A DNA stretch of 64,000 nucleotides from positions 1 through 64,000 of the forward strand of contig CDRNVU010000372.1 of assembly GCA_977017645.1 (NCBI GenBank), written 5' to 3'. Below are positions 1-64,000 of this stretch, one piece after another. The translations under genes and the position numbers were made by a program. This DNA is from Torpedo marmorata. Taxonomy: Eukaryota. The notes under the pieces are model-generated. The model did no database searches. It saw nothing but the letters and a program-made list of their open reading frames with translations, and had not been told where the DNA came from. Numbering within the stretch: position 1 is the first letter of the stretch; every line of letters starts with the position of its first letter.

Positions 1-3000
1 CTCACCTACCACCTTAAATGATCCCACTCACCTACCACCTTAAATGATCCCACTCACCTACCCCCTCACATGATCCCACTCGCCTACCCCCTCACATGAT
101 CCCACTCACCTACCCCCTCACATGATCCCACTCGCCTACCCCCTTAAATGATCCCACTCACCTACCCCCTGACATGATCCCACTCACCTACCCCTTAAAT
201 GATCCCACTCACCTACCCCCTGACATGATCCCACTCACCTACCCCCTGACATGATCCCACTCACCTACCCCCTTAAATGATCCCACTCACCTACCCCCTG
301 ACATGATCCCACTCACCTACCACCTTAAATGATCCCACTCACCTACCACCTTAAATGATCCCACTCACCTACCCCCTCACATGATCCCACTCGCCTACCC
401 CCTGACATGATCCCACTCACCTACCCCCTGACATGATCCCACTCACCTACCCCCTGACATGATCCCACTCACCTACCACCTTATATGATCCCACTCACCT
501 ACTCCCTGACATGATCCCACTCACCTACCCCCTGACATGATCCCACTTACCTACCACCTTACATGATCCCACTCACCTACCCCCTGACATGATCCCACTT
601 ACCTACCCCCTGACATGATCCCACTCACCTACCCCCTGACATGATCCCACTTACCTACCCCCTGACATGATCCCACTCACCTACCCCCTGACATGATCCC
701 ACTCACCTTCCCCCTGACATGATCCCACTCACCTACCCCTGACATGATCCCACTCACCTACACCCTTAAATGATCCCACTCACCTACCCCCTGACATGAT
801 CCCACTCACCTACCCCCTGACATGATCCCACTCACCTACCCCCTGACATGATCCCACTCACCTACCCCCTGACATGATTCCACTCACCTACCCCCTTAAA
901 TGATCCCACTCACCTACCCCCTGACATGATCCCACTCACCTACCCCCTGACATGATCCCACTCACCTACCCCCTGACATGATCCCACTCACCTACCCCCT
1001 TAAATGATCCCACTCACCTACCCCCTGACATGATCCCACTCACCTACCCCCTGGCATGATCCCACTCGCCTACCCCCTGACATGATCCCACTCGCCTACC
1101 CCCTGACATGATCCCACTCACCTACCCCCGGACATGATCCCACTCGCCTACCCCCTGACATGATCCCACTCACCTACCCCCTGACATGATCCCACTCACC
1201 TACCCCCTGACATGATCCCACTCACCTACCCCCTGACATGATCCCACTCACCTACCCCCTTAAATGATCCCACTCACCTACCCCCTGACATGATCCCATC
1301 ACCTACCCACTTAAATGATCCCACTCACCTAGCCCCTGACATGATCCCACTCACCTACCCCCTGACATGATCCCATCACCTACCCACTTAAATGATCCCA
1401 CTCACCTACCCCCTGACATGATCCCACTCACCTACCCCCTTAAATGATCCCACTCACCTACCCCCTGACATGATCCCATCACCTACCCCCTGACATGATC
1501 CCACTCACCTACCCCCTTAAATGATCCCACTCACCTACCCCCTTAAATGATCCCACTCACCTACCCCCTGACATGATCCCATCACCTACCCCCTTAAATG
1601 ATCCCACTCACCTACCCCCTGACATGATCCCACTCACCTACCCCCTGACACGATCCCACTCACCTACCCCCTGACATGATCCCACTCACCTACCCCCTGA
1701 CATGATCCCACTCACCTACCCCCTGACATGATCCCACTCACCTACCCCCTGACATGATCCCACTCACCTACCCCCTGACATGATCCCACTCACCTACCAC
1801 CTGACATGATCCCACTCACCTACCCCCTGACATGATCCCACTCACCTACCACCTGACATGATCCCACTCACCTACCCCCTGACATGATCCCACTCACCTA
1901 CCCCCTGACATGATCCCACTCACCTACCCCCTGACATGATCCCACTCACCTACCACCTGACATGATCCCACTCACCTACCCCCTGACATGATCCCACTCA
2001 CCTACCCCCTGACATGATCCCACTCACCTACCACCTGACATGATCCCACTCACCTACCCCCTGACACGATCCCACTCACCTACCACCTGACATGATCCCA
2101 CTCACCTACCACCTGACATGATCCCACTCACCTACCCCCTGACATGATCCCACTCACCTACCCCATGACATGATCCCACTCACCTACCCCCTGACATGAT
2201 CCCACTCACCTATCCCCTGACATGATCCCACTCACCTACCCCCTTACATGATCCCACTCACCTACCCCCTGACATGATCCCACTCACCTACCCCCTGACA
2301 TGATCCCATCACCTACCCCCTTAAATGATCCCACTCACCTACCCCCTGACATGATCCCATCACCTACCCCCTTAAATGATCCCACTCACCTACCACCTTA
2401 CATGATCCCACTCACCTACCCCCTGACATGATCCCACTCACCTACCCCCTGACATGATCCCACTTACCTACCCCCTTAAATGATCCCACTCACCTACCCC
2501 CTGACATGATCCCACTCACCTACCCCCTGACATGACCCCACTCACCTACCCCCTGACATAATCCCACTCACCTACCCCCTGACTTGATCCCATCACCTAC
2601 CCCCTTAAATGATCCCACTCACCTACCCCCTGACATGATCCCACTCACCTACCACCTGACATGATCCCACTCACCTACCCCCTGACATGATCCCACTCAC
2701 CTACCCACTGACATGATCCCACTCACCTACCCCCTGACATGATCCCACTCACCTACCCCCTTAAATGATCCCACTCACCTACCCCCTGACATGATCCCAC
2801 TCACCTACCCCCTTACATGATCCCACTCACCTACCACCTTAAATGATCCCACTCACCTACCCCCTGACATGATCCCACTCACCTACCACCTTAAATGATC
2901 CCACTCACCTACCACCTTAAATGATCCCACTCACCTACCCCCTTACATGATCCCACTCACCTACCCCCTTACATGATCCCACTCACCTACCCCCTGACAT

Positions 3001-6000
3001 GATACCACTCACCTACCCCCTGACATGATCCCACTCACCTACCACCTTAAATGATCCCACTCACCTACCCCCTTACATGATCCCACTCACCTACCCCCTT
3101 ACATGATCCCACTCACCTACCCTCTGACACGATCCTACTCACCTACCCCCTGACATGATCCCACTCACCTACCACCTTAAATGATCCCACTCACCTACCC
3201 CCTGACATGATCCCACTCACCTACCACCTTAAATGATCCCACTTACCTACCCTCTTACATGATCCCACTCACCTACCACCTTAAATGATCCCACTCCCCT
3301 ACCACCTTAAATGATCCCACTCACCTACCCCCTCACATGATCCCACTCACCTACCCCCTTACATGATCCCACTCACCTACCCCCTGACATGATCCCACTC
3401 ACCTACCCCCTTAAATGATCCCACTCACCTACCCCCTGACATGATCCCACTCACCTACCCCCTTAAATGATCCCACTCACCTACCACCTGACATGATCCC
3501 ACTCACCTACCACCTTAAATGATCCCACTCACCTACCCCCTTACATGATCCCATCACCTACCACCTTACATGATCCCACTCACCTACCACCTTAAATGAT
3601 CCCACTCACCTACCCCCTTACATGATCCCATCACCTACCCCCTGACATGATCCCACTCACCTACCCCCTGACATGATCCCATCACCTACCCCCTTAAATG
3701 ATCCCACTCACCTACCCCCTGACATGATCCCACTCACCTACCCCCTGACATGATCCCACTCACCTACCACCTTAAATGATCCCACTCACCTACCCCCTGA
3801 CATGATCCTACTCACCTACCACATGACATGATCCCACTCACCTACCACCTGACATGATCCCACTCACCTACCCCCTGACATGATCCCACTCACCTACCCC
3901 CTGACATGATCCCACTCACCTACCCCCTGACATGATCCCACTCACCTACCCCTTGACATGATCCCACTCACCTACCCCCTTACATGATCCCACTCACCTA
4001 CCCCCTGACATGATCCCACTCACCTACCCCCTGACATGATCCCACTCACCTACCCCCTGACATGATCCCACTCACCTACCCCCTTACATGATCCCACTCA
4101 CCTACCACCTTAAATGATCCCACTCACCTACCACGTTAAATGATCCCACTCACCTACCCCCTCACATGATTCCACTCACCTACCCCCTCACCTGATCCCA
4201 CTCACCTACCCCCTGACATGATCCCACTCACCTACCCCCTGACATGATCCCACTCACCTACCCCCTTAAATGATCCCACTCACCTACGCCCTGACATGAT
4301 CCCACTCACCTACCCCCTGACATGATCCCACTCACCTACCCCCTGACATGATCCCACTCACCTACCCCCTTAAATGATCCCACTCACCTACCCCCTGACA
4401 TGATCCCACTCACCTACCCCCTGACATGATCCCACTCACCTACCCCCTTACATGATCCCACTCACCTACCCCCTGACATGATCCCACTCACCTACCCCCT
4501 AACATGATCCCACTCACCTACCCCCTGACATGATCCCACTCACCTACCCCCTGACATGATCCCACTCACCTACCACCTGACATGATCCCACTCACCTACC
4601 CCCTTAAATGATCCCACTCACCTACCCCCTGACATGATCCCACTCACCTACCCCCTGACATGATCCCACTCACCTACCCCCTTACATGATCCCACTCACC
4701 TACCCCCTTAAATGATCCCACTCACCTACCCCCTTAAATGATCCCACTCACCTACCCCCTGACATGATCCCACTCACCTACCCCCTTAAATGATCCCACT
4801 CACCTACCCCCTGACATGATCCCACTCACCTACCCCCTGACATGATCCCACTCACCTACCCCCTGACATGATCCCACTCACCTACCCCCTGACATGATCC
4901 CACTCACCTACCCCCTGACATGATCCCACTCACCTACCCCCTTAAATGATCCCACTCACCTACCCCCTTAAATGATCCCACTCACCTACCCCCTGACATG
5001 ATCCCACTCACCTACCCCCTTAAATGATCCCACTCACCTACCCCCTGACATGATCCCACTCACCTACCACCTGACATGATCCCACTCACCTACCCCCTGA
5101 CATGATCCCACTCACCTACCCCCTGACATGATCCCACTCACCTACCACCTGACATGATCCCACTCACCTACCCCCTGACATGATCCCACTCACCTACCAC
5201 CTGACATGATCCCACTCACCTACCCCCTGACATGATCCCACTCACCTACCCCCTTACATGATCCCACTCACCTACCCCCTGACATGATCCCACTCACCTA
5301 CCCCCTGACATGATCCCACTCACCTACCCCCTGACATGATCCCACTCACCTACCCCCTGACATGATCCCACTCACCTACCCCCTGACATGATCCCACTCA
5401 CCTACCACCTGACATGATCCCACTCACCTACCCCCTTACATGATCCCACTCACCTACCCCCTGACATGATCCCACTCACCTACCCCCTTACATGATCCCA
5501 CTGACCTACCCCGACATGATCCCACTCACCTACCCCCTTACATGATCCCACTCACCTACCCCCTGACATGATCCCACTCACCTACCCCCTTAAATGATCC
5601 CACTCACCTACCCCCTGACATGATCCCACTCACCTACCCCCTTAAATGATCCCACTCACCTACCCCCTGACATGATCCCACTCACCTATCCCCTGACATG
5701 ATCCCACTCACCTACCACCTTACATGATCCCACTCACCTACCACCTTAAATGATCCCACTCACCTACCACCTTAAATGATCCCACTCACCTACCCCCTGA
5801 CATGATCCCTCTCACCTACCCCCTGACATGATCCCACTCACCTACCCCCTGACATGATCCCACTCACCTACCACCTTAAATGATCCCACTCACCTACCCC
5901 CTTACATGATCCTACTCACCTACCCCCTGACATGATCCCACTCACCTACCCTCTGACACGATCCTACTCACCTACCCCCTGACATGATCCCACTCACCTA

Positions 6001-9000
6001 CCACCTTAAATGATCCCACTCACCTACCCCCTGACATGATCCCACTCACCTACCACCTTAAATGATCCCACTTACCTACCCTCTTACATGATCCCACTCA
6101 CCTATCACCTTAAATGATCCCACTCCCCTACCACCTTAAATGATCCCACTCACCTACCCCCTCACATGATCCCACTCACCTACCCCCTTACATGATCCCA
6201 CTCACCTACCCCCTGACATGATCCCACTTAACTACCCCCTTAAATGATCCCACTCACCTACCACCTGACATGATCCCACTCACCTACCACCTTAAATGAT
6301 CCCACTCACCTACCCCCTTACATGATCCCATCACCTACCACCTTACATGATCCCACTCACCTACCACCTTAAATGATCCCACTCAGCTACCCCCTTACAT
6401 GATCCCATCACCTACCCCCTGACATGATCCCACTCACCTACCCCCTGACATGATCCCATCACCTACCCCCTTAAATGATCCCACTCACCTACCCCCTGAC
6501 ATGATCCCACTCACCTACCCCCTGACATGATCCCACTCACCTACCACCTTAAATGATCCCACTCACCTACCCCCTGACATGATCCTACTCACCTACCACA
6601 TGACATGATCCCACTCACCTACCCCCTGACATGATCCCACTCACCTACCCCCTGACATGATCCCACTCACCTACCCCCTGACATGATCCCACTCACCTAC
6701 CCCTTGACATGATCCCACTCACCTACCCCCTGACATGATCCCACTCACCTACCCCCTGACATGATCCCACACACCTACCCCCTGACATGATCCCACTCAC
6801 CTACCCCCTGACATGATCCCACTCACCTACCCCCTGACATGATCCCACTCACCTACCCCTTGACATGATCCCACTCACCTACCCCCTTACATGATCCCAC
6901 TCACCTACCCCCTGACATGATCCCACTCACCTACCCCCTGACATGATCCCACTCACCTACCCCCTGACATGATCCCACTCACCTACCCCCTGACATGATC
7001 CCACTCACCTACCCCTTGACATGATCCCACTCACCTACCCCCTTACATGATCCCACTCACCTACCCCCTGACATGATCCCACTCACCTACCCCCTGACAT
7101 GATCCCACTCACCTACCCCCTGACATGATCCCACTCACCTACCCCCTTACATGATCCCACTCACCTGCCACCTTAAATGATCCCACTCACCTACCACCTT
7201 AAATGATCCCACTCACCTACCCCCTCACATGATTCCACTCACCTACCCCCTCACCTGATCCCACTCACCTACCCCCTGACATGATCCCACTCACCTACCC
7301 CCTGACATGATCCCACTCACCTACCCCCTTAAATGATCCCACTCACCTACCCCCTGACATGATCCCACTCACCTACCCCCTGACATGATCCCACTCACCT
7401 ACCCCCTGACATGATCCCACTCACCTACCCCCTGACATGATCCCACTCACCTACCCCCTGACATGATCCCACTCACCTACCCCCTTAAATGATCCCACTC
7501 ACCTACCCCCTGACATGATCCCACTCACCTACCCCCTGACATGATCCCACTCACCTACCCCCTTACATGATCCCACTCACCTACCCCCTGACATGATCCC
7601 ACTCACCTACCCCCTTAAATGATCCCACTCACCTACCCCCTTAAATGATCCCACTCACCTATCCCCTGACATGATCCCACTCACCCACCCCCTGACATGA
7701 TCCCACTCACCTACCCCCTGACATGATCCCACTCACCTACCCCCTTAAATGATCCCACTCACCTACCCCCTTAAATGATCCCACTCACCTACCCCCTGAC
7801 ATGATCCCACTCACCTACCCCCTGACATGATCCCACTCACCTACCCCCTGACATGATCCCACTCACCTACCCCCTGACATGATCCCACTCACCTACCCCC
7901 TGACATGATCCCACTCACCTACCCCCTGACATGATCCCACTCACCTACCCCCTTAAATGATCCCACTCACCTACCCCCTGACATGATCCCACTCACCTAC
8001 CCCCTGACATGATCCCACTCACCTACCACCTTAAATGATCCCACTCACCTACCCCCTGACATGATCCCACTCACCTACCCCCTGACATGATCCCACTCAC
8101 CTACCCCCTGACATGATCCCACTCACCTACCCACTGACATGATCCCACTCACCTACCACCTGACATGATCCCACTCACCTACCCCCTGACATGATCCCAC
8201 TCACCTACCCCCTTAAATGATCCCACTCACCTACCCCCTGACATGATCCCACTCACCTACCCCCTGACATGATCCCACTCACCTACCCCCTTAAATGATC
8301 CCACTCACCTACCCCCTGACATGATCCCACTCACCTACCCCCTGACATGATCCCACTCACCTACCCCCTGACATGATCCCACTCACCTACCCCCTTAAAT
8401 GATCCCACTCACCTACCCCCTTAAATGATCCCACTCACCTACCCCCTGACATGATCCCACTCACCTACCCCCTGACATGATCCCACTCACCTACCCCCTT
8501 ACATGATCCCACTCACCTACCCCCTGACATGATCCCACTCACCTACCCCCTTAAATGATCCCACTCACCTACCCCCTTAAATGATCCCACTCACCTACCC
8601 CCTGACATGATCCCACTCACCTACCCCCTTAAATGATCCCACTCACCTACCCCCTGAGATGATCCCACTCACCTACCACCTGACATGATCCCACTCACCT
8701 ACCCCCTGACACGATCCCACTCACCTACCCCCTGAGATGATCCCACTCACCTACCACCTGACATGATCCCACTCACCTACCCCCTGACATGATCCCACTC
8801 ACCTACCCCCTGACATGATCCCACTCACCTACCCCCTGACATGATCCCACTCACCTACCCCCTTACATGATCCCACTCACCTACCCTTACATGATCCCAC
8901 TCACCTACCCCCTGACATGATCCCACTCACCTACCCCCTGACATGATCCCACTCACCTACCACCTGACATGATCCCACTCACCTACCCCCTTACATGATC

Positions 9001-10605
9001 CCACTCACCTACCCCCTGACATGATCCCACTCACCTACCCCCTTACATGATCCCACTGACCTACCCCGACATGATCCCACTCACCTACCCCCTGACATGA
9101 TCCCACTCACCTACCCCCTGACATGATCCCACTCACCTACCCCCTTACATGATCCCACTCACCTACCCCCTGACATGATCCCACTCACCTACCCCCTTAA
9201 ATGATCCCACTCACCTACCGCCTGACATGATCCCACTCACCTACCCCCTTAAATGATCCCACTCACCTACCCCCTTACATGATCCCACTCACCTACCCCC
9301 TTACATGATCCCACTCACCTACCCCCTGACATGATCCCACTCACCTACCCCTGACATGATCCCACTCACCTACCACCTGACATGATCCCACTCACCTACC
9401 CCCTTACATGATCCCACTCACCTACCCCCTGACATGATCCCACTCACCTACCCCCTTACATGATCCCACTGACCTACCCCGACATGATCCCACTCACCTA
9501 CCCCGACATGATCCCACTCACCTACCCCCTTACATGATCCCACTCACCTACCCCCTGACATGATCCCACTCACCTACCCCCTTAAATGATCCCACTCACC
9601 TACCCCCTGACATGATCCCACTCACCTACCCCCTTAAATGATCCCACTCACCTACCCCCTTAAATGATCCCACTCACCTACCCCCTTACATGATCCCACT
9701 CACCTACCCCCTGACATGATCCCACTCACCTACCCCCTTAAATGATCCCACTCACCTACCCCCTGACATGATCCCACTCACCTACCCCCTTAAATGATCC
9801 CACTCACCTACCCCCTGACATGATCCCACTCACCTACCCCCTGACATGATCCCACTCACCTACCCACTTACATGATCCCACTCACCTACCCCCTGACATG
9901 ATCCCACTCACCTACCACCTTAAATGATCCCACTCACCTACCACCTTAAATGATCCCACTCACCTACCACCTTAAATGATCCCACTCACCTACCCCCTGA
10001 CATGATCCCTCTCACCTACCCCCTGACATGATCCCACTCACCTACCCCCTGACATGATCCCACTCACCTACCCCCTGACATGATCCCACTCACCTACCCC
10101 CTGACATGATCCCACTCACCTACCACCTGACATGATCCCACTCACCTACCCCCTTAAATGATCCCACTCACCTACCCCGACATGATTCCACTCACCTACC
10201 CCCTGACATGATCCCACTCACCTACCCCCTGACATGATCCCACTCACCTACCCCCTGACATGATCCCACTCACCTACCACCTGACATGATCCCACTCACC
10301 TACCACCTGACATGATCCCACTCACCTACCCCCTTACATGATCCCACTCACCTACCCCCTTACATGATCCCACTCACCTACCCTCTGACATGATCCCACT
10401 CACCTACCACCTTAAATGATCCCACTCACCTACCCCCTTAAATGATCCCACTCACCTACCACCTTAAATGATCCCACTCACCTACCCCCTTAAATGATCC
10501 CACTCACCTACCACCTTAAATGATCCCACTCACCTACCCCCTTAAACGATCCCACTCACCTACCACCTTAAATGATCCCACTCACCTACCCCCTGACATG
10601 ATCCC
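1..10605. repeat. 26-bp tandem satellite/minisatellite, about 400 units, consensus GATCCCACTCACCTACCCCCTGACAT (variant ending CCACCTTAAAT); runs off the left edge
   Basis: ctcacctacc recurs at 1, 27, 53 (period 26); continuous to atccc at 10605; strong C-rich/G-rich strand asymmetry. Confidence 0.99.
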
Positions 10606-10679
10606 TTTGCCACAGGTGCTCTGAGATTACGAAAGGATTACTTAAGGTGGTGAGTGGGGAAAAAGGTTGAGAGCCACTG
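10601..10679. mobile_element. Remaining half of a hAT/Charlie-like MITE whose other arm is replaced by the satellite
   Basis: atccctttgccacaggtgctctgagattacgaaaggattacttaaggtgg...gagccactg matches the reverse complement of the MITE at 10790-10921; followed by ctctggac, resembling the Charlie nTCTAGAn target. Confidence 0.8.
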
Positions 10680-10789
10680 CTCTGGACCTCATTGTTACTG
10701 AAATATTTTGCTTGAGAAAAATTGTCATTGGCCCATTTCTTTTGCAGTTATCAAACTGCACCTAACGAGTCAATTGGGTACGATTAAAA

Positions 10790-10921
10790 CAGTGTTTTTC
10801 AAACTTTTTCTTTCCACTCACATATCACCTTAAGTAATCCCTTACTAATGACAGAGCACCTATGGCATAGGGATTACTTAAGGCGGTATGTGAGCAGAAA
10901 GAAAAAGTTTGAAAACCACTG
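10790..10921. mobile_element. Palindromic 132-bp MITE, hAT/Charlie-like ends
   Basis: cagtgtttttcaaactttttctttccactcacatatcaccttaagtaatccct ... agggattacttaaggcggtatgtgagcagaaagaaaaagtttgaaaaccactg form about 50-bp inverted arms; no clear TSD. Confidence 0.8.
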
Positions 10922-10986
10922 CTCAACCTCCTGTACTATCCATAAATGCCAAAGGACCTCACCTGGGACCCGGCCCGGATAACGTT

Positions 10987-11200
10987 CTTTTTCAATCTTT
11001 TTATTGATTTTATTTTAAAAAATCAATAAATGAAGAAAAGGGAACTAAATTGAAAATACAATATCACATATTAAAATAAAACTTCAAACGGTATAAATTT
11101 GATCCCCCCTCCACTGCAATAGGTGACAATGACAAAAATCCATCAAAAGTGTTATAGATATATAAATTTTAAAAACCTAACCTACTCCAATAAAAAAAAA
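10987..11200 (-). mobile_element. Short L1-like 3' UTR/poly(A) tail fragment
   Basis: T-rich start with ttttattg (AATAAA on the minus strand), AT-rich like the other L1 tails here. Confidence 0.45.
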
Positions 11201-11468
11201 CCAGCTGAGCATTTTATCCTGGATAACTCAGGGGTGGAAGCATTGGAATAGGTGGTGCCGATGGGCCAGCGGGCGGCGACAATCGTGGATATAAATTTGA
11301 CGCTGGGGTTAATACTACTGGCCAATCCTCACTGTCGTTCCAGGTCGCTTTCCTCAAACAACATTGACAAGCCAGACATGGAATTCAGATCATTCTCAGA
11401 TTGTTTCAATGGTCTCATCTTTCCTTGGTCTTGTTTCCGCCTTTGTTTATCCTTATCTACCTTTTCCT
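11201..11468 (-). pseudogene. gag: ERV gag, downstream piece (Pro-rich region with late domains)
   Basis: Minus-strand translation ...DKQRRKQDQGKMRPLKQSENDLNSMSGLSMLFEE / DSEDWPVVLTPASNLYPRLSPPAGPSAPPIPMLPPLSYPG; LYPRL at 11280-11294, PSAPP at 11250-11264; joins 15595 once the L1 is removed. Confidence 0.75.
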
Positions 11469-14400
11469 TTTTTTTTTTTATTTTTTATAATTTTATTTAG
11501 TTTTTAAAATCACAAAATACATAATCAAAAATAGTATATTATTCAAAATACATGTGATACATTTACCACCCCCCCTCCCTCCCTCCCCAACCCTCCCACA
11601 CTATTCTAATAAAGAAAAAAAAAAAAGAAAAATAAGAATATATAAAAATGTTAATTAAAAGAAAAGAAATAGAATGAGAAATAAAGTTAAGAGAGTTAGT
11701 ATGAGGAGAAAACTATTTCAAACTAACTCTATTTATATATTGGAGGTTACTTTTGTCAGCGGTACTAACTTTTAGAGAATTAATTCATACCCATAATTCT
11801 CATGTATGGGCTCCAAATTTTCAAAAAGAAATGATATTTGTCTCGTAAGTTATACGTAATTTTTTCCAGTGGTATACAAGAACGTAACTCTGCATGTAAT
11901 CTATCTAAATTCAAATCTAAGTCTGATTTCCAAGTAATAGCAATACATTTTTTTGAAATTGCTAACACGATTCGTAAAAATTCTATTTGATACATATTTA
12001 ATCTATTTCTAATACTAATTTTTTTAATATCTCCAAACAAAAATATCATAGGATCCATTGGAATCGTAATATTAAAAATTCTATCTAAAAAATCTTTAAC
12101 TTTAGACCAAAAATTTTTAATTTTCAAACATGACCATGTACAATGTACAAAAGAACCTATTTCATCTTTACATCTAAAACACATATCTGACAATGCCGGA
12201 TTGAATTTCTTTAATTTTTTGGGTGTTATATATAATTGATGAAAAAAGTTATACTGTACTAATCTATATCTAACATTAATAATCTTAGTCATACTCAATT
12301 TACACAATTCTTTCCAATGTTGTTCATCTATACTAATATTTAGATCTGATTCCCAATTTAATCTAGATTTATGCAGTCCTACTTTAGGTATCTTTTTCTG
12401 AAATAATTTATACATTTGCGATATAAATTTATTAACATTTCCATTAGTAATTAATAACTCTAACCCATCCTGTCTAGGAGATATTAATTGATTCCCTAAT
12501 TTCTCAACTAAAAATCATTTAACTTGATAATAAGCCAAAATTGTATTATGCATTATTCCAAATTTTTCTTTCAATCTAGAAAAAGTAACAAATTTTCCTG
12601 CCTCAAAACAATCTTTAATCTTCTTAATTCCTTTTTGATACCATAATTTTAAAAATTGATTATCCATAGAAAATGGTAGTAATAAATTCTGATATAATGG
12701 CATATTTAAAGAAATTGATCCTTTTCGCCCTATTTCATTATCTAATTGATTCCAAATCTCTAATAAATGTCTAATAATCGGTGACTTTTTCTTTTTAATC
12801 AATAATAATTTAGAATTCCATTTATAAATAATATCTTCCTTATTTCTTTCTCCTATATTACTTAATTCTATATTAATCCAAGCCGTATTTTTAGTTAAAT
12901 CAAATAGTTCATTTATAAATTTTAATTGTGCTGCCTTATAATAATATTGAAAATTAGGAAGTTGTAATCCACCCATTTCATATTCCCAAGTTAATTTATC
13001 CATACTTACTCTTGCCAATTTTCCTTTCCATAAAAACTTTCTAATAATATTTTTTAAATCTTTAAAAATTTTTTGAGGAATACCAAAAGGTATAGATTGA
13101 AAAAGATATTGAACTCTTGGAAAAATATTCATTTTAATACAATTCACTCTTCCCATTAAAGTTATAGGTAAATCTTTCCAATTATCCAAATCTTTCTTTA
13201 TTTTCTGAAATAAAGGTATGTAGTTTAATTTATATAAATTTTCTAACTTTGTATCCACTTTAACTCCCAAATATTTAATAGCTTCTTTAGCCCATTTAAA
13301 TTTTGTAACTTCTTTACATTTAGTATAGTCTCCTTGAGATAAAGCCATTATCTCACTTTTATCCGAATTTATTTTATATCCAGATATTTCACCATAATCC
13401 CTCAATATTTTATCTAATTGTTGAAGTGATTCAATAGACTTTGTCATATATATTAATACATCATCTGCAAACAAACTAATTTTATGCTCTTCTGCACCTA
13501 CTTTTATCCCATTTATATTCATATCTTTCCTAATCATTTCCGCCAACGGTTCTATTGCCAATACAAATAAAGCAGGTGACAATGGACATCCTTGTCTTGT
13601 TGACCGTGTCAAAGAAAATTTAGATGATATTTGACCATTTGTAATTACTTTAGCTGTAGGTTCCTTATATATAGTTTTAATCCAATTTATAAACGTGTTT
13701 CCAAATCCATATTTCTCTAAAACCTTAAATAAAAACTTCCACTCTAATCTATCAAATGCTTTTTCTGCATCTAATGCTATCACTAACGGTAAATCCTGTT
13801 TCTTTTTTTGTAAATTAATCAAACTTATTAATCTTGCTATATTATCCTTTGAATATCTATTTTTAATAAATCCTGCTTGATCTGGATGTATTAAAAATGG
13901 TAAAAACTTAGCTAATCTATTTGTCAAGATTTTTGCCATTAATTTATAGTCTACATTTAACAATGATATAGGTCTATACGATTCAGTTTTCAATACATCT
14001 CTATCCTTCTTTGGTATAACTGTAATAACAGCATTTAAAAATGTTTTCGGTAATAACTGAGTTTCCTTTATTTGAGTCAATACTTCCATATATATAGGTA
14101 TCAATAAATCTTTAAACTTCTTATAAAACTCTACCGGAAATCCATCATCACCAGGAGATTTACCACTATTCAATGATGATAGAGCCTCACCTACTTCTCT
14201 CATTGTAATTGGTAAATCTAACAAATCTCTATTAAAACTATTTAGTTTGGGCAATGTAATTTTAGATAAAAAATCATCAATTTTTACAACATCTTGACTC
14301 ATTTGTGAAGTATATAAATTTTGATAATATTCTTTAAATGAATTATTTATTTCTTGAGGTTTATAAGTTATTTCTCCATTACTTTTCTTTATAGCATTTA

Positions 14401-15583
14401 TAGTTTTGGAAACTTGTTCTTTCTTTAATTGCCATGCTAAAACTTTATGTGCTCTTTCTCCCAATTCATAATATCTTTGCTTTGTTCTACCAATTAATTT
14501 TTCTATTTTTCGAGTTTGTAATATATTATAATGTAATTTTTTCCCCATTAAACATTGTCTCTTAAAAATTGTTTTATTTCTTTGAAAATCTTTTTCCATA
14601 ACTTCAATCTCCCCCTCCAGTTTTTCTTCTTCTTTCAAGTAATCTTTTCTGATTTTTGCCGAGAAGCTTATTATCAATCCTCTTAAATATGCTTTTAAAG
14701 ATTCCCAAATTATAAACTTATCATCAACTGAATTGTTATTAATTCTTAAAAATTCCTGAATTTCTTTTCTTATATATTCACAGAAATCTTTTCTATTTAA
14801 TAAAGAAGAATCTAATCTCCAATTATATACAGTTTTTTCTTTCTCTGGAATTATACATGTCATTAATAACGGTGAATGGTCCGAAATTATTCTTGCTTTA
14901 TAAGAAATTTGAGTTATTCTATCTTGAATTTGTGAAGATATTAAAAATAAGTCAATCCTCGAGAATGAATTATGTCGAAAGGAATAAAATGAATAATCCT
15001 TTTCTCTAGGGTTTAACTTTCTCCAAATATCTACTAAATTTAAATCATCCATTAAATTAATAATTCTTTTAACTATTTTAGGTCTAACAGATGTTCTAGA
15101 TGTTTTATCCATATTTGCATTAAGACAACAATTAAAATCTCCCCCAATTAAAATATTTTCCTTAGCTTCAGATAAATGTAAAAAAGTATCTTGAATAAAT
15201 TGTTCATCCTCTGGGTTTATAATATATAAATTTTAAAAGGTCCATGTTTCTGAATAAATTTGACAATGCACCATAACAAATCTACCAGCTATATCCGTCA
15301 CTACTGATTGTATTTTAAATGGTAATTTTTTATTGATTAAAATCGCTACTCCTCTCGCTTTAGAATTAAAAGATGAAGCTACTACATGTCCTACCCATTC
15401 TCTCTTCAACTTTTGATGTTCTTTATCAGTCAAATGTGTTTCCTGTAAAAAAGCTATGTCTACTTTTAATTTTTTAATATATGCCAAAGTTTTTTTCCTT
15501 TTAATTGGATTATTAAGCCCATTAACATTAATACTTACAAAATTAATACTTCTAGAATCAACCATAATTAAATTTTGAACATT
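11469..15583 (-). mobile_element. 5'-truncated L1 LINE with complete but disrupted ORF2; 11-bp TSD taccttttcct (11458-11468 / 15584-15594)
   Basis: APE (SINVNGL, FLQETH, SDH), RT (YRPISLLN, DAEKAFD, QGCPLSP, LFADD), C-terminal CFRC...H..WSC; poly(A) tail at the left end. Confidence 0.96.
11780..15565 (-). pseudogene. L1 ORF2 (endonuclease + reverse transcriptase) in three pieces: 15233-15565, 12515-15112, 11780-12415
   Basis: ORF track; frame breaks near 15230 and 12515. Confidence 0.93.
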
Positions 15584-15594
15584 TACCTTTTCCT

Positions 15595-15974
15595 CTTTAT
15601 CCCTTTGTTTTCTTCTGTCCGTCTACCCATTCACACTCCGCCTTCAACGTTTCCCAATTCTTGGACTTTCCATCAACCGCACATACCCCGACCCCTTTCT
15701 GACTTGCATCATCCCTCCAACTGGCCGACATCCACTGTTGTGCCTTCTTTTTCCATTGTGTGATTAGACATTTCCACTCAGGGCCATTCCCTTTCCTCCA
15801 TGTTGTCTGGGTTGCATGATCACAGGCTTCCATATCCCACATTCCCCCCCACTGGTCAAATCTCTTCCCCTAATCGCGTGGTCAGCTGCACACATAATTG
15901 TCTTAATTCTTTCGGAAATTTCAGAAATTCATCACCGGTGAATCTTTCCCTAATTTATCCAGAATTTGCCCCAT
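15595..15974 (-). pseudogene. gag: ERV gag N-terminus (matrix-like), decayed
   Basis: ATG at 15974 gives MGQILDKLGKDSPV (Gly2 myristoylation-type start); later LGEEI*PVGGMWD resembles the class I matrix WPxxG motif; stops and frameshifts present. Confidence 0.7.
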
Positions 15975-16250
15975 GTTCCCTTTATTTCAATTACTCTCTT
16001 AAACTCCCGTCTAAATCGTTTTAATCGTAACTCGGTGAGACTTCAACTCACCGCCCTTATAACACAACAGGACTCGAACCTCCCCTTCCTTCTACTTACA
16101 CCAATCTCTTTTTTTTCTGTAATCAACACCTGGCAGGACTCGAACACACCCTTTTCTACCAGGGCCTTTGTGGGTCTCGTCAAGGTTGTCCGGGTCAGAC
16201 TGGGGCGAGGGCTACACCGTGCCGAGGATAACAGCGAGAGACCAAGGTAA

Positions 16251-16259
16251 TCTTACCTG
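16251..16259 (-). promoter_or_regulatory. Retroviral leader major splice donor CAG|GTAAGA
   Basis: Near-consensus donor lying between the PBS and the gag ATG. Confidence 0.55.
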
Positions 16260-16312
16260 GCGGGCCCATCGGTCTGTCTCCTCAGTCCTGCATTGGCCAC
16301 TTATTCAGCCCG

Positions 16313-16330
16313 ATCCTGCTCGCAGTGACA
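16313..16330 (-). promoter_or_regulatory. Primer binding site, tRNA-Ser-like
   Basis: TGTCACTGCGAGCAGGAT vs recalled tRNA-Ser(CGA) PBS TGGCGCTGTGAGCAGGAT (15/18), 2 nt after an LTR end ...TATCA. Confidence 0.7.
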
Positions 16331-16332
16331 AA

Positions 16333-16520
16333 TGATAAAATTTTCGTGGCTTCCAAACCTTGAACAAATTTCTGGACCTTGTTAAAAGTACCACTTTATT
16401 AGTTTTGCAAAATTTGAGAACTCAGTTAACACAGGGTGCGCTGCTATCGAGAACTCGGGACACCTACACCCCCTCCCCCCCGAGAACTCGGGACAACCCC
16501 CCCACCCCCCCAGTTCCCGA
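16333..16520 (-). mobile_element. Partial ERV 5' LTR (R/U5)
   Basis: Ends in CA before the PBS; minus-strand AATAAA at about 16395-16400; upstream boundary lost at the CR1 fragment. Confidence 0.55.
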
Positions 16521-16990
16521 GACAGCACAGAAACAGGCCCCTCAGCCCAATTCATTCCAACCAAGGTGCCTATCTGAGCCAGTCCCAGTTGTCTGTGTTT
16601 GGACCATGAACCTCTGAACCTTTCCCATCCATGTGCCTGTTTAAATATCACTTCTTGGCCATAATTGTACCCACCTTTGCATCTTCCCCTGGCAGCTCCT
16701 TCCAGATACACACCACCCTCTGTGGATAAAAGTTGCCCCTTAGTTGTCCATGATCTCCCCATCACTGGGGAAAACACCATCACTATTCACTGTTAATTTT
16801 AACCCCTTGAAGGTCACCGTCACCCTCCAACAGTTCAGGGAACGATGTGCAACTCCACGCAGTCCCTCCTCATCACACAAACCCTCCCGGTGACATGACC
16901 AGGACATGTTTACAGCCAGTTCAGCTCCGTGACGTTAACATAAATGCAGTTTGGACAATCACATCCTCCTTGCTGCTTCACTTGTCGCTG
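16521..16990 (-). mobile_element. CR1-type LINE 3' fragment (old)
   Basis: acagcacagaaacaggccc tail; minus frame ...QRVVCIWKELP... matches the CR1 ORF2 C-terminus. Confidence 0.6.
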
Positions 16991-17404
16991 CCTTTGCTGT
17001 CCATTGAATATCTTCCATTTAACTTATACGTTCCCCTCACTCCCTGCCGGACTCGCACCAGCCCGGACCTTTGTGCTGCTCGCCCTCCTCCCCGAAGCCG
17101 CTGATCGCCAAAGGCCGCACTGAGACCCCAGCAGCACAAGCTACGCCCCTGCTGTCAATCAGAGGAGCGGCCCGGGGCAGCATGGGCTTGGGCTTCACAG
17201 AGACATTTCCAGGTTAAATCTGCAACTGGGGAACGGGAAGTGAAGTATTAATTGCAACCGGGAACAAGATGGAACAATGCAGCGAGGAAGGGGTGACAGT
17301 CTGAGCGACAGTCAGGAGGGGGGAGAACAGCAGCCAGTCCAGGGCACCGCTGTGGCTGTTCACTCAATAACACGTGTACCATTTTGCATCCTGTATGTGG
17401 AGTG

Positions 17405-17683
17405 AAGATAAAACTCTTCATAAGAAGACTATAACCAAATGTGTGGATTATTTCATTTAAAGAGTTTTATAAACATTAACACATTGGTCCAAATTACAGC
17501 GCAATAGTTGGTGAATTTCTTACATTGTTACTAAATGTTGGCCCTGGAAATCTGCAGAAATATTTTAACTTTTTAAGCGCCACAATGGAGAGTTTATAAA
17601 AGTTAGATTATTGCTGGAAAGGTTCTGTGCTGTAATGTGCATTCCTCAGAAAAGGGAGTACAGATAAAGCCATGTGAACAGCT
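17405..17683. repeat. Unclassified segment of about 280 bp, present as an inverted diverged copy at about 36246-36530
   Basis: Shared blocks gttactaaatgttggccctggaaatc, caatggagagttt, ctggaaaggttctgtgctgt, tcagaaaagggag. Confidence 0.85.
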
Positions 17684-18260
17684 GACACCTGAGATGTCCT
17701 CCCTTCTTCAGAAAAGGTGGCTTCCCCTCTATTCAGCTCTCAGCAGCAAAAGGGCTCAGGCCCAAAATGTTTGTAGCCTTTTACTTCATTCTGTGTGACC
17801 TTCTGCAGAAGGCGGCATTAAGCAAAAAGAGAAAAAACTGCAAAGGAACATGTGTTGTCAGAGTCGAAAAGCTACTCAGCTCTGCGTGAGCACCCAGTGC
17901 TAGCATATACATCAAGATGACGAAGGAATGAATAACTTAGCTTCAATCTTGCTTGTGTTCAGTATTCACTCTCTGCTGCACTTTATTTAGACACACCCAC
18001 TGATATATACATCACATCCTATCACATGCCAGTTTAAGGGAATCCTATTGGCTGTCATCAATGTCTATAACAGAAACACCTGAATGGATACATAACATTA
18101 GGTTTGCCTCTGTGACAACAATAAATAAACATTTTGTACAATTGAGGGCATATTTCCCCACATGTTAACACCCCCACTTGCACTCACATTGTTACCTTTT
18201 CAAATCAAAAACACAATAAGGTTCTCTACCTTACATTATGTGAATCTCACTTTTACATAC

Positions 18261-21200
18261 TTAATCTCCAAACATAAATCTGGCAAACTTTGACAACTTA
18301 AACTTCGTTGCAGGTTTTTTTCATCACATCTGCTACCATCTGATCTGTTGGACAATATGCTAGACTTATTTTTCCAATGTTTACACTTCATCTTATAAAA
18401 TGATATTTTATGTCAATGTGCTTACATCTCTGTCGACTTACTGGGTTTTTAGCCAAAGCTATTGTCCCCTGGTTATCTTCATAAACCTTGGGTAGTGGGT
18501 ACTGGCATTTGTCCATACCTTCTAGCAGTTGTGTTAAATGCATACACTCCTGTATGGTTGCAGCTAAAGACATATACTCTGCCTCGCAGGTAGAAAGGGC
18601 AACAGTTGGCTGCTTTTTAGTTTTCCAAGATATTAAAGGACCATTGTCTTTTAGGCTTACACAATACCCAGATGTACTACGTCTATCAGTGATGTCAGCA
18701 GCCCAGTCTGCATCACTGTATGCATGTAGTCCCAGATTGTCCTTATCACATTTCCTGTAACACAATTCTTTGTCACTTGTACCTTTCAGATATCTTAGAA
18801 CGTGTTTAACAGTCATCCACTGTTCTTCTGTTGGTTCAGAGAAATACTGCGATAGTTTGCTTACAACAAAACTTAAATCGGGTCTGGTGCATGTATTCAA
18901 ATAGATTAAGCTGCCTACAGATTCTCTGTATCTTCTGGTATCACTTATCTTTTCTGAATCATCAGAGTAGTTCAACTTCTGCTCACAAGGTGTCACTCTA
19001 GGTTTACAGTCTTTCATGTGAAACCTCTCAAGTATTTTTTTAACATATTTCTCTTGTGACATTTTTACAGATCCATCGCTTTGTTCAAAATCAATGCCAA
19101 GAAAATGTTTCAGTTTTCCCAAGTCTTTCATTTTGAACTTGGCTGTCAACATTTCTTCACCACTCTCAGTGCATTTTCATCACTTGCAGCAATGATTACA
19201 TCATCAACCCAAATTATCATGATCACTTTTTCATTTTCTGTTTCTTTTGTGTATACACAATGATCAGCCGGGTTCTGCACAAAGTTGTTGTCATTCAGAT
19301 AGTCATGTAAAGTCTTGTTCCAGTTTCTGCCAGACTGTTTCAATCCGTACAATGACTTCTCTAGTTTATACACCACTTTTTCAGTTGTGTTGGTTTTCAC
19401 CTCATATCCCTCTGGTTGTTCCAGGTAGATTTCACAGTCTATTGGTGCATGTAGATATGCAGTTTTCACGTCCATCTGATGTAGAATCAGGTTTTCCTGT
19501 GCTGCTTTCTGCATCAGGACTCTGATGCTAGTCAGGTTAGCAGTAGGTGAGAAAGTCTCATCATAGTCCACACCCTCTTTCTGACTGTATCCTTTTGCAA
19601 CATATCTTGCTTTGTACCTGTTAGATCCATCAACATTGTTTTTAAGAGCATACACCCATCTTCCCCCACTGCCTTCTTACCCTCAGGCAGGTTGGTTAAG
19701 GTAAATGTATTATTTTCTCTCAATTGAGTGCATCTCTTCATCCATAGCATTAACCCATTCTTTTGAGTTAGGGGATGTTACAGCATCTGTAAATGTTAGC
19801 GGTACATCACACATTATTCTGTAACAGTAATCAATGTTCATGAGCACCTGATCATCACTCTCTTCTAACACATAATCACTCAGATAACCTGGTTTCTTTC
19901 TCTCTCTGGAAGGGTACCTCCTGTGCTCATGTTTTGTCTCATTTGGTTGTGTTTGATTGTCCTCATCAGGCTTAGCTGCCTGTGACTGGCCCTGACTTTG
20001 TTCTGGACTCACATCAGTATTTTGCCTGGTGTTATAAACACTTCTTGGCACTTCAAAGTCACAATTATCAGGAGACATGTCTGTCTGTGTCTCTTGTTCA
20101 ACATTGTCTTTGGTCACAAATGTAACCAGTCTGTGCTTCTGCACTTTTCCACTGTAAGGATAATAAATCATGTAGGCTGGGCTGTTCTTATCGTACCCCA
20201 CAAAGATACCCCTTTCACACCTTGAATCCAGTTTTCTTTTATCTTGTTTATAGGCGTAACACTCCAACCCAAATCTTTGCATCCTGGAGAGGTTAGGCCT
20301 TCGTCCTGTCAGTAGGAAGTATGGTGTCTGCTTTGTACGGTTGCTAAAACACCTGTTCCTTATTACAGCTGCTGTCTGCACTGCATAAGTCCATAGGTCT
20401 TTTGATAACTCGCTGTCTATAAGCATACACCTCGCCATGTCAAAGAGTGTGCGCCAGTTTCGTTCTGCCGTACCGTTCTGGTGTGGTGAGTATGGCGCTG
20501 AGGTTTCATGTCTGATCCCATTTTTTCTCAGTAGTGTCTGGTAAGCTTTTCCCATAAACTCTGCACCGTTGTCAGATCTAATGCATTTTATTTTACCATA
20601 TGGTGCTGTATCAGCAAAAAAACTTCTCTGTTGCCTGCACTGTGTCACTCTTTTGTTTTAAAAAATACACAAACACTGCACTGGAAAAATCATCAGTGAA
20701 TGATCATGCAAACCTATAGCCATTTCTAGACTCTGGATGTATCGGCCCTGCTATATCTGTGTGTACTAGCTCTAAAGCTGCTTTGGCTCTTACATCAGGG
20801 TCTCTGTTCCTTGTCTGTATAAACTTTCCCTGAATGCACACTTTACAAAATGGAGCAGGTTTGTTTGACTTACCCTTAATAGTCATACCATCAACAACAC
20901 CCTGTAATTTCTGGACATCATCATAGTTGCAATGCCCTAGGATCTCATGCCATTGCTGTATGTCATAGCACCCCTTACATTTATCATCACATTCAACATT
21001 TTTAGTTTGCAAGTAATATAATCCGTTATTCATGTGAATGTTAAACTTCGTACCGTCTCTGTGTATGTGGTAAACCACTTTATATGTGTTGTGGGCTAGG
21101 GATAGGTTTGGACATGCCCTGCTGACTGTCCCAGTGACTCCTCCCACAATCCCCTTGAATAAAGGCCATTGTGCCACAACTCCTCCCCCAGTCCGGGACA

Positions 21201-22510
21201 GATCAGCAGCTCGAATGTAGCACCATTCTATAACCAATAAAAGCCTTTCAGTTCATATACAACTTCCAGTCTTTTGGGAGTCATTGATAGGTGTATCAGT
21301 GTATGAGGACATCTCGGCCCTTTCTGAAGATCACAGTTGCTCCACTTGTAGTAGCTGCTTTCACAGAAAACATATCCTGTGAATATGATGGGACAAACAA
21401 AGCTTTTCTCAGCGTCGTGGTGTGCTGCTGCCCTCTGCTGTCGATCAAGCACACCTCTGCATCTCCTCGGCGCTCTGCGACTCCTCTGCATCTCGTGCCA
21501 TCAGCCAACTCCACGAAGTGTGTCTGGGGCTGGAAATCATCATCAAAGTTTTTAAACTTTGCAATATCCGTGACGATATGCAAAGTTGCTCCGGAATCCA
21601 CCATCAGTCCCTTGTCGTCGATACTGCGCCCTGGCTGGAATGTCCGACCTTCATCACTCGCCCGGAAGGTGTACTCAGTGTCACTCACCTCCTCCAAAAA
21701 CTTTTTCGCGTTGGCTTGCCGCTGTCTCCGTCTGCACGTTGAATCCCGATGTGTGGTGCTTTTACACAAGCTACACCATTGTTTGCGTCGATAGTCTCTG
21801 GCTTTATGCCCCTTTAGTCCACATTTAAAACACACCATGTAAGTGCTGTCGGCTCCACGGTCACTTCTACTTACTGAAGTTGGTAAACCGCGCGCTTTCA
21901 TTACATTGTCATCAGATACTGCTGCGCGCATTTTCTCAGTGTCTTCATAGCTCCTGAGTTTTGTTTTAAAGTCAGCAAAACATATCTCCATTTCACTTTG
22001 TGTGACATGAATAGCAAATGGTTTGTATGACTCTGGCAGCCCTTTCAATATCATTGCTACTAGTAGTCCATCACTTAATTTTTCATCAGCTTTTCTCAAA
22101 GCTGTGATTATTGTCTCAGCACGAATAATGTACTCCGTCACACTTTCACTGCTCGACTTTTGTAATGAAGACAGTTCTGTGTACAAGCCGATAACACGTG
22201 GCTTACCTTTGCCAGCATAATAGTCTCTTAAAATCTGCAGTGCTTTCCGTCCATCGTCGGCAGCGTCTCGCATAACCAGCGACAAACTTTTATCGTCCAG
22301 GAACTGTATTAGCTCTGCGTAGGCCTCGGCATTTTTCTCCTCATCTTCGGCTTCCTCATCAGAGGTCGGCTCATTTAAAATAGTATTTTTAAGCTTAACC
22401 AGTCGAAGATGGCCCAAAAACTTTGTCTCCCAAAGTTCATAGTTTTTCTCGTCTCCGTCAAAGACTAGCCGTGACCAGCGGCCACTCGGCTCAGCGACCC
22501 GTTGGCTCAT
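18261..22510 (-). pseudogene. Copia gag-pol polyprotein, frameshifted
   Basis: CFKCGLKGH knuckle, DSGAT protease, WHEILGH/CKVC and SDNGAEF/QNGTAER integrase, KARYVAKGY/MDVKTAYL/LYGLKQS/WVDD RT, SDADWA/DNQG/KHIDIKYHFIR RNase H. Confidence 0.95.
21066..21298 (+). mobile_element. 233-bp solo LTR nested in Copia pol; 5-bp TSD GTGTA
   Basis: TG...CA ends, AATAAA near 21236, gtgta at 21061-21065 and 21299-21303; removal restores DVLIHRDGTK. Confidence 0.88.
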
Positions 22511-23329
22511 GGTGCTAGCATAGCATGCTAATTCTCACCGGACATGCTGTACGTTGCAACTTCTTCCTCGGCGATAAATGGCTGCACTCGTCTGGGTGAC
22601 TCTGGGCCCATAACCTGTTGTCAGAATCGAAAAGCTACTCAGCTCTGCGTGAGCACCCAGTGCTAGCATATACATCAAGATGACGAAGGAATGAATAACT
22701 TAGCGTCAATCTTGCTTGTGTTCAGTATTCACTCTCTGTGACACTTTATATAGACACACCCACTGATATATACATCACATCCTATCACATGCCAGTTTAA
22801 GGGAATCCTATTGGCTGTCATCAATGTCTATAACAAAAACACCCGAATGGATACTTAACATTAGGTTTGCCTCTGTGACAATAATAAATAAACATTTTGT
22901 ACAATTGAGGGCATATTTCCCCACATGTTAACAGTCTCCTCCGCTTCTCCTTCTCAGACGGGGGTGATCTTCCCGTCCTCTGGTGCCCTGCTCCAGTCCT
23001 CCGCTTCCCCGGAATCTGCAGCCCCTCGTGGCTGCTGCCGGTTAAAAGGCGCTGCCATCTTGGGCGCAGACCCCGCGGTCGCGGGATCTTAAATAAAACC
23101 ACCGTCGGCTCCTTTAACGGGCCGTTCAAAGCCCGTGCGGAACCGATGGCAGTCGACTGGGCGGCTGGACCCTGCGGGAGCGCCGGTTTGTGTGGCACAA
23201 TATCACTACCACATCTAACTCATCATTGCAGCAGAGTCCTAAGGCAACATTTCAGCATAAAAGGGAAGAACATTAATACTTACAACTGGTTTCTCTCCCC
23301 ACCTCTCCTCGGTCCACTGACTCAACCTG

Positions 23330-23610
23330 CAAGTTAATTTTTAGGGAATCCTACATGAGGACTCCCAGGTCTCTTGGACTTCCGCTTTCTGATTTCCTCC
23401 TCATTCAGAATGTGGTCCACTTTCTTATTCCTTCTATCAAAGTGCATCACCATACACTTCCCCATGCTGTGTTCCACCTGCCGTTGCGCATTCTCCCAAC
23501 CTATTCAAGTCCCTCTGCAAAGTACCTACTTCCTTAACACTATCCGTCCTTCCACCAATCTTTGTATCATCCGCAAACTTGGCTACAATGCCATCAATTC
23601 CTTCATTTAA
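23330..23610 (-). mobile_element. CR1 RT fragment
   Basis: ELNEGIDGIVAKFADDTKIGG...LQRDLNRL. Confidence 0.85.
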
Positions 23611-23614
23611 TTCT

Positions 23615-23745
23615 AAACAGGAAAGTCTGCAGATGCAACACACAAAAGTGCTGGAGAAACTCTGCAGGTCACACAGTGTCAAGAGGAAGCAAAGGGATAT
23701 AACCAACATTTCAGGCCTGAGCCCTTTGTCAAGGTATGAGCAAAA
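23615..23745 (-). mobile_element. Penelope pseudo-LTR remnant
   Basis: aaagtctgcagatgc...gtgctggagaaactc...tttcaggcctgagccctt resembles the reverse complement of 43480-43626. Confidence 0.6.
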
Positions 23746-23918
23746 AGCAGTCGGGTGCACCAGGCAGGCAACACAGCCTTCGGGATTCTCACTACAGAGA
23801 ATAGTGTCTGTAAGAGCCGTAGGCTCATTAACTTACCTTTGCTGCGGCGCTCCGATGCCTCGTCGGGTTGTGGAGCGCTCGCGTTGTCTGTGGGCCGTCC
23901 TCGGCCCGTTCTGTGCTC

Positions 23919-24600
23919 TGCGCATGCGCTGGAGTGCCGACGGGCGCATGCGCAGTATGGAGTGACGTCATTGTGCGCGGTGTAGTTTGGGAAATGTAGT
24001 ATGCGCGGTGGAGGGTGCGCAGTGGTATAGGAGCGATGGGGAATGCGCGAATTAGAGAAAAGGAAAAGGAATAAGATGTAGGAGGGTGAGTGAGATCTCC
24101 ATATCTTTATTGACCATTTTATAACGTCTTATACATCGTTTCAGAACATTGAACTGGTTACTTTGTAGTTTGGAATTGTTTAAAGAATCATTTAAAGAAA
24201 CTCATCATACATCGTTTTCAAGAACTGTTTATATTAAAGTCATTGAAGATTACTGCAAGTCACGTGTGTAAATAAAGATTTTGAACATATTGGACTTTGT
24301 TGATAAATTAATTAAAACGCGTCAAAGACAAGTATCTCACTTAGCCTCCAGGTGACTATTGTTGGATCGAAGTCACCACAATATAGTCAATAAAGAGCTG
24401 GCTGTTTGGAACAGAAAATTGAAGGAAAGAAGATAGAATAATCTCTCTGTGCTTTGGACTGATATTTAAAATAAAATGGCGGCCATCTTGAAGATCCCTC
24501 GAGTTGGGGGCAGTTTGTAATCCACATCCATCTGCCATGAATAACAGCCAGAGAGGGATTTAAAGCTTCAAATCTTATAGAAAAGTGTCCTATAAATACG
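23919..24600 (+). promoter_or_regulatory. LTR promoter motifs: NRF1-like GCGCATGCGC x2, CRE TGACGTCA (23963), back-to-back YY1-like aaaatggcggccatcttg (24473), TATAAA (24591)
   Basis: Motif matches in a CpG-rich U3; same motifs in the 3' LTR; function untested. Confidence 0.45.
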
Positions 24601-24839
24601 TTGGAGAAACCATTTTTGGAAATTCAGTGATATTAATGATGGATGTTGTGGTTGAAACTCGTTTGTGGATTGCAGCACATTACAGTCATTTGAAGTGGTA
24701 GGCATAAGTCTGTGGACTCCTTCAGTGTATCTTTAGCAAGTAAGAACACAGATTGGAATTGCTGCCGCTGGTCCATTGGGGACTGTTGATTTGGCTAGTG
24801 TTGTGTATGCTTGAAGGAAAGAGGAACAAGACGAGTAAA

Positions 24840-27621
24840 ATGGCCGCAGCAGCCACTGATACAGCAGCTACTGATGTATCAGCAGCTGATGCAGCAACCG
24901 CTGATGTTGCTGTTGAGGACCAACGTATTGAAGACATGAAGGTTGCGGATATTAAAGAAGAATTGAAGCGACTGAAAAAGGACATAAGTGGAAATAAAAA
25001 GGTTCTTGTCGAAAGATTGAAGCTGGCAAAGGATGAAGAGACAGCTTCATTAGATGAACAAGAAGATAACTTGGAAATGGCTGAAATTGTGTCACCAAAT
25101 GATGAAGAAATTGAAGTGGTTGAAGATGCAAAGGATATACAATTTGAATTGGATAAAAAGGTAAGTATGAAGACAGCATATGAACTGCAGGACAAAATAC
25201 AAGCAAGTGACAGTGTCTCAAATGCTGAAAGCAGGAGAAGCAAAAGAAGTTCTGGTTCGAGCTCCAGAGTTTTTCGTTCTTCAAATTCTGCATCGTCACG
25301 TACAAAGATTGATGTTAAATTGGCTGCTCTTCTTGCACAACAAAAAACGCTTAAGAATAAACATATTTTAGAACAAGAGGAGGAGCAGCTAAGACAAGAG
25401 AAGGAGCAGCTAAAGCAGATAAAAGAACAGTAGGAGCTGAAAGCAAACATTGCTATTGCCAAGGCAGAAAAGAAACCAATAGAAGGCTCAATGGTATCTG
25501 GTGCTAGAAGTAAATTATCTAAAGTGTCTGATAATAAAAGGTCATATTTAAAAAAGGAGTCACAGGAAAAGAAACCAACCAAAAGGATAGATATTTTAGA
25601 ACCAAGGATACAAAACCTACATATACAAGGACAAACCTTTCAAGAGCATATTGGTATCGAGTCACATGTACCAATGGTAACATCTGAAAGCAAAGCTGCG
25701 GCTTGGGTTCGGTCGAACGAAGCAGCTTCTTTGTTATTTGAGTCAAGCATCAGAAATATGGAAGAAACTACACCAGTAAGGTTTCCAGATACATTGCATG
25801 CAACAAGAGACGGTGAACAGAGCAATGTATTGTCATCCAAGGAAAGACAAAATGAAATTGCTGCATCATTGTTTCAGTTACAGTCTCTCTCTTCTTTACC
25901 CAAGAAAGAGATACAAATTTTTGATGGTGATCCACTTCAATATCAATCATTTATGAGATCTTTCAAACGCAATATTGAAGATAAATGCCAAGATCGTGAT
26001 GAATGTCTTTATTATTTGGAAATGTTCACAAAGGGACATCCAAAATAACTAGTAAAGAGTTGTAAACAAATGTCTTCAAAAAGAGGATTAGACAAAGCTA
26101 AGGCTTTACTGGAACAATATTTTGGCAACAAGCATCGAATTGCTTTAGCTTATATGGATAAAGCTCTTAAATGGACATCAATAAAACAAAATGATGTAAA
26201 GGCTCTGCAAGAATATACTCTGTTTTTAAGAGGATGTTGTAATGCTATGGAAGAAATCGATAATATTCGTGAGCTTGAAGTGCATAGTAATATGCGAATC
26301 ATCTTAGAAAAATTACCTTACAAGTTATGGGATATATGGAGAAATTTGGCTTGTGATTTACAAGTAAATTACGGTCGAAAAATTACTTTAAAGGATTTGG
26401 TAAATTTTCTTGAACGACAGGTGTACGTTGAGACGGATCCACTATATGGAAATACCAGAGATAATTCAATGGGCAAAGATGTAAGGAAGTCTAACACACA
26501 GTCTAGTCCGAAATTAAAAAGGAGTACTTTTGCTACTAATGTGCAAGTTATAAGTAAAGAAAAGGACAAAGTAAATAAGGAAAAGGAAAGTTTGCCTAAT
26601 GAAAAGAGTTGTTTGTTCTGTAAAGGTGGACATGCTTTGGAAATGTGTTTACGATTGGAAAAGAAGGAACATAAGGAAAAGATCGCTTTCTTAAAGGAAA
26701 ATTGAATATGTTTTAGCTGTCTGTGTAAAGGACACATCAGTAAAAACTGCGAGAAGTGAATTAATTGTAACATGCAATTTGAAACATCCTAGAATTTTGC
26801 ATATTCATAACAGAAACAAGGAATTGGAAAAGGAGCAAACAGAAACAAAGGAAACAACAGAAAATAATGTTATAACCTCGGTTCAGACAAGTGGTCTTAC
26901 TGGGGCCGGTGTGAATAACTGCAAACTTTCGATAGTGCCTGTACAAGTCAAGACCAAGAAAGGGGATGCAATAGTAAAAACATATGCATTTCTAGACCCA
27001 GGCAGCACTGCATCTTTTTGCACGGAAGGACTAATGAATAAACTTAATATTCAAGGAAGAAGATCAAGAATTATGTTAAAAACCATGGGACAAGAAAAGG
27101 TTGTTGAGACTAACATTGTTTCAGGCTTAGAGGTTGCTGGATTGGATGACAAAAAAATATGTGATCTTCCAAGTGTATATACTCAGAAGACTATGCCTGT
27201 GAATGAAGGAAATATTCCTCATCAAAAGGATATCCATCATTTAGCTTATCTGTGGAAGGTTTATTTACCTGAAATTAATTCTGAGATAGAAATGCTGATT
27301 GGTTCAGATGTTCCAAAGGTTTTGGTACCAAAAGAAGTAATAGAGAGTAAAAGGAATGGACCTTATGCTGTTAAAACCATGCTTGGTTGGACAATCAATG
27401 GACCACTAGAAAGAAATAATGATATTGCTCAGGAACAATTAGCGATAAATATTAATAGAATTTCGGTTGTGAAAGTTGAAGAGTTAAGCGAAGAGCAAAA
27501 AACTGTGAATAAGAAAATCACTTTTGAAGAAAAGAAAACAGATCAATGTGAAAATAAATCAATAGTATTTAAAACAACATTGAAGGAATTTCGTCAGAAA
27601 TGGATGAAAGTGAAGTATTAG
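24840..27621 (+). pseudogene. BEL/Pao gag-protease with N-terminal SAP-like motif; in-frame stops
   Basis: MKVADIKEELKRLKKDISGNKKVLVERL (SAP-like); IFDGDPLQYQSF (DUF1759-like); CLFCKGGH..C and CFSCLCKGH..C knuckles; YAFLDPGSTASF protease; GPYAVKTMLGWTINGP; stops at 25431, 26046, 26703, 26757. Confidence 0.9.
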
Positions 27622-28565
27622 AAGATGTTGCAAATAATACTATTGATTGTTCATGTGTAATTGAATCAGATACAGGAATAAAACAAGTGACTGAAAACAA
27701 ATCTGAATGTAGATTTTGTAGTTCAGAGGTTACAACAGACAAAGCTAATGAAGAAATATTGCAATGTGATGTAAAACTGGAAAACACAGAAAATTGTGCT
27801 GATGGAATAAAGAATAATGTGAATGATAATTTAATGCAATTGAATTCAGAGAACAAAATGTTGAAAGGGGAATTGGAAATATTAGATAATCAAGAAAACA
27901 GTAAACAGAAAGATTTAATTGTAAGTAAAACTCGCAAAGTCAGAAAGCGGAAGAAAAGAATATCTGCTGAAGAAATGAATACAGTTATTGAGGAAAGAGA
28001 TTCAGCATTATCAAAATGTAAAAGGTTGGAGGAAGATATTAATGTTTTAAAAGAGAACAAGTTATTGGTTAATAACACAAAACAGTTGACTTTAAAAACC
28101 AATCAAGAATGTAAATTGAATGTTCAACAATTAACAATGCAGAAAGAATGTGATATTGCATTGCAGAAATGTAACAAACAAGATGAAGAAATAAAAAAAA
28201 TTCAAGTTTTCCGCAACAGGATTGACAATAGAAATATCAATGTATCACATGATATTTTGACTTTAGATCAAATTATTAATTTCTCAGAAAGAACTGAGAC
28301 TGAATTGAAAGTTGCAAAATTGGATTTGGAATTGCAGGAAAGAGCAATAGAAACCAGAGTGGTTAAACAGTCCTGTTTATTAAAATCGAAAGGATCAAAT
28401 AAATATTCAAATTCTAGTTCTACGAGTTTAAATACTTCACATGAGAAGTGGAATAATGAAGAAAGGAATAAAGTGAAACGACATGCTGAAGAAGTGCCTT
28501 GTGTTAAATTCAAAAGAAAAACTGTATCTATTTTGTCTGAGGAAGATCTGAGGATTACTGGTTGA
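27600..28565 (+). CDS. 321-aa coiled-coil ORF inside the BEL element, containing a MIPOL1-like segment
   Basis: KKRISAEEMNTVIEERDSALSKCKRLEEDI..NNTKQLTLKTNQE aligns with recalled human MIPOL1 KMRITAEEMSALIEERDAALSKCKRLEQEL..NNMRHLTAENNQE. Confidence 0.75.
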   Translation: MDESEVLEDVANNTIDCSCVIESDTGIKQVTENKSECRFCSSEVTTDKANEEILQCDVKLENTENCADGIKNNVNDNLMQLNSENKMLKGELEILDNQENSKQKDLIVSKTRKVRKRKKRISAEEMNTVIEERDSALSKCKRLEEDINVLKENKLLVNNTKQLTLKTNQECKLNVQQLTMQKECDIALQKCNKQDEEIKKIQVFRNRIDNRNINVSHDILTLDQIINFSERTETELKVAKLDLELQERAIETRVVKQSCLLKSKGSNKYSNSSSTSLNTSHEKWNNEERNKVKRHAEEVPCVKFKRKTVSILSEEDLRITG

Positions 28566-28599
28566 CGTTTTAACTCAGATTATGGAGATAAAAGAGCTT

Positions 28600-28790
28600 T
28601 AAAGAGACATTGTGATTATTATGGATAATTCAACTTCAAGAAACTCCTGGTTACTTGGAAAAATTATTGAGACTTTTCAAGACAAAGAGGACTTGTGCGT
28701 CAAGTGTGAATTAAAGCTAAGACTGGTTTTCTAAACAGACCTATTTAACAAGGTCTGTCTTTTGTTGGAGACAGAGGAACTTTGATAAAT
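28600..28790 (+). pseudogene. BEL/Pao integrase C-terminal remnant (DUF5641-like)
   Basis: VIIMDNSTSRNSWLLGKIIETFQD..GLVRQV..K.KTGFLNRPI. Confidence 0.75.
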
Positions 28791-30092
28791 ATAAACTGAC
28801 TTTATTTGTTGTTGTATACTTTACAGGTTACAGACTTTTGTTGATTCAGAGTTATGGTAAACTCTGCGTTTATGAAGAAGGAAGAAAGAAGATTTGTATT
28901 GTTTGAATGTTATGGTTATTGTTATTTATAATTTATAGTGTAATTATTATTTAAGACTTTACGTCTAATTATAATAATTAGGGGCCGGTGTAAGAGCCGT
29001 AGGCTCATTAACTTACCTTTGCTGCGGCGCTCCGATGCCTCGTCGGGTTGTGGAGCGCTCGCGTTGTCTGTGGGCCGTCCTCGGCCCGTTCTGTGCTCTG
29101 CGCATGCGCTGGAGTGCCGACGGGCGCATGCGCAGTATGGAGTGACGTCATTGTGCGCGGTGTAGTTTGGGAAATGTAGTATGCGCGGTGGAGGGTGCGC
29201 AGTGGTATAGGAGCGATGGGGAATGCGCGAATTAGAGAAAAGGAAAAGGAATAAGATGTAGGAGGGTGAGTGAGATCTCCATATCTTTATTGACCATTTT
29301 ATAACGTCTTATACATCGTTTCAGAACATTGAACTGGTTACTTTGTAGTTTGGAATTGTTTAAAGAATCATTTAAAGAAACTCATCATACATCGTTTTCA
29401 AGAACTGTTTATATTAAAGTCATTGAAGATTACTGCAAGTCACGTGTGTAAATAAAGATTTTGAACATATTGGACTTTGTTGATAAATTAATTAAAACGC
29501 GTCAAAGACAAGTATCTCACTTAGCCTCCAGGTGACTATTGTTGGATCGAAGTCACCACAATATAGTCAATAAAGAGCTGGCTGTTTGGAACAGAAAATT
29601 GAAGGAAAGAAGATAGAATAATCTCTCTGTGCTTTGGACTGATATTTAAAATAAAATGGCGGCCATCTTGAAGATCCCTCGAGTTGGGGGCAGTTTGTAA
29701 TCCACATCCATCTGCCATGAATAACAGCCAGAGAGGGATTTAAAGCTTCAAATCTTATAGAAAAGTGTCCTATAAATACATTGGAGAAACCATTTTTGGA
29801 AATTCAGTGATATTAATGATGGATGTTGTGGTTGAAACTCGTTTGTGGATTGCAGCACATTACAGTCATTTGAAGTGGTAGGCATAAGTCTGTGGACTCC
29901 TTCAGTGTATCATTAGCAAGTAAGAACACAGATTGGAATTGCTGCCGCTGGTCCATTGGGGACTGTTGTTTGGCTAGTGTTGTGTATGCTTGAAGGAAAG
30001 AGGAACAAGACGAGTAAAATGGCCGCAGCAGCCACTGATACAGCAGCTACTGATGTATCAGCAGTTGATGCAGCAACCGCTGATGTTGCCAT

Positions 30093-30560
30093 AATAGTGT
30101 CTATTCCGCTGACTATACTATCCCCAATTACCACAATGTTTTTCTTTTCTACCCATTTCTTGAATTGCTTCCTGAATCACAGTGCTATGGTCAGGTCACT
30201 CATCCCTTCTACAGCATCCACTGAGGGAGTTAGAATCTCCAACCTGTTGGACGAGCTCAAGTGCTGAAACTCCTCCAGCACTACATCTTGGATTCCCCCT
30301 ACCTTTCTCACGAGCAGTCATGCCCTCATCTTCCTGACCAGAGTAGAATTGAAGCAGTTTAACTAATGGGACTGACTGCATTCTGAAACACAATGTCAAG
30401 GTAACTCCCTCCCTCCTCCCTGATGTGTTACAGTGTTTGAAGCTGTTTCCAACTGAATCGTGAATTTGAGCCTGAATTTCTCGAACAGCCAATATTTGCT
30501 GCAGATGTGGTCACCTGGAACCAACATCATGCAGCCACAGCACATCACCTGACCCTACAT
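30093..30560 (-). mobile_element. CR1 ORF1 (SGNH esterase) fragment; continues at 23755-23808 across the BEL insertion
   Basis: VIGDSIVSGIDTI on the right flank and DTILC..ESRRLCCLPGA on the left flank. Confidence 0.75.
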
Positions 30561-31479
30561 CCTTATTTTAATTAGTTGTAACTGGGTGACTCATTCATTA
30601 CTATGTTTAGTCTCAAGTACCAGCCAACTATTTGACAATTAATGTGCTTGAGTGGTTTAAAGAGTAAGGGTTAAGGGTCTAAACTGGCTCCTGTGCAGCC
30701 TTTCAAGCCAAAGCCTTCAAGTTCTACTCACACTTTCTGCTCCACTTCAGCTTCCAGTTATTTAGTGAATTAGTCATCTTACACCTGCACTTTTTAAAGT
30801 GGCCCTATCTCACTCATTCATCTACCAACTCCCGTAGCTGGAAAAGAAACTTAACAGCTCAGCACTCACCATTTTAATGTGACCTTCTCTCGCTCAGTCT
30901 CATACCAACTCTCATCACTGAAAGCAAATTGAATTCCAAACAGAAGAGCTTCTTGGGTGCTGGTCTGGCTACAATTCATCTGGGTGGGAACTGCCATCAC
31001 ATGGTTTTATTTTACTTCATCTCATTCCAAAAGTATACTTACCAATGATTTGTCTCCCCATCCTTTCCTTGCTCACATTGTCATCATTGGAGTCTTCCAA
31101 GTGTAAGTGCCATCGTCATGAATTTCTGCTGCTCGTGTATTATCAATGTGAAAAGCCCACTGGCTCAGCATTATGTCCCCACTGATCTACCCTGGGTCTG
31201 TCTGTCACAACCTCAGCCTGAATTATGGGTCCCTCTAAATCCTTCAATGAACTAACTCCCTCCCCTCACCATTTCTTTAACACAACATACTCCAGTGTTA
31301 GATTATCCTCTTGTGCATTTAATAGGTTTTGTGAACAAGAGCATTCTTGAAATTAAATCTACAGATCTTTTCTTATTCCCACCGATCCAGTGTGACTATT
31401 GATGAGGCTACACGTTGTCCGTCATACTTATCTGACTCGGCATTCCGATCATAAACCCCAATTTAGAGAAACGTGACTC

Positions 31480-31760
31480 AATTCAGCTGCTTAAGATGAT
31501 CAAAGGTATTGAAAGGGTAGAGAATTACTATTTCCTTTGATGGGGCTTCGAGGAAAAGGTGCATAATATTAAAATCAGAACTAGGCCATTTTTCTGTGAT
31601 TTCAGGAAACACTTATCTTTGCCAAAATGCTGTCAAAACCACTGAAATTTTCAAAATTGAGATCGATTGATTTTCAAGGATTCACATTCAAGACAAGTAG
31701 ATGAATTTAAATTACAGACCATTTTCATCAAACCAAATGGCGTTAAGGGCCTAATGAACT
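31480..31760 (+). mobile_element. Degenerate CR1 3' fragment
   Basis: KMIKGIERV..LFPL..GHNIKIR-like translation. Confidence 0.45.
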
Positions 31761-31834
31761 GAACACTCTTATATTTTACAGTCTCATATATTTTACACTT
31801 AATCATCCTCTCACTTTAATTTACATTTAACCAA

Positions 31835-32006
31835 GTTTTTTATTTTAATTTAGAAATACAGCACATTAACAGGCCCTTCCAGCCCACAAGCCCGTGCCGC
31901 CCAAATACCCCAAATAACCTACAACCCCTGTACGTTTTGAAGGGTGGGAGGAAACCGAAGCGCCCAGGGGAAGACCACACAGACACCGGGAGAACGTACA
32001 AACTCC
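31835..32006 (-). mobile_element. V-SINE/HE1-like SINE, interrupted by an L1
   Basis: tgggaggaaaccg and gggagaacgtacaaactcc, shared with the SINEs at 34225 and 44809. Confidence 0.8.
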
Positions 32007-33275
32007 TTTTTATTAAAATATTTTATTTAAAATTTTAAATCACAAAATACACAAAATAAAATATGATATTATCAAAACACTAGTGATACATTTTCACCCC
32101 CCCACCACCCTCCCTTCCCTAACCCTCCCTTCCCTAACCCTCCCAACCCTACTAATCTAATAAAATAAAATAAAAAAAAATATATATATATATAAAAAAT
32201 ATATAAAAATAAAAGAAAAAGATAGAGTAAGGAGAATGTCAATCTAAAAAAAACCATCTATAAACTAATTCTATTATGCAGGTTAGGTTTGCCAGTAGAT
32301 TCGATATCCAGAGATTTTCAAATTCTTACACCAACAACTTTCATATATGGGCTCCATATTTTTAAAAAGAAATGATATTTATTACATAAGTTATAAGTAA
32401 TTTTTTTCAAGTGGTATACATGAACGAAGTTCTGCATGCCATCTTTCTAACCCTAAATCTACATCAGATTTCAAAGTAATAGCAATACATTTCTTTGAAA
32501 CAGCTAAAGCAATTCGCAGAAATTCTATTTGGAACATATTTAATTTCATCTTAATACTAAATTTTCTAATATCTCCAAACAAAAATATCATAGGATCCAT
32601 TGGAAATGTAATCTTAAATACTTTATCTAAACATTTTTTAACTTTCAACCAGAAATCATAAACTTTTGGGCAAAACCATGTAGAATGTACAAAAGAACCT
32701 TCCTCTATAACCTAATTTCTCAATCAAAAATGCTCTAATTTGATAATAAGCAAAAAGTGTATTATCCAATATATTAAATTTATCTTTCATTCTTTGAAAA
32801 GTAATAAATTTCCCAGCTTCAAAACAATCATTTATTTTCTTAATTCCTTTTTGAAACCAAATTTTAAATAATTGATTATTAATAGTAAATGGAATAAGTT
32901 CATTTTGATATAAAGGCATCCTTGGATAAATCATTCCTTTTCCTCCTATTTCCTTATCCGTTTTATTCCATATTTCTAATAAATGTTTAATGATAGGAGA
33001 ATTTTTCCTTCTTGTTGATATTAATTTAGAATCCCATTTATAAATAACTTCTTCTTTGGAACCTTCTCCTATATTATTTAATTCTATTTTAATCCAAGCA
33101 GAAGATTTAGTTAAATCAAAAAGTTCATTGACAAATTTTAATTGAGCTGCTTTATAATAATTTTGAAAATTAGGAAGTTGTAAACCACCCATTTCATAAT
33201 TCCAAGTTAATTTTTCTATGCCTACTCTTGCTAACTTTCCTTTCCATAAAATTTTTCTAATAATTGAATTTAAGT
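32007..33275 (-). mobile_element. 5'-truncated L1 with an internal deletion of about 325 bp at about 32706
   Basis: GGLQLPNFQNYYKAAQL, PMDPMIFLFG; colinear with the 54198-60042 copy apart from the deletion. Confidence 0.92.
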
Positions 33276-33589
33276 CTTACAGCTAAGTGTTAATTTGCTT
33301 CAGTAAACAAGCTGTGTTAAACACAAATGACTATACTTCTAGATTAAACAAAATATTGGAACCACAAAAGAAAATGTTTGATATCATAAAATCATATCTC
33401 GAAAAAGAGTCATGACTTCAAAGTGTAACAACGCAAACGAATGAATCTGCAAAAGATTCTTTTGTAGAAGTGCGATGAATGCAATATTGTTTACAATTGC
33501 ATGGGTATGAAATTAATTCGCTGAATATGTTAAATGGAATCATTTTTTCCTGCAGATGGTGACTCTGTGACTATTTGTAGAAAACAATA

Positions 33590-34215
33590 AACAAGAAAAT
33601 AGGAGCAGTCGTAAGGCCATCAGGCCCTTCAAGCCTGTTCCACTATTTAACATGCTCCTTCCTGCCTGATCTGTGCTGGTCTCAACTCCCATTTAACTGC
33701 CATTCCTTCATACCCCTCTATTCATCGATCTATCAAATATGTATCCACCTCCACTTTACATATTTCTAATGATTCAGCTTCCAGCACCCGCTGGGGCATA
33801 GAATTCCAGAGATTCACCACCATCTGCAAGAAGAAATTTCGATGTACCTTGGCTTTAAATGACAGGTCTCTTGTCGTTATGTCCCCTTGTGACTATTCCA
33901 CAAGTGAAAACATTCGAACATCTACCCTGTCAAACACCTTAGGCTCTGAGATGTTTTAATAAGGTCACTCTTCATTCTTCTAAATTCCATGGAATGTAGG
34001 ACCAATCTAATAGTCTCTCTTAATAGGGCAACCCTCTGAACCCACCAATTAGCTCTTTTGTACTGCGTCCAATGTTATTATGTCTTTTCTTAAGGTTAGG
34101 GTACCAAAACTGTACAGTATTCCAGCTGAAGCCTCACCAACACCCTGAAAAATTGCAACAAAACCTCCCTAATTTTAAAAGGTTCAACCCCTTTGCAAAA
34201 AATGCCAATTGCCTG
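33590..34215 (-). mobile_element. CR1 3' fragment
   Basis: aagaaaataggagcag..ggccatcaggcccttcaagcctg tail; agaattccagagattcaccacc (RVVNLWNS on minus). Confidence 0.7.
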
Positions 34216-34224
34216 TTAACTACT

Positions 34225-34460
34225 TTTTAAAAATAATTTAGACATACAGCACGGTAACAGCCCCTTCCAGCCCACGAGCCTGTGCTGCCCAATTACACTC
34301 AATTCACCTATAACCACCGTGCGTTTTTGGAAGGTGAGAGGAAACCGAAGGAAACCCATGCAGACACGGTGAGAACGTACAAACTCCTCACAGACAGTGC
34401 GGTTCCAAACCCGGGTTGCTGGCACTGTAACAGCATTGCACTAACCACTAAGTTAACTGT
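34225..34460 (-). mobile_element. V-SINE/HE1-like SINE
   Basis: Reverse complement of the SINE at 44809-45058; tRNA-like head at the right end. Confidence 0.85.
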
Positions 34461-34603
34461 ACTTGATGGACCTGCCTTCTTGTATTTTTGTTATTCATGC
34501 ACTAGAGCATCGAGACCTCTGAACAGGTTAACAGCTCAGATAAAAGTGTAAAGGAGAAGCATGCTTTCAATTGTAAAGACTCAGCCAAGGTATTCACCCA
34601 GTA

Positions 34604-35896
34604 CAGGACCACCCTGGATTACGAACCCCTGACTTATGGACACCCTGTACATACAACCAAGCCTTTAGGAGACCAGCGAGATGTATGGGGAGAGATTCGC
34701 CGGCTGCTGCTTGGCACAGGCATCTTTTCCCAGGTGGAAATGGGGCACTTCAGCATGTCTCCTCTCCCCACTCCTTTCCCCTACACCATGAGTCGCAACA
34801 ATCAGGGGCTCACTCGCTCAGTTGGCTGCGACTGATCACTCTCCCAACTATTTATTCATTTCTGATTTACAATTGATTTCAGATTTATTGTCCGAGTACA
34901 TACATGACATCACATACAACCCTGAGATTCTTTTTTTCCTGTGGGCGTGGCAGAATTACCACTAATTCATAGTGCAAAAAATAAACTGTGCACAACGTAC
35001 TCGTGTAAACAAAGGACTGTAAACTGATAGCGAATGTAAACTAACTGACTGCAATACAGAGAGGACAAAAGAAAATCAATAAAGTGCACAAGCAAGAGTC
35101 CTGAAATGAGTCTCTGATTGAGTTTGTCGTTGAGGAGTCTGATGGTGGAGGGGTAGCAGCTGTTCCTGAACCTGGTGGTGTGAGTCTTGTGGCACCTATA
35201 CCTCTTTCCTGATGGCAGCAGCGAGAACAAAGCGTGTGCTGTGTGGTGAGAGTCTTTGATGATTGCTGCTGCACTCCGACCACGGCGTTCCCTGTAGATG
35301 TACTCAATAGTGGGGAGGGTTTTGCCTGTGATGTCCTGGGCTGTGTCCACTACCTTTTGCAGGGCTTTACGCTCAGGGGTGTTGGTGTTCCCATACCAGA
35401 CCGTGATGCAGCCGGTCAGCACACTTTCCACCACACATCTGTAGAAAACTTCTGAGGAAGTAGAGGCGCTGATGTGCTTTCTTCACAATGCCATAAGTGT
35501 GTTGGGTCCAGAAAAGATCCTCCAAAATAGTGACTTCCAAGAACTTAAATTTGCTCACCCTCTCCACCTCTGATCCCCCAATGATCGCTGGATTGTATAC
35601 CTCTGGCTTATCTTTCCTGAAGTCAACAATCATCTCCTTTGTTTTGGTGACATTGAGTGCAAGGTTGTTGTTGGTGCACCATTCAGCCAAGTTTTCAATC
35701 TCCATCCTGTATGCTAACTCATCCCCTTCCTTTATGCAACCCACTACTGTGGTATCGTCAGAAAATTTGTAGATGGTGTTATTGTCGTACCGAGCCACAC
35801 AGTCCGGTGTAAAGTGAGTAGGTGAGTAAAGTGAAGTAGTTCAGGTTACGAATAGTTCTCAAGAACAGATCCCCATTATAACCTCGCGACTGCCTT
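34604..35896. mobile_element. Possible decayed Tigger/Tc1-like MITE ends bracketing the Rex1 insertion
   Basis: TA-cagg..cctggattacgaac on the left; tataacctcgcgactgcct-TA on the right; heavily diverged. Confidence 0.35.
34875..35815 (-). mobile_element. Rex1/Babar LINE 3' fragment
   Basis: [51 protein letters not shown]; aataaatctga tail. Confidence 0.88.
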
Positions 35897-36766
35897 ATTC
35901 ATTTGAAAGGACTTCGCAACGTGCAGAATAAATAAAATAAAGGCACTGAAAATCTGCGTTGCACCTGATAAGCAAGTATCACGACAACAACCCCTTGAAG
36001 TTGGGGTTTGAATGGGCTGTGAAGGAAGGTGGTCCTTTGCTAAGAACAGAATTCTGTCTTTTTCTTCTATCACATACATTCTTTCACAAGAACTCCACAA
36101 GCCTCTTGTGATTCTGGGCCTCGGTCATTAACCTTTCTCATTAAAAATAATTGCCTGATTGCCGATAGATTTAAGTCTCTCGTAAGGGTGATAATTAAGT
36201 CTTAAACATAATTTAACATGCTATCCTGCTGGCAACTGGGATAGTAGCTGTTTACATAGTTTTATCTGCTCTCCCTTTTCTGAAGAATGCACATCACAGC
36301 ACAGAACCTTTCCAGTGATAATCTAACTTTTAGAAACTCTCCATTGAAGCGCTTAAATAGTTAAAATATTTCCGCTGATTTCCAGGGCCAACATTTAGTA
36401 ACAATCTAACAAATTAGCCAAATACTGTGCTGTAATTGGACCAAATGTGTTAATGTTTATTAAACTCTTTAATTGAAATAATACACACATTTGGTTATAG
36501 AGTGATCTTATGAAGAAGAGTTTTATCTTTACCTAATTGATGAAACTAAATAATCAGTAATTGACATGTGAAACATTAGACCAGAATATATGACTGGTTG
36601 CATAGATAGCTATTGCCTTGAAAAAAATAAATGACAATAGTTCAATTTATGAAATAAATTCAGTTCAAGGACATAACAAACATTGACCAGTTTCAGATGT
36701 ACAGAGCAAATTATTTCTCCTACATTTGTAGACGTGGTCTTGGGTGCAGTAGCACCAACCTTTAGA

Positions 36767-37793
36767 TGTACCCCCCTCTGAAACTGGATCCTTGACTTTC
36801 TCATCGGAAGACCACAGTCAGTACAAATTGGAAACAACGTCTCCCCTTCACTGATTATCAACACAGGTGCACCCCAAGGATGCGTGCTTAGTCCACTGCT
36901 CTACTCGTTATACACCCATGACTGTGTGGCCAGGCACAATTCCAATGCCATCTACAAGTTTGCCGATGACACCACAGTTGTCGGCAGAATCACAAACGGC
37001 AATGAGGAAGCGTACAGGAGGGAGATAGATCAGCTCGTTGAATGGTGTAATGGCAACAACCTTGAGCTCAACATCAGCAAAACCAAGGAGATGATTGTGG
37101 ACTTCAGGAGGAAGTCAGGGGAACACGACCCAGTCCTCATCGAGGGCTCAGTCGTGGAGAGGGTCAAGAACTTCAAATTCCTGGGTGTCAACATCTCCGA
37201 GGATCTCTCCTGGAGCATCCACGTTGATGCAATCACAAAGAAGGCTCGTCAGCGGCTATACTTTGTGAGGTGTCTGCGGAGATTCGGTATGTCACCAAAG
37301 ACTATCGTAAACTTCTGCAGGTGTACCGTGGAGAGCATTCTGGCTGGTTGCGTCACTGCCTGGTATGGAGGCGCCAACTCCCAGGACAAGAGTAAACTCC
37401 AGAGGGTTGTTAACTCGGCCTGTGACATCACAGGCACCAAACTTCACTCGATCGAGGACATCTACATGAGGCAGTGTCTTAAAAAAGCAGCCTCTATCCT
37501 CAAAGAAGCCCACCACCCAGGCCATGCCCTCTTCACTCTGCTTCCATCGGGAAAAAGGTACAGGAGCCTAAAGACGAGCACTCAACGGCACAAGGACAGC
37601 TTCTTCCCCGCTGCTATCAGATTCCTGAATAATCAATGAACCAAAGACACTGCCTTACCTTTCGTGCACTATTGTTTATAATTTTTTATAGTAATGTCGT
37701 TAGATGGTTAATATGTTAATTGCATTATGATGCTGCCGCAAAACACCGAATCTCATGACTTGTTCATGACAATAAATTCTGATTCTTCTTCTT
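36767..37793 (+). mobile_element. Rex1/Babar LINE 3' fragment with an open RT C-terminal ORF (36884-37639)
   Basis: [46 protein letters not shown]; aataaattctgattc tail. Confidence 0.9.
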
Positions 37794-38884
37794 CGAATAC
37801 ATTGCAACTCACTCCTTCAGTGCTGTACCACTTAACTGCAGTCAATACGTATACAATTGTTACACAAATTATTAAATAATGGTGAATTTATATTTGAACA
37901 TTTTCATGAAAGACAATGCCTTGAAGTTTATACAAGACAACGTTTAGCAGTGCCTGTGTGAAGTAAATGCTACTGTGCATGGTTTTTTACTCTACTGTGC
38001 ATTATCAGACAGTAGTATTTTTACATTTCATACTAATTTATGTCTTTTATTTTTTTGAAGCTGAAACTGTAAAAAATGGTATACACAAGACATTTCCGCA
38101 GGTGGTTATATCACAATAACAGTTTCAATACTTGCATAAAAAGAACAAATTTTATTTATATTATTGAACTATTAACTGACAAGTGTTAGCACGTTGCATT
38201 ATTTTTTTAAAATTCTTCTCCAAGAAAGTACTTGGCTCCTTGATGGATGCTCCTTGTGAAGTGAAAATGTGTTAAGTTGTCTAAAATATTCCTTATGGAA
38301 TCCTGCTGTCAGAGGGTGCACTGGAATAAAGCAAACTTCCAATTAAAGAAGGAATTCCAGTATCAACAAAAGCACTTCAACACCTCTTTCCTGAAAGCAA
38401 AGAACTAAGACAGAACAATAAAATACAACTATTTTCCATTTCTAATTATCCTCTATTTCTATTTTTTCTTGACAGCTTGGGTCCTAATCAGGAGTCCAAG
38501 GATTGTCGGCTCAAAGAAGAAGGACCATAGCAGTCCAGTTGGGTCATGTGCTACTTCAGCAGTGTTCAAATGGATAGAACATTCTTAAAGTATGTCACCA
38601 CAACCAGAGAACAATTATTTGGTCATTAATCAGTCAAGTATCTGGTATATATATTTTTAATGTAATTTAGCACACTTATCCAAAGAGAATCAGTGGCCAT
38701 TGAGATGCAATAACATGGTCTTTAAAGCAATCTGTTCGAAGACCTTGCAAAACCAACAGATTCAGCACACAAATGAGCACTCTCCCAGCTAAAAGCACAG
38801 ATCATAGAATTACTCATCTTCTTTACCAATAAATGCTGGGTTGGAAACTCAAATTTCCAGGAAGGCAGAAGGCTGTAGGAAGTG

Positions 38885-39445
38885 CCATCCATGTCGATGC
38901 AACCATGAAGAAGGCTCGCCAGCGGCTATACTTCGTGAGGGGTTTGAGGAGATTTGGCCACCAAAGACTCTCGAAAATGTTTACAGGTCTACTGTGGAGA
39001 GCATTCTGTCTGGTTGCATCACTGTCTGGAGGTGCCAATGCACAGGACAGCAAAAAACTCCAGACTTGTTAACTCGGCCAGCAACATCACGGCACTAGTC
39101 TTCACTCCATTGAGGACATCTACAAGAGGCGGTGTCTTAAGAAAGTAGCCTCTATTCTCAAGGACCCCCACCACCCAGGCCATGCCCTGGTCACTGTGCT
39201 TCTGTTGGGAAAAAGGTACAGGAGCCTGAAGACGAACACCCAGCGGCATAAGGACAGCTTCTTCCCCTCTGCCATCAGATTTCTGAATAGACAATGAACC
39301 AGACACTACCTCACTTTATCCTATTTGATTTCACTATTTATTTATTTTTGAAATTTAATTTACAGCAATATTTGATCTGTAATGCTGCCGTAAAACAACA
39401 AATTTTGTGACTGTTCGTGACAATAAATTCTGATTCTCTTCTGAT
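38885..39445 (+). mobile_element. Rex1/Babar 3' fragment
   Basis: [17 protein letters not shown]; nucleotide similarity to 37215-37790. Confidence 0.85.
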
Positions 39446-39984
39446 ACTGAACAAGTCCATCCAATCCATTGAAGACATCTATCTATGTGAGGCACGATCT
39501 CAAGAGGGCAGCCAACATCATAAAATACCCCGTCACCCAGACCATCTCTCTACTATCTTCAGGCTGAAGATTTGAGTCCTGCATTTCTAGGTTCAGACTG
39601 CTCTCAGGCTCTTGAACATCTCTGTCCTACCCCAATCACACTACTACTCCAGGTTCACCAAAGCTATGTCTTTTCAGCTGACACAGCACATCTTTGCCCA
39701 ATTGGCCAAATGTGTTTTATTATTTTCTCTCTTTGTGGCACCAAATTACACCTCAAGTGCTGATGATACTCGCGTTACTGTTAGTGCATTTTATGTACCT
39801 GGGAAACCGCAACAAGACTTTCACTGTATCTGTACATTGCACTTATGTTTATGACAATAAACTTCATTCATTCATTTCATAACACGTGATCAAAGGATTT
39901 ATTTGGAAAATTTGTCAATAGATATGCCCCACTAAAACAGAACACTTACTTTTCCTGCCATGGGTAAAGGAATTTGGAATATTT

Positions 39985-40125
39985 TTAAAGCAGAGGTGGT
40001 TATGTTCTGAATAAGCAACCCAAGGGTGGATGAGAATACAGAATTGAGATCATCCATGATCCTACTCAATGGTGGAGCAGACTCAAGGGCCTGGATGGCC
40101 AACACCTGCCCCTAATTTGTATATT
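39985..40125 (+). mobile_element. CR1 3' tail remnant
   Basis: tttaaagcagaggtg ... aatggtggagcagactcaagggcctggatggcc. Confidence 0.5.
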
Positions 40126-40951
40126 TTTATGAAAACCAAGATTTGAAATCATCTGGTTCAGACTGTGCAGACTGTGGCCACAAAGGGAAATGAAGCCACT
40201 ACAGTAGTTAGGGAATGTATTACCATCAGCTGTGTGACACAGGTCATATTCTCTACTATTCTGCTCAAGCGAACATTTCCCCGCCCTCGATTCAAGTATC
40301 AGTGATAAACTTTTCAGTTGTTCTGGGGTAGATTTTGAATTTGCTATCTGGTGTGAGAATTGAGTGGGGGAGCAGATGTCTTCTCAAATGTGCTTGTTTT
40401 TTATTTCCACTGAAAAGGAAAGAAATGAAAATCAGGCCATTGCTTAAAGAAGCACTGATTTGTGGATGAGTTGTCTGGTCCAAACAGCAAGGAAAGGCAA
40501 AACGATGCCCATATGTCTCCATAGTTTTCCCTACTTACAAAAATATACATTTTAAGAGCAGTCAGCTCACTTAAATGCTTTCTGACTCTTGCTTGGATTC
40601 TTGATTATCCCCTTGTTCTGTATGTTTCTTATTGTCCCATTTGATGCCCCTGAATACTTTTTGATCTTATAAAAATCCCTAGTAATATTGGCACTAAGCA
40701 AATCTACTAATAATGAATGATTAAATTAAGATTTATAATATCAAATGCTAATTTATTTACACTCAGACAGTTTACCTCACATGAGCTGTGTTAAATACTC
40801 CTTCCTATTCTGACGATTCTTTGTAATAAGACCCATAACCAATTGATTTCCTGTGAACTGAATCCAATGGCTGGTACAAGTCTTGAAGCCAAAGTGGCTT
40901 TGGCAGTTCCATGCCATCTTCCAATAGGGATGCCTGACAATAAACGCAATA

Positions 40952-41273
40952 ACCCCATCCCCCCCTCCCCCTCCTCCCTCCTCCTCCACATCCCCCCCTC
41001 CCCCTCCTCCCCCACATCCCCCCCTCCCCCTCCTCCTCCCTCCTCCTCCCTCCTCCCCCTCCTCCTCCCTCCTCCTCCTCCTCCTCCCTCCTCCTCCCCA
41101 TCCCCCTCTCCCCTTCACCCCTCGCTCCCTCCTCCTCCCTCCCTCTTTTCCTCTCCCCTCCCCTCCCCTCCTCTCTCTTCTCCTCCTCCTCCTCCCCCCA
41201 TCCCTCCTCCCTCTCCTCTCCCCTCCCCTCCTCTCTCTCCCTCCGTCTAACCCTCCTTCTCCCCCCTCCCTTC
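40952..41273. repeat. Polypyrimidine/polypurine (CCT/CCCT)n low-complexity tract
   Basis: About 320 bp almost entirely C/T on the + strand. Confidence 0.95.
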
Positions 41274-41780
41274 CGCGGACCTGACAGCGAGGACCGACCA
41301 CGACGCCGGCAGCTCCCGGACGCGGGGCGTCTGAGGGAGGTGAAGAGATGAGAGAGCACGAGGCAAACAACCTTCCCGCGCGCGGACAACTGCCACGCGC
41401 GTCTGTCCGAGCCGGCAACCAATGAGAGCCCGGCGATAGCCAATCACATACCGGTAACGGCCAATCACAGACCAGCACCCAATCACAGTCCGGCAGCAGC
41501 CAATCACAGCCCGGCGGCGGCCTATCACAGACAGGAAGCCAATCACAGACCGGAAGCCAATCACAGACCGTCAGCCAATCACATTCCGGCGGCAGCCAAT
41601 CACAGTCCGGCAGCAGCCAATCACAGTCCGGCAGCAGCCAATCACAGACCGGTAGACTTCCAGCTTCAACGTTGCCCAAACCCGTAACTCACACGCGCTC
41701 AGAATTTCCCGCCCAATTGCGCGTGGAAATCGCCCAGCTGCCAACTTCATTTCCCATTTTCTAACAGGCGGGGGCGCAAT
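41274..41780. promoter_or_regulatory. CpG-island promoter with tandem CCAAT (NF-Y) array and E2F/ETS-like sites
   Basis: CCAAT at 41419, 41440, 41461, 41479, 41500, 41539, 41557, 41575, 41596, 41617, 41638 (plus CCTAT at 41521); TTTCCCGC at 41705; CCGGAAG at 41550; high CpG density. Confidence 0.7.
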
Positions 41781-42034
41781 TTCAGTGGTTGCCACAGGCG
41801 CTGTTTGACCTGGATCCACCACTGTGGGTGGGGACTGATGGGATTGTGCCAGAGTCCTCCTGTGTTGTCACCTTCTGTGAAACTAGTCGTTCAAATCTGA
41901 CAACTTCCTCACAGCAGTCCAAACAATCCTTCCCTTGGCATTCACCTTTGCTTCCTTCTTCCTTCCTTCGCTGTGTGACCAACTTTAATCTTTATTAATC
42001 TTGCTTTTTTAAAATACATTTCTTCTTTGGATCT

Positions 42035-43626
42035 TTGCTTGTCTTATCTTTCGCTTCTTCCTGGACCAAAGACCCGACCAGTCACCCTCTACCACCACCC
42101 TCCTCCGCCTGGCAGAACTTGTCCTCACTCTCAATACCTTCTCCTTCAACTCATCCCACTTCCTCCAAATCAAAGGAGTAGCCATGAGTACCCGCATGGG
42201 TCCCAGCTACGCCTGCCTGTTTGTGGGCTTTGTGGAGCAATCCATGCTGCAAGCCTACACAGGCAAGACCTCTCATCTCTTCCTCCGGTATATCGACCAC
42301 TACATCGGGGCTGCCTCATGCACCCGCAATGAGCTTGTCAACTTCATTCACTTCGCATCCAACTTCCACCACGATCTCAAACTCATCTGGTTCATCTCCG
42401 ATAACACTCTCCCCTTCCTGGATCTCTCTGTCTCCACTACAAACCCTCCAACTCCCACAACTATCTGGACTACACATCCTCACACCCTGTCCCCTGCAAG
42501 GACTCCATCCCCTTCTCTCAATTTCTCCGCCTCCGCCGCATCTGTTCCCAAGATGAGGTGTTCCAGTCCAGATCTTCTGAAACGTCTGCCTTTTTCCACA
42601 AACGTGGCTTCCCCTCCACCACCATCAACTCAGCCCTCACCCGCATCTCCTCCATTTCCTGCTCATCTGCCTTGGCTCCCTCTGCCCCCAGACACAACAA
42701 ACATAGAATCCCCCTCATCCTCACCTACCACCCCACCAGCCTCCGCATCCAACACATTATCCGCCAGAATTTACGGCACTTACTACAGGATCCCACCACC
42801 AGACACATTTTTCCTTCTCCTCCCCTCTCGGCCTTCCGTAGGGACCGCTTCCTCCGCGATTCACTCGTGCAATCATCCCTCCCCACCAATCGCACCCCCG
42901 GCACCTTCCCCTGTGCTCGCAGGAGGTGCAACACCTGGGCCCACACCTCCCCCCTCACCACGGTCCAGGGCCCCAAACAGGCCTTCCAAGTGAAACTACA
43001 CTTCACTTGTACATCCAGAGAACTTATTTACTGCATCCGGTGCTCCCTTTGTGGCTTTCTCTACATCGGAGAGACCGGTCGTAGATTGGGAGACCGCTTT
43101 GCTGAGCACCTCCTCTCCGTCAGCAACAACAGCGACCTCCCAGTAGCCAATCATTTCAATTCAGGGTCACACTCCCACACTCACATGTCTGTCCATGGCC
43201 TTATGTACTATCCCACCCAGACTACCTGCAAATTGGAGGAACAACATCTCATTTTCCTTCTCGGCACTCTCCAGCCAGATGGCATTAACATTGACTTTTC
43301 TGCTTTCCACTAAACCTGCTTGTCGTTCCCTTCCCCTCCCCCCTCACCTGTCCTTCCTGCTTTTCTCCACCTACCCAGCCATCCCTCCTCCCCCTCTTTG
43401 CTGCTGTCCCCTCCCTCCTTTCTCCACCGATCATCTCCTCCCCCCTCACTCTTTTGTTCTGACGCCTGCCGGCATTTTCTCATACTTTGATGAAGGGCTC
43501 AAGCCCGAAACGTCGGTTATGTATTTCTACCTTTGCTGCATAAAATACACTGTTTGACCAGCTGAGCTTCTCCAGCATTTGTGTTTTTTACTTCAACCAC
43601 GGTGTCTACAGATTCTCGTGTTTTAC
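42035..43626 (+). mobile_element. 5'-truncated Penelope-like element (RT + GIY-YIG) with 3' pseudo-LTR
   Basis: GVAMSTRMGPSYACLF, LRYIDH (YIDD-like), LPFLD; IYCIRCSLCGFLYIGETGRRLGDRFAEH, GINIDF. Confidence 0.93.
43481..43525 (+). ncRNA. Minimal hammerhead-ribozyme-like motif in the Penelope pLTR
   Basis: TTGATGA-A-GGGC-TCAA-GCCC-GAAA-C-GTCG-GTT; C3 is replaced by U, so activity is uncertain. Confidence 0.55.
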
Positions 43627-44399
43627 TTATCTTTTATGGCACCTTGATAAATGCAAATATTTAACAGCAAAGCTAGACACAATGTAAGTCATTGGGTATG
43701 AAGTGATTGGGACATTTGGAGGATATCATGTATTGCTATATAATTCGAGATTATGGCCTTTCATTCTTCTTCATGCTTCCTCTCTGGAATTAATCCAACT
43801 CTTCAATATCACTTTTAATCATCTTTTCACACTTGTCTATCTTTGAGTACATTCCAATGTCTATTTTTTCATATCACTTCAGAAGCATTTCATTCTTTTT
43901 CTTGCACTCTTATGAATTTTTTTCTACCAATAATGTGTTCATCTCTCATAAACAACTTCATTCGACTTCACTACACTAATGAATTAGTTGACCAAATATT
44001 ATTCACTGTTCCTCCAAGCAATGATTTGGTGCAATTTAAAGGTCACGATTATTTTTTGACATTTAAGCTACCAACTACATTTAATTAGAAGCATTTTTAT
44101 AGGAAATAACTGATGTCAATGTCACTTTTCCTTTAAAATTATGTGATAATAACAATCATTTCATTCATTATTTGTTCACTGTATATTGTTAAAGAGCTAT
44201 TTTTCTTTTACACCATCAGCAGCAATATCTGTTTGTAATTGCAGTTACAAATATTAAATGGGCATGCCAGCATAATAGCAACAAATAATAAAAATGCAAC
44301 TTTAAACAGACAATTTCCCTCTCTTATGAGTTATTATATACTTAAAAATAATCAGAATCATTCATATAAACTGAAGGACAAATGCAATCCAACACATTA

Positions 44400-45450
44400 T
44401 TACACAATAGTATACTCTCCATTGTCAGAAACGTAATGGAAGATGTTATCATCAGCACTATCAAGCTACATTTGCCTACAAACTTCTCAGGAACACCCAA
44501 AATGGGGTTCAACACCATCATTCAGTACCAGGTCTCATTCCAAACAGATGCCAAAGACCTGACTTCCTGAACTGAGATGGCAATCAGGCATCATTTAATA
44601 TTTGGTATCAAAGAAGCCCCAGTAAAATAGAGATCAATGGGAATGAAAGGGAAATTTCTTCAATAGTCACTTTCATCCCTTGCACAAAGAACAGGGCTTT
44701 GGTTGTTGGAGCTCGTTCATTCCAGCTCCAGGAGTTCCTTAAGCTGCCTCATCAATGATCTTCATTACATTAAAATGTCAGAAGTCGGGATGTTCACTGA
44801 TGATTGCAGTACAGTTAGCGTAGCGGTTAGCGCAACGCTCTTATAGCAGCAGCAACCGGGACCGGGGATCGAATCCCACTCTGTAAGCAGTTTGTACGTT
44901 CTCCCCGTGTCTGTGTGGGTTTTCTCCAGGTGTTACGGTTTCCTCCCACCATTCAAAATGTACCGGGGGTGTAGGTCAATTGGGTGTAATTGGGCAGCAT
45001 GCGCTCATGGGCCAAAAGGGCCTGTTACCGTGCTGTATGTCTAGATTTAAATTTTAAAATTGCACAATTTTCAATTCCACTTTAAGTGCTTCAGAAAATG
45101 GGGTACTCTTTGCCTATATCCCGAAGGACTTGGCTAATATGAGAAAGGTAACATTTATACCATGGAAGTGCCTATACATGGTGATAATCTCTGACAAGAA
45201 GCAGTCCAACCACCTGCTCTGGGTACTCAATAGCATTACATAAGTTTGTCCTCCATTATCCACATCCTGCAGTGTCACCATTGATGAGAAACATAGCATG
45301 TAAGTACCATGGCTGCAAAAATGAGTGAAAAGCTCCTGACACTCTAATGTCATTTCATCACATGCAAAATGCTAGTCAGGACCATGTTGGAAATTTCTCA
45401 CATGCTTTCATGAATACAATCCCCAAGAATACTCAAGAAACTTAACACCA
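44400..45450 (+). mobile_element. Old CR1/L2-type RT remnant hosting a SINE
   Basis: LINDL..GMFTDDCTIFNS is restored across the SINE. Confidence 0.5.
44809..45058 (+). mobile_element. Full-length V-SINE/HE1-like tRNA-derived SINE; TSD attgca
   Basis: A-box tagcgtagcgg, B-box-like gatcgaatcc, central ggtttcctccca, CR1-like tail; attgca at 44803-44808 and 45059-45064. Confidence 0.85.
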
Positions 45451-45454
45451 TGCC

Positions 45455-45785
45455 TGGGCATCATAGTGGTATAGATGGTAAAGTTGCTCCCTCACAGGTC
45501 AGGTGACCTAGACTCAATCCTGACCCTCAGGACCAGTGTCTGTGGAGCTTGCACATCCTCAGTGTGACTAGAATTCTTTGGCTGCTCTGGTTTCCTGCTA
45601 CGTCAGAAATATGTGCAGATGGGAAGGCTAATAAGCCATTATAAGTTGTCTCTAGTGCTGTGGTAAAATCTGGAGGGAGTTCATGGGAATGCAGGGAGAA
45701 TAAAACATAGAAACAGTGTATATGGGTGGATGATGATCAGGACAGACTCAGTGAACCAAAGGTGCTGTTTCTATGTTGAATGACT
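45455..45785 (+). mobile_element. Older V-SINE copy
   Basis: tRNA-like head; tgtggagcttgcacat..gctctggtttcct core. Confidence 0.6.
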
Positions 45786-46304
45786 ATGACCAATCAGGAC
45801 AAAACAGCCCTTTTGATTGTCTTCCTCCACCAGCATTGCACCACATCATTACGCCATTTACCAAATACACTGCAAATGGTCACCAATGTCACTCCTAAGG
45901 CACCTCCCAAACACACAGTTTCTGATCTCATGTCCAATAATGATTCCACCAGTAATTTCTCAGTGTTTGATTGAAACATTAATTGTGTTGCTGAATTATC
46001 ATTTTCATGATTCCTGGAACAACATCACCAACTATTTACTAGATACTATTTGCAATGATTTATGCATGTATTGTGCAAAGTTAATAAAAGTTAACCAATA
46101 AAAGTGTATGATCATTGAAATACACAATTTTAAAATGATAAAATACACTCTGGAAGTACCCAACAGATTAACGACATTTGGAAACAACCTTTGTTGAAAT
46201 GTGGCTTGGATCTTACTTTAGAATTTACATTTCATCCAAAATAGAAAACGTTTCTCTTTATAGTTGAATGTGTCCAGTTTTATTCCCAGACAGAACCAGA
46301 GTCA

Positions 46305-46630
46305 CAAAGCAAGGAAACAGGCGTTATGGCCCAACTTGCCCACACTGTCCAAAATTCCCACTCACATGTGTCCCGATGCTTGTGTTTGGTTCATATCCCT
46401 CTCAACATATCCTATCCATGTATCCATCCAAAATGTTCTTAAATGTTACTTACCATCCTCTGTTTAAAAATGTTACCTCTCAAGTTCCAATTAAATCTCT
46501 CCACCCTCATGTTAAACATATGCCCTCTGGTTACTGATACCCCTACTCTGGGAAAAAGACTCTCTGTGTTCACCCAATCTTTTCTTCTCATGATTTTGCA
46601 TACATACATGATGTTCTTGTTTGTATTACA
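46305..46630 (-). mobile_element. CR1 3' remnant
   Basis: gcaaggaaacaggc..ggcccaac tail, taaacatatgccctctggtt, tgattttgcatac. Confidence 0.5.
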
Positions 46631-46809
46631 TTAGCCAGACTCTCTTTAATGTTTACACATAAACATTGTTGTAAAAGTTTAAAATCTGTATTCCTGGCGG
46701 CAAGTAGAAGTCAAGTTAAGTGGTGTCATATCAATTCTAAAGTTATTTACTACATTCATATTTATCCTATGTTAGTGAAGACTTTAGGTTGTTTTTTTTA
46801 AAGCCAATA

Positions 46810-49800
46810 ACAATGGCAGATGAAGAGATTGAATGTCTGGCATCATAGTGCCAAGGTAACAACTCTCTCTCAATGTCACTAAGAAGAAGGAGATGATCAT
46901 TGACTTCAGGAGAGTGGGCAGAGTCCACTCCCCTGTCCATGTTTATGGTGCTGAAGTTGACAGAATAGATAGCTTCAAGTTCGTAGGAATAAATATTTCC
47001 AATGACCTGAGATGGGACAAGCACGTTAATGCGACTGTCAAGAAAGCACTCAAATATCAGAATCTCAAAGGAATATTAGTGAAATTGAAGGATTTCTGTC
47101 ACAATTGGATCTTCCAAATCTGGATTTAGAGGCACAGAGGGAGCTCGATGCCCCCTTTACCCAAGCAGAGGTGGAGGGTGCACTGGGTTCATTGCAAATT
47201 AATAAATCTCCGGGGGAGGATGGATTTCCACCTGAATTTTACAAAGAATTTAAAGATCTTTTGATACCACTACTTATGGAGGTGTTGGATCAAGTGGTCG
47301 AGACACATACCCTCCCGGAATCATTCTCAACAGCAATAATTACAGTGATACCCAAAAAAGATAGGGATCCATTAAAGCCGTCTTCTTATAGACCTATTTC
47401 ATTATTAAATTCAGACTATAAGATCATTGCAAAAGCTTTGGCAAACAGACTGGCAGTTTTCTTGCCAAAATTGATAAATATGGACCAAACAGGCTTTATA
47501 CAAAAAAGACAAATAGTAGATAATTTAAGCAGATTGCTTAATATAATACATCTGGCACAATCAAGAGGGGATCAAGGTGTCGCTGTGGCCCTGGATGCAG
47601 AAAAAGCTATTCGGCGAGATACAGACATTAAGGGATTCAGGGTTAACCAGGAAGAGCACAAAATTAACTTATTTGCGGATGATGTACTGATATACCTGAC
47701 AGAACCAGCAGGTTCTTTAGAAAAATTGCACTTAAAATTGGAAGATTATGGGAAAATTTCCGGTTATAAGATAAATTGGGACAAAAGTGAAATTATGCCA
47801 CTTACGGGTGTAGATTATACTCAATACCAAAGGAATATAAATTTTAAGTGGCTGGCAAATGGGATAAAATATTTAGGCATTAAAATAAATAACAAATTAC
47901 AAGATTTGTATAAGTTAAATGACCTCCCCTTGCTTAGAAAAGTTGAAGAGGATCTTAACAGATGGACGGCACTGCCAATAACACTTATTGGTAGGGTCAA
48001 TTGTATAAAAATGAATATATTGCCACGAATCCAATATCTTTTCCAAACACTACCTATATCATTGCCTCGAGGGTTTTTTCAAGAATTAAATAAATATATC
48101 AGGAAGTTCATTTGGAGAGGTAAGGTAGCCAGAGTCTCCACGGAAAAATTAACATGGAGATATGAACTGGGAGGTTTACAACTCCCAGATTTCAAAAAAT
48201 ATTATTGGGCGGCCCAAATGAAATTTGTCACCTCCTTCTTTGAAGAGGATGACAAGCCTTCCAGGGTAAAGATGGAACTGCATAAGGTGGGAGAGAAGAT
48301 AGCAGAAGACTTTATATACAAATGGGATAAAAAATTAATATCCGGTGTTAAAGAAACCCCCCTGCTGAAACATATAATTGATATCTGGTATAAAATAAAT
48401 TATCAAATTGGGAAAAAGGGGAGGTTATCTCCAAAAATGCCCCTGGCTCAAAATAGGTGTATACCTTTTACAATGGATAATAAGATCCTGGACGCCTGGT
48501 CTCGGAAAGGGATCAGATGTGTCGAGGATTGCTACGAACAGGGACAACTTATGTCATTTAAACAATTAAAAAATAAGTATGGTATTATGAATAATACACT
48601 CTTCTGCTATTTCCAGCTGAGATCTTACCTAAGGGATAAATTGGGCCCATCAATGACCCTCCTGGAATGCAGTGAAGTGGAGACTTTGATTCGAAAGGGG
48701 ATCACAAAGAAGTTTATTTCAGCAGCCTATCTTTTACTACAAAAAGGAACCCCTAAACAGGGGCTACATAGATCTAGACAGAGATGGGAGTCAGACTTGG
48801 ATATAATAATTAATGAACAAAACTGGTCCGACTTATGTCAGGACAGTATGAAAAACACAATAAATTTGAGATACAGACTGGTACAATACAATTTTTGCAC
48901 CAGTTGTATCTCATGCCGCAAAAATTGAATAAATTTAAATCAGAAATATCAGATAAATGTTTTAGATGTGGCAAAGAAATAGGAACGTTTTTGCATTTAA
49001 CCTGGTCATGCCCCAAAGTAAAACCTTTCTGGACGGACTTAGGGAAACTCTTAGAACAAATTACAGAAATTCAGTTCCCACAACGCCCAGAATTATTTCT
49101 ATTGGGCAATATCTCCGGCGTAAGACCTAAGATGAGGCTGTCAAAATTTCAAATAAAATTTGTGAAGATCGCATTGGCGGTGGCCAGAAAATGTATAGCG
49201 GTCACATGTAAGTCTGATTCCCATCTAGGTATGACAAGATGGAATGAGGAAATGTACAGCTGTGTTGCCCTTGAGAAGATTACCTATAATCTTAGAAATA
49301 GATATGATATATTTTTAAAGATTTGGACTCCATATTTACAACACATGGCTGTAAATCTATAACCAGGCCCCCCCTTGCCCCCAGGACCTATGTCCATTTC
49401 CTCTTCAGAAATCCGAGTATGCCAAGTAATTTAAGCCTGCGGGGTGGACGACGAACCTCCAACGTCTTCTTTCCTTTTCTATTTCAACCTTTTCTTTTAC
49501 TATTCCTCTCTTTTCTTTCATTTTGGGGGGAATTGGGTGGATGGGTTTTTCTTTGCTTATTGTTTTGTTGTTGTTTTTTAGTATAATAGTCAACAGACGA
49601 ATATTATATTTGATGATGTATTACTTTTGTTATTGATAATATGTTTGGCTTTAAAAAAAATACAAATAAAATATTCAACAAAAAAAAAAGAAAGCGCTCA
49701 AATGCCTCTACTTTGTTGGAAGGAAAGGATGCACAACATGCCCCCCTTGTCCCTCAGCAACTTCTACAGCTGCACCATTGGAAGCACACTTGCTGGATGC

Positions 49801-50075
49801 ATCACACTTAGTATGGGAGCTGCTCTACTCAAGATTGGAAAAAGTCACGGAAGGAAGTAAATGCCGCTTAGAACATAACAAACAGTTTCCTTCCCTCCAT
49901 GGACTCCACATCGCCCACTGCCGAGGAAAGGCAGCCAACATACTGAAAGACTCACAACACCCAGCCACACTTGTTATCCCTCTTCCTATCATGGAGAAGG
50001 CTTAAAAGTGTGAAAGTATGGACCAACAAGCTCAAAGACATTATCTTCCCTGCAGCGATCAGATTCCTGAATGAA
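46810..50075 (+). mobile_element. Rex1/Babar remnant (46810-47055 and 49688-50075) split by an L1
   Basis: EMIIDFRR..FKFVGINISNDLRW..VKKA before the L1; [24 protein letters not shown] after. Confidence 0.75.
47056..49687 (+). mobile_element. 5'-truncated L1 of a second subfamily; 16-bp TSD aagaaagcRctcaaat; in-frame RT deletion
   Basis: KSPGEDGFP, YRPISLLN, LFADD, poly(A) at about 49680; TSD at 47040-47055 / 49688-49703. Confidence 0.94.
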
Positions 50076-50995
50076 CTCTGTATCCTTGCTCTCATGCTGC
50101 CCTTGCTAGGTGCTAATTGTTCTCACTTGTTTCTGCAATTCCATCATCTATAAATTGTGTTCTGTACATGTCAGTATGAAATGTTAAGGATAACATTGTA
50201 CAGGTCTCACTCTTCTTGATATTTTGTGATAAATTTAAACAAAACTAAAGATGCCTGGATCAAAATAAATGGAAAAAAAAGGAATATAGTCCCAGCAATA
50301 CACTTTATTTTACAGGATCCTGTCTAAATATACTGATAAAGAAAAACACGTTTATTTTTCTCAGTTCACCAATTAGCTTTGGGAGACAGCATTACCTTTA
50401 TCCAAAATCCCACTAAACGTTCGGGAACATCTCCTGTGAACCAACTTCTTACTGCGAGGTAAGTGCAGGGTTACTGTTCAATGTCAAAGTGACATAGCCT
50501 CATTGAAAGTCTCACCAACACAGGTCCACCTCAGCTCATGGAGCCGCGTCTATTTGTTATTAATATCTTATCCCGTGAAATGTATACTGCTGACATTTGC
50601 CAATCTATGCACTTGTTTTTTTTTCCCCCAAGTCAAAGTAAAACAAAGTTGAAACACTGGTCATACAATTTGCTGAAATACCGAATAAAATGCTTCTTGT
50701 TTTTCCCCCTGTCATTGGTTCACGTCACTAAACTCAAATCCTCTGTCATTTAGTGGGTGGGAGAGAACGTTCTCCTGAACAGATAAACAATTAAGAGGTA
50801 AAGCATCCAGGAGCACGTTAGGAAGTGAATAATCGTGCCGTCCATAATGATAAAATCACTGCATTCATTAAGTTCAGAACACTTTGTTTTTATCTCTTTA
50901 AACGTAATTAATATCACACCATCAACAAAACGTCTTCAATATATGCATAGATCCCCCAGCCGTCTTGGACCCCACCATACCGCTGGATCCGTGAA

Positions 50996-51163
50996 TGTCA
51001 TGTTTTCTATGTTAAGAAATACACTGCAGACAAAGGCATGATGCTTCGTTAGTCGTTTAATACAAATCTGAAAATGGTTCTCCCGCCACACACAGGATAT
51101 ATCAGTCAGAACGTCATCACGTTGACGTGATGATGTCATACGCCTGTAGGCGTATACATAACA
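50996..51163 (-). mobile_element. Gypsy 3' LTR (168 bp)
   Basis: tgtcatgt...acataaca inverted termini, adjacent to a PPT (ctcttccccccc on +). Confidence 0.8.
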
Positions 51164-54100
51164 CTCTTCCCCCCCATAAAATAAATGTTTGTATAATTAT
51201 ATATATATATATATAAATAAGTAAACAGAAAAGCACACTACTCACATGTGCCCGACAAGCTTGTTTCGTGGATCTTTCCACTCTTCATATATATATGTGT
51301 GCAGTATTTATAATAAACTGCAATACCTATGTGTGGGTGCAGTATTTAAGCGTATAAAAATGATAAAATGTTAAGTTACTGAACATAGTCTGGCGGACGT
51401 TTTTCCCGTTTTGATCGTCTCAGAGAGGTCGACTCTGTCGGAATATTTTGCAGACTCTTCGCCTTTTGGGGTGGTACCTCGGTTGGTGGCAAGGACTGTG
51501 AACTTGATCTTTGGTGAACCTCACTCGGCTGTTGTATAGGACTGGGTTGTTGAAGAGGACTGGTCTGTTGAGGGCCTCTTGGTTGAGGAGGGGTCTGTTG
51601 AGGGCTACTTGGTTGAGAAGGGATCTCCCTTCTCACGGATATTTCTGGAGCCCAGGGAATTTCATCTGGAAGCTCATCAGGATCTTGAGCCGAAGGCATG
51701 GCCATAGGATCATCTACTGCTCTTAACTGGTCGATGTGTCATTTCCATATTTTAGTTCCCACCAGTATAGAATAAGAACAGGGACTTAGGTTTTTAAGAA
51801 TAACCCCTCTTATCCACGGCTCTTTGGAGTCTCGGTAATCCCGTACCAGTACTCGCTCTCCCACTTCTAGAGATCTGGTAGGTTTACTTGGAGACGTGGA
51901 TTGCTGTATGCGAAGGCCGATGTTCGGATGTACTGTGGAAAGTCTTGTTCTTAAGTTACATCCAAACATTAATTCAGTCGGTGTTCTTTTGGTTGTAGAG
52001 TGCGGCGTGTTTCTATATCCTAATAGGAAATCTGTGATTTTGTGATTCCATGATGCGTTTAGGAGTTTTTTAGTTTTCATGGCTTTTTTGAAAGTCTGCA
52101 CAAAACATTCAGCTTCTCCATTAGTGCTGGGGTGGTAGGGTGCAGATAAGACATGTCATATATTATTATTATGTAGGAATACTTTAAAAGCATCCGATAC
52201 AAACTGTGGACCATTATCGGAAACAAGTTCAATAGGCAATCCATATAACGCAAATATACTTCGTAGTCTTTCAATGGTTTGGTCTGTTGTTGTTTTTTTC
52301 ATGTGGGATACCACTGGCCATTTAGAGTGTGCATCGACAACAATGAGGAAGTTTTCTCCCATAAATGGACCAGCGAAATCGATGTGAATTCTGTGCCATG
52401 GTTGCGATGGCCATTTCCATGGATTAGCTTTGGGTTGCATGTCTTGACAAATGCCACATCTTCTTACTGTTTGTTCAATATCAATGCCTATTGAGGGCTA
52501 CCAGACATGCATACGTGCCAATGCCTTCATCTGAACCATCCCGGGGTGGTTGTTATGGAGTTCGGATAACAAGGCCGTCTGCCATTTTGTAGGGATGATT
52601 GTTCTGGTTCCCCACAATAAACAACCTTCTTCAATTGATATCTCCTGCCGTCGTGTATAATAAGGTCTTAGCTCTTCAGAAATAGCTTCGGCCTCGGGCC
52701 ATCCATTTAATGTGAAGTACAGGACTATTGATAGTGTAGCTTCTTTCCGTACCTCTCTGCTGATCGTCTTTGCCATAATTGGTAAGCGGTGAAGTTGTTT
52801 TTGATTAATAGCTGTAGCTTCCGCCGTCCATTTAATTATCTCGTCTTTTTGTTCAGTTTCTGGTAGCGGTAAGTGAGACAGAGCATCAGCATGGTTGTTT
52901 TGTGTTGCTGGTTTATGTTTCAAATCGTAATTATACGCGGCGAGCATCATGGCCCACCTTTGAATTCTTGTTGCACTGGTATCCCCTTTTTAGGGCCTAG
53001 AATCAAACTTAGTGGTTTGTTGCCTGTTACTAAGGTAAATTTCCTGCCATATAAGTATTGGTGGAATCGTTTGACAGCAAATATTATGGCCAGCCCTTCT
53101 TTTTCCAGTTGTGCATAATTACGTTCACAAGGCGTCAAAGACCGAGAGGCATAAGCAACCGGTTGTTCTCCTTTTTCTGTTATCTGTGACAACACTGCTC
53201 CTAATCATACTGGTGAAGCATCCACCGCAAGAGTCAGTTCTTTTCCTGGGTGATAGTGGACGAGAACATTGTCGCATGACATTAATAGTTCTTTTAAGCG
53301 ATCCACCACGTGACTAGTCTCTTCATTCCAGCACCATTTTTGGTCTTTTGTCAATAATTGGTTAAGAGGGCTGCATAGAGTTGACATATTTGGGATGTGC
53401 TTTCTATAATGGTTAACCAAACCCAGGAACGACTGCAATTCGGCGAGATTTGTGGGATAGGGTGCTCTGCAGACAGCTTCGGTACCTGCGGTGTCCATTC
53501 GGACTCCTTCACTGTTAATTGTAAAGCCTAAATATGTTATGGAAGGTACCATAAATACACACTTGCCTCGGCGCAGATGGACGTTTGCTTGTTGCAATCG
53601 CGTTAGGACTTTTTCTAGGTTGGATAGGTGTTCAGCGTCGTCCTGGCCTGTAATTATAATGTCATCGAGGTAACATCCTACATTAATGCCATGTAATAAT
53701 TTGTCCATGGTTGCTTGAAATATTGCCAGGGCTGCTGATATTCCATATGGCATTCGGGTATAGGTGAATAACCCTAAGTGAGTATTGATTGCCACATATT
53801 TCTTTGAGTCTTCATCCAGTTCTATTTGCTGGTATGCTTGTGATAAGTCCAGCTTTGTAAATTTCTTTCCTCCGTTCAGGGCTTGGAATAATTCTTCTGC
53901 TTTAGGCATAGGATGTTCCGGTATTTGCAACGCTTGGTTAATGGTGACTTTGTAGTCACCGCAAATTCGGATTTCTCCGTTGGCTTTGCGCACTGGCACG
54001 ATGGGTGCTGACCGATCGCTGTATTGGATTCTTTCCAGTATTCCGTCTTTTTCCAATCTCTGGAGTTCTGATTCAATTTTTTCTTTTACTGTTCTGGGTT

Positions 54101-54197
54101 TAAAGAACTTTGGTTCCACCTCTGACTTCAGGTGTAATTTTGCCTGGACTCCTTGGATTTTTCCCAGGTTTTTTTCGAATACCGTCTTGTATTTCTT

Positions 54198-57100
54198 TTT
54201 TTAAAAATATTTTATTTAAAATTTTTAATCACAAAATACATAAAATAGAATATAAAATATCAAATTATTTGTGATACATTTTCCCCCCCTCTCCCTCCCT
54301 CCCCTCCCCAACCCCCCCATCCCCACTAATCTAATAAAAATAAAAAGTAAAAATAGAAAAAAGAAAAAGATAGAGTAAGGGGAATGCCATCTATAAACTA
54401 ATTCTATTGTGGAGGACAAGCATGCCAGTAGATCCGATATCCAGAGATCATCAAATCCTTAAGCCCACAGCTTTCATATATGGGCTCCAAATTTTTAAGA
54501 AAAAATGGTATTTATTATGTAAATTATAGGTAATTTTTTCAAGTGGTATACACGAACGAAGTTCTGCATGCCATCTTTCTAATCCTAAATCTAAATCAGA
54601 TTTCCAAGTAATAGCAATGCATTTTTTTTGAAACAGCTAAAGCAATTCGCAAAAATTCTACTTGATACATATTTAATTTCTTCTTAATGCTAAATTTTCT
54701 AATATCTCCAAATAAAAATATCATAGGATCCATTGGAATTATAATTTTAAATACTTTATCTAAAAAATTCTTAACTTTCAACCAAAAATCATAAACTTTT
54801 GGACAAAACCAAGTAGAATGTACAAAAGAACCTTCCTCTTTATTACATCTAAAACATAAACCTGATAATGTTGGATTAAATTTCTTTAATTTTTAGGTGT
54901 TAAATATAGTTGATGAAAAAAATTATACTGTACTAATCTGTATCTAACATTAATTATCTTCGTCATACTAAGTTTACATAATTCTTTCCAATGATTTTCA
55001 TCTATTCTTACATTCAAATCTGATTCCCATTTTAATCTTGATTTATGTAATCCTATTTTAGGCAATTTCCTCTGTAATAATTTATACATTTGAGAAATAA
55101 ATTTATTAACATCTCCATTAGTAACTAATAATTCTAATTCATTTTGTCTTGTTAAAATCAAAGCATAACCTAATTTCTCAATCAAAAAAGCTCTACTTTG
55201 ATAATAAGCAAAAAGTGTATTGTCTTATATATTAAATTTATCTTTCATTCTTTGAAAAGTAATAAATTTCCCAGCTTCAAAACAATCATTAATCTTCTTA
55301 ATTCCTTTTTGAAACCAAATTTTAAATAATTGATTATTAATAGTAAATGGAATAAGTCCATTTTAGTATAAAGCCATCCTTGAAGAAATCAATCCTTTTC
55401 CACCTATTTCCTTATCCGTCTTATTCCATATTTCTAACAAGTGTTTAAAATAGGCGAATTTTTCTTTTTTGTTGATATTAATTTAGAATCCCATTTATAA
55501 ATGATTTATTCTTTGGAGTCATCACCTATATTATTTAATTCTATTTTAGTCCAAGCAGGAGATTTAGTTGAATCAAAAAATTCATTAACAAATTTTAATT
55601 GAGCTGCTTTATAATAATTTTGAAAATTAGGAAGTTGTAAGCCACCCATTTCATAATTCCAAGTTAATTTTTCCATACCTACTCTTGCTAACTTTCCTTT
55701 CCATAAAAATTTCCTAATAATTGAGTTTAAATCTTTAAAAATTTTTGAGGAATTCCATAAGGAATTGATTGAAAAAGATATTGAATTCTTGGTAAAACAT
55801 TCATTTTAATACAGTTTACTCTTCCCATTCTTTACTCTTCAGAATCTTTCCAATTCTCTAAATCTTTCTTTATTTTCACAAATAATGGTAAGTAATTTAA
55901 TTTATATAAATTATCCAATTTTGTATCAACCCTTACTCCCAAATATTTAATTCCCTCCTTTGCCCATTTAAATTGTGTAATTTCTTTACATCTACTATAA
56001 TCCCCTTGAGATAATGCCATAATTTTACTTTTATCAGAATTAATTTTATATCCCGATATTTCCCCATATTCTCTCAATAAAATAGACAATTGTACTAAAG
56101 ATGTAATAGATTTTGTCATATATATCATCATCTGCAAACAAACTAATTTTATGTTCTTCCGTGCCAACTTTAATACCAACTATTTTAGGATCTTTTCTAA
56201 CTAATTCAGCCAAAGGTTCTATCGCCAAAATAAATAATGCTGGTGACAGAGGACATCCCTGTCTAGTAGATCGAGTCAAAGGAAATTTTGAAGAAATTTG
56301 TCCATTTGTAATTACTTTTGCAGATGGGTCTTTATATATAGTTTTATACCGTTGATAAATATATTTCCAAAACCAAATTTTTCCAGTACCTTAAATAAAA
56401 AATTCCATTCTAATCTATCAAAAGCCTTTTCAGCATCTAATGTTAAAACTAATGGTAAATCTTCCTTCTTTTTATGTAAATTAATTAGACTAATCAATCT
56501 AGCTATATTATCTTTTGAATATCTATTTTTAATAAAACCAGCTTGATCTACATGAATTAAATCTGGTAAATAATTAGCCATTCTATTTGCTAAAATTTTT
56601 GCCATTATTTTATAATCTACATTTAATAATGAAATAGGTCTGTAGGATTCAGTTTTTAATATATCCCTATCCTTCTTTGGTATAACTGTAATTATTTCAT
56701 TTAAAAAAGAATCCGGTAATGAGTGAGTTTCCGTAATTTGATGCAATACTTCCATATATGGAGGTATTAATAAATCTTTGAACTCTTTATAAAATTCTGA
56801 TGGAAACCCATTTTCACCTGGAGACTTACCACTCTTTAATGAAGAAAGAACTTCATTAACTTCCCTCATTGTAAAAGATAAATCTAAAAAGTCTCTACTT
56901 TGAGTATTCAATTTAGGTAATGTAATTTTGGATAGAAATCTAGTAATTTTAGAATCATCTTGATCAATCTGAGATTTATATAAATTCAAATAATAATCTT
57001 TAAAAGAATCATTTATTTCTTGAGGTTTATAAGTTATCTCTCCAGAATTTTTTTTTCTTTATAGCATTTATGGTTCTAGAAATTTGATCTTTTTTAATTG

Positions 57101-60042
57101 CCATGCCAAAACTTTATGAGCTCTTTCCCCTAATTCATAGTATCTTTGTTTAGTTTTCTCAATTAATTTTTCCATTTTATATGTTTGTAATAAATTATAA
57201 TGTAATTTCTTCCCTATTAAATGATTTCTTTTTTGAATTGATCTGTTTTTCTGTAAATCTTTTTCCAAACATTCAATCTCCTTCTCAAGTTTTTCTACTT
57301 CCTTAAGATAATCTTTCTTAATTTTTACTGAATAACATTATTTGACCCCTTAAATAAGCTTTTAAAGCTTCCCAAATAATGAATTTATTATCAATAGAAT
57401 TAGTATTTATTCGCAAAAATTCCTGAATTTCCCTTCTCATATATTCACAAAAATCTTTCCTTTTTAACAAAGATGAATTAAATCTCCAGTTATATACAGT
57501 TTTTTCTTTTTCTGGAATTATACAAGATATTAATAACGGTGAATGATCAGAAATTATTCTCGCTTTATAGGATGCTTGCGTTATTCTATCTTGAACTTGA
57601 GAGGACAATAAAAAATAAATCTATCCTAGAATATGAATCATGTCTAAAAGAATAAAAAGAATAATCTTTTTCCCTAGGGTTCAATTTCCTCCAAATATCT
57701 ATTAAATTTAAATCTTTCATCAAAGTAAGAACTCTTTTAACAATTTTAGCTTTAACAGGCGATCTTGAAGTTTTATCCATTATTGAATCTAAATAACAGT
57801 TAAAGTCTCCCCCAATTAAAATATTCTCATTAGCTTCTGACAAATGTAAAAAAGCATCCTGAATAAATTGCTCATCATCTACATTTGACACATATAAATT
57901 CATAAGTGTCCAAAATTCTGAATAAATCTGACAGTGTATCAAAACATACCTTCCTGCCACATCTATAACTACCAATTGTATCTTAAAAGGTAACTTTTTA
58001 TTAACTAATATAGCTACCCCTCTTGCTTTAGAATTAAATGAAGAAGCCACCACTTGACCAACCCATTCTCTTTTTAATTTTTGATGTTCCGAATCTATCA
58101 AAAGGGTCTCCTGTAAAAAAGCTATATCTACATTCAACTTTTTAATATATGCTAGGGTTCTCTTTCTTTTAATCGGATTATTAAAACCATTTATATTAAT
58201 ACTTACTAAATTTATATTCTTACTATCCATCATAATTAAATTCTATCAAATCTCTTTCAGTCAAATCTACTAGCTTTTTCCTCCAAAGTTGTAAACTATT
58301 TGGCATCCCCTTAGATAAAATAAAGAAAAATAGGAAAAAAAATAAAAAAGATAACCCCAATGAATAAAATACTGGTACAATTACCCCAGTATTACCCTCC
58401 TCCATTGCTCGAGAAGTGGCTCTCGCCACTAAAGTGGTGTATGACTAGGAAGAAGAGACAAAAAGTCCACCTCCCCCCAACAGATTTACAAAACGTTATT
58501 AATCATAACTTCATTTAACTGATCCAATGTCCAAATCATCTTGATCTTCTTCAATCTGGACTAAAATCTTCTCCTCTCTTTGTAAGGAACTTGGTGAAGA
58601 AACTTGCATTGGCAAACCCTCTTGATCTTGTTGACGAACGTTTCCTCCTTGATCTTTAAACAAATAAGGAAGAGTTTGCGCATGCTTATACGCTTGTTGG
58701 GGATCCATAAACAAAATAAAATGATCTCCTTGACTTTGAATTCTCAAAGCCGCAGGATACTTAAAGGAAATTTTATATCCTTTTTGCCAAAGAATTGCTT
58801 TTGTTGAGTTAAATTCTTTCCGACTTTTAACTATCGCCGGACTTAAATCTGGATAGAAGAGCACTCTGCTTCCATCAATCATCAGTGGAGATCTATTTTC
58901 TCTTGCATTTTGAATAGCTGCTCTTAATATTCTTTCTCTATCTTGGTATCTGAGACATTTCATCAAAACTGGATGTGGTCTTTGATCTATCGACTGATTT
59001 CACCTCCCGATTCTATGTGCTCTTTCCAACTCCACTGGCTTATCGAAAGAAAAAACCTGCATAAGCCAATTTTGAAAAAATTCGGTTACGTCTTGTTTCT
59101 CAACATTTTCAGGAAGTGCTAATATTTTTATATTATTTCTTCGGCTTTGATTTTCCAGTTGATCCAATTTTTGTAAAAGTTGATTTCTTTGTTGTTCCCA
59201 ACCTGTGAATGAATCATCTATTTTATCAACTCTATCCTTATAATCCACCAAGTCGTCATAATTATTTTTAACTGCTTCTTCAATTTTTTGAACTTTAAGT
59301 TCCACTTTACTCACAGTACTTTTCAAACTTCTGATATCTTGTTTCGCCTCTTTAAATTCTTGTTCCACTGAATTAAATCTAACTTCAATATATGATTCTA
59401 ATTTTGTAATGGCCTGAAGTATTTGTTGCTGATTTGCTTTTATTGACATAAATTCCTTAGCTGGGTCTTCAGAATATACTTCAAATTCTTCTATCTCTTG
59501 TTCTGAGATCTGTTGCATTTCCTTATCCTTTCCTTCTGATTCTGACGATGTATCTTGCTCCCCAGCATATAGTAGCGTCTGTGGAGCATCTCTTCTACTG
59601 GCAAACTCATCTGATAATGCTTGTTGTCTTTCGCGCATGCGCATCGTTTCGCGCATGCACGGTTGTTCCATCACTGTTCTTGTAGTTTTTCTTCGAGCGC
59701 CGGCGCCATCTTCCCCAGCTCCCTGGGAGAGTAGCGCTGGCACTGCAGTCTCTCCCGACGTCCTTGTATGCTGCGATTTCGGCAGAGGCATTACCTGAGG
59801 TCCAGGCTCCAACAGACAGGTAGGCCGCTTTTCTTCGTGAAGTAAAGTTGATTGTATCATGATTTTCTTTGTTTTTTGTTCCTTCGTTTTCCTAGAGGCC
59901 ATTACTAAGTAACTAAAAATAAGTTTCAGACTTTTCTTAGATTACATGAAGTTATTTAAAAAGGCTTCTTAATTTAATCTGTGAGGAGAGGTGTATTCTC
60001 AGTCTTCCACCTACGCCATCAACCCCTCCCCCCCCCCCACTG
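54198..60042 (-). mobile_element. Full-length L1 (about 5.85 kb), decayed; 9-bp TSD gtatttctt
   Basis: ORF1 59902-58511 (coiled coil, LENQSRRNNIKI, ERAHR, FYPDLS, YPA), ORF2 from 58233 fragmented, poly(A); TSD at 54189-54197 / 60043-60051. Confidence 0.96.
58511..59902 (-). pseudogene. L1 ORF1p (Transposase_22-like), frame broken near 59000
   Basis: ORF track 59000-59902 and 58511-58966. Confidence 0.88.
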
Positions 60043-61579
60043 GTATTTCTTGAGAACTGGCTCAAGTTGTTGCTTGGCCTTATCTTGCTTGGCCTTATCT
60101 TCCAGGCCTAAGTTCATTATGGATCCAATTTCCATCCAGTCTAGTTGAATGTGTGACAGCCAGTTCCTCCCGAACAACCCCCTACTCACCTAAAATCCAT
60201 TCACGCAACACGCTGTTCCTTTCAACTGAAAGGAAACATCATCATCCTATGGGATGGATAGCCAGAAGAAGAAGAGATCTCTCACTATATATGTTCAATC
60301 GTGCTAGAATCCTGTGAACTGGTCACCTTGGCTGTATTTTGGTGTATATTGTGTTTTACCTACAGTGACATAACAGGATGGTTTCAGGTTGGTTTCTGGC
60401 TTGTGCTTCGTCGGCGTGATTAACAAACATTATGTGAGAGTTTTTGTTGAATTTCGCTGACTTGTTTTCCATTAACAGTAAATTCGTTGTTGTGCATTGT
60501 CTTTCGAAGATTTTTCCCCTTCCAATTCCAGAGTCTCCGTTTAACTTTCAGATGATGGAGTCACTTTTTTTGGTCATTTCCATCGGAAGAAGCAGAACTG
60601 GCACCTTGCGACAATAAACGCATTGGTATCCGTTTTGTTCTGGAACACTTCACGACGCATCCAGACTTTTAACACAGTTGCTTTCAGTAACACTCTCTGC
60701 ATCAAAGAACGGGGCCTTGGCAGTTCATGATGGAATGTCAATGTTTAAACACTTCCTTTTCTTATCTTTGATTGTCCGAAGCCGTTGGGTGACATTTACA
60801 ATGTAAAGCACTATATGTTTTGGCCCCCACACCCCCGCCTGTTTAAACTAACTTTAGAATTGTTTCCCCGATTTTGTTGCATCATTTCTGTTTTTACTGA
60901 TAATTGTTTCCCCTCCGTCCGCCAGGTTTGTCACTGTGTTCCATTGTTTTGGCCCTGATGTTAGTTTCCATGCAATGTTCCCTGCATCTGGAAGCGTTCC
61001 CATTGCTGCCTCTGTCTGAACTGTTCGCCAACGCCGTGCACAGGGCATAGCATCTGCATCTCGTTGCTGCAGAAACCTGCAAAGTTTTCGTACGTAGCGA
61101 ACCCTGGACACGACGTATGTTGAAAACGAAATAACCTTGATCAATTGGCCATTGTAGCGGATTCCTGCATCTCATTTGTGCTTTTAAATGTCAACGGGAA
61201 CGAAAATAAATCCCGGAAGAGCAACGCCATTGTCACAAGAGTTCACCTTCTGCTTTCTGTCAGTCTGAGACTATCCCTGCACCTACTGGAAAAGAAGGTG
61301 CCCAACAACGATCGGTATTTTTTAAAGAACTCGCAGAAAAACAATCAAAATTACAGCTTTAAATTTCGCTCCGCTCGTTCGTTCGTCGCTTTGTTAACGA
61401 TTCCTGCAGCCAATACACACAGTGACAGTTCCCAATGCAGCACATCTAAATAATTATCCCCAATCTTTGATTATGACAATTTGTGTGTCTAACTTTCGCC
61501 TAAAATTCAACGCGAAAATTCTTGTTTGCTCTTTGATTGTTGGTCAAAAATTAACTCTGAAAGAACTGGAGGACGTTGG

Positions 61580-61645
61580 AGTAAAACGCGAAAGTCTGCA
61601 GACACCGTGATTGAAGTAAAAACACAATGTTGGAGAAACTCAGAG
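61580..61645 (-). mobile_element. Penelope pLTR remnant
   Basis: Reverse complement of about 43560-43626. Confidence 0.7.
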
Positions 61646-62871
61646 GATGTTGGGCAAACGTGACAGGCGTGCGGGTAGAGAAATACAGATTTCTCCTTCC
61701 CGAGCATTTCCACTATTCTCTGTGGTCGTTGCAGCTTTCCGGCATCTGCGGTTTATTTCTTGTTTTCATTTCCATTAAAACAACTCTGACCTCATCTGTA
61801 TTTGTGGGGAAGTGTTGAACCCAACAAGTTAGTGATTCTGACTGCAGTCTAACTGCTCAGATTCAATCAGAACAAATTCTGTCTGAGGTGCAGGTGTTGA
61901 TGGAACATCCCGGAATGAATATTCAGCTTGTTTCGATGGTTTGTTGAGCCAATCTTGTAACAGAACCATCATTTACGTGCTCTTCTCTCTTTCACAGGAT
62001 AAGGAGCTGCTGTTGTTCTCGCTGCTTCTCATTCAGAGCTGCTTTAATCCAATGTAGAACAGTAGGGCTTTCAGGACCTCGGACAGAGTCTATGACAAAT
62101 TAAGGGACCTGGAAGTAAGACCGTACAATATTACCAGTATTCCCATCATAATACGTGTGGTAACGTTACACTTCAGGCAATACTCTAATTACGAAACATT
62201 AGTAATGGCCCAAATTTTGCTCTGATAGCGATGCGTAATAACTCCGTTGTCATCACTCGACGTAAAAGAGGGTCGAGGCTTTATGGCGCATAAAATTCAA
62301 CGCGAAATTCCCGTAGTAGCTGTTTCCAGTTTGGCGTCATTCACTTTTACAGTCTTCATTTAAGCCGAAATCATACCATTAGAGAAAAATCTATCCGCTT
62401 TGTCTGCTGGTTACGTTGCGAATACCATGAAAACCTTATTGTAATTTCCTCAGCTGCGCTAGCTTGTAATTGTTGACAGAGCCATAATTATTTATTAATA
62501 AACTTCCTGATCGAAAATACTGGAGCCAGATTTGTACATGTGTGCGTGTAATTTTCTTACATAAACATGTCGAAATATAAAGGACTGAACAATAAGAAGT
62601 GTTCACCCTTCAAATAAATTTACTTATATTTTGCCAATTTTAATTTTATGTGCGTATTCCAAACTTTGTTTAGCTATGAATATAAATTGTATTACTGGAT
62701 CTTTCATGAGTATTTAGTTAGATTGGCTGCTGGAACAACTTGATTATGCACAGGTGTTGGAAATTGTCACTGTAGCCAATGACAGTTGGCATCAGAAAAA
62801 TAAAGTTTCATGGGGGAAGCCTTTCTTCTGGTTCACCTTTGGATCCCTGCTGATTGCAAAATATGAGTAAT

Positions 62872-63810
62872 TGAAGGATGATTATAGTGACTTCAATCCA
62901 ACAAATAGTCACTTGGAGGCTAGGTGAGACACTTGTTCTTGACACGTTTAATTAATTTACTACCAAGTCCAATATGTTCAAAAAACTTTATTTACACACG
63001 TGACTTGCAGCAATCTTCAATGACTTAAATATCTTCTTTAAACAAAACATAAATAATTCTTGATAACGATGTCCAATAAATTCCTTTAAACGATTCCTTT
63101 GACTGTATTTAAATGTTCAATGAATTGACTTTAAAGACTTTAAACCATAAATGAAACGGTCAATGAAAGATATGGTGATCTCACTCACCCTCCTCTAAGC
63201 CGCCATCTTTTTCTATTCTTTTTCCCGATTCGCGCATGCTCAATGCGCATATTCCACCGCGCATACTCCACCACGCACACTCCACCGCGCACACTGCCGT
63301 CATTTCCCAACTGCGCATGCGCCCGTCGGCACTCCTGCACATGCGCAGTACTAACTAGGCCTAGCATGGCCTATCAAACACCGCAACTCCTCCGTAACCC
63401 GCCGAGACCATCGGAGCGGCGCGATCAAGGTAGGTAATTAAGCTTACGGCTCTTACACCGGCCTCTAATTATTATAATTAGACGCAATGTCTTAAATAAT
63501 AATTACACAATCAATTATAAATAACAATAACCATATAACAGTCAAACAATATACAAATCTTCTTTCTTCATAAGACCAAAGTTTACCATAACTCTGAATC
63601 AACAAAAGTCTGTACCTGTGAAGTATACAACAAATAAAGTCAGTTTGTATTTATCAAAGTTCTTCCGTCTCCAACAGAAGGCAGACCTTGTTAATAGGTC
63701 TATGTAGAAAGCCAGTCTTACTTTTAATTCGAACTTGACGCACAAGTCCCCTTTTGTCCTGAATAGTCTAAATAATTTTTTCAAGTAACCAGGAGTTTCT
63801 TGGAGTTGAA
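62872..63810 (-). mobile_element. Second, diverged copy of the BEL/Pao family: 3' LTR (62872-63457, shorter variant) plus internal 3' end
   Basis: Reverse complement starts tgtaagagccgtaag, ends ccttca; PPT and integrase C-terminal remnant match 28630-28988. Confidence 0.9.
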
Positions 63811-64000
63811 CCAAACAAAGATATTATGAATTAGGAGAAAGAGCGCATAAAGTTTTGGCATGGCAATTAAAAAAAGATCAAACTTCTAGAACTATAAATG
63901 CTATAAAAAAAAAATTCTAGGGAAATAACGTATAAACCTTGAGAAATAAATGATTATTTTAAAGACTATTATTTGAATTTATATAAATCTCAGATTGATC
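63811..64000 (+). mobile_element. L1 ORF2 fragment running off the right edge
   Basis: KQRYYELGERAHKVLAWQLKK, as in the other L1 copies. Confidence 0.88.

Follow-up and report, generated by a model that had tools for sequence, protein, structure and literature searches.

The locus lies in a 64,000-nucleotide stretch of Torpedo marmorata DNA (assembly GCA_977017645.1, contig CDRNVU010000372.1, positions 1 to 64,000; hereafter the window), whose left end is occupied by a long tandem array and two short inverted-repeat elements, A and B. The features are listed below.

Positions 1 to 10605, + strand: tandem array of 26-bp units, at least 408 of them whole, C-rich on this strand; probably the expanded inner part of the left arm of element A.
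Positions 3005 to 5833, + strand: first copy of a block of about 2.8 kb (109 units), found by frequency-weighted alignment.
Positions 5834 to 9361, + strand: second copy of the block, with an approximate end; the offset drifts from 107–109 to 118 and 137 units.
Positions 10396 to 10577, + strand: the seven units before the last one, which as a stretch differ less from the arm than any other part of the array.
Positions 10578 to 10606, + strand: last unit (derived type) and its in-phase junction to the element centre, from the alignment.
Positions 10607 to 10632, + strand: centre of element A, 26 bp, 20/26 identical to the reverse complement of the B centre.
Positions 10633 to 10679, + strand: surviving right arm and terminus of element A, 47 bp, from the element comparison.
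Positions 10680 to 10687, + strand: 8-bp flank of A, a candidate right target-site copy, any partner of which would lie beyond the window.
Positions 10680 to 10789, no strand: A–B spacer, 110 bp between outward-facing ends, without significant match elsewhere in the window.
Positions 10790 to 10921, − strand: element B, a two-armed hairpin of 132 bp with 53-bp arms and a 26-bp centre, inverted relative to A, with no target-site duplication (TSD).

TRF assigned positions 1–10605 a period of 26, with 409.0 copies and 93% matches, and our own parse of the same interval gave 408 whole units plus 23 bp. The 10.6-kb array of 26-bp units given in the preliminary description is therefore present, and its length is a lower bound because the left window edge cuts the array. 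The units measure 26 bp in 386 of the 408 cases, 25 bp in 16 and 24 bp in 6, and they fall into 62 distinct sequences (34 of them singletons) with a mean pairwise difference of 5.7%. The commonest type accounts for 176/408 units, and the arm-like variant quoted in the preliminary description for 31/408. The GC content is about 55%, with a GC skew of about −0.76. For one array of at least 10.6 kb, "long minisatellite" is a safer term than satellite in the strict sense, which implies abundant long arrays in heterochromatin. Retroelement debris lies beside the array in the window, and the region is retroelement-rich. The vertebrate telomere motif consists of tandem hexamers; none were found in the window, so that a telomeric role of the array is not supported. 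Nothing indicates a function; most likely the array is unstable repeat DNA that evolves neutrally.

Comparison of the two elements by BLASTN aligned positions 1–105 of B to 10679–10581 with 77% identity (E = 1.4e-17). The match of 10607–10632 to the B centre (20/26) stands well above the next-best register (13), and the two centres differ at 6/26 positions; A and B look like different subfamilies. The A right arm lacks 4 bp that occur in the array unit and in both B arms, and 2 bp more are missing near the terminus; position 7 of this terminus, the only one of A visible in the window, is C and not the T of the cagtggtt motif expected earlier. The B arms are 91% complementary over 53 bp, with a predicted fold of −46 to −47 kcal/mol (z about −14), and no frame of at least 120 aa overlaps the 132-bp element. 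The flanks of B match at 1/8 positions, and no TSD of any length from 2 to 12 bp was found there. B is thus short, non-coding and bounded by inverted repeats but carries no TSD; judged from this copy it is MITE-like in structure, short of formal membership. The "intact inverted MITE copy" that had been placed 110 bp further on is indeed inverted, at that distance and with both arms, but its intactness does not extend beyond the arms. The window holds two family copies, 110 bp apart, with no further one in 10922–64000. When further short elements with ends of this kind were sought, six pairs came up; B alone was convincing, and a TSD was absent from all six. Rfam gave eight matches on 10300–11200, all far below their gathering scores (best, MIR7996 at 40 against 119 bits), which we read as generic hairpin matches.

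The ends of both elements appear to resemble those of hAT/Buster transposons, from which we tentatively infer the superfamily. Counted by eye and with no chance control, the left and right ends of B match the Buster1_NA1_HM terminal inverted repeat (TIR) at 13/16 and 12/16 positions and the A end matches that of Buster2_NA1_NH at 11/16. Like the non-autonomous Buster1 and Buster2 elements (PMC4298943) and Mar (PMC3517528), A and B begin with CAG; unlike in those MITEs, the arms here extend to 53 bp and form most of the element, and no TSD is seen. The 8-bp nnnTAnnn TSD of the Buster consensus was not found, B having no TSD, and the central TA is present in the left flank of B only among the three visible flanks of A and B. 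Pfam detected no hAT domain in the 27 of 47 long window ORFs that were scanned. The accessible text of PMC12637253 gives TIR and TSD lengths, without letters.

Comparison of the array units with the elements strongly supports, at the level of sequence, a derivation of the 26-bp unit from an arm of the A/B family. The arm-like variant differs from the B left arm (10814–10839) at 4/26 positions, and the commonest unit at 7/26. The 22/26 match upholds the earlier claim that a unit variant corresponds to the arm, since in 10922–64000, on both strands and in all 26 rotations, no 26-mer lies within 7 mismatches of this variant, and seven lie within 8. When the alignment is anchored on the centre (10607–10632) alone, the 28 bases 5′ of it match the B arms at 22/28 positions without a gap, while the other 51 phases and orientations of the common unit at the junction reach at most 14/28. 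The array had been said to end in phase and to run straight into the MITE centre and opposite arm; the in-phase, ungapped passage was confirmed, but the unit adjoining the centre belongs to the common derived type, with 7 differences from the arm, and not the matching variant. The monomer is thus homologous to an element segment, and the array is joined to the element in register, at its right end only. The surviving arm of A was not the template of the unit, because the unit has the 4 bp that are absent there and present in both B arms. We also considered that arm-like units were regenerated by conversion from this arm, and rejected it: the 4-bp-deleted form occurs 0 times in the array, and among the 386 full units G at site 21 occurs in none and A at site 23 in one, at 2538, far from the junction. 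A pre-existing repeat, older than the element, could instead have been captured into the arms, and a published model has a MITE taking up such a repeat, as proposed for miDNA4 (PMC12628747). This reverse direction is highly improbable here, given that the segment is an integral, single-copy part mirrored in both B arms and in the A right arm, and that the array units resemble one another far more closely (5.7% mean pairwise difference) than A resembles B (77% identity).

At diagnostic sites 14, 18 and 20, the variants among the 386 full units fall along an ordered path that leads from the arm-like to the derived state. The arm state ATA is found in 36 units, CTA in 50, CTC in 41 and CGC in 216, with 25 units of the recombinant state AGC and 18 of others. 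The combination of G18 with A20 is absent (0/386), while every one-step intermediate is abundant. Arm-like units are enriched at the junction: the last 8 units differ from the arm at 4.88 positions on average, compared with 6.43 array-wide, and this window ranks first among 401 sliding and 51 non-overlapping windows. The rank varies with window size, from 15/404 at 5 units through 1–2 at 7–12 units to 19/389 at 20 units. Most of the arm-like run at the edge consists of two units in alternation, and the run may reflect few independent events. A review states that homogenisation is weaker at the ends of arrays than in their centres (PMC5615363).

The birth of the array inside a MITE arm, as first proposed, is strongly supported as far as derivation from a family arm is concerned, and birth in copy A itself gains modest support from the arm-like junction units. 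Standing against birth in this copy are the derived last unit, a family represented by two copies, and the missing TSD of B. Alternatively, the unit would have been born from a family arm elsewhere, have reached the site by ectopic recombination of an array with the A arm or in a mobile copy carrying a short array, and then have expanded. We regard such an import as rather unlikely, although homology alone would yield an in-phase junction, a derived last unit is compatible with it, and the units differ from the B arms at sites 9 (386/386), 21 (386/386) and 23 (385/386), so that the founder had already diverged. Short arrays that ride in elements and expand later are documented (PMC7004042, PMC12628747). 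On the other side, stray units or short arrays are absent from the other 53 kb of the window, and the most arm-like stretch (rank 1/51) lies at the junction. This edge polarity is no clean discriminator between birth and import, since arm-like units would also be the favoured recombination site for an imported array.

The array also contains a duplicated block. Positions 3005–3963 align to 5834–6714 with 877 matches and 4 mismatches and a frequency-weighted score of 93.8 (maximum 16.1 in 20 shuffles), and the continuation of the block scores 25.6 (maximum −1.5 in 300 shuffles). A longest-identical-run test was uninformative (9 units, against a shuffle mean of 6.95 and maximum of 14), hence the frequency-weighted alignment. 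The second block copy was later lengthened by smaller local duplications. The earlier proposal of an approximately 400-fold amplification by slippage is incomplete, since about 2.8 kb was duplicated in one step. The 4/881 mismatches between block copies, compared with 5/53 between the B arms, suggest that array growth is much younger than the insertion of B. An assembly or sequencing artefact is barely conceivable: some of the 34 singleton types may be read errors, but the rare variants, 1-bp deletions among them, come back in an unchanged order 107–118 units further on, with a few differences between copies, and an ordered variant path is not expected from a collapsed or stuttered assembly.

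As an addition to the preferred account, the site-14 change, present in 320/386 units, may have caused a structure-driven runaway by creating a run of five G on the minus strand; the derived units would thereby have gained G-quadruplex potential, paired less strongly with the surviving arm and out-amplified the founder. The G4Hunter-type score rises from 0.85 in arm-like units to 1.31–1.35 in the three derived types (0.46–0.62 in tandemised B arms), pairing with the surviving arm is predicted to lose strength along the path, its duplex energy going from −18.3 to −14.0 kcal/mol, and G4-forming minisatellites can be unstable (PMC5491262). We nevertheless find this runaway clearly doubtful: tandems of the five main unit types contain 0 matches to the strict four-tract pattern with loops of at most 7 nt, ViennaRNA run with its quadruplex option predicted no G4 fold in two test stretches, and drift in a homogenising array yields a dominant derived variant without any driver. 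In the work cited, instability needed loops of at most 3 nt (PMC5491262), in contrast to the 9-nt loops here; a stable short-loop quadruplex characterises G4-destabilised minisatellites of the CEB1/CEB25 kind.

The neighbour B may also have taken part, either through an A–B stem-loop that started the duplication, as in the Xstir model of Hikosaka and Kawahara, which invokes two close elements (PMC12628747), or because A, spacer and B moved as a composite by way of their outer ends, in which case B would have no TSD. Both the 110-bp proximity of the only two copies and the missing TSD are consistent with such involvement, as is the central TA in the inner flank of B. It is very unlikely, however, because the B-type hexamer occurs 0 times in the array and B-specific sequence in no unit, the centres point to different subfamilies, the outer flank lacks the central TA, and local clustering followed by flank deletion explains the same facts.

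We consider it probable that the array is an inner arm segment of element A, born at its present site and grown at several scales. Element A would have been a non-autonomous DNA transposon of about 125–130 bp resident at the locus, and 26 bp from the inner part of its left arm would have been tandemly duplicated. We infer initiation by replication slippage or repair on 2–3 bp of microhomology, probably aided by the strong hairpin of the element; the microhomology at the 26-bp period is 2 bp in the B left arm and 3 bp, by eye, if the A arm is mirrored. This counts against the preferred account, since it is below the 5–10 bp of the Haber and Louis model (summarised in PMC6947457). From an arm-like founder, three substitutions would have arisen in order and spread until derived types dominated. 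Growth would have proceeded by duplications of single or few units together with at least one unequal exchange that copied about 2.8 kb at once, and the edge adjoining the element centre, homogenised least, would have kept more arm-like units. Birth at the exact present site is likely from the sequence, with the far array end beyond the window. A missing TSD at A would not refute this birth, since the neighbouring B also lacks one.

The conversion of transposons into tandem repeats is well known in general, and MITE-derived arrays have been described; the present array adds a clear new example. In Xenopus, the Xstir tandem repeat derives from the T2-MITE Xmix (Hikosaka and Kawahara 2004, via PMC12628747, PMC6004289 and PMC9659126), and both cases share a tandemly amplified internal or arm segment of a vertebrate MITE and a composite MITE-plus-array structure. 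According to the same sources, Xmix is TTAA-targeting and presumably of Kolobok type and Xstir forms a large genome-wide family, whereas the Torpedo marmorata array has hAT/Buster-like ends and is known from one locus. The miDNA4 arrays of Xenopus tropicalis (Scalvenzi and Pollet 2014, via PMC12628747 and PMC9659126) likewise show monomer-to-array expansion inside a MITE, with copy change driven by microhomology; miDNA4 is a Tc1/mariner MITE with an internal motif proposed to be captured, while the present unit is part of a mirrored arm. The Tetris foldback/TIR-220 arrays of Drosophila virilis (PMC4079207) resemble the present one in expansion within the TIR of a non-autonomous DNA element, in kilobase arrays attached to element parts, and in the unequal crossing-over invoked. 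Tetris arms already hold several 220-bp repeats, with arrays of at most 66 copies in its assembly (PMC4079207), in contrast to one 26-bp copy per arm and more than 400 units here. In the literature searched, largely without subscription journals and repeat libraries, we found neither a hAT-derived tandem array nor a TE-derived array from a cartilaginous fish; repeat tables of genome papers could already list the A/B family. Six short motifs of the locus were not found in literature text, and the arm and two-unit patterns had 0 loci in prokaryotic genomes, which says little for a vertebrate host. One query aimed at the host did not discriminate, its matches being mostly to teleost and Xenopus proteins with identities of about 55–61%.

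Most claims of a satellite arising from a transposon rest on consensus similarity. Here the array still runs in register into its parent, the variants fall into an order, and an unexpanded relative at a distance of 110 bp serves as outgroup, so that origin, direction and growth mode can be checked. In a bolder reading, which has a small chance of being right, the locus preserves a satellite birth whole, with the parent arm, possibly a triggering inverted neighbour and the ordered path, and one substitution, through unpairing and G-quadruplex potential, rather than drift, would have licensed the expansion. Should the same substitution mark the long but not the short arrays across copies of the family, nature would have provided a test of why a few TE-derived duplications turn into satellites and most do not.

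The tandem array of 26-bp units extends from the left edge of the window to position 10605, with the tandem-repeat call giving a period of 26, 409.0 copies and 93% matches. Parsing from the right end yielded 408 whole units plus 23 bp, comprising 62 distinct sequences, with a length of exactly 26 bp in 386 of the 408 and a mean pairwise difference of 5.7%. Because the left end lies outside the window, 10.6 kb is a lower bound. The array is joined to element A, a small MITE-like inverted-repeat element, and 110 bp further on lies a related two-armed hairpin, element B, in inverted orientation.

Features of the array and the adjoining elements
6689-7026, local triplication of 6 units in the array, marked by rare variants
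9053-9515, duplication of 16 units in the array, marked by rare variants
10607-10632, centre of element A, by alignment to B
10633-10679, right arm of element A, by alignment to B
10790-10921, element B, 132 bp, arms of 53 bp with 91% complementarity

The predicted hairpin of element B has a folding energy of -46 to -47 kcal/mol and a z-score near -14, a stability reached by 0 of 200 shuffles. Sequence alignment of the minus strand of 10679-10581 to positions 1-105 of B (77%, E 1.4e-17) indicated that A is a second, inverted copy, whose left arm has been taken up by the array. The preliminary description regarded B as intact; both arms are indeed present, but B has no target-site duplication (TSD) at any length from 2 to 12, and its 8-bp flanks agree at 1 of 8 positions. 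The terminus of A deviates at position 7 from the search pattern suggested there. A profile built from A and B recovered both known copies and no third in 10922-64000. The right flank of B (10922-10929) exactly matches, in reverse complement, an 8-base stretch within the terminus of A (10664-10671), with no further occurrence of this 8-mer in the first 12.5 kb; it could be the leftover of another family end beside B or a post hoc coincidence. Counted by eye, 11-13 of 16 positions at the ends of A and B agree with the Buster-family hAT TIRs of PMC4298943. According to PMC3517528, Buster TSDs are 8 bp long with the consensus nnnTAnnn, which fits one of the three visible A/B flanks; with this single fit and no TSD at B, A and B are candidate rather than established Buster members. 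Pfam scanning of 27 of the 47 long frames in the window detected no hAT domain.

Comparison of the units with B revealed 4 differences in 26 positions between the arm-like variant and the left arm, and nothing within 7 mismatches of this variant was found in 10922-64000 (both strands, all rotations). This variant, quoted in the preliminary description, is present but is a minority type (31/408); the commonest type (176/408), which also touches the centre of A, has 7 differences from the arm of B. The junction register was set from the centre only, where 20 of 26 positions match (13 in the next-best register). In this register, 22 of the 28 bases immediately upstream match the arms of B without gaps, against at most 14 for the common unit in the other 51 phases and orientations. 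The array-arm homology and the in-phase junction, correctly spotted at the outset, are real and not due to chance. We consider the array to be a long minisatellite that grew out of one arm of a small, hAT-like element with inverted repeats, and that probably did so in situ. An array that formed at another element copy and was then imported would explain the phase just as well, and is an unlikely alternative overall. Capture of an older repeat as the element arm fits poorly and is extremely improbable, and an artefact, likewise a poor fit, is barely conceivable.

Most unit variation sits at three diagnostic sites (14, 18 and 20). Of the 386 full units, 36 have the arm state ATA, 50 CTA, 41 CTC, 216 CGC, 25 the recombinant AGC and 18 other combinations. 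Every one-step intermediate between the arm and derived states is abundant and the G18-A20 combination is absent, a pattern compatible with units having changed stepwise from the arm state. The unit and both arms of B carry 4 bp missing from the surviving arm of A, which rules out that arm as the copying source. Conversion from it is also unlikely, as none of the 386 units has its diagnostic G at site 21 and its deleted form is absent from the array. The last eight units differ from the arm by 4.88 positions on average, compared with 6.43 across the array, ranking first of 401 sliding and of 51 non-overlapping windows. This edge signal is modest evidence, since the rank drops with window size (15/404 for 5 units, 19/389 for 20) and the run is mostly one alternating pair of units. 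Arm-like units at the junction agree with the weaker homogenisation of array ends relative to centres described in PMC5615363; in an imported array, too, the units closest to the arm would tend to be the sites of recombination.

Analysis of the array order showed that rare variants recur in the same sequence at offsets of 107, 109 and 118 units. Units in 3005-3963 and 5834-6714 align with a score of 93.8 (at most 16.1 in 20 shuffles); at the DNA level 877 positions match and 4 differ, and the gaps add up to three units. Taken with the collinearity, which extends to about 9360 (25.6 versus at most -1.5 in 300 shuffles), this indicates that a single event copied a block of about 2.8 kb. On top of it lie smaller duplications of 1-3, 6 and 16 units. 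Slippage, initially proposed as the amplifier of an arm piece, can therefore explain part of the growth but not all, and unequal exchange or long template switching would have been required besides. The blocks diverge by 0.45% and the arms of B by 9.4%, which suggests that array growth is recent relative to the insertion of B. Microhomology at the 26-bp period in the left arm of B is only 2 bp, below the 5-10 bp that the summary in PMC6947457 gives for the Haber and Louis model, making it plausible that the hairpin of the element aided the first duplication. A structural driver added to this explanation is rather improbable: units with the site-14 change have a higher G4Hunter-type score (1.31-1.35 against 0.85), and predicted pairing with the surviving arm weakens from -18.3 to -14.0 kcal/mol, but quadruplex loops would be 9 nt long, structure prediction gives no quadruplex, and the instability of CEB1 and CEB25 variants required short loops (PMC5491262). 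Participation of B is highly improbable, either as a two-element stem-loop, the model proposed for Xstir (PMC12628747), or as a composite move with A, which would account for its missing TSD.

Retroelement debris makes up most of the rest of the window, with no host gene family among the 27 frames scanned. Penelope-like frames, whose best matches are in rays and sharks, and fragmented Gypsy-like RT frames lie at 42013-43313 and 51739-54200; for one Penelope-like frame the top 8 matches are all from cartilaginous fishes (best Mobula hypostoma, 67%). A Copia-type element (17853-22933) has 318-bp terminal repeats that are 96.9% identical, and its gag, integrase and RT frames are broken up; the best named match of a Copia frame, at rank 7, is Amblyraja radiata. 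A third query did not discriminate between hosts, its matches being mostly teleost and Xenopus proteins at about 55-61% identity. The probable host is a ray. Direct repeats of 1.1 kb (23809-24910 and 28989-30089, 99.6% identity) enclose frames in which a SAP domain and, by eye, gag-like or protease-like sequence can be recognised but no reverse transcriptase match was obtained. This is a very young, apparently pol-less LTR element, with a more diverged related piece near 62881-63810. Two minus-strand L1/Tx1-like LINE copies (11481-15622 and 54197-59941) share 79% identity across 4.1 kb, and the first seems to stop about 65 bp from B at an A-rich tract (near 10987-11016, by eye). A 21-bp minisatellite (41413-41652, about 12 copies) composed of CCAAT-box-like motifs, preceded by a 300-bp C/CT-rich tract (40961-41270) and lying within a CpG-rich patch, looks like a promoter-type repeat.

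No description of the A/B-unit family was found in the open-access literature by motif or among hAT-derived and cartilaginous-fish satellites. Arrays derived from MITEs and TIRs are an established kind, exemplified by miDNA4 (PMC9659126, PMC12628747), Tetris TIR-220 (PMC4079207) and Xstir, derived from Xmix (PMC6004289, PMC9659126), and 9 of 11 Lathyrus satellites are reported to stem from retrotransposon arrays (PMC7004042). Beside Xstir, miDNA4 and Tetris, the present array is a further case, one with an unusually legible history.

Follow-up and report, generated by a model that had tools for sequence, protein, structure and literature searches.

The initial annotation of this 64,000-nucleotide stretch of Torpedo marmorata DNA (hereafter the window) placed the 5′ half of an endogenous retrovirus (ERV), hidden by an L1 element, on the minus strand between positions 16520 and 11201, and the locus raises the question of whether such a virus is present and to which class it belonged. 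As read from its letters, the locus is a decayed retroviral LTR, leader and gag, and we think it likely that a class I retrovirus, of epsilon-like type before any other, entered the cartilaginous-fish germ line and was later degraded and hit by insertions (Table 1).

Table 1. Features at the locus, in order along the minus strand.
Feature	Position	Strand	Details
Flank adjoining LTR remnant	16521..16960	-	Weak match to 46372-46428
Putative 5′ LTR, 3′ remnant	16333..16520	-	33-bp tandem pair (16448-16511), AATAAA, terminal CA
Primer-binding site (PBS), tRNA-Ser-like	16313..16330	-	15/18 to human tRNA-Ser-CGA-1-1 3′ end
Splice-donor consensus CAG/GTAAG	16252..16259	-	GT at 16256; candidate, from sequence alone
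Leader	15975..16312	-	Defined by position
gag 5′ piece, matrix-like	15595..15974	-	Interrupted by stops and frame changes; matches P0002, P0003, P0004
L1 target-site duplication, upstream copy	15584..15594	-	11 bp, exact
L1, 5′-truncated	11469..15583	-	ORFs, Pfam Exo_endo_phos and RVT_1, A-rich tail; same orientation as ERV
L1 target-site duplication, downstream copy	11458..11468	-	11 bp, exact; adjoins A-rich tail
gag linker piece	11228..11457	-	Basic then acidic stretch, then LYPRL and PSAPP in another frame
Probable second insert, 234 bp	10984..11217	-	75% A+T, A-rich end, flanking duplicated word
Possible last gag-text piece	10925..10973	-	Suggested by duplicated word and G+C content
Palindromic CAGTG-ended element	10606..10921	.	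Arms 10790-10842 and 10869-10921; terminates ERV text
26-bp satellite, 409 copies	1..10605	.	Runs off window

Leader signals and the interrupted gag text

The interrupting element can be removed at its target-site duplication, as had been proposed. All the expected L1 traits are present in the insert, namely an ORF2 with APE endonuclease and reverse transcriptase, an A-rich tail and the duplication; ORF2, interrupted by two internal stops, spans approximately 15565-11780, no ORF1 is found, and a second L1 at 54197-58242 is 79% identical over 4119 columns. Of 500 shuffles of the junctions, 15 also gave an 11-mer common to both 121-nt segments, but the observed duplication directly adjoins the L1 tail on one side and, on the other, lies about 10 bp from where L1 homology begins.

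Ahead of the L1, the minus strand carries every leader signal that had been claimed, in place: AATAAA at 16400-16395, a terminal CA at 16334-16333 and, after a 2-nt spacer, the PBS-like 18-mer, followed by the splice-donor consensus, whose GT lies 74 nt past the PBS start, and by an ATG-GGG-CAA (MGQ) start at 15974, whose -3 base is A and whose +4 base is G. An LTR-end CA followed by a tRNA PBS is a retroviral trait, and we count these cis-signals, ordered at sensible spacing, toward the retroviral reading. The segment before the PBS is taken as an LTR from its place there; of the claimed LTR end, the AATAAA and CA stand, but the 64-kb window, which ends inside the satellite, contains no second copy. 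The remnant is only about 190 bp long. Pfam returned no informative match for the flank beyond it, which looks, we presume, like the 3′ end of a CR1-type LINE.

The 18-mer matches the 3′ end of human tRNA-Ser-CGA-1-1 (taken from PMC10359600) at 15 of 18 positions and, compared by hand, that of human Ser-TGA-1-1 at 14 of 18, both scores being against human tRNAs from papers. At three mismatches it is matched once in the 64 kb, and 6 of 100 shuffles also yield a match. Scans of the window gave no tRNA genes or Rfam families, and PMC8672886 holds no PBS data; a literature match to the PBS letters proved to be an LMNB1 primer and was discarded. Folding of the leader RNA against shuffles revealed no special structure (z -0.23). 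With regard to myristoylation, Gly2 is present, the Ser/Thr of the G-X2-3-S/T consensus (PMC8278194) is absent, and the relatives described below begin at an inner Met.

The matrix-like remnant, the basic and acidic stretch, LYPRL (11294-11280) and PSAPP (11264-11250) likewise lie on the minus strand where they had been reported. The layout drawn from them needs amending, however: the gag text spans several frames with stops rather than one, the stretch with the WPxxG motif (15870-15844) is not intact either, and the ERV probably extends beyond 11201, to about 10925. In six frames of 10606-64000, LYPxL and P[ST]AP each occur five times, and they form a close pair once, at this locus. The extension is suggested by the probable 234-bp insert, presumably a retroposon 3′ end; the word duplicated around it matches at 9 of 10 positions (11227-11218 versus 10983-10974), a level found in 13 of 200 shuffles and weak on its own. 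The possible last piece matched none of the relatives, and a capsid start placed in 10983-10925 or 10925-10606 had no match to the relative P0004 and was rejected as unproven.

Relatives of the gag text and the retroviral class

None of five window pieces matched Pfam at E up to 10, a PDB sequence search with a window piece gave just one unrelated match (E 1), and the ESM Atlas gave no usable match to it. The upstream coding piece nevertheless has three protein relatives, P0002, P0003 and P0004, with a best single-sequence E of 1.5e-9 (P0002). Positions 15869-15600 match both P0002 and P0003, and no shuffle of 1000 did as well as either 15930-15850 or 15869-15609 against P0002. P0004, an uncharacterized 413-aa protein of the catshark Scyliorhinus torazame (NCBI/UniRef) that is not annotated as viral, is reached at E 2.5e-35 by profile and 1.6e-11 by tblastn; the matrix-like piece is 38% identical to it over 79 columns, and a WPxGG-bearing domain is common to both. 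The collinear match to P0002 continues across the L1, where the linker aligns with residues 110-142 (27/1000 shuffles) and 145-176 (5/1000) of that protein. Against P0004 the linker pieces were not significant (163/500 and 136/500 shuffles), and a wrong-frame piece scored 1/500, so that shuffle tests on short pieces are noisy.

Residues 306-401 of P0004 are 78% identical to a further protein, P0005, which has one zf-CCHC knuckle (E 7e-8) in a region that the window lacks. P0005 also shows Gag_p30 at E 0.063, below the cut-off, a resemblance to MLV Gag over residues 50-114 (E 0.55-0.79) and MHR-like spacing with Pro in place of Gln. In a BFVD fold search with the P0005 model, Gag of a toad ERV (Rhinella marina) ranked first, WDSV Gag-Pol third and WEHV-2 Gag sixth, these epsilon-type rows having E 0.078-0.7, all above 0.001, at 19-21% identity; none of the three directly matched the matrix piece of the window. 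This capsid evidence is transitive via the relatives, sub-threshold and drawn from models at pLDDT 42. An AlphaFold model of P0004 (pLDDT 42.3) matched nothing when searched against BFVD, PDB and VIA-wide (best Z 4.6), which we do not regard as evidence for a new fold, and PDB searches gave four unrelated matches with the profile and two with the P0004 sequence. Residues 1-125 of P0002 scored at best 0.87 in the ESM Atlas, to Myb-like or hypothetical proteins, a lead only.

Together, the relatives have a helical N-domain, a Pro/acidic linker, a helical capsid-like region and a single knuckle, an arrangement that supports the retroviral LTR-PBS-leader-gag origin of the locus. The matrix-capsid-CCHC order is pieced together from P0004, with its capsid-like C-half, and P0005; the window has the N-terminal part only. 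The late-domain pair is present in the window, but PSAP recurs in one of the two relatives that cover the linker and YPxL in neither, and P0004 has no PSAP or YPxL.

The virus had been called a true class I (gamma/epsilon-like) retrovirus. Class I is the best reading of the Gag_p30 and epsilon-Gag resemblance in the relatives, and the class I/epsilon placement, as judged from these comparisons, is probable rather than proven, because no pol or env is linked and the capsid evidence is all transitive and below threshold. A search for longer Gag-Pol relatives of P0005, with which a link to pol had been sought, found none among 468 candidates.

Among known retroviruses, the elephant shark has epsilon-like class I lineages, CmiERV II and III (Han 2015, PMC4422223). 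In passages of the supplement, read by eye and translated by hand rather than aligned by computer, the scaffold-324 copy resembles the window in having AATAAA, CA, a PBS and CAGGTAAG about 85 nt on, as well as a PSAPP-containing stretch before capsid, there followed by PY; no short motif taken from the PBS or the matrix of the window was found in that supplement. The CmiERV PBS, reportedly Gln, differs from the Ser-like PBS of the window. MLV, which carries PSAP and LYPAL (PMC4848597), resembles the window in its Gly2 start and its PSAP and LYPxL late motifs, and P0005 in its single CCHC knuckle and Gag_p30-like capsid (below threshold), but no PPPY is seen in the window linker and the matrix piece is unmatched in Pfam and PDB. 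Gammaretroviruses of clade Jin are reported from amniotes only, and the epsilon clade Mu from nearly all jawed vertebrates (PMC6001957).

It is unlikely, as judged from Gag traits of class III and foamy viruses, that the virus belonged instead to another clade, whether one resembling the snakehead retrovirus (clade Huo) or a class III clade of ERV-L-like type, although CmiERV lineage I is snakehead-like (PMC4422223), no pol is seen in the window, and the class III Xenopus element XtERV-S (PMC8278194) shares with the window a Ser PBS and PSAP. The XtERV-S PBS is of the Ser(AGA/TGA) type, whereas that of the window is CGA-like, and its PSAP lies near the Gag C-terminus; moreover, XtERV-S and foamy Gag have no Cys-His box or myristoylation signal (PMC8278194, Table 2), in contrast to the CCHC of P0005 and the Gly2 of the window, and the weak capsid signals all point toward Gag_p30 and epsilon Gag. 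Both of these clades occur also in cartilaginous fish and frogs.

The palindrome, the satellite and the rest of the virus

No match to capsid, pol or env was found in the 64-kb window, in line with the initial annotation, which had noted the satellite where they would be. That position is correct, but the array comes from an inserted palindromic element and does not imply a deletion. The arms of the palindrome are 91% complementary, a second unit begins at 10679, and the element looks like a hAT-type MITE. The satellite aligns to the first palindrome better than any of 500 shuffles, and a pair of arms lies at 10581-10665 and 10810-10894. The array appears to derive from the second palindromic unit, namely its right arm. 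Since the satellite belongs to the inserted element, interruption of the ERV is as likely as deletion, and the remainder of the virus could sit beyond the array.

A still smaller probability attaches to an env-less or otherwise non-autonomous class I derivative in which capsid, pol and env were never at the locus. Such ERV classes exist in fish (PMC8672886), and the window has neither these genes nor a 3′ LTR; the inserted palindrome and the satellite running off the window, however, explain their absence without deletion, and the splice donor would fit an env-bearing ancestor. Least probable is a non-retroviral source, whether gag from a Ty3/Gypsy-type element or another LTR retrotransposon, ORF1 or 5′ UTR of an L1, or a pseudogene of the host whose motifs arose by chance. 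Window pieces have no family-level match, each motif is common when taken singly and CCHC knuckles also occur in retrotransposons, including a copia in this window. Against such a source, comparison of 15595-16520 with the ORF1 side of the sister L1 gave only spurious matches of 13-20 bp (best E 0.077), and the relatives have the domain series set out above. We know of no Gypsy, BEL or copia element with an N-terminal Gly-started matrix and late motifs.

Proposed history and significance

From the motifs and the nesting we infer what the signals did and in which order events occurred. A class I retrovirus, most likely epsilon-like, would have entered a cartilaginous-fish germ line, priming reverse transcription on a serine tRNA, splicing env from the leader donor and translating Gag from the ATG at 15974. 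Budding would have used ESCRT through PSAP and YPxL motifs between matrix and capsid, as PT/SAP recruits TSG101 and YPXnL recruits ALIX (PMC12789967). The copy would then have decayed and taken up later insertions. The 5′-truncated L1 landed in gag, a second short retroposon piece probably inserted as well, and a palindromic DNA-transposon-like element followed the same course, the satellite being an expansion of one of its arms; most of U3 may have been replaced or displaced by a LINE piece. The present copy now encodes nothing functional.

Accepted knowledge is unchanged by this locus, as budding motifs of the PSAP/YPxL kind and class I ERVs of cartilaginous fishes have both been published already. 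The claim that such ERVs are sparsely described in cartilaginous fish was overstated: class I ERVs are reported from several, and a bioRxiv survey of anamniote envelopes gives gamma-type-env ERVs for six cartilaginous fishes, three with >500 copies, in lists that may already contain the present lineage. The ERV is of a known kind for these fishes, from a lineage with few recognisable relatives. The cartilaginous-fish retrovirus record gains from it one locus and a small Gag family, unannotated so far, of which four relatives were found. It also illustrates nesting, in a series made up of ERV, L1, a DNA-transposon-like palindrome and a satellite that arose from one arm of the palindrome. More tentatively, and with the odds against it, the virus may represent a class I lineage of sharks and rays that is deeply diverged and as yet undescribed, with an unprofiled matrix, a serine-tRNA primer and the YPxL and PSAP pair; if so, dual ESCRT entry would date to the base of jawed vertebrates, and a young pol/env-bearing relative could exist in the catshark. 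Existing surveys rely on pol or env and gag-only relics escape them; the matrix-domain piece provides a query with which the lineage may be found.

Leader and primer-site signals

The minus-strand text running from 16520 down to about 11201 very probably represents a real, decayed 5′ fragment of retroviral origin, and all of the features listed for it by the initial annotation were located on that strand, from 16400 to 11250 (see table).

Minus-strand signals and late motifs (positions in the window)
Feature	Position	Strand	Remark
AATAAA	16400-16395	minus	sequence
CA	16334-16333	minus	sequence; followed by a two-base spacer
PBS-like 18-mer	16330-16313	minus	sequence; preceded by CA
CAG/GTAAG	GT at 16256	minus	sequence
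ATG-Gly-Gln	15974	minus	356 nt after the 18-mer
LYPRL	11294-11280	minus	in one frame with PSAPP
PSAPP	11264-11250	minus	in one frame with LYPRL

The 18-mer matches human tRNA-Ser-CGA-1-1, as printed in PMC10359600, at 15 of 18 positions, and tRNA-Ser-TGA-1-1, as given in PMC12217144, at 14 of 18 by hand count. The site is unique in the 64 kb at three mismatches, and 6 of 100 shuffles yield one; tRNA and Rfam scans found no tRNA genes in the window, and the leader folds no better than shuffled sequence (z -0.23). On the upstream side, the LTR-like DNA is reduced to about 190 bp before the flank, which we take to be the end of a CR1-type LINE; a profile search of this flank returned nothing informative, and the window holds no second copy of the LTR or leader. 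Within the LTR remnant, two tandem 33-bp copies containing G-runs (16448-16511) possibly correspond to U3 enhancer repeats. The GC-rich segment at 16960-17400, on the upstream side of the LINE-like flank, is unique and unmatched elsewhere in the window; it may be host sequence or U3 that was displaced.

Probable gag text on either side of an L1

The L1 proposed to lie within the retroviral text is real: an exact 11-bp duplication (15594-15584 and 11468-11458) flanks it, with an A-rich tail adjoining the second copy, its endonuclease and RT domains share one frame (with two internal stops), and it is 79% identical across 4119 columns to a sister L1 at 54197-58242. Although an 11-mer common to both junction windows arose in 15 of 500 shuffles, the duplication is credible because of its exact position. 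The insert starts just before ORF2 and is therefore 5′-truncated. The longer sister L1 (54197-59941, minus strand) carries ORF1-side ORFs, and comparison with it ruled out the upstream piece as L1 ORF1; other L1 pieces lie at 32006-33278, 47030-49362 and 63805-64000.

As had also been claimed, the retrovirus is hidden from the ORF track: no ORF is visible because the gag text runs over several frames with stops. None of five window pieces matched Pfam, and comparison with PDB and ESM Atlas gave nothing informative. A HMMER search of 1,835,955,588 representatives returned two unnamed proteins, P0002 (202 aa, E 1.5e-9) and P0003 (71 aa, E 2.4e-4), and a profile search of 3131 longer candidates returned one, P0004 (E 2.5e-35), a 413-aa Scyliorhinus torazame protein annotated as uncharacterized, on a 56.5-Mb contig, which reads as an open matrix-linker-capsid Gag. 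With P0004 as query, 2929 candidates yielded one further protein, P0005, 78% identical to it across residues 306-401.

Fifteen piece-and-frame combinations were each aligned on their own to P0002. Four pieces were collinear along this protein, across the L1: 15930-15850 on residues 4-30 and 15869-15609 on residues 24-114 (both 0/1000 shuffles), then 11451-11344 on residues 110-142 (27/1000) and 11336-11241 on residues 145-176 (5/1000; low-complexity), the last placing PSAPP on PSAPP. One wrong-frame piece reached 37/1000, and the ten remaining combinations lacked significance. With P0004 as the target (18 combinations), the two upstream pieces were significant (10/500 and 0/500 shuffles), the downstream pieces were not (163/500 and 136/500), and one wrong-frame piece scored 1/500. 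These alignments argue for a gag match that is firm upstream of the L1 and modest downstream. LYPxL and P[ST]AP each occur five times in the six frames of 10606-64000, as a close pair once; one of two linker-covering relatives has PSAP and neither has YPxL.

P0005 contains one zf-CCHC (7e-8) and has an MHR-like spacing in common with P0004; Gag_p30 scored E 0.063, below the cut-off, and MLV Gag E 0.55-0.79 over the same residues. Among the best 50 rows of a fold search with its weak model (pLDDT 41.6), none with E < 0.001, a Rhinella marina ERV Gag ranked first, WDSV Gag-Pol third, WEHV-2 Gag sixth and a python ERV 16th. In the model of P0004 (pLDDT 42.3) a long linker lies between a helical N-domain and a helical C-region; structure searches with it (BFVD, PDB, VIA-wide) gave no match. 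None of 468 candidates was a Gag-Pol relative.

The downstream end and neighbouring elements

A word duplicated at 9 of 10 positions (11227-11218 and 10983-10974), weak alone (13/200 shuffles), encloses 234 bp of 75% A+T, presumably a retroposon 3′ end. About 50 G+C-rich bases follow, unmatched in the relatives, and then a palindromic CAGTG-ended element, which we take to be hAT-type, with arms 91% complementary and a second unit running into the satellite. The first satellite units align to the right arm of the first palindrome (0/500 shuffles), and the satellite (window 1-10921) derives from an arm of this DNA-transposon-like element. Its 26-bp unit is present in 409 copies, spans at least 10.6 kb and continues off the window. 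Since a palindromic insert has grown into an array that leaves the window, the capsid, pol and env sequences not seen here may lie beyond it. The capsid had been described as absent, which stands for the window, where no match was found, but may not be a true absence, as the rest may lie beyond the array.

Several other elements populate the window. A full-length-looking copia element (17853-22933, minus strand) has 318-bp LTRs 96.9% identical and gag, protease, integrase and RT in copia order, split among several ORFs; the five flanking bases on each side do not match. A very young LTR element (23809-30089, plus strand; 1.1-kb repeats 99.6% identical) carries a SAP domain and DUF1759 (BEL/Pao-type gag) with no RT, RNase H or integrase match, and long charged, coiled-coil-looking ORFs (26695-28565) occupy the expected place of pol; a related piece lies at 62881-63810 (minus). 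Gypsy-type pol in the order RT, RNase H, integrase (51376-54200, minus) abuts the L1 tail at 54197. A GC-rich region (41700-43560, plus) with a weak GIY-YIG match (E 0.009) and, by eye, RT-like text is probably, we assume, a decayed Penelope-like element.

Affinity and proposed function

Membership in class I, proposed initially as gamma/epsilon-like, is likely, and within class I we prefer an epsilon-like placement. The one named relative, from Scyliorhinus torazame, and the kinds of repeat present suggest a cartilaginous fish as host. Of the three lineages reported from elephant shark, two are epsilon-like and the third is snakehead-like (Han 2015, PMC4422223); in the scaffold-324 copy the signals can be seen by eye to follow the same order as here, with a PSAPP-containing stretch before capsid, but a PBS different from that in the window (PMC4422223). 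The epsilon clade Mu is reported from nearly all jawed vertebrates and the gamma clade Jin from amniotes only (Xu 2018, PMC6001957); an anamniote envelope survey describes ERVs with gamma-type env in six cartilaginous fishes, three with >500 copies, and gamma-related class I clades too (bioRxiv 10.1101/2021.11.23.469661). Fish types are given as epsilon-like and class III elements, with Gag domains often undetected (Naville and Volff, PMC4977317; PMC10699275). XtERV-S combines a Ser PBS with PSAP, as in the window, but is described without a Cys-His box (PMC8278194); because it has both, this combination is not unique to class I.

By analogy with established retrovirology, reverse transcription would have been primed by tRNA-Ser, the leader splice donor used for env, and Gag translated from 15974. 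PT/SAP is reported to recruit TSG101 and YPXnL to recruit ALIX (PMC12789967), and MLV to carry PSAP and LYPAL alongside an essential PPPY (PMC4848597); the two late motifs here may have recruited ESCRT by these same routes. Per base, lesions are more frequent in gag than in the L1, consistent with a retrovirus older than the L1 insertion, and this copy is dead. We found no description of this Gag family in a literature mostly outside subscription journals and repeat databases, and it may already be described; that it represents a divergent class I lineage of elasmobranchs, so far undescribed and equipped with both late motifs, is a tentative and rather doubtful suggestion.

Follow-up and report, generated by a model that had tools for sequence, protein, structure and literature searches.

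Retroviruses that transduce oncogenes carry the captured gene as a Gag fusion and depend on a helper; they hold single captured genes and are retroviral, and in these respects differ from the BEL/Pao chimera described here. LTR-mediated retrocopies are known in animals (Tan et al. 2016, PMC5131818), where internal open reading frames (ORFs) are partly replaced by partial spliced mRNA from more than one parent gene, in sense and often in frame, with secondary retroposition. Among them are the Pao element BATUMI, which has a two-gene chimera, and BEL18_AG, which has a retrocopy. Maize Bs1, as presented in the same paper, combines exon pieces from three host genes in one LTR element and has a hybrid frame and switch points common to its copies. 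In crocodilian ERV4 (PMC4299795), coding sequences of KIT ligand and nectin3 are found between LTRs, and one of the captures has taken the place of a gene of the element. The mouse circRFWD2 pseudogenes (Dong et al. 2016, PMC4897178) display an exact non-colinear exon junction without poly(A), are present in tens of copies, and have flanks enriched in LTR sequence.

The element reported here lies in a 64,000-nucleotide stretch of Torpedo marmorata DNA (the window). It shares the above features of the animal retrocopies, i.e., spliced host mRNA replaces an internal ORF between parts of one element family. However, three genes are involved, one via a back-splice, there are at least 121 young and at least 111 older copies, and the cargo is fused to an intact Gag-protease frame that is held across about 19% divergence; the word “circular” is absent from the main text of PMC5131818. 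It resembles Bs1 in the traits listed, but the copy number of Bs1 is 1–5 and one of its pieces departs from the frame; Bs1 is also a plant element, and is described in PMC5131818 with no mention of a back-splice. The ERV4 cases differ in being retroviral, with single genes in 6–9 copies, and purifying selection is reported for KIT ligand. With circRFWD2 the LTR link is one of enrichment, by a mechanism called mysterious, whereas here the junction belongs to a defined family, is flanked by its LTRs, and lies in a polyprotein frame, beside two linear mRNA pieces and with a partner element at hand. The separate parts are thus precedented by LTR retrocopies, Bs1 and circRNA pseudogenes, and for their combination no precedent was found in the literature. 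That search, with Repbase and Dfam outside it, also gave no precedent for a MIPOL1-retrotransposon association, circMIPOL1, a back-splice junction captured by a retrotransposon, a host gene captured by a non-autonomous BEL/Pao element in cartilaginous fish, a Pao retrocopy in elasmobranchs, or a capture of BRCA1 or Elongin A.

The element spans 23809–29563 and is a non-autonomous BEL/Pao derivative (Table 1), with paired 575-bp LTRs and a 5-bp target duplication of the BEL/Pao kind. In the window copy two units stand in tandem, in the order LTR, internal part, LTR and a partial internal part to position 30089, followed by the last 7 bases of an LTR and the 5-bp duplication; 23809–24910 and 28989–30089 show 99.6% identity over 1,102 nt. 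Gag-protease gave 431 matches to BEL polyproteins, the best with 55–61% identity across residues 420–940, and many of the matching proteins bear PF05380, PF00078, PF17921 and PF18701. DUF1759 was detected in another copy (L034), and three putative zinc knuckles were noted by eye only. P0083, a full-length BEL polyprotein, matches the element solely at residues 129–911 (25086–27555) and 1944–1994 (28606–28758). Thus reverse transcriptase (RT), RNase H and the integrase core are missing and a remnant of the integrase end is left, in agreement with the initial annotation.

Table 1. Features of the BEL/Pao chimeric element in the window
Feature	Positions	Strand	Remarks
Target site duplication, left	23804..23808	+	5-bp; identical bases at 30097–30101
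5′ LTR	23809..24383	+	575 bp; TG start, TA end, not CA; limits set by target duplications of dispersed copies
Putative primer-binding site	24384..24404	+	Inferred from position, directly 3′ of LTR in copies
BEL Gag	24840..26920	+	SAP domain 24927–25022, DUF1759 core; broken in window copy
BEL aspartic protease and linker	26921..27493	+	Active-site motif matches autonomous protein P0083
BRCA1 exon A piece	27494..27603	+	Host 149-nt exon, donor near G000:C61:25497229; 24-nt deletion
Large BRCA1 exon, 5′ part	27604..27918	+	Host acceptor near C61:25488548; 80% identity, 298 nt
MIPOL1 exon m3, 3′ part	27911..28016	+	Host C40:64492683–64492513
MIPOL1 exon m4, 105 nt	28017..28121	+	Delimited by m3 donor and m5 acceptor
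MIPOL1 exon m5, whole, 95 nt	28122..28216	+	Host C40:64385806–64385712
Back-splice junction	28216..28217	+	m5 donor joined to m1 acceptor, 206 kb upstream in host gene
MIPOL1 exon m1, 5′ part	28217..28289	+	Host C40:64591881–64591746; 81-nt deletion after
Piece of MIPOL1 exon next after m1	28290..28365	+	
Elongin A piece and stop codon	28361..28565	+	About residues 420–526 of P0050, 37-residue gap
BEL integrase end, decayed (DUF5641 region)	28604..28790	+	94% identity (176/188) to same-family element with 2,054-aa open frame
Short purine-rich tract	28976..28988	+	By position, before second LTR
Second LTR	28989..29563	+	
Second tandem unit, start	29564..30096	+	Cut at 30089, joined to last 7 bases of an LTR
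Target site duplication, right	30097..30101	+	5-bp

The chimeric element is still spreading in the genome. Target duplications are exact in 8 of the 10 copies with both ends printed, shifted by two bases in one and absent in one. LTR pairs, given by 13 of 18 copies, differ by 0–3.8% (median 1.6%), and the junctions are common to dispersed copies, a sign of secondary retroposition. Eleven of 150 Pao RNase H matches fall within open frames of at least 2,000 aa, and the one such element tested is 94% identical to the integrase remnant, the comparison lying within 241 bases of the partner. The earlier suggestion of amplification in trans is strongly supported by this same-family element and by the dispersal of the copies, each flanked by a target duplication of its own.

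A captured MIPOL1 fragment had been proposed as the cargo, and it is real, but it is one of three host gene parts; those of BRCA1 and Elongin A, as well as the back-splice junction and the in-frame fusion to Gag-protease, had been missed. A phmmer search with the ORF against 1.84 billion proteins gave 32 matches at E≤0.001 (best E 7.8e-25), and of the 10 looked up, 7 are MIPOL1/MIPO1, 2 hypothetical and 1 BRCA1. In the ESM Atlas MIPOL1 was at the top with 0.96 and 150 shared features, which is a lead only. Copies match residues of about 88–184 and 246–348 of protein P0002. The host loci of BRCA1 and MIPOL1 are single-copy and on different contigs; the host Elongin A locus, exon m4 (with an empty pattern search) and the exon after m1 were not located in the genome. 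The older copies show about 94% identity to the host exons, and the window copy about 81%. The element joins exons at ends that carry canonical splice sites in the host, and an 8.7-kb host intron is missing between the two BRCA1 pieces, which shows an intron-free mRNA capture, as had been surmised. At the BRCA1-MIPOL1 joint of older copies a short microsimilarity of 2–4 exact bases was seen by eye; the other original joints were lost to deletions or are without host sequence.

The stop-free frame (27573–28565, 321 codons counted from the ATG at 27600) was found as initially annotated, but the cargo is not a separate ORF, since it starts at 27494, upstream of this ATG, and in 117 of the 121 copies the open frame is longer. 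In intact copies the cargo continues the Gag-protease frame, for a total of about 1,300 aa. The 321-codon ORF thus arose only because the window copy has a frameshift near 27588, within the BRCA1 piece. The four gag stops (25431, 26046, 26703 and 26757) were correctly reported, and a frameshift is found near 26771. However, the suggestion of an open cargo beside a decaying gag is not borne out in this copy: gag-protease has 5 lesions in about 2,650 nt and the cargo has 1 in about 1,070 nt, as expected by chance.

The most probable origin, at roughly 70%, is that BEL/Pao template switching built a three-gene chimera by way of a circular MIPOL1 RNA, and that the cargo is filler. Germline host RNAs would have been packaged in BEL/Pao particles, and the reverse transcriptase would have switched from the protease end to BRCA1 mRNA, then to circular MIPOL1 RNA, to Elongin A mRNA, and back to its own integrase end. 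The back-spliced RNA would have been copied through its junction, in one round or several. The product would have kept the LTRs, Gag and protease without RT, RNase H and integrase, and later copying may have used the enzymes of intact family members, while cargo pieces were shed over time and the remainder drifted from the host exons. The family points to LTR particles as the place where such RNAs may be packaged and templates switched.

With respect to the cargo itself, the most likely role is that of translatable filler, whereby the frame stays open to the old pol end and the amino acid sequence can vary almost freely. All three gene joints are in frame, as are five deletions (24, 120, 81 and 195 nt, and 37 codons), for a total of 8 of 8. 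Over 224 codons with 128 host differences there are zero stops vs about 5 expected by a hand estimate, with about 4% of changes creating stops. The dN/dS of host vs window copy is 0.72 (95% 0.45–1.18, 224 codons), and in the MIPOL1 part dN is 0.220 and dS 0.225. Values for the window copy are quoted because alignments of six other young copies (dN/dS 0.75–0.85) run past deletions. The open frame appears selected, the protein sequence barely so. The case for a frame kept open is based on the history of the family and not on lesion counts in the window copy. It is probably kept open because an early stop would lengthen the 3′ UTR by more than 1 kb and make the RNA less stable. The old and young subfamilies trace the stepwise birth of a chimeric frame and allow selection on the frame alone to be compared with selection on the protein.

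With the same origin, the tail could be a working protein of the element or the host, i.e., a coiled-coil, basic extension of Gag-protease that helps particles to assemble or to enter the nucleus, or a decoy that draws off the partners of MIPOL1 or Elongin A. The lack of stops and the in-frame joints and deletions also fit this reading, the MIPOL1 coiled coil is the cargo piece least cut by deletions, and variants in at least 3 of 41 young copies (a biased sample) show 5 N vs 10 S in the MIPOL1 part. However, N is lowered in these counts because the copies were chosen by likeness to the cargo protein, and singletons have an N/S of 0.54 in the cargo vs 0.87 in gag-protease, with 10 duplicate loci removed and protease figures that appear inflated by misaligned copies. 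Also against a working tail are the near equality of dN and dS in the MIPOL1 part, the position of the BRCA1 stretch outside RING and BRCT, and the loss from the young family of a conserved Elongin A stretch that is present in the older copy L056. Such a tail is thus unlikely, and it is doubtful that a functional tail helped the family to reach thousands of copies in several ray species. Speaking against the filler reading, N/S for shared variants of the 41 copies is 0.44 in the cargo and 0.49 in gag-protease, which would suit protein constraint, in the same biased sample.

The order of MIPOL1 exons is m1>m3>m5>m6 on the minus strand of host contig C40 vs m3-m4-m5-m1 in the element. The non-colinear junction coincides to the base with an exon end on either side, each with a canonical splice site in the host, and may be read from the sequence as the mark of a back-spliced circular RNA. 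It is improbable that it arose from linear RNA, by trans-splicing or an ancestral duplication of an exon block, or from a chance template switch at both exon ends. The circular parent is deduced here from DNA sequence, the exon ends have the letters AG in common as a possible switch seed, amphibian MIPOL1 (P0008) contains a repeated exon-sized unit, and Dong et al. (PMC4897178) caution that other routes lead to non-colinear junctions. However, apart from the exactness of the junction, just 1 of 19 m1-pattern matches lies within the MIPOL1 locus (a first m1 pattern gave nothing, and host m1 was located by another), and no sequence from outside m1–m5 was seen among the MIPOL1 parts of the element. 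For exon m6, which follows the circle, the host itself was the single match in 78 candidates, and a human MIPOL1 circRNA appears in a review table (PMC8284075). Three m1-pattern matches on contig C80 were considered as linear MIPOL1 retrocopies and rejected; L058 proved to be a member of the family that has lost 12 nt spanning the junction. At the m1 boundary, two shark RefSeq isoforms are distinguished by a single residue, which is the pattern of a tandem acceptor. With a circular precursor, the family would be a fossil of germline circular RNA in cartilaginous fish. Dong et al. 2016 (PMC4897178) did not settle how circRNAs come to be copied into genomes, and in this family an exact back-splice is found between the LTRs of a partnered element.

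A three-gene chimera that was first made by a LINE as a processed copy and later taken up by a BEL element is very unlikely. LINEs are abundant in the window, and the 5′ flank of L056 is not BEL: its 800 upstream bases have no match to the window, and BEL identity was seen on its 3′ side only. However, in L056 Elongin A passes straight into the BEL integrase end, the cargo ends without poly(A) or a target duplication of its own, and every piece is internal, sense and in frame.

A generic coiled-coil likeness, or a normal part of BEL polyproteins, is refuted: the ORF had no Pfam family (the same Pfam copy gave none for named MIPOL1 proteins either) and the word-based protein search was empty (0 of 1,642 candidates), but the phmmer E value, the DNA identity of older copies to host exons, and the lack of a match among 120 BEL proteins (best E 0.29) decide against both.

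When whole proteins were used to search for the host exons, copies of the element dominated the results. Such copies may muddle the annotation of BRCA1, MIPOL1 and Elongin A in ray genomes, and as transcribable exon copies they could feed small-RNA pathways against those genes.

The Gag and protease of the element are those of BEL/Pao, with 431 relatives, the closest 55-61% identical, and the best protein matches are in rays and sharks, as fits a cartilaginous fish, probably a ray. RT, Pao RNase H and integrase domains are present in many of the 431 Gag-protease relatives. Only residues 129-911 and 1944-1994 of the full-length autonomous BEL polyprotein P0083 align with the element. Thus the gap at the RT/RNase H/integrase core reported in the initial annotation is real. 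Membership tests class the element as a non-autonomous derivative of BEL/Pao and as an LTR-mediated retrocopy. The suggestion that the cargo is kept open while gag decays finds no support in the window copy, whose frame has five lesions in gag-protease and one in the cargo, distributed as chance would give. The LTRs of the window element (24381-24383) and of the fetched copies terminate in TA, the usual LTR ending being CA. In four other BEL proteins (P0114, P0101, P0132 and P0178) the listed domains include Gag and the integrase end but neither RT nor RNase H, and P0114, from tilapia, lists a DnaJ domain besides; these proteins could represent additional internal replacements, or gene models that were merged.

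Positions of the element in the window and of the located host MIPOL1 exons, the latter in gene order
Feature	Position	Location	Remark
Element	23809-29563	window	between 575-bp LTRs
Second tandem unit, start only	cut at 30089	window	then last 7 bases of LTR and 5-bp target duplication
Host MIPOL1 exon m1	64591881	contig C40, minus strand	
Host MIPOL1 exon m3	64492683	contig C40, minus strand	
Host MIPOL1 exon m5	64385806	contig C40, minus strand	
Host MIPOL1 exon m6	64323912	contig C40, minus strand	

A phmmer search with the 321-codon ORF found ray BRCA1 at residues 6-114 (51%, E 9.6e-13) and MIPOL1 at residues ~110-216 (best E 7.8e-25). The MIPOL1 origin first proposed for this stretch is thus confirmed, but MIPOL1 is not the sole gene, as BRCA1 and Elongin A were also captured. 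Shark MIPOL1 detected at least 111 scored places in the genome at 50-72% identity, and these are an older layer of the element family. Two of them, L055 and L056, share 94% identity with the host exons, versus 81% for the window, and have longer cargo pieces than the window. Elongin A makes up their 3′ part (31 matches, best E 6.5e-35; 81% and 100% in two aligned stretches). It follows the MIPOL1 piece in the older copies after ~8 codons assigned to neither gene, and in L056 continues directly into the BEL integrase end. The window's final 68 codons match Elongin A across a 37-residue gap (E 6e-14).

The host BRCA1 gene gives one match, on contig C61. Its large exon begins after a canonical acceptor, the donor of the preceding exon is 8.7 kb away, and the element fuses two BRCA1 exons at 27603|27604. 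Host MIPOL1 exons m1, m3 and m5, fetched whole, are flanked on both sides by canonical splice sites (the labels m1-m6 denote order only); searching the host genome turned up neither m4, sought by pattern, nor the exons that lie between m1 and m3. The element's m3 match ends at the m3 donor, and its m5 match begins at the m5 acceptor. Canonical exon ends of both host genes are thus directly joined in the element without introns. The earlier observation is confirmed and extended, and its interpretation as mRNA capture by an LTR element is supported. The host BRCA1 exon (L051) is without three codons kept by the element (window 27604-27625) and by the skate protein P0007; the copies therefore retain an earlier form of the host gene.

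The MIPOL1 exons of the element are in the order m3, m4, m5, then m1 and its following exon. In L055 and L056 the m5 donor is fused, without loss or gain of a base, to the acceptor of m1, which lies 206 kb upstream in the host, and the window alignment is in register across the junction (28216|28217). That m1 starts at a real exon start is independently backed by two shark RefSeq isoforms, which differ there by one serine, as expected of a tandem acceptor. The exon after m5, m6, is single-copy (one match, 78 candidates). By the criterion that Dong et al. (PMC4897178) apply, an exact non-colinear junction, the m5-m1 joint is probably, at about 80%, the trace left when a circle of m1 to m5 was reverse-transcribed. 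One review table (PMC8284075) includes a human MIPOL1 circRNA. The same junction would result from trans-splicing, or from an exon duplication since lost; the circular origin is the preferred reading. One older copy (G000:C42:9563886-9564980) has a 459-aa open frame that contains a tandem repeat of part of the MIPOL1 cargo, back-splice junction included. At L058 (G000:C80:15601200-15601700) and two further places on C80, 12 nt are deleted across this junction, and these copies have an in-frame MIPOL1-Elongin A joint of their own.

The copy-number check was run with the cargo ORF on the 6.2-Gb genome. At least 121 scored matches at 92-100% identity came from 50,005 first-look candidates; candidates do not equal copies, and 121 is therefore a floor. 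The open frame exceeds the window's 330 codons in 117 of the 121 and reaches at least 1,250 in 18. Each of 18 dispersed copies, fetched for their long frames, has a single frame of 1,134-1,332 aa, and in all eight that were translated it is unbroken from protease to cargo. Exact target duplications are found in eight of ten copies with both ends printed. LTR pairs, obtained from 13 of the 18, diverge by 0-3.8%, one being identical over 577 bases, which indicates that the family moved recently. All 30 element bins are covered by contigs of runs X2, X4 and X5, from three other organisms and three studies; run X1, the best holder, may be the source of the window and was excluded from this count. 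L049 (G000:C446) and L050 (G000:C1582), two of the 121, contain the window insertion with its flanks on other contigs at 98.9-99.8% identity, and are segmental duplicates or haplotype contigs. An older family member at window 62881-63827 (minus strand) comprises an LTR and integrase end, 72-78% identical to the element and 88% to L062 over 165 nt; close to the end of the window, LINE-like sequence cuts into it.

Pao RNase H has at least 150 matches in the genome, 11 within open frames of at least 2,000 aa. For one of these 11 elements a stretch of 241 bases was compared with the window; it has an undamaged integrase end that shares 94% identity (176/188) with 28604-28790, the match starting where the cargo side ends. 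This identity supports a putative partner mobilizing the element in trans.

Over the history of the family the pattern is unlike that of the lesions in the window copy. Relative to the older copies, the young copies have deletions of 24, 120 and 81 nt, lack a further 195 nt where MIPOL1 meets Elongin A and, by protein-level comparison, lack 37 codons inside Elongin A. The frame is kept in all five (chance 1 in 243); with the three gene-gene joints, also in frame, the chance for all eight events, treated as independent, is 1 in 6,561. Among 128 host-window differences in 224 codons there are no stops, where a hand estimate predicts ~5. Yet dN/dS between window and host is 0.72 (0.45-1.18), the MIPOL1 part has dN 0.220 and dS 0.225, and the changes are skewed to A and T. 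For variants common to at least three of 41 young copies, N/S is 0.44 for the cargo and 0.49 for gag-protease, though these copies were picked by cargo-protein likeness. The simplest reading is that selection keeps the frame uninterrupted; an open frame might, for instance, spare the RNA the decay to which long 3′ UTRs would expose it. A working protein tail is the rival reading, and improbable.

The element works like several known systems: the LTR-mediated retrocopies with partial mRNAs of Tan et al. (PMC5131818), among them a two-gene chimera in a Pao element; maize Bs1, with three parent genes and 1-5 copies (PMC5131818); 33 pseudogenes in mouse that contain a back-splice junction and are flanked by LTR-rich sequence, whose mechanism Dong et al. 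(PMC4897178) left open; and crocodilian ERVs that captured single mRNAs (PMC4299795). As far as the literature was searched (open-access main texts), new is the combination of a back-splice junction in the polyprotein frame of a still-moving element, three parents, at least hundreds of copies, and old and young layers.

Elsewhere in the window, a satellite array (1-10605) has 409 copies of a 26-bp unit with 93% matches. An LTR element at 17853-22933 (minus strand), which from its motifs we take to be copia-like, has 318-bp repeats 96.9% identical and broken pol frames. LINE copies with endonuclease-RT frames are at 11481-15574, 47030-49362 and 54197-59941, one with an ORF1-like frame.
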